Shown piece by piece: positions 1 through 36,284 of a stretch of 36,284 bases of DNA. Under the pieces are notes generated by a model. The model ran no database searches. It was not told the DNA's origin and saw only the letters and a program-made list of their open reading frames with translations. Both the position numbers and the translations under genes were made by a program. Numbering within the stretch: the stretch's first letter is position 1; each line of letters begins with the position of its first letter. Source of the stretch: a virus (lineage: Duplodnaviria > Heunggongvirae > Uroviricota > Caudoviricetes); the IMG/VR virus record IMGVR_UViG_3300043399_000371, positions 1 to 36,284 of that record; one strand, written 5' to 3'.

Positions 1-88
1 CAGCAAACATAGTGGGAAATTTCTGTTCCATATGTCGTTGAAAAGCAACATATTTATTAGATTCTTCTTGATATTGTTGATCACACAT
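1..88 (-). CDS. Hypothetical protein, N-terminal part only (runs off window edge): MCDQQYQEESNKYVAFQRHMEQKFPTMFA...
   Basis: Not in ORF track; translated by hand. ATG at 88-86 with GAAGGAG SD upstream and a sigma70 promoter just upstream. Confidence 0.7.
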   Translation of the reverse strand, partial: MCDQQYQEESNKYVAFQRHMEQKFPTMFA

Positions 89-116
89 TTGACACACTCC
101 TTCTATAATTTCTGTC

Positions 117-145
117 AGTTTACATCAACAGAGGGAGTGTGTCAA
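117..145 (-). promoter_or_regulatory. Sigma70-type early promoter TTGACA-17bp-TAAACT
   Basis: -35 at 145-140, -10 at 122-117, exact 17-bp spacer; embedded in an inverted repeat (89-104/130-145). Confidence 0.75.
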
Positions 146-146
146 G

Positions 147-416
147 TCATTCTTTGGATTGTTGTTGAAATTCTTCGTTTGCTGGAAGACCAATAATCAT
201 TTGAACAAAATCATTGGCATCATCTTCTGAGATGAAATATTTTGAGATGTATTGACCAGTTATTGTCGAAAGGATGTGAAGAATAATATGGTCATGGACA
301 ATTGAACATTTAATCATCCAACCATTCTTCAATATTGGTTTTGAAACAAGAAGATTATCTTTAATCTCTTTTTCAAAAAGCTTTCTCATTAAAAGGTTAA
401 TTTTATCTTCATCCAT
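147..416 (-). CDS. Hypothetical protein (89 aa)
   Basis: ORF fills the space between promoter elements; no recognisable motif. Confidence 0.6.
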   Translation of the reverse strand: MDEDKINLLMRKLFEKEIKDNLLVSKPILKNGWMIKCSIVHDHIILHILSTITGQYISKYFISEDDANDFVQMIIGLPANEEFQQQSKE

Positions 417-469
417 TCGATATACTTTTTAAATTTTTGGTTAATATTGTAAATTTCTTTTTTCCGACG

Positions 470-481
470 CTAAATATTTAG
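470..481. promoter_or_regulatory. Palindromic T4-like late promoter motif (CTAAATA on both strands)
   Basis: CTAAATATTTAG is a perfect 12-bp palindrome lying between divergent ORFs 147..416 and 501..1268. Confidence 0.55.
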
Positions 482-500
482 ACAACAAAAAGGAAGAAAG

Positions 501-1268
501 ATGGAAAATTGGTTTTATGAAAATGATATTTTTGTATTAGAAGAAAAAAGTCAATATGAAGGTTTTGTGTATTTGATAGAAAATAAATTAAATGGTAAAA
601 AATATGTAGGAAAGAAAAATTTTTGGTTTAGAAGAAAAAACAAAAAAACAGGAAGACGGGAAAAAAAAGAATCAGATTGGTTGGATTATTATGGTTCTTC
701 GGAAACTCTTCTTGAAGATGTCAAACTATATGGTAAAGAAAACTTCAAAAGAACAATACTATATCTTTGTTTCTACCAAAAACAAATGTCTTTTTACGAA
801 CAAAAAGAACAATGGTGTAGAAATGTTTTACTAGATGAAAATTATTATAACACAAATATAGGAGGAAAATTCTTTGTAAGAGAGAAACACATATTTGAAA
901 AAACAACTAAAGAAATAACTACAAAAAACGATAACTGGAGGAAAATAAAAAGCGATAATATGAAAGGAGACAAAAATATTGCTAAAAGACAAGATGTAAG
1001 AGAAAAACTTTCGGAAAAGAAAAAGGGAATCAACCACCACCAATTCAATAAACCAATTTCAGAAGAACACAAACTAAAACTGCACACCGCAGCAATGAAC
1101 AGTTTGGTGTGCAATTGGTTGATTACATTTCCAAATGGGGATAAACGCACAATATCTAATATGCTAAAATTTTGTAGGGAAAATAATTTATCACCATCGG
1201 CGATGACACAAGTTTCTAAAGGGAAAAGAAACCATCATAAAAATTTCAAATGTGTCAAAATTTCTTAA
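501..1268 (+). CDS. GIY-YIG endonuclease (Seg-like) with C-terminal NUMOD-type DNA-binding repeats; probable free-standing homing endonuclease
   Basis: GFVYLIEN...KKYVGKK, YYGSS and YYN motifs; C-terminal 'VREKLSEKKKG', 'ISEEHKLKL' and 'FCRENNLSPSAMTQVSKGKRNHHK' resemble NUMOD3/NUMOD1-like modules. Confidence 0.8.
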   Translation: MENWFYENDIFVLEEKSQYEGFVYLIENKLNGKKYVGKKNFWFRRKNKKTGRREKKESDWLDYYGSSETLLEDVKLYGKENFKRTILYLCFYQKQMSFYEQKEQWCRNVLLDENYYNTNIGGKFFVREKHIFEKTTKEITTKNDNWRKIKSDNMKGDKNIAKRQDVREKLSEKKKGINHHQFNKPISEEHKLKLHTAAMNSLVCNWLITFPNGDKRTISNMLKFCRENNLSPSAMTQVSKGKRNHHKNFKCVKIS

Positions 1269-1421
1269 TTATTCATCGTCTTCATCTACAGAAAATTCTT
1301 CTTCTATTAAATAAGTTGCACAAAAAGGACAAAAGTGGGGATCGTCCTCACAATTGTCCTCTGAATAAGTTATGGTAAAGATGCTATCACATTCTTCGCA
1401 TTTATGTTTAAGTTTCGCCAT
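1269..1421 (-). CDS. Small zinc-ribbon protein with acidic tail (50 aa): MAKLKHKCEECDSIFTITYSEDNCEDDPHFCPFCATYLIEEEFSVDEDDE
   Basis: Not in ORF track; hand translation. CxxC...CxxC; overlaps the end of the upstream ORF; stop abuts the GIY-YIG stop. Confidence 0.75.
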   Translation of the reverse strand: MAKLKHKCEECDSIFTITYSEDNCEDDPHFCPFCATYLIEEEFSVDEDDE

Positions 1422-1659
1422 CCATTGCTCTCCTATTTTGTTCTAACATTTTCATATTTAGAACAAAATTTTCAAGCACTAGTTTTGTAATCGTAGCTAG
1501 AAGAACTTCTGGATCATCAATCTCCGAAAACATTTCTAGTACGGAAAGAGCAATAAGATTATATGCATCATCCTCTGAAATCGTCAACATACCCCAATCG
1601 ATAGGGTCTTCACTTTCCACTTCTTTAGCTAAACTAATAATACTTTGTAGTGTAATCAT
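1408..1659 (-). CDS. Hypothetical acidic protein (83 aa)
   Basis: GAGGA SD; tightly packed after nrdB. Confidence 0.7.
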   Translation of the reverse strand: MITLQSIISLAKEVESEDPIDWGMLTISEDDAYNLIALSVLEMFSEIDDPEVLLATITKLVLENFVLNMKMLEQNRRAMDGET

Positions 1660-1665
1660 ATATCC

Positions 1666-2649
1666 TCAACTTGCCCAAACTTCGGACCAATTACCAGTCA
1701 TAGCACCCTTTGCATAATCTGTAGCACGATTCTCAAAGAAGTTTGTATGTGTTGGTGCGTTAATCATTTCTTCAACCCAAGGAAGCGGATTCTTCTTAAC
1801 CTTAAATATTCCTTTCATACCCATAGCAATCAAACGACGATCAGCAATATAACGGATATATTTCTTAACGTCATCTGGTGATAGGTTTTTCATTGGTCCC
1901 ATCTCAAATGCTAGATCAATAAACTTATCTTCTAATTCGACCATACGTTCCGCAATGGTATAAATTTCTGATTTCAAGTCATCAGTCCAGATTTCTTTAT
2001 TCTCCTCAATATAGGTTCTGAATAGCTTGATCATAGATTCTGTATGAAGTGTTTCATCAGCAATAGACCAAGTAACAATTTGACCCATACCTTTCATCAA
2101 ACCATGACGGGGGAAATTCAGAAGCATGATGAATGAACTGAATAATTGCATACCCTCAGTAAACGCGGAAAATACCGCAACGTGTTTAGCAGTATTTTCC
2201 TTGGTGGAATTTTGTGCAGAAATATCTAAAACATAATCATGCTTCTGTTTCATTGCATCATATTCCAGAAACTGATTATACATTGTTTCTGGAAGACCCA
2301 ATGTTTCGATCAGATGTGAATATGCTGCAATATGAAGTGCCTCTCTAGCAGCAAATCCAAGAAGCATCATACGAACTTCTGGTTGTGGGAAATATGGAAG
2401 ATAGTTCTTGACATATCCTCCCGCAACATCAATATCACCTTGAGTAAAAAATCTGAAAATATGTGTTAGAAATTCCTTTTCCCCTTTTGCAAGTTTAATT
2501 TTCCAATCTTTTTCATCTTCGATCATAGGAACTTCTGTGTGTAACCAATGAGCCTGTTCGTGTTGTAGCCAAGCATCATAGGCCCAAGGATAATTGAAAG
2601 GTTTAAAATTACTCCTTTCATCCATCAAAGTATATTTTCGTTTAACCAT
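1666..2649 (-). CDS. nrdB: Ribonucleotide reductase class Ia beta subunit
   Basis: Di-iron ligands (GDIDV, EALH, EGMQLFSSF, DETLH), radical Tyr in AAYSH, C-terminal NFFENRATDY. Confidence 0.97.
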   Translation of the reverse strand: MVKRKYTLMDERSNFKPFNYPWAYDAWLQHEQAHWLHTEVPMIEDEKDWKIKLAKGEKEFLTHIFRFFTQGDIDVAGGYVKNYLPYFPQPEVRMMLLGFAAREALHIAAYSHLIETLGLPETMYNQFLEYDAMKQKHDYVLDISAQNSTKENTAKHVAVFSAFTEGMQLFSSFIMLLNFPRHGLMKGMGQIVTWSIADETLHTESMIKLFRTYIEENKEIWTDDLKSEIYTIAERMVELEDKFIDLAFEMGPMKNLSPDDVKKYIRYIADRRLIAMGMKGIFKVKKNPLPWVEEMINAPTHTNFFENRATDYAKGAMTGNWSEVWAS

Positions 2650-2887
2650 TTAACCATTTCTCCAATTCTTCTTTTGTTCTCATACCAGTAAGTCTCTTCA
2701 ACACAACATCATCATCAAACAAAATCATTGCTGGAATACCACGAATGTCATATTGCCTTGCCAACTCTGGATGCTGTTCAATATCAATTTCCTCAATTGG
2801 AACTTCTGTTTTGACACTTTCTAGAGTTTTGCTTAGTTGCTTACAAGGTTGACACCAATCAGCATAAAACTTAATAACCTTTTTCAT
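2642..2887 (-). CDS. Thioredoxin
   Basis: FYADWCQPCK active site and cis-Pro motif GIPA; lies between nrdA and nrdB. Confidence 0.93.
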   Translation of the reverse strand: MKKVIKFYADWCQPCKQLSKTLESVKTEVPIEEIDIEQHPELARQYDIRGIPAMILFDDDVVLKRLTGMRTKEELEKWLNG

Positions 2888-2896
2888 ATTTTCTCC

Positions 2897-4696
2897 TCAA
2901 CCTTCGCAAGCAATACAGATATTATCATCTGTTGCTAACGCTTTTAAATCAATTTCATCAATTACTTGTCGCTCAATCTTCTTCGATACTTTATCTGCTT
3001 TTAGAATCTTCTCTGAACGGCAGTAGTACATCGTCTTCAAACCAAGCTTCCATGCCATAAAATGAACTGCATGAATGTATTTGATATTAGCATTTGGTCT
3101 AAAGAAGACATTTAAAGATTGTGCTTGATCAATATACTCTTGACGATCTGCCGCGTGTTGAATTACCCAACGTTGATCAATTTCCATGCTTGTTTTGAAT
3201 ACGTCTTTTGTCCAATCGTCCATCCAGTCGAGATGCTGAACTGAACCGTCATTAGCAATAATAGAACTCCAAACATCCTCATACCATGCCCCTATGTGTT
3301 TTTCCGATTCCTCACGAATGATCTTGTCGAGATACCTGTTCTTGTTGAGAAACGACCCCGATAGAGTATCTTGACGATAAGCATTGGCACGATAAGGCTC
3401 CACACTAGGAGAAGTGTTACCCATAATGATAGATGAAGATGCATTGGGAGCAACGGCCATAACATGAGAAAAACGAAGACCAGTACCCACAGCATCCGGA
3501 GCCTCGCCTCTTTCTTTACCAAGTTCGATATTTGCTTTGTCAAGACCATCCTTTATATGTTTAAAGATTTGTTTATTCCTACCAACTGCCAATGCTGATT
3601 CCCAAGGTAAATTATTCTTCTGAAGATATGCATGAAAACCTAGTGCGCCAACACCAATTGACCTTTCACGCATTGCAGAATACTTTGCCCTTTTAACCGC
3701 ATCTGGAGCATTGTCGATGAAGTATTGTAGCACGTTATCTAGCATCTCAGCAACATCACGAAGGAATAGAGGATCATTTTTCCATTCATCATAATATTCA
3801 AGATTCAATGATGATAGGCAACAAACAGCAGTACGATCTTTATCTGTTGGGAGAATAATTTCAGAGCAAAGATTGGACTGTTTAATACTTAGTCCTAACT
3901 TTTTTTGGAATTCTGGCATCATTTTATTGCTTGTATCAATAAAATGAAGATATGGTTCTCCAGTATGCATTCTCATATCAAGAATACGTTGCCACAATTC
4001 TTTTGCAGAAATTGTATCACGAATTTCACCATTATGAGGATCTTTCAAAAACCATGTATCATCAAAATCTTTATCAAGCATACATTGTTCAATAATACGC
4101 ATAAACTCATCTGTAATATTGATACCATGATGTAGATTTAGACAACGCATATTTTGATCGCCTGTAGGTTTACGCATCTCTAGGAAAGTTAAAATATCAG
4201 GATGAGAAATATCAAGATAAGCAGCGTAACTTCCGCGACGAGTTGAACCTTGCCTATACGCGAGAGATGAAGCATCATAAGTTCTAAGATGAGGCATAAC
4301 ACCAACAGACTTATTATCTGTAGACCTAATTCCAATACCGATTCCAACACCGCCCCCTAACATTGATAGCCAGTTTACTTCTGCAAGAGTGCTAACCAAA
4401 CCTTCCGCAGAATCGTGAAGATAGGGCAGAAAACATGATATAGGAAGCCCACGACTAGAACGCCCAAAAGAAAGAATGGGAGTAGAATAACTGAGCCAAT
4501 GTTTGCTGCTGTACTCATATAACCTCTGTGAATGATCCTCATTGGACCCGAACGCCTTCGATACATATGCTAACCTCTCTTGTGGTGAATTTTCGTCCTC
4601 CCTCATATACGATTCTTTCAACCTTGTCAAACCCAAAACATCGAATAGATTATCTCTTGAATAATCTACTTTAATACCGTTTACAATATTCTCCAT
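2897..4696 (-). CDS. nrdA: Ribonucleotide reductase class Ia alpha subunit (short, no ATP cone, no intein seen)
   Basis: PISCF, QSNLCSEII, VAPNASSS, LKTMYYCRS and C-terminal CIACEG motifs. Confidence 0.97.
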   Translation of the reverse strand: MENIVNGIKVDYSRDNLFDVLGLTRLKESYMREDENSPQERLAYVSKAFGSNEDHSQRLYEYSSKHWLSYSTPILSFGRSSRGLPISCFLPYLHDSAEGLVSTLAEVNWLSMLGGGVGIGIGIRSTDNKSVGVMPHLRTYDASSLAYRQGSTRRGSYAAYLDISHPDILTFLEMRKPTGDQNMRCLNLHHGINITDEFMRIIEQCMLDKDFDDTWFLKDPHNGEIRDTISAKELWQRILDMRMHTGEPYLHFIDTSNKMMPEFQKKLGLSIKQSNLCSEIILPTDKDRTAVCCLSSLNLEYYDEWKNDPLFLRDVAEMLDNVLQYFIDNAPDAVKRAKYSAMRERSIGVGALGFHAYLQKNNLPWESALAVGRNKQIFKHIKDGLDKANIELGKERGEAPDAVGTGLRFSHVMAVAPNASSSIIMGNTSPSVEPYRANAYRQDTLSGSFLNKNRYLDKIIREESEKHIGAWYEDVWSSIIANDGSVQHLDWMDDWTKDVFKTSMEIDQRWVIQHAADRQEYIDQAQSLNVFFRPNANIKYIHAVHFMAWKLGLKTMYYCRSEKILKADKVSKKIERQVIDEIDLKALATDDNICIACEG

Positions 4697-5368
4697 TTAT
4701 ACCTCTACGAATTCTTTTGCCATTGGAAAAATTTTACTTATTACATTTGCACATTCTTTAGCAATTAATCTATGTTCTTTCTGAGTACCGTTTGCAGACC
4801 TCAATTCAATATAATGAATAAACGAACGCAATGTCCCATTTACATACATTCTACTCACAGTATTTCCCTCTGGTAGAATAACCCGTGCCTGTTCTTTCGC
4901 AATACCATGATCAATTGCCCAAGCATAAGTTTCTTTTACCAGATTGATAATTTCTAATTGTTTTTGATCCCATTCAAATTGAAGACTTGGATTGTCTTGA
5001 ATTTCAATACTATTTTGCCTATTCTTATTGTCCTGCAACCTAGCTTCCCGAATAACAAAGTCTAGATCTTTTGTTGGATCAGCATATCGTTGACTAAATT
5101 CCTGAAATTGAAAACTACGATGACGAAGAATCTGTCTAGCAATATCCCTAGTTGTCTCAATTTCAAGACAAGCATTCACCATTTCAAGTGGACTCCAATG
5201 CTTATTTTTGACAAGATACCTGATAAGTTTCTCGCTTGTTTCCATATTTAATTGATTGCTTGGATTTGAAACTCTTGCACAAAAAGCAATCAGATCTTGT
5301 GCATCATCCAGTCCTAAATTTTTAAACTCATCGGATGCTTGTGAATAACTTACTAGTCTTACTTTCAT
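4697..5368 (-). CDS. thyX: Flavin-dependent thymidylate synthase
   Basis: RHRSFQFQEFSQRY ThyX signature; HWSPLE; AKEQARVILP. Confidence 0.97.
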   Translation of the reverse strand: MKVRLVSYSQASDEFKNLGLDDAQDLIAFCARVSNPSNQLNMETSEKLIRYLVKNKHWSPLEMVNACLEIETTRDIARQILRHRSFQFQEFSQRYADPTKDLDFVIREARLQDNKNRQNSIEIQDNPSLQFEWDQKQLEIINLVKETYAWAIDHGIAKEQARVILPEGNTVSRMYVNGTLRSFIHYIELRSANGTQKEHRLIAKECANVISKIFPMAKEFVEV

Positions 5369-5369
5369 A

Positions 5370-6407
5370 TTATACCCTTTTCCAAAATGTTAACTTGACA
5401 AATGCTTCTAGTCCGCTGAATGTATTTGTCTTAATAATGTTCTCAATGTCTTCTGATGTTCTCCCGGAGATGATCATGTCATTGATATCTTTCTCAGAAA
5501 TATTCTCAGGCCAAATTACTACTTTATAATTGTTATCGATTGCTGTCTTCACCATATTCACGATTTCTTTATTCTTTGGCTCATTATCAAAAACAAGAAC
5601 CACATCTTTCGCATTTAGTGCATTTGCAGCGATAGTGAGATTTGAGTCTCCGGATGCAACACAATTATCGAGAAAAAGACTGTCAATTGGTCCTTCGACA
5701 ATCTTCACTAATTTGTTTTTGTCTACTCTTTCCAGACCATAGATAAGCTTTTCTTTGCTTTCATCGGTCCTTAGTGTAACGTATCTAAGCTTGTTGGTGG
5801 TGGTGCCCAATGCTCTTCCACTAACAGCAATCAATTCATTGTACTCATCGAAAAACGGAATAACCAACCGTTCATCATCAGTAAGTTTGTCCTTACCGTG
5901 ATCAGGAATTAGAGTGTCAATAAAAAGCTTGTAGTGTTTAGTATATAGTAATTTATTATAAAACTTCTCTGGGATTTTTCTTGATTTAAGATATACTTTA
6001 CATGAATTTTCATCACTCAGATCAGAACAAAACTCTGCGTGTTCATATCCTTTTTTGTTCTCAATAGAACCAAACTTTGGTGGTTTGATATTGAAAGTGA
6101 TTGTGCTTTTCGTCTTGCCTCGACCAACTTCACCAGAGGTATATCGTTCAAGAATGTATTCTTTGTATAGTGTTGGGTCAATGTGTTCGATCAGTTTGGC
6201 AAGAGTTGTCCCTACACCACAGTTATGACAGGTATAGAAAAGATCATTGCCTTTTTTGAACGCATATCCACGAGCCTTGTGTAGATTTTTCTTTGAATCG
6301 CCACAAATTGGACAGGAAAAATTATAAAGATCGTCTTTCTTCTGCTTAAAATTACGCAACCTTGAAGAGATCAAACGAATATATTTGTTATCAGTATACA
6401 ATGACAT
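5370..6407 (-). CDS. 61: T4 gp61-like DNA primase (likely start MSLYTDNKY at 6407)
   Basis: Zn finger CPICGDS...CHNCG; TOPRIM VEGPIDSLF, VFDNEP and KDINDM motifs; GAGGA SD before 6407. Confidence 0.95.
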   Translation of the reverse strand: MSLYTDNKYIRLISSRLRNFKQKKDDLYNFSCPICGDSKKNLHKARGYAFKKGNDLFYTCHNCGVGTTLAKLIEHIDPTLYKEYILERYTSGEVGRGKTKSTITFNIKPPKFGSIENKKGYEHAEFCSDLSDENSCKVYLKSRKIPEKFYNKLLYTKHYKLFIDTLIPDHGKDKLTDDERLVIPFFDEYNELIAVSGRALGTTTNKLRYVTLRTDESKEKLIYGLERVDKNKLVKIVEGPIDSLFLDNCVASGDSNLTIAANALNAKDVVLVFDNEPKNKEIVNMVKTAIDNNYKVVIWPENISEKDINDMIISGRTSEDIENIIKTNTFSGLEAFVKLTFWKRV

Positions 6408-6426
6408 AGAACAATCCTCAAAAACA

Positions 6427-6457
6427 AACCCCATTGTACACGAAATACAATGGGGTT
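6427..6457 (-). terminator. Intrinsic terminator-like hairpin ending the late/lysis transcript
   Basis: 12-bp stem AACCCCATTGTA/TACAATGGGGTT, 7-nt loop, followed by TGTTTTTG on the minus strand. Confidence 0.65.
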
Positions 6458-6462
6458 GTCAA
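6433..6462 (-). promoter_or_regulatory. Sigma70-type promoter TTGACA-18bp-TACAAT for the primase-thyX-nrd operon
   Basis: -35 at 6462-6457, -10 at 6438-6433; overlaps the hairpin. Confidence 0.7.
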
Positions 6463-6478
6463 TACCTATAGTTTTGTT

Positions 6479-7129
6479 CTATGCCATTTTTTGAACTGTT
6501 CTTACAAGTGGAGCATCATTCGGATGGTTCACAACTTCATGTAATTTATGTTTCGGAACTAGGGAAACTGCTTGCGATTCCCAACCCATATTTGAAGGAT
6601 GACCACCAACTCTTCGGGCATGATAATATCTTGTGTACGATGTACTTCTTTCCACATCACCAGCATGACCAGTTAATTCAACTTTTAAACCACTTTCTTC
6701 ATGTGCTTCTTTGATGGCATTTGCTCTTAGGTTTAGACCGGGATCAACTTTACCTTTGGGAAATGTTGCAGAATATCCACCAAATTCATTTGTGGGATGA
6801 ACAACCCAAACTCTACCATCGTCCTCATGTACAATAACACCTGTGGCTAATTTCTTTCCTGATGGATTATGCACTTCTGGTTCTTCAAAATTACCCTGAC
6901 CCTCAACTTTATTCCAATCATGATTTGGGTCATGTTCCCAGCTACCAAACTTTTTGCTTTCATTTTGAATGTTGTGGTTTGGTGTTGTTGTTGCTACCTC
7001 ATTAGGATTGTCCCATGTCGAATGATGAGTTGGTTGGTGCGGACTATAAATTTCTACTTTACGTCCATCCTCATCTTTTTTTGGATGATAGCTAATTTCT
7101 TCTTTTATGTATTGTTTAAAAGTTTTCAT
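6479..7129 (-). CDS. Nudix hydrolase with N-terminal capsid-targeting-like leader
   Basis: Nudix box FPKGKVDPGLNLRANAIKEAHEESGL; N-terminus MKTFKQYIKEE resembles the T4 internal-protein leader. Confidence 0.9.
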   Translation of the reverse strand: MKTFKQYIKEEISYHPKKDEDGRKVEIYSPHQPTHHSTWDNPNEVATTTPNHNIQNESKKFGSWEHDPNHDWNKVEGQGNFEEPEVHNPSGKKLATGVIVHEDDGRVWVVHPTNEFGGYSATFPKGKVDPGLNLRANAIKEAHEESGLKVELTGHAGDVERSTSYTRYYHARRVGGHPSNMGWESQAVSLVPKHKLHEVVNHPNDAPLVRTVQKMA

Positions 7130-7587
7130 TTGAATATTGTTGCTAGTGTGTTTAAGTTAACGTTACCAATGACCCAACCAAAACCAAGAGCGGCACCAAC
7201 CAGCATCCATTTATATTTGTCGAACTCTTTAAAGCTTTTACTTTCCTCGACTTCTTTCTTCAAGTTTTGGTCGATCAATTCTGCTTTAAGATCATCGATT
7301 TTCTTAGCCAAATGTGTTTCGACTTCATTCATTCTGTCGGTAAGTTCACGATTGACTGTTGTGATTCTGGAATGTATTTCTTTAACGTCTTCTTTCAAAT
7401 CTCTTTCCGCTATATCGTGTTGTTCGTGTTTTTGTTCATGTAGGGAAATCATTTTTACAAGATTGCTGTTTATTTCTTGTATTTTCTCAATAGATTCTGA
7501 TACTTTCTGCCAAAGCTTATCAGTCATCTGTAAATCTTTTTGTAATAACCCGATTTCCAACTTTAATTTTCCTATATCTTCAGTCAT
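7126..7587 (-). CDS. Coiled-coil protein with C-terminal hydrophobic segment (153 aa)
   Basis: Heptad-rich body; WMLVGAALGFGWVIG is TM-like; lies in the lysis block. Confidence 0.65.
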   Translation of the reverse strand: MTEDIGKLKLEIGLLQKDLQMTDKLWQKVSESIEKIQEINSNLVKMISLHEQKHEQHDIAERDLKEDVKEIHSRITTVNRELTDRMNEVETHLAKKIDDLKAELIDQNLKKEVEESKSFKEFDKYKWMLVGAALGFGWVIGNVNLNTLATIFK

Positions 7588-7599
7588 ACGATCCTCTTA

Positions 7600-7986
7600 T
7601 TATATTTCTCTTTCTTCTTCTTGTCTTGGTCTTCTTCCGAATTTATTTCTATAACCAAAATCATTATAATAAGAATCATCATACTCACGATGATATTGTG
7701 CGCCAACTATTTTTTCTTTGCCTCTCGACCATGCAGCTATACCCAACACAGCACCCATAGCTAAATGGAAAAGACCAGCACCTTGTAATGTAAGAGGTTG
7801 CCAAGCTTCAATATCAGCACCTTTTGTTCCGACATATGCTTTAAATATTGCCCAGATTATAGGAAAAACAATAAAATCAGCAGTACAAACAACTAAGTAC
7901 AACCATGCCATCGCAGGTCGCCACTTACGATTCATCCAGTCTTCTTGTTTTCTTGCGGATCTGCTTTTTTGTGGTTCGTCTGTCAT
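7600..7986 (-). CDS. Putative holin (3TM/GTA-holin-like)
   Basis: WRPAMAWLY...PIIW...FHLAMGAVLGIAAWSRGKEK; TM helices; adjacent to the endolysin. Confidence 0.7.
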   Translation of the reverse strand: MTDEPQKSRSARKQEDWMNRKWRPAMAWLYLVVCTADFIVFPIIWAIFKAYVGTKGADIEAWQPLTLQGAGLFHLAMGAVLGIAAWSRGKEKIVGAQYHREYDDSYYNDFGYRNKFGRRPRQEEEREI

Positions 7987-8597
7987 GAAAATAGTATCTT
8001 ATATGTTTTTTCGTACTTTGATATTCTATCTTCAAGACCATTATAACCACCATTGATTGCTCTTGTCAATCCTCTCAAATCATTACTGTCTGCAAATTTA
8101 TTTAGGTTATTAATTTCCCAGAACCAACAGGCAGAATGAATAGCACCATCAAAGGTAGTGAGATACTCAGGAAGATCATCTACATCAAGTTCGACATAAT
8201 CTGCAAACTTTTTGTAGTTGTTGTATCCAGTTAATTGGATAAGTCCTCGCCCACAATATTTCCAGCCATCACCACTTGCTTCGTCTCCATTGCCCATTCT
8301 ATTAGCATAAACTCTACTCGCTATAGCTTGTTGGTTATGAGCATATTTTTTAGCTAGTTCATCATTTGGAAAATATTTTGGAAAAACTCTGCGTAGACTT
8401 TCCCAACGATAGTTTAAATTTTCTTTTAGAAAAGCAAAATTACCAGATTCGTGGGCACATTGCGATATAAATGCAGAAACTCTTTCCAAACCATCAATTT
8501 CATAGTTTGGAAGAAAGTCATTTAATGAAGAACACCATTCATCAATATACTTGTTTGTTGGTAGTATTAATGCTAACTTTTCTGGTTTTATAATCAT
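7983..8597 (-). CDS. Endolysin, glycoside hydrolase family 19
   Basis: FISQCAHESG, YANRMGNG, YCGRGLIQLTG and INGGYNGLEDR motifs. Confidence 0.93.
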   Translation of the reverse strand: MIIKPEKLALILPTNKYIDEWCSSLNDFLPNYEIDGLERVSAFISQCAHESGNFAFLKENLNYRWESLRRVFPKYFPNDELAKKYAHNQQAIASRVYANRMGNGDEASGDGWKYCGRGLIQLTGYNNYKKFADYVELDVDDLPEYLTTFDGAIHSACWFWEINNLNKFADSNDLRGLTRAINGGYNGLEDRISKYEKTYKILFS

Positions 8598-8866
8598 TTT
8601 TTTACGCTTTCATAATTTGATTTCTGTTCGTTATACCATTGAACCCACAAATCAACTTTTGTTTGACATTCGTGGTATTTTGCATAATTTGTTGTCACTA
8701 CTTTAACAACTTCACTCAATTTTGTTTCACCGTCTTTAACCTTATCCAACTCTGGACATTTTTCGCCGATCTCTTTTGGATAATCAGGGAACTTAGGGAT
8801 GTCGTGTGAAAATAATGAACATCCTGTCAAAAAGAAACAAAATAGGAAAATAGATATGGTTTTCAT
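8594..8866 (-). CDS. Putative o-spanin (outer-membrane lipoprotein)
   Basis: Signal peptide with lipobox FLTGC; Pro-rich start and additional Cys; in the lysis cassette. Confidence 0.75.
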   Translation of the reverse strand: MKTISIFLFCFFLTGCSLFSHDIPKFPDYPKEIGEKCPELDKVKDGETKLSEVVKVVTTNYAKYHECQTKVDLWVQWYNEQKSNYESVKK

Positions 8867-9288
8867 TTGTTTGTTGCTGCCTCATTAAGAATATTGACCA
8901 CTTCTCCAACAACTTTACATTCTTTATCCATCTTCTCGGAGTTTTCAGCAATCTTTTGTTGTGTCTCTTGTTGCTTCTCTTTTATTTTTATGACTCTATC
9001 ACGATAAACATATTTAATCTTTGTATTTACTTTCTTGGCATTTTCTTCAACAACTTCAAGCTTGTGTTGCCATTCTTTTTCTCTTTCTTTGAACTCATTT
9101 ACAACTGCCATTGCTCCTTCGAAATAAAGACCAATAACAACAACAGATATACCAACATATCTGATTATTAATTTTTGTGGAATCATAGTGAAAAAGGATG
9201 CTCCAAATAATGATACACCACAAAATAAAAAGAGGTGTATTAGAAAAGATGGGATGAAAGTAAATACAAAAATTAGAAAGTCAATCAT
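8863..9288 (-). CDS. Putative i-spanin
   Basis: N-terminal TM segments, then coiled coil and a late Cys; ATGA overlap with the lipoprotein gene. Confidence 0.7.
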   Translation of the reverse strand: MIDFLIFVFTFIPSFLIHLFLFCGVSLFGASFFTMIPQKLIIRYVGISVVVIGLYFEGAMAVVNEFKEREKEWQHKLEVVEENAKKVNTKIKYVYRDRVIKIKEKQQETQQKIAENSEKMDKECKVVGEVVNILNEAATNK

Positions 9289-9455
9289 TTTGGTGCTGAC
9301 CTTCTAAAGAAATTTTTGAATGGAATGACTTTTCTTTTATTTTTCTTGTCAACTCCGGGTTCTGATTGATTTGGAAGATTAGGATTGGGAACACCAATTC
9401 CAGCAACTGCACCACCACCAACAGAATTAACAGGAACTTCTTCGTTTAGTTTCAT
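9285..9455 (-). CDS. Small protein (56 aa): MKLNEEVPVNSVGGGAVAGIGVPNPNLPNQSEPGVDKKNKRKVIPFKNFFRRSAPK; possible head-associated peptide
   Basis: Not in ORF track; exactly fills the gap with ATGA overlaps at both ends. Confidence 0.75.
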   Translation of the reverse strand: MKLNEEVPVNSVGGGAVAGIGVPNPNLPNQSEPGVDKKNKRKVIPFKNFFRRSAPK

Positions 9456-9841
9456 TTATATTGCCTCAATGTATCTGCTATATTCTCGTCTATTTTTATA
9501 TCTGATGAGAATATATCTCGACCACGTATACCTTTTATTTTCTCTGGCATAATATTGAGGAAGAGTAGATATGTTTTTAGGTACGAATAAAAATCCTCAT
9601 TCACATTAAAAAATAGCAATCTAGTTGCTACTTCTGGACCAAAAACATTACAGAGAACAACGAGATGATTAATGACTAATCTTTCACGCAATTCTCCATA
9701 ATTTTTATATCTAGTGAATAAACGGTTTATGTAGTTAAACCGTTTATTATCTTCTTCATATTCACTTAATATACAATTAGGTTTATCATATGCTTTTATG
9801 CTATACAATAAAACATTTTCTTCATTCAAATCATCAAACAT
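9452..9841 (-). CDS. Conserved T4-like hypothetical protein (129 aa)
   Basis: KRFNYINRLF...ELRERLVINHLVVLCNVFG pattern, familiar from T4-like cyanophage and freshwater phage genomes. Confidence 0.7.
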   Translation of the reverse strand: MFDDLNEENVLLYSIKAYDKPNCILSEYEEDNKRFNYINRLFTRYKNYGELRERLVINHLVVLCNVFGPEVATRLLFFNVNEDFYSYLKTYLLFLNIMPEKIKGIRGRDIFSSDIKIDENIADTLRQYK

Positions 9842-10274
9842 TTTCTAATTTATGTAAGTCCTCGTCCTCTCTCATAATTCTTTCTATACCTGCTTCATCA
9901 GTCAATTCGGCATAGAAATCATAAGAACCATCATCATTCAAATAATATAAGAGATACAAATAAAATATTTCTTCATCATCCTCAAATTGTGGCATATCAT
10001 ATTGATCATATACTTTGCCAAATTGATTCATCTCCAACACAACTTCATCACCTTCAGGATCAAGTTCGTAAAGTGCTGGAATATCCAAACCATGCATATT
10101 AAGCACTTTACGAACTTTTTGTACTCCAATAACTGGTGACAAAATTATATCGTTTAACTCATTTCCCATGCGAAAATTAATCTTTGCACGAACCTCTGGA
10201 TTATCGATTGAAATCGAATTATCTTTTGGTGTTTCGTGTTTAATTACCGCTTGACCAGTTTCAATATTGTGCAT
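9834..10274 (-). CDS. Acidic hypothetical protein (146 aa)
   Basis: Tightly packed ORF in the late block. Confidence 0.7.
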   Translation of the reverse strand: MHNIETGQAVIKHETPKDNSISIDNPEVRAKINFRMGNELNDIILSPVIGVQKVRKVLNMHGLDIPALYELDPEGDEVVLEMNQFGKVYDQYDMPQFEDDEEIFYLYLLYYLNDDGSYDFYAELTDEAGIERIMREDEDLHKLENV

Positions 10275-10276
10275 AA

Positions 10277-10804
10277 TTATGAATTAGGGAAAATTGTGTT
10301 TTCAGCATCTCTAGTCATAGAACCCATTGCTACTAATGTTTCGTATTGTGTTCTATTTGCTCTTCCACCCATTACAATAGTGAATACTGCATTTGAATTT
10401 GCTACTGCTGCTGTTGGAGTTGTAGCATAAACACCACCAGAATTTAGAGTAACACTTGTGATTCGTTTTGAACCATCAGTAGTGATACTTGCATTTGCTA
10501 CAGTATTTGCTGTTCCGCCACCAGTAAAGGTAACAAACACATTGCCATCAGGACTGTATGAATTTGTATTGGCTGAAATAGAAATGATTGGACCTGTTCC
10601 AACTTTTCTCAAATTCCATCCTGCGTGTTGTATTTTCTTCCCGTCACCAGTTGTAATACCTGCTTCGGTTGTATCTACACCAAATATTCCGTATGATGTA
10701 GTATTTCCAAATAGTGCTTGACCATTTGCAGAAACACCATGACCACCAGCATCTGCGGATTTTGGTGCGTTATTAGCTTGATCGTATGATCCCCATAAAG
10801 CCAT
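10277..10804 (-). CDS. Probable virion structural/decoration protein (MALWG family)
   Basis: MALWG N-terminus, HAGW and ETLVAM motifs, G/T/N/S-rich beta content; AGGAG SD and late promoter upstream. Confidence 0.7.
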   Translation of the reverse strand: MALWGSYDQANNAPKSADAGGHGVSANGQALFGNTTSYGIFGVDTTEAGITTGDGKKIQHAGWNLRKVGTGPIISISANTNSYSPDGNVFVTFTGGGTANTVANASITTDGSKRITSVTLNSGGVYATTPTAAVANSNAVFTIVMGGRANRTQYETLVAMGSMTRDAENTIFPNS

Positions 10805-10835
10805 TTCGTTCTCCTAAGAATTGGATTTTATTTTA

Positions 10836-10843
10836 GTATTTAG
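10836..10843 (-). promoter_or_regulatory. T4-like late promoter (CTAAATA)
   Basis: TAAATA at 10842-10837, about 33 nt upstream of the structural gene start. Confidence 0.65.
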
Positions 10844-10986
10844 GTTTTTACCAAAGTGTCTTTTTCGCTTATCTCAGGTTCTGGATCAAACTTGTCCTGA
10901 CCGTTGACTTTAACTTTTTTCTTTATAATGTCTTTGACAATTTGTTTCTTTCTTTCTTCTATTTCTTCTCTTGTAAGATTTTTCAT
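10840..10986 (-). CDS. Small charged protein (48 aa): MKNLTREEIEERKKQIVKDIIKKKVKVNGQDKFDPEPEISEKDTLVKT
   Basis: Not in ORF track; starts 2 nt after the HicA-like stop; its stop overlaps the late promoter. Confidence 0.6.
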   Translation of the reverse strand: MKNLTREEIEERKKQIVKDIIKKKVKVNGQDKFDPEPEISEKDTLVKT

Positions 10987-10988
10987 TT

Positions 10989-11270
10989 TCAGAAATCCCA
11001 ATATGGTAAATTTTTTTCTTCGTGGTGCGCTTTTATCGCAGTTCTTGTTCTTCTTAGAGCATCTGGTTTTATGTCTTTACCGTGATGATTCCAGCCAGTA
11101 GCAATAAAACCAGTTTCTTTATGCCTCCATTTAGGATGGTCGCCTTTTTCTGTAACAGGCTCATAACCAAGTGATTTTAACCACTCAATACCATCCTTGT
11201 GCTTCTTTCCGACAGCATTCCACTCTAACAAAGAATTTGAATTTTCTCTGAATAGTTTTAAATTAATCAT
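10989..11270 (-). CDS. HicA-like (dsRBD-fold) RNase with N-terminal leader
   Basis: IEWLKSLGYEPVTEKGDHPKWRH...NHHGKDIKPDALRR follows the HicA pattern L...G....R.KGSH....H....P.H.GKDL..GTL. Confidence 0.7.
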   Translation of the reverse strand: MINLKLFRENSNSLLEWNAVGKKHKDGIEWLKSLGYEPVTEKGDHPKWRHKETGFIATGWNHHGKDIKPDALRRTRTAIKAHHEEKNLPYWDF

Positions 11271-12076
11271 TTGTTGCTCTTCTCTGGGTGTTTATCGTAA
11301 TAAGCACCTAATGCCATTTTGATTCTTTCTTTCTTTGATTTGCCTTCAAATCTTGGATCAGCAGAATTTACAAAATCTGTTATCCACTCTGATGCTTCGG
11401 CGTCTCTTGAAATAACTTCATCTAATTGTTTCTGAAAAGACATTTCTTCAATTTTCTCACCAAGCTTTTCTTTCTTAATTCTCTTCAGATTTTCTAGATC
11501 ACTCATGGTATCTTTTCGTTTCAAATCTGCAAGCTTTAGTGGTGCTTCGCCTTTTTGCTTACGGAGATATGCTGGAATGTCTGCCTTTTGCACTTCTTCT
11601 TTCTGAAATTTTGAATTGTTTGATTTTTCTGCTGAAGAGTGATACCATTTCTTTTTATCACCATCGAAACGCATACCTTCTGCTTTTGCTTCATCTTTTT
11701 GTTTGAATGGTACTTTATGATAAATTTTTTCTGATGGTTGTGTGGTATGTTTTTGTTTTCTATTCCACTCTTCATCTTCTTTTGCGGTACGTTCCCAACC
11801 TTCATCGTCTTCTCGACCACGGGCACCACCAATACCACGATAAGGAACACCGCGACCAATATAACGCGATTCGTCCAATTCCGATTCTTCTTTCTGAATA
11901 GTTACACCTTTTGATGATGCAGCACTAATCTTTTTCTTGATCTTGCCTTGGCTTTGGTCCTGTGCAATCTTGATTTCTTTATTGAACTCTTCTTCAGTTG
12001 CCTCCTCGACCATCAATTCAGAAAGTGCTTTTAGCCTATTTTCTTTATATGATTCTACTAGTTTTGAAAATTTCAT
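11267..12076 (-). CDS. Highly charged head-associated/core-like protein with an internal DUF5710-like module
   Basis: KIYHKVPFKQKDEAKAEGMRFDGDKKKWY module; many (L/I/V)xE sites; C-terminal FEGKSKKERIKMALGAYY. Confidence 0.6.
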   Translation of the reverse strand: MKFSKLVESYKENRLKALSELMVEEATEEEFNKEIKIAQDQSQGKIKKKISAASSKGVTIQKEESELDESRYIGRGVPYRGIGGARGREDDEGWERTAKEDEEWNRKQKHTTQPSEKIYHKVPFKQKDEAKAEGMRFDGDKKKWYHSSAEKSNNSKFQKEEVQKADIPAYLRKQKGEAPLKLADLKRKDTMSDLENLKRIKKEKLGEKIEEMSFQKQLDEVISRDAEASEWITDFVNSADPRFEGKSKKERIKMALGAYYDKHPEKSNK

Positions 12077-12086
12077 TTGTTTGTCC

Positions 12087-12887
12087 TTATAAGTATGCGT
12101 TTGAAATTAAATAACCTTCTATTTGCCCACCAATCCTACTTGTTCCAGTTGTTGAAGATACTTGCCATTGAATATCTGTTTTTTCAAAATATGGGCGAGG
12201 AACAACTTTTAAAGAATTGTATGTACTGACAAATGGGAAAGTTAAAATTATATTAATGACTCCAGTATTAGTTTTCGTCCAAGATCTATATAATGCAGTC
12301 TGACTTCCTGTTTGATTTGTGTACCAATTCGATTGAGTTAAAAAGAATGTAAAACCAGCAGGAACCGTATATACTGTCATTTGACTCCTACCGAAACTTG
12401 CATCTGTTGGACTACCAATATAAGCAAGAGTAATAACTTTATCTAAACTTCCTGCTCTTATTTTTCCAACATTTTCTGGAGTCTGTGTAATATTCAGAGA
12501 GTTTATTCTTAAAAAATTATTTACGGTAGAAACACCAACTGTACCATTTGTCAAAACAACAGTCTCAACTATTTGAGCGTAATTAGCATCAAGACCAACT
12601 ATTCGAATACTAACATTTGTATCTGATGCACTATCACTCCAAACAAGAACTTTTTGTGCTGATGGAAAATAAACATATTCCCCATTTTCCCATGCTGGAA
12701 CGAATGTTGTACCAACCGCAGAATTATAGCCGGAAATACTCAGCCCAGTAACACCCGGAACTTTCCCCATTGCAACTTGAAGTGCAAAATCACCACTTTG
12801 TAATGTGGTATAATCTGGCATAACAACTTCATAAATGTCTCTATTGATATGTAATAGAGAACCAGTATTTTTACTATACTGTGACAA
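12087..12887 (-). CDS. Probable structural protein (beta-rich, 266 aa; TTG start uncertain)
   Basis: IVGLDANY...ETVVL, FLRIN and QMTVYTVPAG motifs seen in phage virion proteins; in the late block. Confidence 0.6.
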   Translation of the reverse strand: MSQYSKNTGSLLHINRDIYEVVMPDYTTLQSGDFALQVAMGKVPGVTGLSISGYNSAVGTTFVPAWENGEYVYFPSAQKVLVWSDSASDTNVSIRIVGLDANYAQIVETVVLTNGTVGVSTVNNFLRINSLNITQTPENVGKIRAGSLDKVITLAYIGSPTDASFGRSQMTVYTVPAGFTFFLTQSNWYTNQTGSQTALYRSWTKTNTGVINIILTFPFVSTYNSLKVVPRPYFEKTDIQWQVSSTTGTSRIGGQIEGYLISNAYL

Positions 12888-13265
12888 TTAGCATCTCCAA
12901 CGTCTTAGGGCTTTATTAATTCTTGAATCTGGATCGTTTGCAGTTTTAGCAGAAGTCAAACGTCTCTTCATACCAGACATTCTGCTACAGAAAGCTTTTC
13001 TACGATCTGCACGTTTTCCTTTTGGATTTTTCTCGGTAACAGCAGTTTGTAATTTTGAGCCGGGATTTTCTCTCTTATAAGCATTGACTGCTGCCTGACT
13101 CAAACCATCAGTATTATCTTGACGATTAACTTTTTGCCAATCTTCTTTTACTGGAACACAATTTGGCACCTCTTTACCATTTTTCTTCTTTGTGCCATAC
13201 TGTTCATATCCTTTCCAACAAGGGTCTTTTTCTTTCTCTTCTAAAAACTCTAAAAACGATTTCAT
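12888..13265 (-). CDS. Head-associated protein, DUF6321-like, with capsid-targeting-like leader
   Basis: MKSFLEFLEE leader; PCWKGY...VPNCV module; RENPGSKLQTAVT...RRKAFCSRM...SRINKALRRWRC. Confidence 0.7.
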   Translation of the reverse strand: MKSFLEFLEEKEKDPCWKGYEQYGTKKKNGKEVPNCVPVKEDWQKVNRQDNTDGLSQAAVNAYKRENPGSKLQTAVTEKNPKGKRADRRKAFCSRMSGMKRRLTSAKTANDPDSRINKALRRWRC

Positions 13266-14806
13266 ATTGTCCTCTTTGATTTAAAAGAACTCAATGAAAT
13301 CCCCTTCTTCTTGAGTTCGTCTTCTTTTTGTGCAGACATAGTATTCAACATCTCACCACCATCGCCAATATTTTCTTCTAGTGGTGGGTCTTTCTTTATT
13401 CTGCTTCCCTTTTTGTCTGCTGGTCTTGCAAGATTCTCACCAGATGCTGCCATAGACATTCCGGGTTCGATTCCCTTATCAATCGACTCTTTTATTTTTT
13501 TCCTGAAGTCTGTGAGTGTTTTGATTGGACGTTCGCTGTTTGGGTCTTTTTCCCCTTTGAAGGTCTTTTGTAGTAACGTTTCTTGGGCGGCAGAGGCATT
13601 GTTGAGATTTCTGTCGATTCCTTCGGTGAGATAACCACTTCTTCTTGTTTCTTCTCTTGTTCCGGTTCTTGTTTCTTGAACCAACTTATAAGCTTTGTCC
13701 ATAATGCTTTCATTTTGTTTTTCCTTTTTAATATCATCATTTGTTATTGTTGATGATTTTAGTGGTATATCAGTTTTTACGATTCCCTTTCCTAAAGTTA
13801 TGGAATCGGTTTTATCAGAAAGATCGTAATTAGATTTAGTTTCATTACCTGTCAATGATGTCAATAATTGTTTTAGTTCGTCGGTTGTATCGGCATTATA
13901 TGTAACAGATACTGCCTCTGAAAGAAAATCTGCAAAGGTATTATTCAAAGTTTCTTTTATTTTCTCTTTCTCTTTTGGCAATTCTGTCAATTTATCTTGA
14001 AGAGCAACATGAGTTACTTCATCTTTTGTGCCATAACGATTTTTGCCGTGATATAGAAGTCCTTTTTGTTTTGCTTCTTTTGCGGCATTTGAACTTGAAT
14101 GTGGTTGTTGTTTAGCCAATGATGGTTTGCGACTAATTTTTGTTAGTTCACTATCGATCCATTCTTTTGCTTTAGGTGATGCGTGTGGTCTGGATAAAAA
14201 TTCTGCATGAACTTGTTTGTGTTGTTTTAACAGATCCTTTTCGGATTTGATTTCTTCTGGTGTTGCAGTTGAAAGATCTTTTGAGTTATCATATTCGATA
14301 TAGTTGTTACCGAACATTTTGGCGTATCTTGAACGGGCGGACTGAACCTTTTGCCATTTCTTTCTTCTGATGTTCTCATCAGTAACCCTACCACCATTCT
14401 TTGCTCTTTCTATGTTTCGTTTTTGTGATGTTTTATCGTCAACATGAACAAAAGCCATAGATGTGTCATAACCAAGATTCTCTAGATGGTCTTTTATACC
14501 TTTTACTTTTTCATGATCCTCACCAGAACCACTAATCAATAATCCATTACGACCAAGAATTGCTAACTTGCTTTTCAATTCTGCTGGTGATTGAACTTTT
14601 TTGTGTTGTTGACTGTGAATATCTTTGAGATGATTGTGAAGATTGTCTAGATCAACCTCTACCAATCCATGATCTTTTAGTGTATGCTTCATGTACCAAT
14701 CTTTACCAGAACCTGTACCACCAACGGAAAAGATTGCTTTGTGGGTTCCATAATCTAAGACATTCTCTTTAAGAAAATGTGAGAAACTTTCATTTATTGA
14801 ATTCAT
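13262..14806 (-). CDS. Zeta-toxin/AAA_33-like P-loop kinase domain followed by a long charged tail (514 aa)
   Basis: AIFSVGGTGSGKD Walker A; LENLGYDTSMAFV; lid SQKRNIERAKNGGRV. Confidence 0.7.
   Translation of the reverse strand: MNSINESFSHFLKENVLDYGTHKAIFSVGGTGSGKDWYMKHTLKDHGLVEVDLDNLHNHLKDIHSQQHKKVQSPAELKSKLAILGRNGLLISGSGEDHEKVKGIKDHLENLGYDTSMAFVHVDDKTSQKRNIERAKNGGRVTDENIRRKKWQKVQSARSRYAKMFGNNYIEYDNSKDLSTATPEEIKSEKDLLKQHKQVHAEFLSRPHASPKAKEWIDSELTKISRKPSLAKQQPHSSSNAAKEAKQKGLLYHGKNRYGTKDEVTHVALQDKLTELPKEKEKIKETLNNTFADFLSEAVSVTYNADTTDELKQLLTSLTGNETKSNYDLSDKTDSITLGKGIVKTDIPLKSSTITNDDIKKEKQNESIMDKAYKLVQETRTGTREETRRSGYLTEGIDRNLNNASAAQETLLQKTFKGEKDPNSERPIKTLTDFRKKIKESIDKGIEPGMSMAASGENLARPADKKGSRIKKDPPLEENIGDGGEMLNTMSAQKEDELKKKGISLSSFKSKRTI
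13492..13713 (-). CDS. Candidate overprinted small protein (73 aa, MKALWTKLISWFKK...) in an alternative frame of 13262..14806
   Basis: AAGGAA SD 7 nt upstream of the ATG at 13713; amphipathic N-terminal helix, then an acidic and a basic segment. Confidence 0.45.
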   Translation of the reverse strand: MKALWTKLISWFKKQEPEQEKKQEEVVISPKESTEISTMPLPPKKRYYKRPSKGKKTQTANVQSKHSQTSGKK

Positions 14807-14837
14807 TAACGCTACCTCTACAGTAGAAACTTTATAT

Positions 14838-14851
14838 TATTTAGTATTTAT
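14838..14851 (-). promoter_or_regulatory. Tandem T4-like late promoter motifs (ATAAATA, CTAAATA) for the leftward head/lysis block
   Basis: Minus-strand CATAAATACTAAATA upstream of the GAGGT SD and ATG at 14806. Confidence 0.65.
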
Positions 14852-14857
14852 GGTTTT

Positions 14858-14865
14858 TATAAATA
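14858..14865 (+). promoter_or_regulatory. Perfect T4 late promoter TATAAATA for the ART-kinase operon
   Basis: Exact consensus 30 nt upstream of the ATG at 14896. Confidence 0.75.
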
Positions 14866-14895
14866 TAGAATAAAACATTTTTTCGGGATTGTACA

Positions 14896-17235
14896 ATGAA
14901 AGAACCTATTAGCCTAAGAAATTTCATCAAAAATATCAAGAAGCAAAACAAACCAAAAGCAACATATAGCGAAAAACCAAAGAAGCAAAACAATGAATAT
15001 GTCTCTGGTTATGGATCTATTGGCAACAGAAAAGATATTGGTGACTTTGTAGAACTAGAAAAACCAACAGACAACAATTATGTTTCTGGATATGGTTCAA
15101 TCGGCAATAGAAAAGATATTGATATTCAACCAAAGAAAAAGCTAAAAGAGTGGATATATGATGAGGGTAAACCTGTAGATCTAGACAAACCTATTGAGAG
15201 AAAAGTTGACAGTTCTGGATACCCAAGTTTTGCGGAAAGACAAAATTATGATGACAAAAAACACGAAGAAACATATGATAAATTAGAAGCACACCACCAT
15301 CCAGATTATGATACACAAAACGAGAAAAGTCGAAACCAACATTTCCAAGATTATGTTGGTGACAGTTCAGGCTTAAACGGCAAACTTATAGCTTTACATG
15401 GTTCTGGTGCGGATTCATATAAAGAGGCAGATGATGATTCCCATGTTTCTAATATGGATCGGGCTTTAGTTGAACATGAAAATCCTGCCCCAGAAGATCA
15501 TTATGTTTATACTGGTCTAGGACGAGGAATTAGTGCTCTTGATGCTTATAAAAATGGTAAAGGCATCCACTTTCCAGCATACACTTCTACAAGTACAGAT
15601 CCTGATGTAGCCCAAGGTTTTGCAAAACAAGGATTAGAAAAACCAATATCAGAAATTTTAAGAATAAAAGTTCCAAAAGGATCAAGACACGGTGTATTTC
15701 TTGGTTCAACTTCAGCTTTAAGTAGTGAAAAGGAAATGATTCTACATCGTAATAGACACGTTCGTTTTGTCGGTGAACCAAGAAGAAATGGTAATCATCT
15801 AGTATATGATACTGAACTTGTTGATCACCCAGAACAGGACAATCATTTAGAGAAACACAGAAAAGAAATTGAAACAGATAAGGAACCATTAACAGTATTG
15901 AAAAACAGAAATGCGAGTGAAGAAGAAATCCATAATGCATACACAAATGGTTCAAAGAAAGTTAAATTAAAAGCATTAACACACGATAAAGTTGGAAAGA
16001 AAACATTATCTACCGCGATAGATGATGGTGATCCAGAACTATTGAAAAAAGCACTACAATCAAGAAATGTCGATTCTGATCACATTCATCAGGTCATTGA
16101 TAGTAAACATATATCTGAACCAGAAAAAGTAGATGCCATAACTGATCACTCCAATGATTTAGACGATTCACATATAGACAAAATAATAGAAAAACATGGT
16201 GATGATGAAGATATGATGTCAGCTTTGGCATCTTCGAAAAATCTAAAGTCACACCATATTCATCATTTCTTAGACCATCCGAATTTTTATATGAATCAGT
16301 TGATTAGGCAACATCCTAATTTAAGTGATGAACACATTCATAAAATGATAGATTCAGACAAGTATACTGGAAATACTATGTACGGTCTACATAATATGGG
16401 TAAACTGAATGCGGAACATAATAAAAAAATAATTGAAAAATATCCAGACCATCATGTTAAACAAGACATTATTGCTAGAGGAAAATTGGATGATGATACC
16501 ATTGATAATATTATCAAAAATGGTACAAATGAAGATCACTACAATTTAAGTGAAAATAATAGTCTTAAAACACACCATGTCAGAGATCTCATACAAAAAG
16601 CAATAGATACTAAAAATGATGATATGATTTCAAAATTATCAACATCATCAAAACTAGATTCTGATTCCTTACACAAATTATACGCTCATGCCGAAAAAAA
16701 GGGAAGTTCGTATATGAAAAGAGGAGTTCTTAGAAATAGAAATGCCTCACATGGTTTATTGATGAAAGCTTTGGATGATGAAAATTCTGGTGTACGTAGA
16801 ATGGCTATACAACACGAAAATGCAACACCCGAACACATAAACAAAGCTTTGGATGACGAGGATCACACAGTTAGATCAGAAGCAGCTAAACACCATAATG
16901 CAAATGAAGAAAATTTAGAAAAAGCATTACGTGATAAACACACTAATGTTGCAGAAACTGCCGCCTCAAATCCAAATCTTACATATAAAAATATTCATAC
17001 TGCATTAGACCATGAAGATCCATACGTAAGAATGGGTGCTATAATGTCTGGTGATGATAAAGTTCATTCTGATCATTTAGATAGAGCAATAAAAGACCCA
17101 GACTATGGAGTCAGAAGAACAGCATCTAGACATCCAAATATAGAAAATCATCATCTAGAAGTATTAGAACATGACGAACATCCAAATATATCAGAGTATG
17201 CGAAACAAAGATTAGGAAGGGACAACGAAGAATGA
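14896..17235 (+). CDS. ADP-ribosyltransferase (VIP2/C2/Alt-like ExE class) fused to HEAT/LRV-like helical repeats
   Basis: HYVYTG (beta1), FPAYTSTSTD (STS), ILRIKVPKG and SSEKEMILHRN (ExE); C-terminal ~24-aa repeats of the type H.NA..E....AL.D....VR..A. Confidence 0.82.
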   Translation: MKEPISLRNFIKNIKKQNKPKATYSEKPKKQNNEYVSGYGSIGNRKDIGDFVELEKPTDNNYVSGYGSIGNRKDIDIQPKKKLKEWIYDEGKPVDLDKPIERKVDSSGYPSFAERQNYDDKKHEETYDKLEAHHHPDYDTQNEKSRNQHFQDYVGDSSGLNGKLIALHGSGADSYKEADDDSHVSNMDRALVEHENPAPEDHYVYTGLGRGISALDAYKNGKGIHFPAYTSTSTDPDVAQGFAKQGLEKPISEILRIKVPKGSRHGVFLGSTSALSSEKEMILHRNRHVRFVGEPRRNGNHLVYDTELVDHPEQDNHLEKHRKEIETDKEPLTVLKNRNASEEEIHNAYTNGSKKVKLKALTHDKVGKKTLSTAIDDGDPELLKKALQSRNVDSDHIHQVIDSKHISEPEKVDAITDHSNDLDDSHIDKIIEKHGDDEDMMSALASSKNLKSHHIHHFLDHPNFYMNQLIRQHPNLSDEHIHKMIDSDKYTGNTMYGLHNMGKLNAEHNKKIIEKYPDHHVKQDIIARGKLDDDTIDNIIKNGTNEDHYNLSENNSLKTHHVRDLIQKAIDTKNDDMISKLSTSSKLDSDSLHKLYAHAEKKGSSYMKRGVLRNRNASHGLLMKALDDENSGVRRMAIQHENATPEHINKALDDEDHTVRSEAAKHHNANEENLEKALRDKHTNVAETAASNPNLTYKNIHTALDHEDPYVRMGAIMSGDDKVHSDHLDRAIKDPDYGVRRTASRHPNIENHHLEVLEHDEHPNISEYAKQRLGRDNEE
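14998..15120 (+). repeat. Two 42-bp copies encoding identical YVSGYGSIGNRKDI (14998-15039, 15079-15120)
   Basis: Direct comparison shows 6 synonymous and 0 non-synonymous differences. Confidence 0.9.
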
Positions 17236-18008
17236 TTAATTTTAAACAATTAAAATCAATTATAAAAGAAAGTAACAACACCAAAGACGGTGAAGGTACT
17301 GTTAAAGATATAGATAAATGGACAGAAGAACCAGATACACAGTATGGTTCTAATCGTGGTGGTGTTCACTATGATGAAAATGGTGATAAACATTATGTAA
17401 AGTTTTATCATAATCCACAACAAGCAAGAACAGAAGTAGCGGCAGCAAGAGTTCATGAGATGCTTGGTGTTAATACAAATAAACCATTTTTAGTTAGAAA
17501 GAATGGGGAAGTTGGTGTTGCATCAAAATGGAATTATGATCTTGAAAGAAAGAGTCCAAGTCATTTTGATACTCTCGATCATGAACAAGCAAAACACATT
17601 GCTCGTATCCATCATGCAGGAGTTCTTACAAAGAATTGGGATGCTGTTGGTCTTGAACATGACAACATCACATTCCATAAAAAAACTGGTGAACCATATT
17701 CAGTAGACCAAGGTGGAACAATGAACTTCAGGGCGCAAGGTGGTCCAAAAGATTATGGTGATGATGTTAGTGAAGTACATTCATTTAGAAATCCAGATAA
17801 CTATCAAGCACATCATGTTTTTGATGGTAATTTTAGCAGACACCCTGATGTTGAAAGATCAGAACTTGACAAAGTAAAAGCACTCAAGTATGATGACGTT
17901 CATCGTGCGTTTACTGATGCTGGACTTCATGACGCACATAAGAAAGCGAAAACTCTATGGAATCGTAGGAGTAATTTATTGAAACATTATGGTGAAGGGG
18001 AAGAATAA
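17232..18008 (+). CDS. Atypical protein-kinase-fold enzyme (HipA/PI3K-PI4K-like) with capsid-targeting-like leader
   Basis: Gly loop QYGSNRGG; HYVKF (Lys); ARTEVAA (helix C Glu); KNWDAVGLEHDN catalytic loop; SVDQGG (DFG equivalent). Confidence 0.78.
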   Translation: MINFKQLKSIIKESNNTKDGEGTVKDIDKWTEEPDTQYGSNRGGVHYDENGDKHYVKFYHNPQQARTEVAAARVHEMLGVNTNKPFLVRKNGEVGVASKWNYDLERKSPSHFDTLDHEQAKHIARIHHAGVLTKNWDAVGLEHDNITFHKKTGEPYSVDQGGTMNFRAQGGPKDYGDDVSEVHSFRNPDNYQAHHVFDGNFSRHPDVERSELDKVKALKYDDVHRAFTDAGLHDAHKKAKTLWNRRSNLLKHYGEGEE

Positions 18009-18010
18009 AT

Positions 18011-18328
18011 ATGTGGATTTGTCTTAATAATGCGTTTTTTAGTATCATTGAAGATGTTGATAACCCAAAAAACCTTCTTGTAAGGGCTAGGGACGAAAAT
18101 AGCATCGAAAATGTTTTTCGTGATGTGACTGTAAAGAAAACCCCCCACCGTGATTATCTTTATCGAACTTCTATTAGGCGAGAAGTAGTAGCAGAGAAAA
18201 TTAAAGAAAGTCTGATGAATATCAATTATGACAATTTTAAAGACTCTGTTGACGATAAGGAACTACATGATGCTTATGCTCGTTTTTGGTATGTGATGTA
18301 CGATTACCAACACAAGCTAAATCGTTAA
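18011..18328 (+). CDS. Conserved hypothetical protein (105 aa); candidate immunity/partner protein
   Basis: MWI...FFSI...LLVRAR...DYLYR...INYDNFK...HDAY pattern; starts 2 nt after the kinase stop. Confidence 0.7.
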   Translation: MWICLNNAFFSIIEDVDNPKNLLVRARDENSIENVFRDVTVKKTPHRDYLYRTSIRREVVAEKIKESLMNINYDNFKDSVDDKELHDAYARFWYVMYDYQHKLNR

Positions 18329-18330
18329 AC

Positions 18331-18358
18331 AAAAAGCCCGGTTTTATCCGGGCTTTTT
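18331..18358. terminator. Bidirectional intrinsic terminator
   Basis: AAAAAGCCCGG-TTTTAT-CCGGGCTTTTT between convergent genes. Confidence 0.9.
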
Positions 18359-18805
18359 TCATTTATAGTTACCAACGAAGTCAGAACATATTCCAAAAGG
18401 TTTCTCTTTAGTAACATATTCTTTCGTCCAAATACTATCTGGCATCACAAGAATACAAGTTCTCCCAACCTTCTGTTTACCCGGATAAGCCCAGATAAAT
18501 CCTTTACTAGTCATTGTATAATCATCGTTATTATGCCAGAAATAGTTCAAGGTTGTTTTTGTCATCAATTCTAGTGCCTGAACATTCTTACAATGAATCC
18601 ATAGATGTTCTTGTCTCTGACCTAACCAATCCAGACTAATTTCATATTGTCCGTAATCGTGACCCAATAGTACGTGTTCACCAAATTTCCAGAGATCTAC
18701 CTCAACATGATATTTCTTATCAATGGCATGATCAATATAGTCTGGAGCATTTTCTCTAGCAGAATTTGGTCCGTATAGATTTCCTCTGTGTGAAATTAAA
18801 AGCAT
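18359..18805 (-). CDS. Glycerophosphodiester phosphodiesterase-like (PLC-like) protein
   Basis: ISHRGN...EN...VEVD...LGHD...WIHCKN...GICSD GDPD motifs. Confidence 0.8.
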   Translation of the reverse strand: MLLISHRGNLYGPNSARENAPDYIDHAIDKKYHVEVDLWKFGEHVLLGHDYGQYEISLDWLGQRQEHLWIHCKNVQALELMTKTTLNYFWHNNDDYTMTSKGFIWAYPGKQKVGRTCILVMPDSIWTKEYVTKEKPFGICSDFVGNYK

Positions 18806-19521
18806 TATTTGTCTACCTCAATATATTCACCTTTTGGGGTGTGTTGCAGTTTCTTTCGGATAATGAACTCTTCCCAAGGCAACCCAAGTTCACGAATCCA
18901 TTGCTCAGACATTACGTGTGGGCATAGCAAATTTGTTTTCTTATAAATTGGTTCTAGGAAACAAGCAATTTTAGAAAACATAATCACGCTAAACATATTG
19001 CCAGCCTGAATCATATCACCAGTTCCCATTTGCATATGGTTTCTATGGGCTAGTGTATAGAATTTGTTTGCTTGAAAGTTTGGAAATGGTTGTTCAAAAA
19101 TCATATCTGGTCGCATTCTGAAAACAAAATCATAGACTGTTCCTGTTTTAGCAGAATAATTTTCCATGAGTTGAATACCAGCATTCAACTTGTAAAACAT
19201 GGATAGAATGTTTTTTGGTCGGTGTGCAAAATTACCAAAAGTTTTTCCTCTCTCTTCGAATTGTGCATTATAATTATTCCAACTTTCGACAACAATTTCT
19301 TTTGGAAAATAGTGTCGAACTAGATCATCAATATCAACTTTTGGTGTTTCGTCATACACGCCCGATACAGTATTCTTATCACTTGGAACCCACCATCCTT
19401 CATCATCCCAAGTATGAATAAAGATATCTGGTTTATACCCATCAATAATTGTTTGTTTAAAATTTGGAAAGACATCTCTCCAGCATCTAAAATGTCCGGT
19501 CAATACAACAGCAATCTTCAT
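18805..19521 (-). CDS. Putative glycosyltransferase-like protein, paralog 1
   Basis: MKIAVVLTGHFRCW...DIFIHTW...VFRMRPD; sugar-cluster context. Confidence 0.6.
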   Translation of the reverse strand: MKIAVVLTGHFRCWRDVFPNFKQTIIDGYKPDIFIHTWDDEGWWVPSDKNTVSGVYDETPKVDIDDLVRHYFPKEIVVESWNNYNAQFEERGKTFGNFAHRPKNILSMFYKLNAGIQLMENYSAKTGTVYDFVFRMRPDMIFEQPFPNFQANKFYTLAHRNHMQMGTGDMIQAGNMFSVIMFSKIACFLEPIYKKTNLLCPHVMSEQWIRELGLPWEEFIIRKKLQHTPKGEYIEVDK

Positions 19522-20189
19522 TAATAGTATTCCTTAATATTGTTTTTTCTTACCACACAATCCATCATCTTATTTTTTTGTACATTCAATTTATTGTAAT
19601 TTAAAGCATTAAGGAGTATTCTGTGTGGTGAGTCCACATGACTATCTTCAAATATAGGATTAAAAAATTCCTCATACATGAAAGAATAAATATCTTTCAT
19701 ATTATTTGGGTTCGTGATTATTATACAATCATTTGGATGAACATTTCCAGAATCGACAACAACATCTTTATCACCCAATACAGGAATATCAAATCCTGCA
19801 TACATCATATCACATCTAGTCTTTATTGCCAAATCATACCCATCTAGATTAACAACATTAACAATGGTGTTCATCTTTTCTATTTGAGAAAAGCTACTAG
19901 ATAATTGTGCAAATTTTGGATTAACGTGTTTAAATGCTTCGGATATTCTTGGGCGAATATCAAGTCTTTTGAGATTGAATCCATTGAATTGTTCTTTCAA
20001 ATATTCTTGATTTATGAACTCGTCCTTATTGTCATTTATGCGACCCTGAATAGCTGGGTGATGTCCATATCTGTAATAATCAACAGAAACAAATAAATCA
20101 ACATCGTGATTTTTAAATGTTTCTGTGAAATTGTTTTTACAGAAATCCCATGTCCTAATGTTGCCGATTAGAAATATGGCTAATTTCAT
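19521..20189 (-). CDS. Putative glycosyltransferase-like protein, paralog 2
   Basis: MKLAIFLIGNIRTW...DLFVSV...AIKTRCD. Confidence 0.6.
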   Translation of the reverse strand: MKLAIFLIGNIRTWDFCKNNFTETFKNHDVDLFVSVDYYRYGHHPAIQGRINDNKDEFINQEYLKEQFNGFNLKRLDIRPRISEAFKHVNPKFAQLSSSFSQIEKMNTIVNVVNLDGYDLAIKTRCDMMYAGFDIPVLGDKDVVVDSGNVHPNDCIIITNPNNMKDIYSFMYEEFFNPIFEDSHVDSPHRILLNALNYNKLNVQKNKMMDCVVRKNNIKEYY

Positions 20190-20887
20190 TTTATAATATA
20201 AGCAGTAGGTGCCTTAACAAAAGTTGGTCTTAGTGTCAGTCTGCGTTCCCGAATAAAAACATCAGCAGCATTCGACTCACTCCAATTATGATATGCATAC
20301 TCATCAAACACAACCACACCACCGGGAACAATGAAATCCCAGAACGCCTCTAATGCGTTATATGTGGGGTCTTCAAGATCCATATCGAGGTAAAGAATGC
20401 TGATACGGAATCCGGGTTTGTCCTTCAAAAATTGTACTGAAGATTTTGAGATGTCACCAGAAACGAGATCAAATTTTTCTCTGCGAAATCCTGCATTAAG
20501 TATTTTTTGTGTGATTCCAGCTTGAGAGATATCATCATTTGTCAAGTTCTTATCTCTATCAAAAACCTGTTTCATTGCTATTTTATCTACACTATATTCC
20601 ATATCTTCCAGAAAGGACTTGCCGAAAAAGTCAAACCCAATAACTTTCTTAATGCTATTTGGTTCATACATATCCACTAATTTAAGCCAAGTTAGAAGAC
20701 CAGACCCTTTGAATACTCCACACTCTACGATATCACCAACAAGATGCTGAGTCATATTGTAAAAATTGTGTCGATACATCATTTTATTAAAGACGTTTCT
20801 ATCTGAACTAAAGATAAAATCGTTAAAATTATCATAAACACATTGGTTGCTGTTTATATCAACGTTTGAATTATATAAATTTACCAT
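20186..20887 (-). CDS. TylF/MycF/NovP-family sugar O-methyltransferase
   Basis: GDIVECGVFKG, IGFDFF, LYLDMDLEDPT and PGGVVVFDEY motifs. Confidence 0.88.
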   Translation of the reverse strand: MVNLYNSNVDINSNQCVYDNFNDFIFSSDRNVFNKMMYRHNFYNMTQHLVGDIVECGVFKGSGLLTWLKLVDMYEPNSIKKVIGFDFFGKSFLEDMEYSVDKIAMKQVFDRDKNLTNDDISQAGITQKILNAGFRREKFDLVSGDISKSSVQFLKDKPGFRISILYLDMDLEDPTYNALEAFWDFIVPGGVVVFDEYAYHNWSESNAADVFIRERRLTLRPTFVKAPTAYIIK

Positions 20888-21549
20888 TATTTTTCAACCT
20901 TAAAATTTCCATTGCCATCTAATCTAACAATAGAGATATCGATAACTTGTCGATATTCTATACCATGTTTTTCTTTTATGTAGTCCATGCTCCAATGATG
21001 TATCATATCTTCATTGGTTGGATATTCATTTAATCTATTAATGTAGATGCTAAATGCGTCAGATTTACACGCAGCAAACATATCGTTTTGTGTCATATGA
21101 ACTGCTCCAAGACCAATGTAAATAAGCTTTTCGTTTTGGGTGCATTCACTCAGTATTGTATCATAGTCCAAAGGATTATCCAAGAGCAAATCGAATCTAG
21201 AACGAACCAGTAAACCATACTTACCATTCTGTTCTTCTTCTCTCTTTACCTCTTCATAACATTTTAGGATTTTTCTTTTCTGCATCATACCAGACGATCC
21301 TGTCAATTCTGGTTCGATGCCAAAATATTTCACATTAATCCCAGAAAACATTTCCTTTATTTCGTCATCAGATTTCGTAATTTGCATCTGATTTTCATTA
21401 TGAAGACTGTAATCAGAACGAAACAATTGATTATATGTTTCAACAAAAACATCTATATCATGGTTTTTGTTGTATAATGTTTCAAGAAAGTTTTCTCTAC
21501 AATATGACCATGCCCTAACATGACCCGGTAAAATTATTGCTATTCTCAT
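20887..21549 (-). CDS. Putative glycosyltransferase-like protein, paralog 3
   Basis: MRIAIILPGHVRAW...DVFVETY...LVRSRFD. Confidence 0.6.
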   Translation of the reverse strand: MRIAIILPGHVRAWSYCRENFLETLYNKNHDIDVFVETYNQLFRSDYSLHNENQMQITKSDDEIKEMFSGINVKYFGIEPELTGSSGMMQKRKILKCYEEVKREEEQNGKYGLLVRSRFDLLLDNPLDYDTILSECTQNEKLIYIGLGAVHMTQNDMFAACKSDAFSIYINRLNEYPTNEDMIHHWSMDYIKEKHGIEYRQVIDISIVRLDGNGNFKVEK

Positions 21550-21553
21550 ATTA

Positions 21554-22354
21554 TTAACTCTTTAGCCAAGATTCTACTGGTCCTTCTCTTCCAGTAGATC
21601 GATTTTCTGATTTTATATCGTGATATTTGTGGATAACAAATGAATTTTTAGAACCAATATAGAACTGTCTCAAATTATAAAATTTAACACCACCCCAACT
21701 TTGAAATTGAATTGTAATACCTTCCATCAAAATCAAGCTAATTAGATGGCATGAAAAATCTGTATTAACTGTACATGATGTAAACCTAATTCTTTCATCG
21801 GTAACAGCAATATCAGATCTTCTTACAAAATCATTATTATTGCTATTGGTTTGGTCTTCTACAAAAAACGTTATATCATCTGATTCGATAAATGAATCTC
21901 TTTGAGCATATTCAAAAATTTCACTATTTGGAACTCTTTCTTTAGCACAAACAAAAGGTGCTGTAAAAAATACTGGTTTGTCTTTTGGTAGAGACATTAT
22001 ATCAGAGAAAAAGTTTTTAGATAGTACACAATCAGATTTAAGGAGAAGTATCCTATCATCTGCATCATAATATTTTTGACAATACTGTTTTATGGTGTGT
22101 ACATCTGCGCCAAGAGATTTGTTTGTGTTGGCATCATAGTTAAAAAATACAACTTTTTTGAAGAATCTTTTCAGATCATATTTGTTGAAAATTTCTTGCA
22201 CATATACGTTACTTAATTCATTTTCATGTGTGTTGTATATGTACAAGAGATCAAACACACACGATGGATCTTGAAAAGAGATGCTACGAAAAGTAGCATC
22301 CAGATGATCCTCTGTTAACGTTTTATGTGTGATGAAAAAACAAATATGTCTCAT
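21554..22354 (-). CDS. Hypothetical protein, possibly GT-A-fold
   Basis: ILLLKSDCVL resembles a DxD-like strand; late HKYH; cluster context only. Confidence 0.45.
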   Translation of the reverse strand: MRHICFFITHKTLTEDHLDATFRSISFQDPSCVFDLLYIYNTHENELSNVYVQEIFNKYDLKRFFKKVVFFNYDANTNKSLGADVHTIKQYCQKYYDADDRILLLKSDCVLSKNFFSDIMSLPKDKPVFFTAPFVCAKERVPNSEIFEYAQRDSFIESDDITFFVEDQTNSNNNDFVRRSDIAVTDERIRFTSCTVNTDFSCHLISLILMEGITIQFQSWGGVKFYNLRQFYIGSKNSFVIHKYHDIKSENRSTGREGPVESWLKS

Positions 22355-23736
22355 TCTTTATGATTATCCAAAAAGTAATCTAGATCTTCTGGTGTTCCAA
22401 TACCCCACATACGTTCAATATTCTTAACACGAATCTTCTTACCATCACCAATAGCTTCATTGAATACTGGACAAACGTAAAACTCATTATTTGTTCTGAT
22501 ATTTTTCTGAATCATTTGTTCTGCGTATTTAACATAATCAGAACCCTTCTTCCAGTAATAGATACCAACTGTTGCTAAATTAGAGATGACTTTCTTCTCT
22601 GCAACCTCTGCCACAAAACCATCATCTCCGATTCTGGCATAGGACCATTTTGGATGAGTTGCTTTGAATGTTAGAATACCACCATCAATGGAATCAGCAG
22701 AGAATGCATACATACATTCATTTGAATTCCATTCTACAAACTGATCTGAGTTTGCCATGACTAGAGGATTATCATTGTCGATAAATTCCTTGGCTAGAAG
22801 AGTTGTACAGGCGGCACCTTCGGTAATACCATCAACCTGAACGATCTTGCAATTTGGTGCAATTAGATTTAGTAGGTACTTTAGATTATACTTTTCATAG
22901 TGTTCTTTCTGAACTAGGAAAATATAGTTTGCTTCAATGTTAAGATTCTCAACTACAACTTGAATCATTGGCTTACCACGAACCTCAATGAGTGGTTTGG
23001 GGAATGTGTAGCCAGCCTGTGCAAAACGACTTCCTGCGCCAGCCATAGGAATCAGAACATTTAGTTTTGTGTCCCTCCAAGGAAGAGACTTGTTAGACGA
23101 TCCTTCGATTTTACTCATAACTTCAAACATCCTATTTAACATATTTGGGGAATTTACTTCATAAGAGTTTTCAACAGGAAGAAGATGTGCGCCAGAATTC
23201 AATGCACCTTGCCGACCGATATGAGAATCTTCAACGATAATTGTGTCCTTTGGCAATGCGTTTAACTTGGTCATACATTGCCAGTACATTTCTGGATATG
23301 GTTTTGTTCTTGTCACATCCTCATTACTAACATAATAGTCTACTTGCTCAAGAACACCAATGCTTAGAAGAGATAGTTTAACGGTTTCACGAATTGAATT
23401 GGAGGCTACAGCAATTTTGTATCCTCGATCTTTGATTTCATAAAAAAGTTTCTGTAATCCATCTTGCCTCTTAAATTGCTTAAGAAACTTAAATGTTGCT
23501 TCCTGTTTATCTGACCAAATTTGATCATAATATTTTTGATCGAGACCTTTATGCTCAGTCAACATCTTAAGCTTTTTGGTGGTGTTCAATCCATCATAAA
23601 GGCTTAAATGTTCTTCTCTACTGATGATATATTTCTCATCTACTTTTTTTAGTGCTTCGTTTAGAGACTCATAATGCAAATCCCTTGAGTCTATAAGTAC
23701 ACCATCTAAATCAAATATAACTAATTTATTATTCAT
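22351..23736 (-). CDS. Bifunctional HAD phosphatase / sugar-phosphate nucleotidyltransferase
   Basis: FDLDGVLIDS, KPYPE and IVEDS (HAD); LIPMAGAGSRF...PKPLI, VAEK and GTPEDL (NTP transferase). Confidence 0.9.
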   Translation of the reverse strand: MNNKLVIFDLDGVLIDSRDLHYESLNEALKKVDEKYIISREEHLSLYDGLNTTKKLKMLTEHKGLDQKYYDQIWSDKQEATFKFLKQFKRQDGLQKLFYEIKDRGYKIAVASNSIRETVKLSLLSIGVLEQVDYYVSNEDVTRTKPYPEMYWQCMTKLNALPKDTIIVEDSHIGRQGALNSGAHLLPVENSYEVNSPNMLNRMFEVMSKIEGSSNKSLPWRDTKLNVLIPMAGAGSRFAQAGYTFPKPLIEVRGKPMIQVVVENLNIEANYIFLVQKEHYEKYNLKYLLNLIAPNCKIVQVDGITEGAACTTLLAKEFIDNDNPLVMANSDQFVEWNSNECMYAFSADSIDGGILTFKATHPKWSYARIGDDGFVAEVAEKKVISNLATVGIYYWKKGSDYVKYAEQMIQKNIRTNNEFYVCPVFNEAIGDGKKIRVKNIERMWGIGTPEDLDYFLDNHKE

Positions 23737-24545
23737 GCTTTATTAAATTCATTAAAGAGTACAAATGGATCATGACCTAATTGATGGTCTGGTATTCTAT
23801 GTAGTTCAAAAATATCAGGCTTTATGATATATGAGATCAACCATAGACCTTGATCATCATCAACAAAATTGTTCTTTTTGAGTTCACCATAAGAGTGATG
23901 CATTAGGTTAAACATAGTTTCCCATAATGATTGATGGGCAACCACTTTAGCACCAAGAATGTAAACATCATTTTCAGCAATAACATTCCCAAGTGGTTTT
24001 CCATCATAATCTTTGTAATTGAAGAGATGGATCTTTTCCTTGTTAAAATCATAATCCCAACGTTTTGATGGTGGAATATTTTTCTCCGACCTACAATAAC
24101 CAAAATCAATCCATGCAACCATTTCGTTGGAGTTCAATTTATTTTGTACTGCTAGGTTTACAAAGAATGCTTTAAGATTTGTCACCAACACATACTCTGG
24201 ATTCCAATACTCTGGATTTTTAATCTGAGTTGGGTGGATCTTTCGTTTGAATTCTTCTGACGCTTGAATCTTTGTGATATCAGTTCTCATCTCAGCAAAG
24301 ACTGTGAAAACATCAAACACAACGATCTTAGTCCTATCCAACCTGTCTTTACAGATTTCCTTGATTCTATCAGAAAATTCTTCGGTTGTAAAGACAATGA
24401 TCTCATTTTCAAGCTTGGTTAGGTGTGTGAATCTTTCAAGATAAGTTTCATTTGTCCTATGAAGATAATGGGGGAGTCCCTTATCTGGTGTCCAAGTGCC
24501 CCTACCAATATCGTAGAAGGCAGTTACAATGCTAATTTCACTCAT
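23733..24545 (-). CDS. HtrL/YibB (WlaTC)-family glycosyltransferase-like protein
   Basis: IVTAFYDIGRG, PEYW, AWIDFGY and VDDDQ motifs. Confidence 0.8.
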   Translation of the reverse strand: MSEISIVTAFYDIGRGTWTPDKGLPHYLHRTNETYLERFTHLTKLENEIIVFTTEEFSDRIKEICKDRLDRTKIVVFDVFTVFAEMRTDITKIQASEEFKRKIHPTQIKNPEYWNPEYVLVTNLKAFFVNLAVQNKLNSNEMVAWIDFGYCRSEKNIPPSKRWDYDFNKEKIHLFNYKDYDGKPLGNVIAENDVYILGAKVVAHQSLWETMFNLMHHSYGELKKNNFVDDDQGLWLISYIIKPDIFELHRIPDHQLGHDPFVLFNEFNKA

Positions 24546-24547
24546 TA

Positions 24548-25387
24548 TTAATCCTCATATTTGTTTTCAATAAGAAACTTTAAAGCAGGGACTCGATCAT
24601 ATTGATGAACGATATAATATTCTTTCCCTGTGGATGTTGTCACAGAATTGCCATTCCACTTCGGTGTAGGTTCTAGTAGATGTGGCCTAAAACTTTCAAT
24701 CTTTGATGGATCTGCGGTAGTTCCTAATTGACAAGCCCAACCACTTTCCGATCTGGTATATAGACTCGTTGCCTGATATGGTTGTTGTGCGACCATAAAA
24801 TTAAATGTGGACTGATCAACGATTGGAATTGGTCGATTGATAGACATATTGAAAATCATTGCAGCTAGATCACGAATAGCATATCCTATACCTGCTAGAA
24901 CACCAACATTATAAATTTCTTTTGTTTTAAAAATGCTATGGAAGAATGGGCCAAAGGTTTCCAAGAGGTTTTGGTTTCCCCAAGGTTCATCTTCATACAA
25001 TAGAGATTCTGATGAGAAGACAAGTTGCTTATCATTCAAATTATTTTCAAGATACTCGATAGGGTTCTTTTGGAAGATCACATCTTTGACATCAGTTGTC
25101 ACCACATAACGGTAATCATTATTCCTGAGAAAGTTGTAAATATGAACGAATCTTTCAACATGAACAGGAATATTTGATGGTTGATGTACACAATTCCCCT
25201 CAGAGTCGGTTGCTGTGGCAATAACACCAAACCCAGAATCCATTACCTTCTTTACCGTATCTTTATCACAGTTTAGAAGGATTAGGATTTTATCACCTTC
25301 AAATCCACATTTATTAATTGAGTTAACCCAATATTTCAAAGTGTCCCATGTGTAGTTGGTGGAACACCCAATAATCAAATCTTTCAT
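24548..25387 (-). CDS. Putative GT-A glycosyltransferase
   Basis: YVVTTDVKDVIFQKNP (DxD-like), YNVGV, DQSTFN and IVHQYDR motifs. Confidence 0.7.
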   Translation of the reverse strand: MKDLIIGCSTNYTWDTLKYWVNSINKCGFEGDKILILLNCDKDTVKKVMDSGFGVIATATDSEGNCVHQPSNIPVHVERFVHIYNFLRNNDYRYVVTTDVKDVIFQKNPIEYLENNLNDKQLVFSSESLLYEDEPWGNQNLLETFGPFFHSIFKTKEIYNVGVLAGIGYAIRDLAAMIFNMSINRPIPIVDQSTFNFMVAQQPYQATSLYTRSESGWACQLGTTADPSKIESFRPHLLEPTPKWNGNSVTTSTGKEYYIVHQYDRVPALKFLIENKYED

Positions 25388-25402
25388 AACAAATCCTTTA
25401 AT

Positions 25403-25576
25403 TTATTTTGTGTACTGTTTGAACCTCAAAAGTTTTCTTGACTGTCCCGGTGTGTCTTTAAGGTATGTATTTAACAATTCGTCGGTGCCTTCCTGACCAG
25501 CACCGGATTTGTCAAGAATGTCTATTTTTGATTCCTCTTTAACCAATGTCCATCTTCCATTGATCTTTTCTAACAT
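25403..25576 (-). CDS. Small protein (57 aa): MLEKINGRWTLVKEESKIDILDKSGAGQEGTDELLNTYLKDTPGQSRKLLRFKQYTK
   Basis: Not in ORF track; fills the gap; GT..L...Y..DTPGQ motif and C-terminal FKQY. Confidence 0.7.
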   Translation of the reverse strand: MLEKINGRWTLVKEESKIDILDKSGAGQEGTDELLNTYLKDTPGQSRKLLRFKQYTK

Positions 25577-25577
25577 T

Positions 25578-25850
25578 TTAGTCTCTCGTTAATGATAGGA
25601 TTTTTTGTATTTGTTGTTCAAGAATTTCTTTTCTATTGGGCCATTTGATGATTGGTTGGTCAGCAGTCTTCAACAACTTGGTTAAAAAAGGAAGAATGAT
25701 TTTCTCTACCTCTTGTAACCTTTGTTTATATTCTCCAACAGACCTTTCCTTTTCATTCAAGACATCATTATATTCTTCTTCAGACACAGCAGAAAATCCA
25801 AAATCATCATCATCAAATTCATCGATGATTTTTTTCATATCGTATTTCAT
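25578..25850 (-). CDS. Conserved T4-like hypothetical protein (start may be 25838)
   Basis: DDFGFSAVSEEE...ILPFL...IIKWPNR motif. Confidence 0.7.
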   Translation of the reverse strand: MKYDMKKIIDEFDDDDFGFSAVSEEEYNDVLNEKERSVGEYKQRLQEVEKIILPFLTKLLKTADQPIIKWPNRKEILEQQIQKILSLTRD

Positions 25851-25856
25851 ATTTAT
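25850..25856 (-). promoter_or_regulatory. Possible late promoter ATAAATA upstream of the small genes and sugar cluster
   Basis: Motif overlaps the stop of 25853..26119; could be a chance stop/start junction. Confidence 0.4.
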
Positions 25857-26119
25857 TCTGATGTTTGTTGGTTAATGAATGCTAGTTTACCCATCTCAAA
25901 CATTCCAACACCCCTATATGTGTCGGAACAATATGATGCAATTGCAATCTGTCCATGCTCATCAATTCCAAAAAGAATGAATTCTTCGACATCACCGTCG
26001 CCAACCATCTTTTGAAAACTCTCGACAATCGCCATTTTTTCACTATTATTGGTATTCATTTTAACTTTCTCTTTACTTGCTTTTGGCATTAATCCCAACT
26101 CTTGTTTGTTTTTTTCCAT
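25853..26119 (-). CDS. Hypothetical protein (88 aa)
   Basis: Tightly packed after gp41; AAGGTG SD. Confidence 0.65.
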   Translation of the reverse strand: MEKNKQELGLMPKASKEKVKMNTNNSEKMAIVESFQKMVGDGDVEEFILFGIDEHGQIAIASYCSDTYRGVGMFEMGKLAFINQQTSE

Positions 26120-26121
26120 GA

Positions 26122-27519
26122 TTACACCTTTAAATTGCTAAAATTTCTTTTTCCAGATCTCTTCTCAAAGAATGGACCTTTTGGTTCTTCTGGTTGACCC
26201 GAATCGGAAATGTTATTTTGTGCAGACTGTTCAATGTCATACAATTTCATTTTCGATCTGTCAATACCAACAACAAACCTCTTGTACATATTTGGATCAG
26301 AGTATCGATTCTTTAATTGCTTAACCATAATCTGATTCAATGCATCCAATTCTTCATTGCTGACCAATGCAAACATAAAATCTGCTGTTGCTGGAAGACC
26401 AAATGATTCCGACGTATCCTCTAGACCGGGATCTGATGAAGAATAACCAGACCTTGTGGTTTGAGTTGCTGATACAATAGGAACATTAAATTCCACAGCA
26501 AGACCACGTAGTTCTTCAGCGATTGATTTGATGTATGTATAACTGTTTACATTAGAACCTGCTTTCAACCTTGATGAACAACAGATATTCAAATAATCGA
26601 TGAAGATAATACTTGGTCTAAAAGACTTCTTGAGATGCAAATCATTCAACAAAGCCCTAAAGTGTAGCGCAGATGCTGTTGCTGTTGGATACTCTTTGAT
26701 GATCAACTTTCCATTAGCCTTATTTTTTAGATTACTGAACCTCTTGACATATTCATCTTTCGATAGCATATGCAGATCATTCAAACTAATGTTAAGTAGA
26801 TTTGCATCAATCCTCTCAGCAATTTTCTCTTCCGACATCTCCATAGTAATATATAGCACATCGATGCCTTGTGCGATACATGATGCAGCTACATGACACA
26901 TGAAGAGCGATTTTCCAACACCAGTACCAGCAAGAGCAATATTCAATGTTTTAACTGGAAGACCACCTTTGGTAATCTTGTTGAAATAATCTAGATCAAA
27001 CCTTATGCGGGATTCTACTCTATGATAGGATTCATACCTCTCATCATAATCATTGATGTAGTCATGTCCGATATTATTGTCGAATGATACTGCCAAAGCA
27101 TCACTTAAAAGTTTTGGAATCTCACCCTTGCTCTTATTGCTTTTTTTACCTTTATCAAGAATGCTGACAGATTCCATGATGGCATTATAGATTGCCTTAT
27201 CTTGACAAAACTTTTCCGTTTGTTCGACCAACCACTCTTCATCAGACTCATTATTTTTGTTCTGATAAATTTCATCAAGTAGAGAAACCACTTCATTATA
27301 TTCTTCAGAAGTTAGATCCTTGTTCTCACCAAGATTAATGATTAGCGATTCGTGGGTTGGCAGATTGTGATACTTGTTGATGAATTCCTGAACTTCATCG
27401 AACAGAATCTTCTCTGTCCTATCAGAGAAGTAATTTGATTGTAAAAAAGGAGAAACCTTTCTAGCATAATCATCATTATAAATCAGATTCTTCAGAATAA
27501 TCTTTTCAATTCTATCCAT
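26122..27519 (-). CDS. 41: T4 gp41-like replicative DnaB-family helicase
   Basis: LAGTGVGKS Walker A; ITMEMSEE, IFIDYLNI, SATQTTRSG and QLKNRY motifs. Confidence 0.97.
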   Translation of the reverse strand: MDRIEKIILKNLIYNDDYARKVSPFLQSNYFSDRTEKILFDEVQEFINKYHNLPTHESLIINLGENKDLTSEEYNEVVSLLDEIYQNKNNESDEEWLVEQTEKFCQDKAIYNAIMESVSILDKGKKSNKSKGEIPKLLSDALAVSFDNNIGHDYINDYDERYESYHRVESRIRFDLDYFNKITKGGLPVKTLNIALAGTGVGKSLFMCHVAASCIAQGIDVLYITMEMSEEKIAERIDANLLNISLNDLHMLSKDEYVKRFSNLKNKANGKLIIKEYPTATASALHFRALLNDLHLKKSFRPSIIFIDYLNICCSSRLKAGSNVNSYTYIKSIAEELRGLAVEFNVPIVSATQTTRSGYSSSDPGLEDTSESFGLPATADFMFALVSNEELDALNQIMVKQLKNRYSDPNMYKRFVVGIDRSKMKLYDIEQSAQNNISDSGQPEEPKGPFFEKRSGKRNFSNLKV

Positions 27520-27520
27520 T

Positions 27521-27850
27521 CTATTCCTTTTTCAGCATTAATTCCGTTAGTATATCACCAAGAATTACATGAAACAAGGTGTCCTGTTTTATTTCTTCCG
27601 GATCATATGTGGCAGGATCAACTATGTCATAATCAAAATGGAGGATACACAACCCTCCATTCTCTTCAACGGAAACTTTACCATAGCAAATTACAATATC
27701 TTTATAGGATGGCAACAGTATATTAATTGCCATCCTATCGTCATTCAATGGAATTATGGCATAATCGACATTTTCTTTATACGTCTTGTGCTTCTTCTTC
27801 CTCAATCTCAGTTTTGTGAGGATCGTCTCCCAGAATGTTTCCATATGCAA
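27521..27850 (-). CDS. Hypothetical protein at the gp40 position between uvsX and 41 (start uncertain)
   Basis: Synteny with T4-like phages; YGKVSV...LHFDYDIV...ILGDIL; overlaps the uvsX 3' end. Confidence 0.6.
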   Translation of the reverse strand: MHMETFWETILTKLRLRKKKHKTYKENVDYAIIPLNDDRMAINILLPSYKDIVICYGKVSVEENGGLCILHFDYDIVDPATYDPEEIKQDTLFHVILGDILTELMLKKE

Positions 27851-28847
27851 TACCGTATTTTTGTTTTACAAACTGTTTAAATTTTTCGTCTTTAAGGATT
27901 GGTTCCCAAAATTCGCTTGTTTGTGTTTTATCATAGCGCATCTTATCGCCCAATTCACCTGTTTCCTGATCGACTTTTGCATACCAACCGGGAGATGGTT
28001 TAGAAACAAACTTTGCTTCAATTGCAACATCAAGAAGACCAGAATATCTTTGGATTCCGCCATCAAATGAGACTGTGATTGGAATCTTGGACTTCTCCCT
28101 AACATAACGTGACTTCTCCACATTAATAATGAAATTATATCCTGTGATTTCTGTTCCATCTTTTTCTTGTTGGCGACCAAGGATATAAATATTATCAGCA
28201 GAATAATAAGAACCAGTTCCACCACCAACAACATCTTTAGCATACATTTCCATTGTCTTGTAGGTGTGGTTTACAACGACCATAGGAATGTCTTTCAATG
28301 TTAGGTGTGGAGTCACCATTCTGAAAAGACTCTTGATCTGTTTTGCCCTAGACATATCCGCAACAGACTTGCCTTCTAGAGCATCTTCAACTTCCTTTTT
28401 AGATGCAAGATTACCAATTGAATCGAGAACAATAATAAGTTTCTCTCCACGATTGATATCTTGTAATTGTTTCATGATATCAAATTTCAATTGTTCAACA
28501 TCAGTAATAGGAACGTGTAGTGTTCGATCCATATCAATGTTGAATGTCTCAAAGTATTTAGTTGGAGTACCAAACTCTGAGTCATAAAATAGCAAAACCG
28601 CATCAGGATATTTTGCCATGTAAGCAGATGCCATCAATAGGCTAAATGCTGTCTTGAAGTGTTTACTTGGTCCAGCAAACATGGTCAATCCGGGTGTTAG
28701 TCCACCATCAATCGAACCAGATAGCGCCACGTTAATCATTGGAACGCTAGTTGGAACCATATCCTTATCATTGAAGAATTTTGACTTGGATAGGATTGAA
28801 GCATCCGTAATAGTCGAATTCTTTTTTAACTTGTCCATCAAACTCAT
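27777..28847 (-). CDS. uvsX: RecA-like recombinase UvsX
   Basis: AGPSKHFKT, YDSEFG, LDSIGNLASKKE and VVGGGTG motifs. Confidence 0.97.
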   Translation of the reverse strand: MSLMDKLKKNSTITDASILSKSKFFNDKDMVPTSVPMINVALSGSIDGGLTPGLTMFAGPSKHFKTAFSLLMASAYMAKYPDAVLLFYDSEFGTPTKYFETFNIDMDRTLHVPITDVEQLKFDIMKQLQDINRGEKLIIVLDSIGNLASKKEVEDALEGKSVADMSRAKQIKSLFRMVTPHLTLKDIPMVVVNHTYKTMEMYAKDVVGGGTGSYYSADNIYILGRQQEKDGTEITGYNFIINVEKSRYVREKSKIPITVSFDGGIQRYSGLLDVAIEAKFVSKPSPGWYAKVDQETGELGDKMRYDKTQTSEFWEPILKDEKFKQFVKQKYGIAYGNILGDDPHKTEIEEEEAQDV

Positions 28848-28859
28848 AATTACATCCTT

Positions 28860-31400
28860 TTAGAAAAAACTGTCTAATGTGTTGACCTTCTCAGCCTTCC
28901 AATTCACACAGTCAAGAATAACTGAGATTGGATCAAGGAAGGTCTTTTGGAACTGTGTGTCATAGTCAATATACTTATGCAAGCCGAACTCTTTTGGTAG
29001 ACGTTGAGGATAAGAAATAACAATATCCTTTAGTGGGTTTGGTTTCTTAAGATATGCAAACTTCAACTTCTCACCTTCCTGAATTTTCTGATACTTCTTA
29101 TCAAGCTTACTCTCAACCAAAAGCTTGTTGTAAAGGATTGCCCCCTTTACATGAATTGGTGTGCCTTTCTTGTAAATAGAAACAGAATCCTCATACTGCT
29201 TCAGACCATTGCAACCGCGAGGAAATGAAATATCCTCTGGTGGCAGATTCTTAAACTCTTGCTTGAAGCTTGAAATAAACTTCTGAACATCATCCTCGGT
29301 GCCATTAACAACAATCTTGATTAGTTCTTCCATCTTCTCCCTGACGAATTGTGGAGTTGATGATTTAACCATCTCCAGTCCCATAACCTTCAAATGAGGT
29401 TCTTTGTACTGAACACCTTCATTGTTATACACATTGAGGATATATCGTTTCTTAGCTGTCCAGATACCTTTATCAGAAAGACCTTCCCGCTTCATCTGCA
29501 TCTTCTGTGCATATGCTTTGGTGTAGTCAGCTAGTTCCTGATAACTTTCATCAATAAATGGCTGAATCTTTCGTTCACAGACTCGATCCATGAATTCGAT
29601 AATCTTGTCTTTTGGTAATGAACTGTCACCATAAACTTTCTTGACTAGATCACCAAGGCACAGATAAATCGAATCGGTGTCTGATGCGATAACATAATCC
29701 TTATCAGAACTCAACAAAGAATTCATGTAACCATTCAGTTTGTTCTCAATCCAACGAATACTCAACTGACCGGCAAGTGTAACAGCAAGTGCAAGACGAA
29801 TATCAAAGAAACGGAAGAACCGACTTCCCATTGCTCCGTATGCTGAATTAAGACCAACCTTCTTAGCCAACTGAAGATTCTTGTACCTTGCAATACTCTT
29901 AGAAATAGTTACTTTCTTTTCTTCATCGGTTTCGTTCTCATATTCTTGCTCGGAAACAAGCATAAGCTTTTTATACTTTTTCCTATCTTCATACATTGCC
30001 TCAAGAATCTCAGGTAGGAATCCTTTCTTGTCTGTCCTGAAGAACTGACAGTTTGGAGTGATCGTGCAGTCCTCTAGACCAGACAGATCAATTTCCTTAT
30101 TCAACATCTTATCCACATTGATGCTGGAAGAAACAATATTCCTCTGCGCCTTTGTGTAGTCCTTAGGTTCGATCAATGTCTCAGGTGAAATGTTGTACTG
30201 CATGATCAAGTGTGGATACAGAGAGTTCAAGTCAAAACTGGCAATCCAGTCATGCTTGCCGACCTGTGGTTCCTTAACATACGCACCTTCAAATGCAGAA
30301 TCCTTTTCCTTAATTTCCTTTGGTGGAACAATGATGTGACGCTTCAACAAGTAATTATAAATGATTGCGTCCCACATCCTTGTCTGAGTGAAGACATCAT
30401 CATAATTGCTCTTAGAGTCATACGCGAGAGTCAATGCCAATTCAATTAGCTTTAGCTTGTCCTCCAACATAATAACAAGTCGAACGTCTTTAATGTTATA
30501 TTCAATAAACTTCTGATAGTTTAGTTTGTATAACTGATGTAGGCTATCATATTCATCATATTCAATCTTCTTCTCACCCAATTCGACGGAGGCAATCGTG
30601 TCTAGTCGATAGTTCTCTTGTGACTTACCATTAGGAGCATATGCCTTATAAAGTTCAAGATAGTCTAGATGACCGATTCCATAAATGTCATACGAAGTTA
30701 CCTCTTTACCAGTAATCTTTTGGAATGATTTTTTCTCCCTGATGACTTCCCAAGGTGAAAGTTTCTTAGCCTCATCCTCACCAAGAACTTTAACAAGACG
30801 ATTGACCACATAAGGGATATCGAAGAACTTTGTATTCCAACCAGTAATAATGTCTGGACAATTCTCGACCCATTCCTTTAGGAATTTCTTACATAGATCA
30901 TATTCATCAGAACATTTTGTGTATTGTTCTTTTCCTTGCACAACATAGTCCCCACAACCAAAAACCTTTGCTGGGTGTTCTAGTCGAGTGATAGTAATTG
31001 CTGTGATGGGTTCCTGTGCTAAATCGGGATCTGGGAAACCATTCTCCGAACCAACCTCGATATCCAAAAAGGAAATGTGAATATCATCAATATCCCACTC
31101 TAGGTCATCTGGATGTTCGTCAGCAATTAGTGTATATGCATAATTTGTGTTACCATATACTTTAAAGTTTGAGACATCTTCGTACTTGGCAACAAAATCA
31201 TTAGCCTCACGAATGTTCTCAAACTTCATTGGTGTCAGAAAATCTCCATCAAGAGATTTCCATTCTGTTTCTTTATTGGAAGTTAAAAACAAAGTGGGCG
31301 CATACTGAATCTTATACTTGACTCTGCGCCCATCTTTGATCCCCCGATAAAGAATGTTGTTACCATATTTCACAACATTAGTATAGAAGGATTTTTGCAT
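28860..31400 (-). CDS. 43: T4 gp43-like family B DNA polymerase (uninterrupted)
   Basis: DIEV exonuclease; SFDLNSLYP, KVGLNSAYG, ASDTDS and KKRY polymerase motifs. Confidence 0.98.
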   Translation of the reverse strand: MQKSFYTNVVKYGNNILYRGIKDGRRVKYKIQYAPTLFLTSNKETEWKSLDGDFLTPMKFENIREANDFVAKYEDVSNFKVYGNTNYAYTLIADEHPDDLEWDIDDIHISFLDIEVGSENGFPDPDLAQEPITAITITRLEHPAKVFGCGDYVVQGKEQYTKCSDEYDLCKKFLKEWVENCPDIITGWNTKFFDIPYVVNRLVKVLGEDEAKKLSPWEVIREKKSFQKITGKEVTSYDIYGIGHLDYLELYKAYAPNGKSQENYRLDTIASVELGEKKIEYDEYDSLHQLYKLNYQKFIEYNIKDVRLVIMLEDKLKLIELALTLAYDSKSNYDDVFTQTRMWDAIIYNYLLKRHIIVPPKEIKEKDSAFEGAYVKEPQVGKHDWIASFDLNSLYPHLIMQYNISPETLIEPKDYTKAQRNIVSSSINVDKMLNKEIDLSGLEDCTITPNCQFFRTDKKGFLPEILEAMYEDRKKYKKLMLVSEQEYENETDEEKKVTISKSIARYKNLQLAKKVGLNSAYGAMGSRFFRFFDIRLALAVTLAGQLSIRWIENKLNGYMNSLLSSDKDYVIASDTDSIYLCLGDLVKKVYGDSSLPKDKIIEFMDRVCERKIQPFIDESYQELADYTKAYAQKMQMKREGLSDKGIWTAKKRYILNVYNNEGVQYKEPHLKVMGLEMVKSSTPQFVREKMEELIKIVVNGTEDDVQKFISSFKQEFKNLPPEDISFPRGCNGLKQYEDSVSIYKKGTPIHVKGAILYNKLLVESKLDKKYQKIQEGEKLKFAYLKKPNPLKDIVISYPQRLPKEFGLHKYIDYDTQFQKTFLDPISVILDCVNWKAEKVNTLDSFF

Positions 31401-31403
31401 AAA

Positions 31404-31721
31404 TTACTTTCTTGGTAGATCTGTTACTTTTGCGATTTGAATACCCGAACCGAATACTTCATTGTATTTGTTGATCAATTCTACCACAGGAGTTGTTGTG
31501 GTCAGAATATCATCTTCATTAAAAAGAATACCCTGCTTAAACTCTTCACAGAACTCAAGAAAGGGAACAAAACCCATCATTGGTCCTTGTTGAGTTGGCT
31601 GAATGATAATTTGTACAGGATAGCTTACGCGAATTTTTTTGTCAAGAATATCCTGTGATGTTGTTGAAATTTCACCAATAATGGTTTGTGTTGTTTTAAA
31701 TGTAATTAGTTTAGTTGCCAT
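31404..31721 (-). CDS. Sm-like small protein typical upstream of gp43
   Basis: KLITFKT.QTIIGEI...P...GFVPFL...PVVELINKYNEVFGSGI; synteny. Confidence 0.65.
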   Translation of the reverse strand: MATKLITFKTTQTIIGEISTTSQDILDKKIRVSYPVQIIIQPTQQGPMMGFVPFLEFCEEFKQGILFNEDDILTTTTPVVELINKYNEVFGSGIQIAKVTDLPRK

Positions 31722-31952
31722 TTAGACTCCTACAGGTGTGTTTTGTGAGACAACTCCGAGAGTCACCCAACGTTTTGGAAAGAGCATTTCGCGCCCAACA
31801 AAATCTTTCATGTCATATGTTGGATCTTCAACATATCCAATAATTTCTACGGTGTTATCATAGTCACGAAGAACCATGTCATATTTTTCAGCTTTAGGGA
31901 AACCAAAAACATCAACTAGTTTCTTTGCAATAACTTCAATGTTCATATACAA
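31722..31952 (-). CDS. Hypothetical protein (76 aa)
   Basis: AAGGA SD; tightly packed ORF. Confidence 0.65.
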   Translation of the reverse strand: MYMNIEVIAKKLVDVFGFPKAEKYDMVLRDYDNTVEIIGYVEDPTYDMKDFVGREMLFPKRWVTLGVVSQNTPVGV

Positions 31953-31958
31953 TCCTTA

Positions 31959-32516
31959 TTAAACAAACTTCTGAAAATTAGGTTCTTTCCAGCCTTCAGG
32001 TTTTAGAATTTTACCATCATGGCGGCGAATAACCTTTCCTGTTTCCTTATCAATCTTTGATAGATTGCTAATGGAACCTTCATCCCATGCCGATTCCGCA
32101 TCCCAACCACGGGAATGCATATATCCAACAATAACCCAAATCATATCAAAACAAGCATCTAGTTCTTTTGTGTCATTGTCATTGAAAAATGCTGTTGCAA
32201 ATTCAGAGAACTCTTCAGCAATTAGTGATGCATATAGTTTTGCAAGATCGGATTTATTTGTTGGTTGTTCTGGACATTTCTGTCCTGCTGCTTCCATAAA
32301 AATTTTCACATCTTTAAATACTTTTGTTGTCATACTATCTCTCTTTTCCTTTGTGAGATTTTTGATGATGATTGCTCCATCATCAAAATCAAATTTTAGC
32401 ACATCATATATTCTCCAGTCAAGACTTTCTACAAGTTCTTGTGGAAATTCTAGAATGGAATCCCCATCATCATTTTCTTGAATATCAATCGTCCACTTGT
32501 TCAATATAAACTCCAC
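31959..32516 (-). CDS. AbrB/MazE-like domain in frame with a MazG-like (PRA-PH type) NTP pyrophosphohydrolase; internal start at 32333
   Basis: N-terminal GDSILEFPQELVESLDW..YDVLKF; C-terminal LIAEEFSEF...ELDACFD...SNLSK...DGKILKPEGW. Confidence 0.8.
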   Translation of the reverse strand: MEFILNKWTIDIQENDDGDSILEFPQELVESLDWRIYDVLKFDFDDGAIIIKNLTKEKRDSMTTKVFKDVKIFMEAAGQKCPEQPTNKSDLAKLYASLIAEEFSEFATAFFNDNDTKELDACFDMIWVIVGYMHSRGWDAESAWDEGSISNLSKIDKETGKVIRRHDGKILKPEGWKEPNFQKFV

Positions 32517-32973
32517 ACTTTTTCAAAAATTCAATTCCATCTGTTGACCTGTATTGTTTCCTGTAATACACAGAAGTGATTCCAGATTGATGGATCAGCT
32601 TTGAACAATCAATACATGGCGCATGAGTAATAAACATTGTAGCTTTATCGCTAGAATTTGTTGACTTGGCAATCTTAGCCAAAGCATTTGATTCTGCGTG
32701 TAGGACTTCTGGTTTTGTTTTAAGTCTAGTATATTGTTGAGTGTATGAATCATATTTCCAATTTTTCGGATCACTCGCAACATCTCGACTATCATAAGTC
32801 TTTTCAAAAACTTCACAATTATTATCCCAACCAGAGGGCATCCCATTATAACCGATACCGATAATTGTATCATTTTTAACAACAACACAACCTACTTGTA
32901 ATCGTTTTGCTGTGGAAAGTTTAGCATAAACTTCGGCAGCATTCAAGTGTGCATGAATAAATTTTTCTTTCAT
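32485..32973 (-). CDS. cd: dCMP deaminase (likely start MKEKFIH at 32973)
   Basis: QVGCVVVK, GYNGMP, LHAESNA and THAPCIDC motifs; TAAGGA SD. Confidence 0.93.
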   Translation of the reverse strand: MKEKFIHAHLNAAEVYAKLSTAKRLQVGCVVVKNDTIIGIGYNGMPSGWDNNCEVFEKTYDSRDVASDPKNWKYDSYTQQYTRLKTKPEVLHAESNALAKIAKSTNSSDKATMFITHAPCIDCSKLIHQSGITSVYYRKQYRSTDGIEFLKKCGVYIEQVDD

Positions 32974-32988
32974 AACAAAATCCTTAAT

Positions 32989-33013
32989 CGGTGGCAACAA
33001 CAAGTCACCACCG
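32989..33013 (-). other. GC-rich hairpin after hsp20 (stability/processing element or weak terminator)
   Basis: CGGTGGTGAC-TTGTT-GTTGCCACCG, 10-bp stem with two GU pairs, no U tract. Confidence 0.55.
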
Positions 33014-33015
33014 TA

Positions 33016-33044
33016 AGTTTATACTACTTAACTTATTCTGTCAA
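33016..33044 (-). promoter_or_regulatory. Sigma70-type promoter TTGACA-17bp-TAAACT
   Basis: -35 at 33044-33039 (inside the hsp20 3' end), -10 at 33021-33016; same hexamers as the promoter at 117-145. Confidence 0.75.
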
Positions 33045-33500
33045 TAGTTGTGTAGCACGTTTTTCATTGACATATTTGATGTCAATTTTCTTAGCTTTCT
33101 TGTTTTCTGGAATGATGTTAACAAGGCTAATACGTAGTACACCATCAACAAACTCTGCGCCTTCTACCTCAATGGTGTCGGCAATCTTGATTGTTTTTGT
33201 GAATGAACGTGTGGCAATACCTCGGTGGAGATATTCAATAGTCGAGTCGGGTTCAATATGACTTCCCTTGATGACTAGACTATTATCTTCGATGGTGACT
33301 TCAATATCATTTTTATTAAAGCCAGCCAAAGCAAGTTCCACAGTATATTTGTTTGTATCATTTTTAATGATATTGTGTGGAGGATAAGTTGATATTGTTT
33401 TGGTTTTGCCTTCAAATTGTTCGAAAGTCTTTTCAAACTCTTTAATTGCTTGTTCAAAACCTAGTGTTGTTGGACGAAAAAAATTTAAATATTTCGACAT
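33033..33500 (-). CDS. hsp20: Small heat shock protein (Hsp20/IbpA-like)
   Basis: YPPHNIIK...VELALAGF...YLHRGIATRSF...AEFVDGVLRI. Confidence 0.95.
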   Translation of the reverse strand: MSKYLNFFRPTTLGFEQAIKEFEKTFEQFEGKTKTISTYPPHNIIKNDTNKYTVELALAGFNKNDIEVTIEDNSLVIKGSHIEPDSTIEYLHRGIATRSFTKTIKIADTIEVEGAEFVDGVLRISLVNIIPENKKAKKIDIKYVNEKRATQLLTE

Positions 33501-33507
33501 TGTGATA

Positions 33508-33640
33508 CTCCTTAATTAAGCAAGTTAAAAAACGTCCCATAAGGCGACGCAAATCCCGCTTACCGATTACGGGGCAGACATACGCTTCTGCGGCAAGACG
33601 ATCCTAAGGTGGATTCTTTGCGTTCCCATCCCGAGAGAAT
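33508..33640 (-). ncRNA. Candidate structured cis-regulatory RNA leader of hsp20 (multi-stem, possible pseudoknot, terminator hairpin, ROSE-like SD hairpin)
   Basis: GC-rich intergenic island in an AT-rich genome with several complementary segments folded by hand (see findings). Confidence 0.6.
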
Positions 33641-33817
33641 TTATTTCTTTTCTATCGTGAACGCTTCTTTGTTTGCTAGATAGACTCTATTTGGTTGTTC
33701 TTTTTTATACACTTTCAAAAACGTGTATTCGTTATCTTTAACGATATCATTCATGTCATCACAATAGACAATATCGTTTTGATATATGTTTTTTAGTTTT
33801 ACTGGTTTCTTAGTCAT
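33641..33817 (-). CDS. Hypothetical protein (58 aa, likely start MTKKPVKLKN at 33817)
   Basis: ATG overlaps the end of regA; the longer track start lies deep inside regA. Confidence 0.65.
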   Translation of the reverse strand: MTKKPVKLKNIYQNDIVYCDDMNDIVKDNEYTFLKVYKKEQPNRVYLANKEAFTIEKK

Positions 33818-34217
33818 AATATTTATTCTTTCCGATATTATATTTTGAAACAAGATTCCAATCATTCTTTTCTTTAAACGATAACACTTTAATCTGATGA
33901 AATGGTGCAAGGTCTGTATGTTCAAATTCAACAGGATGAACCAAATCAACAAGTCCCCAATCTTTTAGAAGCTTTGCTATGGAATTTCTCCTAGCAATAT
34001 CATTATCACTAATGTTGGAGGGTTTTCCATCTAAGGCAAAAAGTTCCTTAAAGTGTACTATATAATACTTTCCCTGTTTATGCAATATGTGACAAGATTG
34101 ATAAAGTGTTTTATCTTTTTTTGACGAAACACCAATTCTAGTAAGTGTCTCTTTTACTTTTAGAAAGTCATCGCTTTCTTGTAATTTAACCTCAATAAAA
34201 TTCTTCAAATCTACCAT
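33810..34217 (-). CDS. regA: RegA translational repressor
   Basis: DDFLKVKETLTRIGV...LYQSCHILHKQGKYYIVHFKELFALDG. Confidence 0.97.
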   Translation of the reverse strand: MVDLKNFIEVKLQESDDFLKVKETLTRIGVSSKKDKTLYQSCHILHKQGKYYIVHFKELFALDGKPSNISDNDIARRNSIAKLLKDWGLVDLVHPVEFEHTDLAPFHQIKVLSFKEKNDWNLVSKYNIGKNKYYD

Positions 34218-34219
34218 TT

Positions 34220-34606
34220 TTATTTCCTCAATAATCCACCTGAATCGGTTTTTTCTTTTAGTTCTTGGATTTGTTCTTTACTGAGTAGAAGAAGAATTTC
34301 TCTAGCTTTCTTATCCGATACCTTATAATAAGCTTTTATGCAGTCAAGATTCTCATCTCTTTCATTCTTAATCCACTTAGCAAAAGGTCTTTTATAACCT
34401 CTTACTGTATTTAGTAAAAAATCATACTGCATTTTTTTATCGAGATGTGGCTTATAATTCATCTCATTTGCTTGGAAAATACAATCCTTATGAAAGGATA
34501 ATGCTCTGTTAACAATATATGGGTTGTATTCCTTTTCACACAATTCATCCGTCATAATATTTTGTTTCTTATGAAGGATGTCATTTACATAATCAAATGG
34601 GTTCAT
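34220..34606 (-). CDS. 62: Clamp loader small subunit gp62
   Basis: PFDYVNDI...YNPYIVNRALSF...ANEMN...QYDFL; synteny with 44 and regA. Confidence 0.93.
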   Translation of the reverse strand: MNPFDYVNDILHKKQNIMTDELCEKEYNPYIVNRALSFHKDCIFQANEMNYKPHLDKKMQYDFLLNTVRGYKRPFAKWIKNERDENLDCIKAYYKVSDKKAREILLLLSKEQIQELKEKTDSGGLLRK

Positions 34607-34613
34607 AAATTCC

Positions 34614-34901
34614 TCACAAAATCATTCTAATTAATCCAATACTATCTATAGTTGAAAGAAGCATATAATTCAGAAGCATACCAAAAGATCTTCTAGTATA
34701 TGCTGCCCAAGCATACATCATACACCCAGAGATCCACAAGGGATACATCATCAGCAAAGGTGGGAATGGTACAGTTAATGCCATTGTGATTGAACATCCA
34801 ATGGAAATCACCCAAGCAAGAATTTCAACACAAAATCTTACTTTATGTGATTTCCAATCGTTTTTTATCCAACCAAATATATTATAAAATAGGTCATTCA
34901 T
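34614..34901 (-). CDS. Small multi-pass membrane protein
   Basis: Three hydrophobic segments; ATGA-type coupling to the upstream gene. Confidence 0.7.
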   Translation of the reverse strand: MNDLFYNIFGWIKNDWKSHKVRFCVEILAWVISIGCSITMALTVPFPPLLMMYPLWISGCMMYAWAAYTRRSFGMLLNYMLLSTIDSIGLIRMIL

Positions 34902-35301
34902 TATATTTGTCCAAGTATTTTTTTACAGACTCTAAAAGTTGTTTGTTTTCTTTTGAAACACCGAGTAATCTATTACATTCGTGACATATATATGCTCTGA
35001 ATTTTCCCGTTTTATGATCGTGATCTTTACACCAAGAACCTGTCTTCTTTCCACCTTTTCCTTTTACTGTATTTTCATCTCTTTCACATATAGGACAAAT
35101 GTAATCAGGTGGTGGCGGGAGAATATTTTTGCTTATTTCCTGTACTTGTTTTCTTAATTTTTTATTACATTCTTTACATTCACTTCGCTTATATTTCCCA
35201 CCACTCGCATTACCAAAATCAAATAATGGTTTTTTCTGGGAGCATTTAGAACAAACTTTTGTTTCGTCTAGATCCTCGTCCTCCCAAAGTTTCCCCATCA
35301 T
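34894..35301 (-). CDS. Endonuclease VII-like (His-Me finger) nuclease, possible homing endonuclease
   Basis: CSKC...CKEC zinc finger; CPIC...DHDHKTGKFRAYICHECNRLLG EndoVII core. Confidence 0.85.
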   Translation of the reverse strand: MMGKLWEDEDLDETKVCSKCSQKKPLFDFGNASGGKYKRSECKECNKKLRKQVQEISKNILPPPPDYICPICERDENTVKGKGGKKTGSWCKDHDHKTGKFRAYICHECNRLLGVSKENKQLLESVKKYLDKYNE

Positions 35302-36236
35302 GATTTAAAAGTACAATCCGCCATTAATGCACTTAGAAAAGCTACGAAGTTAATTTCGTTGTCATTCGATAGTGCTGCGCGACCCATATATTCAGAAATG
35401 TATTCAATGGCGATAGGAATACTTTCTGACACCAATACATCATCTAGTGCATCATAAACTTGACGATAGATGCTGTTGTAATCCACATCATTGTTGACAA
35501 CCCACTTCCTCATTGAGTTGAAATCACGGTTAGCAAGAATCTTCACAAGGTCTTTGATGTTTGTGTTATTGATCTGAGGAAGAATCCCAACATCAATGCT
35601 TCCAAACTTGGAATACCTTTGTAGTTCATTAATAACCCTCCTAAAGTCTGGAAAGTATTTCTTAATGACTTCGGCAATAACTTTATCATCAAATATAATG
35701 TTTTCAGACTTAAGGATGAATTGAACTCTCTTGAAAAACTGTGCTGCCATCTTTGCCTTCTCATTGTTCTTAAGAGAGAACTCAATGACCGCACATCTTG
35801 AGTGTAGTGGTTCAATAATCTTAGTCTTATAGTTGCAAGTAAAAATGAATGAACAGTTGCTTGAAAACTCTTCAATCGAATTACGGAATGCTGCTTGTGC
35901 ATTAGGCGAAAGGTAATCTGCCTCATCGATAATGATTACCTTCCTGCCGCCAGTTAGAGACATTGCAGAAGCATAGTTTTTAATCTTGAACCGAACAGTA
36001 TCAACACCATTCTCATCTGATCCATTGATGACCATATAATCACAACCAACTTCTTCACACAAAGCTTTTGCTACTGTGGTCTTACCGACTCCAGCAGTAC
36101 CATCAAGAAGAAGGTTTGGAATTTCTTTTGCATCAACATATTCTTGAAATAAGTTTTTCATCCTATCTGGAAGAATACAATCAGAAATTGTTTTTGGACG
36201 GTAACGTTCTACCCACAGAAAATTATCTAGTTCCAT
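35298..36236 (-). CDS. 44: Clamp loader large subunit gp44
   Basis: LWVERYRP, GTAGVGKTT, IIIDEAD, LHSRC and FPDFRR motifs; ATG at 36236 with GGAG SD. Confidence 0.97.
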   Translation of the reverse strand: MELDNFLWVERYRPKTISDCILPDRMKNLFQEYVDAKEIPNLLLDGTAGVGKTTVAKALCEEVGCDYMVINGSDENGVDTVRFKIKNYASAMSLTGGRKVIIIDEADYLSPNAQAAFRNSIEEFSSNCSFIFTCNYKTKIIEPLHSRCAVIEFSLKNNEKAKMAAQFFKRVQFILKSENIIFDDKVIAEVIKKYFPDFRRVINELQRYSKFGSIDVGILPQINNTNIKDLVKILANRDFNSMRKWVVNNDVDYNSIYRQVYDALDDVLVSESIPIAIEYISEYMGRAALSNDNEINFVAFLSALMADCTFKS

Positions 36237-36254
36237 CAATACTCCATTATAAAA

Positions 36255-36284
36255 TTATTGGTCTTTGTAGAAAGAACCTTTTTC
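36255..36284 (-). CDS. C-terminal end (...EKGSFYKDQ) of the upstream gene, probably sliding clamp gp45
   Basis: Open frame to the window edge; synteny 45-44-62. Confidence 0.6.
   Translation of the reverse strand, partial: EKGSFYKDQ

Follow-up and report, generated by a model that had tools for sequence, protein, structure and literature searches.

Leaders resembling the T4 capsid targeting sequence on unrelated late-gene proteins of a marine T4-like phage point to a probable head-borne cargo

Genome context and layout of the locus

The locus lies within a window of 36,284 nucleotides, which forms the start of the complete 168-kb genome of a marine T4-like phage. The MCP of this phage is 63% identical to those of cyanomyophages and HTVC008M, and megablast with the region found no near-identical DNA among cultured phages. 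The genome has a GC content of 36% and 260 ORFs, many of them beginning with MK. Profile searches of the genome detected a gp21-type protease (Peptidase_S77, E 8.9e-37) and a gp22 scaffold (T4_CASP, E 5.9e-65), and genes for gp23 and gp20 (capsid, portal) and for a gp55-like late sigma factor were found as well.

Judged by its sequence signals, the locus is a late-promoter island between two predicted terminators (Table 1), the left one of which overlaps a sigma-70-like site for the primase gene. ATAAATA is present 26–39 nt upstream of the unit headed by the kinase gene, ART1, p220, GP88_588 and the p124/ART2 unit, and late-promoter heptamers precede every unit containing a leader gene. Genes for scaffold, tail tube and baseplate proteins have the same motif 5–40 nt upstream, whereas just two copies occur between 138 and 168 kb, each of them within an ORF. 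The genes, N-terminal peptides and promoter motifs named in the original prediction were all located in the sequence, and its view that the genes are late agrees with the heptamers on their units and with the encoded gp55-like factor. Sigma-70-type promoters numbered 51 against 50.5 in shuffled sequence, which is no excess, hence these sites say nothing on early transcription.

Table 1. Features of the late gene island and its borders (positions in the window)
Feature	Position	Strand	Basis or remark
Terminator-like hairpin	6427..6457	-	13-pair stem and T run; ends leftward late unit, before primase gene
Nudix hydrolase, 216 aa	6479-7129	-	Pfam NUDIX, E 4.8e-12
Lysis block	7126..9288	-	Pfam and PHROG hits; same late unit as Nudix
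p175, conserved late protein	10277..10804	-	No leader, matrix score -8.5
Late-promoter motif CTAAATA	10843-10837	-	Belongs to p175
HicA-domain protein, 93 aa	10989-11270	-	Pfam HicA_toxin, 33.4 bits
DUF5710-domain protein, 269 aa	11267..12076	-	Pfam DUF5710, E 8.9e-10
p266	12087..12887	-	Homologue of S-SCSM1 gp031, BLASTP E 5e-11
DUF6321 protein, 125 aa	12888-13265	-	Pfam DUF6321, E 2.2e-14
P-loop kinase, 514 aa	13262-14806	-	Pfam Zeta_toxin, 26.4 bits (cut-off 22.3), and AAA_33
Divergent late-promoter region	14807..14895	.	CATAAATA and TATAAATA heptamer sites
Late-promoter motif CATAAATA	14852-14845	-	
Late-promoter motif TATAAATA	14858-14865	+	
ART1, 779 aa	14896-17235	+	Pfam ADPrib_exo_Tox, E 3.7e-15 (56.2 bits), and HEAT
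p258, atypical kinase (putative)	17232-18008	+	Start overlaps ART1 stop; N-terminus MINFKQLKSIIKE
p105, last gene of rightward unit	18011..18328	+	No family hit above thresholds; leader score -1.0
Terminator-like hairpin	18331..18358	+	11-pair stem, 6 GC pairs, T run; ends rightward late unit

T4-type leaders across the genome

The likeness to T4 internal-protein leaders on which the original prediction was built is borne out by the T4 record, where IPII and IPIII begin MKTYQEFIAE and IPI begins MKTFKEF...ITE. For the T4 capsid targeting sequence (CTS; Mullaney and Black 1996, as cited in PMC9026906 and PMC13326640), T4 amber-suppressor work described in the former paper ties targeting to residues 4 and 7 and processing to residues 8 and 10. 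PMC3037559 contains no passage on internal proteins.

A strict motif (F/Y4, F/Y7, I/L/V/T8, E10, at N-terminus offsets 0–4) was found at seven of the 260 ORF N-termini genome-wide. Its frequency at internal positions (9 in 43,053) predicts 0.27, so the enrichment is approximately 26-fold; the other 253 ORFs lack it. Three carriers lie in the window, namely the Nudix hydrolase, the P-loop 'zeta-like' kinase and the DUF6321 protein, and four outside it (ART2, a GNAT-like protein, a GP88-domain protein and an ORFan). All seven agree with the T4 sequence at positions 4, 7, 8 and 10, and six have (I/L)-x-E at positions 8–10, the exception being ART2 with T at position 8. The genome-wide leader scan proposed earlier gave the same answer: with a position matrix for which 116 N-termini, all foreign, were the sole training set, these seven proteins took ranks 1–7 of 49,553 proteome positions. 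Of the replication proteins in the window, none has the strict motif, and RegA fits a loose version only, which occurs at 21 N-termini (7.4 expected), the endolysin included.

Further N-termini in the window score in the background range (p258 8.9, ART1 6.0, HicA 4.6, DUF5710 -1.8). Of the six leaders originally listed as T4-like, those of Nudix, the P-loop kinase and DUF6321 are thus strong, those of p258 and ART1 can be recognised through their families only, and that of HicA is at chance level. As a gauge of false positives, the N-terminus of an early-region ORF scores 11.5 and a site inside the small subunit of RNR 14.3, hence scores near 11–14 can be false. Synonymous codons vary between the leaders, so the resemblance is maintained in the protein sequence. 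An origin of the leader as a copy of a scaffold repeat was dropped for this genome, no gp22 position being among the best 40 matrix scores. A complex prediction for gp22 (30-row alignment) with Nudix residues 1–40 scored 0.00, included no controls and bears neither way.

Leftward genes and the P-loop kinase

The Nudix protein consists of the leader MKTFKQYIKE, which has the top matrix score of the genome (21.2), a linker of ~80 aa and the Nudix domain (residues 93–208). The lysis block beside it encodes a DUF7201 coiled-coil protein, a holin-like protein, a GH19-type endolysin, a lipoprotein and a membrane protein. Two genes further along have relatives with virion annotations in cyanophage S-SCSM1, labels that rest on its GenBank record: the N-terminus of p175 is homologous to HTVC008M gp135 and to S-SCSM1 gp277, labelled tail fiber protein (virion protein), and the counterpart of p266, gp031, is labelled 'virion protein'. 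The true start of p266 is likely the ATG at 12821.

The HicA N-terminus, MINLKLFRENSNSLLE, ranks 192 of 49,553 and is a weak candidate, not distinguishable from chance. A word-index search with HicA returned only the query itself and no homologue; the gene has DUF5710, not HicB, as its upstream neighbour and a 48-aa ORF downstream. The DUF5710 protein is charged and of low complexity. A clear leader, MKSFLEFLEE, scoring 16.5, begins the DUF6321 protein, and its homologues in two complete relatives, G010 and G011, begin MKSFKTFIAE and MKSFKQFVNE. DUF6321 is found in small podophage records too and the S-SCSM1 protein has no leader, which indicates that the domain is not dependent on the tag.

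In the P-loop kinase, a Walker A motif (GGTGSGKD) is present, the leader SFSHFLKE occupies residues 7–14 (score 14.8) and a second leader-like site, TFADFLSE, is found near residue 290 (score 11.6). The nearest solved sequences in a PDB sequence search are adenylate kinases (E 0.013) and not zeta/PezT toxins, and the flanking genes are those of DUF6321 and ART1, with no epsilon-type antitoxin. Residues 4–514 align with residues 203–755 of a nucleotidyltransferase-kinase fusion in G010, and in its relatives the kinase is joined to an NMNAT-like nucleotidyltransferase; by these alignments, the kinase is derived from such a fusion. The idea of toxin capture was therefore overstated, and the count of five toxin-like enzymes could not be upheld, with the HicA leader at background and the zeta-like protein a P-loop kinase near adenylate kinases. 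An NAD-salvage pair with this kinase was considered and rejected, since the CTP_transf_like (NMNAT-like) domain is absent from the whole genome. A single-protein search of IMG/VR gave no relatives of the kinase, and four large leader-bearing contigs lack it.

ADP-ribosyltransferases and the p258 kinase

ART1 has an ART domain at residues 130–290 and C-terminal HEAT repeats, and Vis and ExoT were found with it in a PDB sequence search. Its N-terminus is the leader variant (MKEP)ISLRNFIKN, in which N replaces the cleavage glutamate, and two YVSGYGSIGNRKDI motifs and an LKE/W junction (residues 83–86) are also present. ART2 matches ADPrib_exo_Tox with 21.4 bits, below the cut-off of 23.4. Across 98 aligned sequences, ART1 and ART2 among them, the STS (T-S-T-S) and ExE columns are conserved. 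The expected first motif of R-S-ExE ARTs is Y-R-G; here, the corresponding column is S or T in 90 of the 98 (V-Y-[ST]-G) and no conserved Arg column was seen. Among ART relatives, the leader core is present in 44 of 117 small proteins (1.5 expected), and the glutamate-less variant is common in the family. A word-index search with the ART1 N-terminal region returned only the query, and tblastn with ART1 gave no match in cultured phages.

No Pfam, NCBIfam or PDB sequence match was obtained for p258. Its AlphaFold model (pLDDT 93.6) has a protein-kinase-like fold, for which Foldseek gave H. pylori CtkA as the nearest solved structure (E 1.3e-6), followed by PI3K/PI4K. The glycine loop, Lys, Glu, catalytic Asp/Asn and DxG of a kinase are present, and the invariant residues are G39, S40, N41, G43, K57, E68, N135, D137, N145, D159 and G161. 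On the strength of the model, p258 is a putative CtkA/PI3K-like kinase. Of the earlier label 'HipA-like kinase' the fold has stood; Pfam HipA is not matched, hence membership of the HipA/CtkA-like kinases holds at the fold level only. Within the p258 family (120 clusters), F4 occurs in 74, F/Y7 in 78 and E10 in 67, and the strict motif (offsets 0–6) in 51, compared with 2 of 25,594 positions inside the proteins, with the consensus M-K-S/T-F-K-Q-F-L/I-K-E. In both the p258 and the ART family the leader is kept across hundreds of metagenomic relatives and the linker behind it varies.

Distribution among relatives and metagenomes

Of the cargo set, the kinase and DUF6321 genes alone recur in the complete relatives G010 and G011; Nudix, HicA and DUF5710 genes are absent from both, and each has only one or two strong leaders. 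The cargo set is, on this gene content, accessory. A DNA pattern for MKxFKQYxKE gave 100 matches in 92 IMG/VR loci, all of them at an ATG 0–42 codons after an upstream in-frame stop, and these leaders head 52 distinct complete proteins in ~31 groups. Four of nine large contigs with the pattern have a T4 hallmark (S77, n = 3; gp43-type polymerase, n = 1). The other five, fragments that are 39–63% complete, have neither S77 nor Gp23, and four of them have no gp43-type polymerase (G001 was left out of this comparison).

An indirect link to virion content comes from the cultured cyanophage S-SCSM1, whose NMNAT was reported among the proteins that mass spectrometry detected in CsCl-purified virions (PMC9602691). 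This protein begins MKSFLQFLKE, and its gene lies in a block adjoining holin, primase and RNR, as in our phage. The authors leave open whether the NMNAT is carried or a contaminant, and the available text of that paper does not link its presence in the virion to a leader. S-SCSM1 gp030 begins MKTFKQFMSE, yet is labelled 'hypothetical protein' and not 'virion protein'.

A proposed head-borne cargo and its alternatives

Taken together, the locus is probably a late gene island, several of whose unrelated proteins carry a T4-type leader for head loading, cleavage and injection. Across the genome, seven or more late-gene proteins of unrelated kinds, some of them enzymes, are probably packaged in the virion. 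The leader would bind the scaffolding core, so that the proteins are loaded in the prohead core, and would likely be cut after E10 by the gp21-type protease. The mature proteins would stay in the filled head and then be ejected into the host with the DNA. Straight after entry, the enzymes may act through ADP-ribosylation, phosphorylation or acetylation of host proteins or nucleotides, and by hydrolysing ADP-ribose or molecules of the NAD type. Because N replaces E, the leader of ART1 would direct targeting but stay uncut, and the protein would perhaps be cut at LKE/W, residue 85.

The leader could direct proteins to the head, and be cut there, for another end: instead of forming an injected takeover or anti-defence payload, the cargo would take part in DNA condensation, assembly or nucleotide housekeeping within the head or late in the infected cell. 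DUF6321 and the K/E-rich tails of the zeta-like C-terminal half and DUF5710 do resemble internal or DNA-associated proteins, descent of the kinase from an NMNAT-like fusion points to a metabolic pairing, and the undecided status of the S-SCSM1 NMNAT fits as well. We nevertheless regard this as unlikely, as it is not obvious what ARTs, a protein-kinase-like enzyme or a GNAT-like protein would act on in a DNA-filled head, the cargo is accessory and unlike between close relatives in the pattern of arms-race genes, and T4 Alt and IPI are, according to PMC5512222 and PMC3012670, injected and active in the new host. Still less probable is that the shared N-terminus is a generic amphipathic start, owing to AT-rich codons or initiation, or some other signal, on enzymes that stay cytoplasmic and late. 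The low GC content, the many MK starts, the excess of loose matches and the five contigs with no T4 hallmark in their sequenced part would suit such a start. However, the strict motif is strongly enriched and is absent from the remaining ORFs of like codon bias, synonymous codons differ among leaders, T4 genetics has mapped targeting and cleavage to the very positions conserved here (PMC9026906), and a leader-bearing protein, the S-SCSM1 NMNAT, was reported in purified virions.

The size of the cargo is a separate matter. HicA and DUF5710 may well be ordinary late or moron genes with no capsid address, in which case the window holds three to five cargo proteins and not six or seven, and we think this somewhat likelier than the contrary. 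Both have background scores, no homologues were found that would reveal a family-level leader, and G010 and G011 lack the genes. Against this, they sit among leader-bearing genes in a single late unit, where stop codons overlap with starts, and HicA has L4, F7 and an LLE/W junction resembling the LKE/W of ART1.

Returning to the head-borne cargo, a wider form of it can be put forward tentatively, as one we hold to be rather less than an even chance: the CTS would be a conserved address label, legible from sequence, across the T4 superfamily, phages of the ocean among them, and would here have been expanded into a modular arsenal of separately tagged, protein-modifying enzymes with cleavable and non-cleavable leader classes. 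In this form, two ARTs, the CtkA-like kinase, the P-loop kinase, GNAT and Nudix would amount to a polyvalent repertoire delivered piecemeal, and the non-cleavable class would be frequent in the ART family, where the enzyme would be injected with its tag still attached. Should the leader function as it does in T4, the proteins carried in the head and delivered ahead of transcription could be read from a genome or metagenomic contig. Hundreds of unannotated marine phage ORFs would then become candidate first-minute takeover or anti-defence factors, with the ~31 groups behind one leader variant alone, the occurrence of enzymes such as NMNAT in purified cyanophage particles would be explained, and the tag would offer a handle for packaging assays and cargo engineering in non-coli T4-like phages.

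Comparison with known systems

The arrangement is closest to T4 IPI–III in its leader of ten residues, which is aromatic at positions 4 and 7 and has (I/L)-x-E at 8–10, its gp21-type protease, gp22 scaffold and late promoter motifs, and a cargo that varies between relatives. Gene position is alike too, beside lysozyme/nudix genes and within a tRNA cluster; ipII, ipIII, e and nudE lie side by side in T4, and Nudix lies beside the lysis block here. In contrast to the small basic inhibitor proteins of T4, the cargo is mostly enzymes (124–779 aa) with no sequence relationship to IPI–III, none of the leader or cargo proteins being assigned to these families in Pfam and PHROG scans, and the phage, which is uncultured, belongs to a marine clade. 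ART1 recalls T4 Alt as a large, putatively packaged and injected ART of a T4-like phage with a possible protease site before the catalytic domain. It has, however, no detectable similarity to Alt (best BLASTP E 0.18), and Alt begins MELITE, a different leader, whereas ART2 has the IP-type leader and ART1 combines the glutamate-less CTS variant with HEAT repeats. The S-SCSM1 virion NMNAT compares through the kinase, whose homologue in relatives forms the kinase half of NMNAT-like/kinase fusions, although our phage has no NMNAT-like domain.

The original prediction presented such a payload as a broader set than T4 Alt/IPI, but in principle it has precedents. A CTS with variable cargo is already in print for T-even phages (PMC3012670 and PMC9026906), and from gene context, myoviruses have been predicted to package ARTs and Nudix proteins in their heads (Iyer et al. 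2022, PMC9503650). Together with Iyer et al. 2017 (PMC5512222), that work describes polyvalent and MuF effectors as predicted virion-delivered ARTs, protein kinases, GNATs, zeta-like kinases and Nudix proteins, the same kinds of domain as here, and in Pseudomonas phage Jeremy a p258-type kinase is fused to an ART in a protein of 1213 aa. Polyvalent proteins have 2–15 effector domains per polypeptide, and in our phage only ART1 has a second region (HEAT); there is no fusion to MuF or portal, and the effectors are instead separate genes, each with its own short, putatively clip-off tag.

A probable T4-type capsid targeting leader recurs in the phage genome

The phage genome is a single contig of 168,163 bp (36% GC) with direct terminal repeats, is rated 100% complete, and contains the window as its first 36 kb. 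T4-type genes for replication (gp43 polymerase, gp41 helicase, gp61 primase, UvsX, clamp loader and RegA) are present, together with a T4-type head module of gp20 portal, gp22 scaffold, gp23 capsid protein and a gp21-type Peptidase_S77 protease (encoded at genome 52747-53397), and a gp55-like late sigma factor. Given these replication and head genes, and a capsid protein 62–64% identical to those of cyanomyophages and the Pelagibacter phage HTVC008M, the phage is, as judged by sequence, a marine member of the T4 superfamily.

In the T4 record, IPII and IPIII begin with the capsid targeting sequence (CTS) MKTYQEFIAE and IPI with MKTFKEF...ITE; the N-termini of T4 NudE and lysozyme carry no such leader, and Alt begins MELITE. 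In the T4 leader, residues 4 and 7 are the main determinants of targeting and residues 8 and 10 those of processing; Asp at position 10 stops processing and leaves targeting intact (PMC9026906). A strict motif (F/Y4, F/Y7, I/L/V/T8, E10) was found at the N-terminus (offsets 0–4) of 7 of the 260 ORFs in the whole genome, against 0.27 expected from the internal rate of 9 per 43,053 positions. To avoid circularity, a position matrix was built from the first ten residues after Met in 116 foreign homologues of the p258 kinase, unfiltered, and applied to every position of every ORF. The seven strict-motif leaders took the top seven of these 49,553 positions (scores 14.8–21.2), followed by an internal site of the ribonucleotide reductase (RNR) small subunit (14.3). 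The leader family is real and statistically solid. Lower scores were obtained for an early-region ORF (11.5), p258 (8.9), ART1 (6.0), HicA (4.6) and DUF5710 (−1.8). A loose motif was present at 21 N-termini versus 7.4 expected, including RegA, endolysin and others. The strict motif occurs in none of the replication proteins, RegA fitting the loose version only.

All ORFs and N-terminal peptides named in the original prediction are present in the sequence, and Pfam confirmed five of its six domain calls, the exception being the "HipA-like" p258, which has no family match. By motif counts and matrix scores, the leader is strong in three of the six proteins listed (Nudix, zeta-like and DUF6321); that of HicA is not established.

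The portal and protease genes are separated by two ORFs, at the position of the small prohead-core genes in T4. Their N-termini are MNIINLLIE.., in a protein with a very basic C-terminus, and MKTLDQIKTQLNE..; both score low on the leader matrix, and the N-terminal stretch of each closes with (L/I)-x-E. The N-terminus of gp21 itself, MKLITE, does likewise.

Leader-bearing genes, island components and neighbouring features
Feature	Coordinates	Strand	Leader or remark
Homing-endonuclease-like gene	501-1268	plus	beside RNR small subunit gene
Terminator-like hairpin	6457-6427	minus	directly after Nudix gene
Nudix	6479-7129	minus	MKTFKQYIKE
Sigma-70 consensus site	8040-8069	minus	within endolysin gene
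p175	10277-10804	minus	
Second late motif	10843-10837	minus	CTAAATA
HicA	10989-11270	minus	
DUF5710	11267-12076	minus	
p266	12087-12887	minus	
DUF6321	12888-13265	minus	MKSFLEFLEE
Zeta-like kinase	13262-14806	minus	..SFSHFLKE
Divergent promoter gap	14807-14895		89 bp
ART1	14896-17235	plus	779 aa
ART1 tandem motifs	14980-15130	plus	residues 30-80
p258 kinase	17232-18008	plus	MINFKQLKSIIKE
p105	18011-18328	plus	
Terminator-like hairpin	18331-18358	plus	directly after p105
Cluster beside island	18805-25387		three PHROG 13607 paralogues (18805-19521, 19521-20189, 20887-21549)
Portal-protease ORFs	genome 53754-54796 (locus L001 4755-5797)		two ORFs
p220	genome 117162-117824		MLSFKKFIFE
GP88_588 (588 aa, GP88 domain)	genome 128421-130187		MLSFKTFLKE
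ART2 (second ART-like protein)	genome 135562-136608		MKSFKQYTKE
p124 (GNAT-like; Acetyltransf_1 21.5 bits, cut-off 20.7)	genome 136605-136979		MKSFISFILE

The island as a pair of predicted divergent late units

The heptamer ATAAATA (12 copies on the plus strand, 43 on the minus strand) tracks gene orientation. It lies 5–40 nt upstream of scaffold, tail tube, baseplate and other structural genes, and 26–39 nt upstream of every strong-leader unit (zeta unit, ART1, p220, GP88_588 and p124/ART2). The presumed early region at 138–168 kb has two copies, both within ORFs. As the gap between the zeta-like and ART1 genes holds one heptamer per direction, and terminator-like hairpins flank the outer genes, the island forms a self-contained, well-bounded pair of putative late units that diverge from this gap. 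Lysis genes and a second late motif belong to the leftward unit as well.

A sigma-70 site matching the consensus at 12/12 positions (TTGACA, 18 nt, TATAAT) lies within the endolysin gene, 54 nt upstream of a holin-like gene; overall, such sites are no commoner than in shuffled sequence. Beside the island, three PHROG 13607 paralogues sit among a methyltransferase-like gene, a HAD-hydrolase fusion and a glycosyltransferase-like gene, and may form a sugar or DNA-modification cluster. The homing-endonuclease-like gene is the sole plus-strand gene of the RNR region.

Putative ADP-ribosyltransferase, kinase and Nudix cargo

In a sequence search ART1 resembles the PDB toxins Vis and ExoT, and it has 388 relatives in a representative library. 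ART1 and ART2 both keep the STS and ExE motifs; a 98-sequence alignment shows V-Y-[S/T]-G as the first ART motif and no column of conserved arginine. Neither protein resembles T4 Alt (best E 0.18). Leaders were counted in the 117 relatives shorter than 700 aa among the 149 relatives listed. An F4..F7-hydrophobic8 core is present in 44 of these 117 among the matches listed, versus 1.5 expected, and residue 10 in the 44 core-bearing relatives listed is E in 22, K in 8, N in 3, D in 3 and another residue in 8; the same comparison for the p258 family gives E in 56 of 63. The ...SLRNFIKN of ART1 fits the glutamate-less class; judging from the effect of Asp-10 in T4, members of this class would be targeted without cleavage. 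An (I/L)-x-E-W/F junction ahead of the ART domain occurs in 25 of the 117 listed relatives (about 7 expected), its counterpart in ART1 being LKE-W at residues 83–86.

Between leader and ART domain a short motif occurs twice in tandem, as YVSGYGSIGNRKDI in ART1 and as P-x-[IV]-LSWDSS-x-AEIR in ART2 (residues 15–50). Similar twin motifs (..FASIGxxxD.., ..GxHS..) stand at the same place in many ART relatives, and a loose pattern finds one in 32 of the 117 small relatives among the matches listed. Some relatives of the ART1 domain (proteins P0123–P0135 and others) are giants of 1254–2377 aa with 5–10 separate ART matches, which form tandem arrays.

The p258 gene overlaps that of ART1 by four bases, and its product matched no sequence family in Pfam, NCBIfam or PDB sequences. 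A structure model from a 40-sequence alignment was confident (pLDDT 93.6), with H. pylori CtkA, PI3K/PI4K, CotH and HopBF1 as the best Foldseek matches, and the invariant residues are consistent with a glycine loop, Lys, Glu, catalytic loop and DxG motif. The description "HipA-like" is fair at the level of a CtkA/PI3K-like fold, although not of sequence family. Pseudomonas phage Jeremy encodes a p258-type kinase and ADPrib_exo_Tox in one 1213-aa protein, and four further cultured phages, including Dolphis, fHe-Yen8-01 and ST4, have the kinase under genes labelled ADP-ribosyltransferase. Across 120 clusters of the family, F is found at position 4 in 74, F/Y at 7 in 78 and E at 10 in 67, with 9 to 57 residues between the leader and a conserved G-S/T-N motif. 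Since 51 of the 120 clusters carry the strict motif (offsets 0–6) against 2 of 25,594 internal positions, we read MINFKQLKSIIKE of p258 as a decayed copy of a family-wide leader. The Nudix protein has a clear Pfam domain match at residues 93–208, after an 80-residue linker.

The zeta-like kinase and HicA

The zeta-like protein had been predicted to be a captured toxin. It passes the Pfam Zeta_toxin cut-off narrowly (26.4 vs 22.3 bits). Among proteins of solved structure, adenylate kinases are closest to it in sequence, and its nearest Atlas clusters are virus-only kinases, many fused to cytidylyltransferase-like domains. In two complete relative genomes, G010 and G011, its homologue is a 756–810-aa fusion in which a leader precedes a GRMNPxTxGH nucleotidyltransferase, a type of which our phage genome has none. 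The marginal Pfam match, the adenylate-kinase neighbours and the fusion homologues mean that a captured zeta toxin is not justified, and descent from a nucleotidyltransferase-kinase fusion is preferred. Residue 4 of the zeta-like protein aligns to residue 203 of the fusion, making its leader the counterpart of the interdomain linker DLIFEDLLTE. A second leader-like site, NNTFADFLSE-AVSV (residues about 287–300), scores 11.6 and ranks 9 of 49,553; cleavage there may separate a charged C-terminal half from the kinase half. This internal site and the derivation of the N-terminus from a linker suggest that leader-like motifs could double as protease sites between modules, as in a polyprotein.

A homologue of the zeta-like kinase, starting MIPFILKE, is encoded by HTVC008M in a gene run (103767–109011, locus L098) of a 352-aa ORF starting MLSFTGYSNLSE, a 410-aa ORF, a 170-aa ORF, this kinase and a "cytidyltransferase" starting MKTLKELL.

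The HicA protein exceeds its Pfam cut-off (33.4 bits). No HicB antitoxin was recognised among the adjoining genes, and a word-index search found no homologues.

Relatives and virion proteomes

A DNA pattern for MKxFKQYxKE gave 100 matches in 92 IMG/VR loci, some of which show overlapping parts of one contig. In every case the match starts at an ATG lying 0–42 codons after an in-frame stop. The matched leaders open 52 distinct complete proteins, which a crude similarity cut sorts into about 31 groups, and some form runs of two or three with a spacing of about 900 nt. Pfam searches of 30 of the 31 group representatives named four: DUF6267, PAP2, DUF6321 and a weak WW match. An S77 protease was found in three of nine large pattern-carrying contigs and a gp43-type polymerase in another one; the remaining five, which are fragments 39–63% complete, had no S77 or Gp23, and the polymerase was absent from the four tested.

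The gp22 scaffold has 183 IMG/VR relatives. G010 and G011, in which gp22 is about 62% identical, have counterparts of 98 and 118 of the 260 ORFs, respectively (BLASTP, E up to 1e-5), and keep the island backbone beside primase (kinase fusion, DUF6321, p175, p146, DUF7207 and DUF7201). G011 also retains the endolysin and small lysis genes there; the endolysin of G010 is located elsewhere. Nudix, HicA, DUF5710, p266, ART1, p258, p105, p220, GP88_588, ART2 and p124 are absent from both genomes, which have one or two strong leaders each (19.5 and 10.9; 17.3) versus seven here. From this gene content, the enzyme cargo is considered an accessory, lineage-specific expansion.

Mass spectrometry of CsCl-purified virions of the cultured cyanophage S-SCSM1 detected 45 proteins, and NMNAT was singled out as a non-structural enzyme recurrent in cyanophage virion proteomes (PMC9602691). 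The S-SCSM1 NMNAT begins MKSFLQFLKE, and its gene lies within a run of five labelled "virion protein", upstream of p175 and DUF7207 homologues, a holin-like gene, primase and RNR; by gene order, this block is at the same genomic position as the island. The GenBank record also labels gp029 (DUF6321) and gp031 (p266 homologue, E 5e-11) "virion protein". As counter-evidence, however, gp030 starts MKTFKQFMSE and yet is labelled only "hypothetical protein".

A proposed head-loading route and its T4 counterpart

The island is most likely a T4 head-loading tag placed on an expanded, accessory set of enzymes, a set that is smaller within the window and poorer in toxins than originally proposed. By analogy with T4, the tag would bind the assembling scaffold core, the gp21-type protease would cut after the leader glutamate, and the mature proteins would be retained within the packaged DNA and pass with it into the next host. 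From their domain families, the ARTs, CtkA-like kinase and GNAT-like protein may modify host proteins, and the Nudix enzyme may hydrolyse ADP-ribose, NAD-type nucleotides or caps.

Iyer and colleagues predicted virion delivery for ARTs, kinases, GNATs and zeta-like kinases as parts of polyvalent or MuF-fused proteins (PMC5512222), and head packaging of ART and Nudix proteins in myoviruses, also noting nudE genes beside virion lysozyme genes (PMC9503650). Among the papers listed by full-text searching, none was found that ties the CTS to marine T4-like phages or these enzyme families. Rao and Black describe T-even internal proteins as diverse defence proteins with the conserved CTS alone in common (PMC3012670). 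The gene layout also resembles that of T4, where ipII, ipIII, e and nudE are adjacent and ipI lies beside the tRNA genes; here, p220 and GP88_588 are found inside a 24-gene tRNA array.
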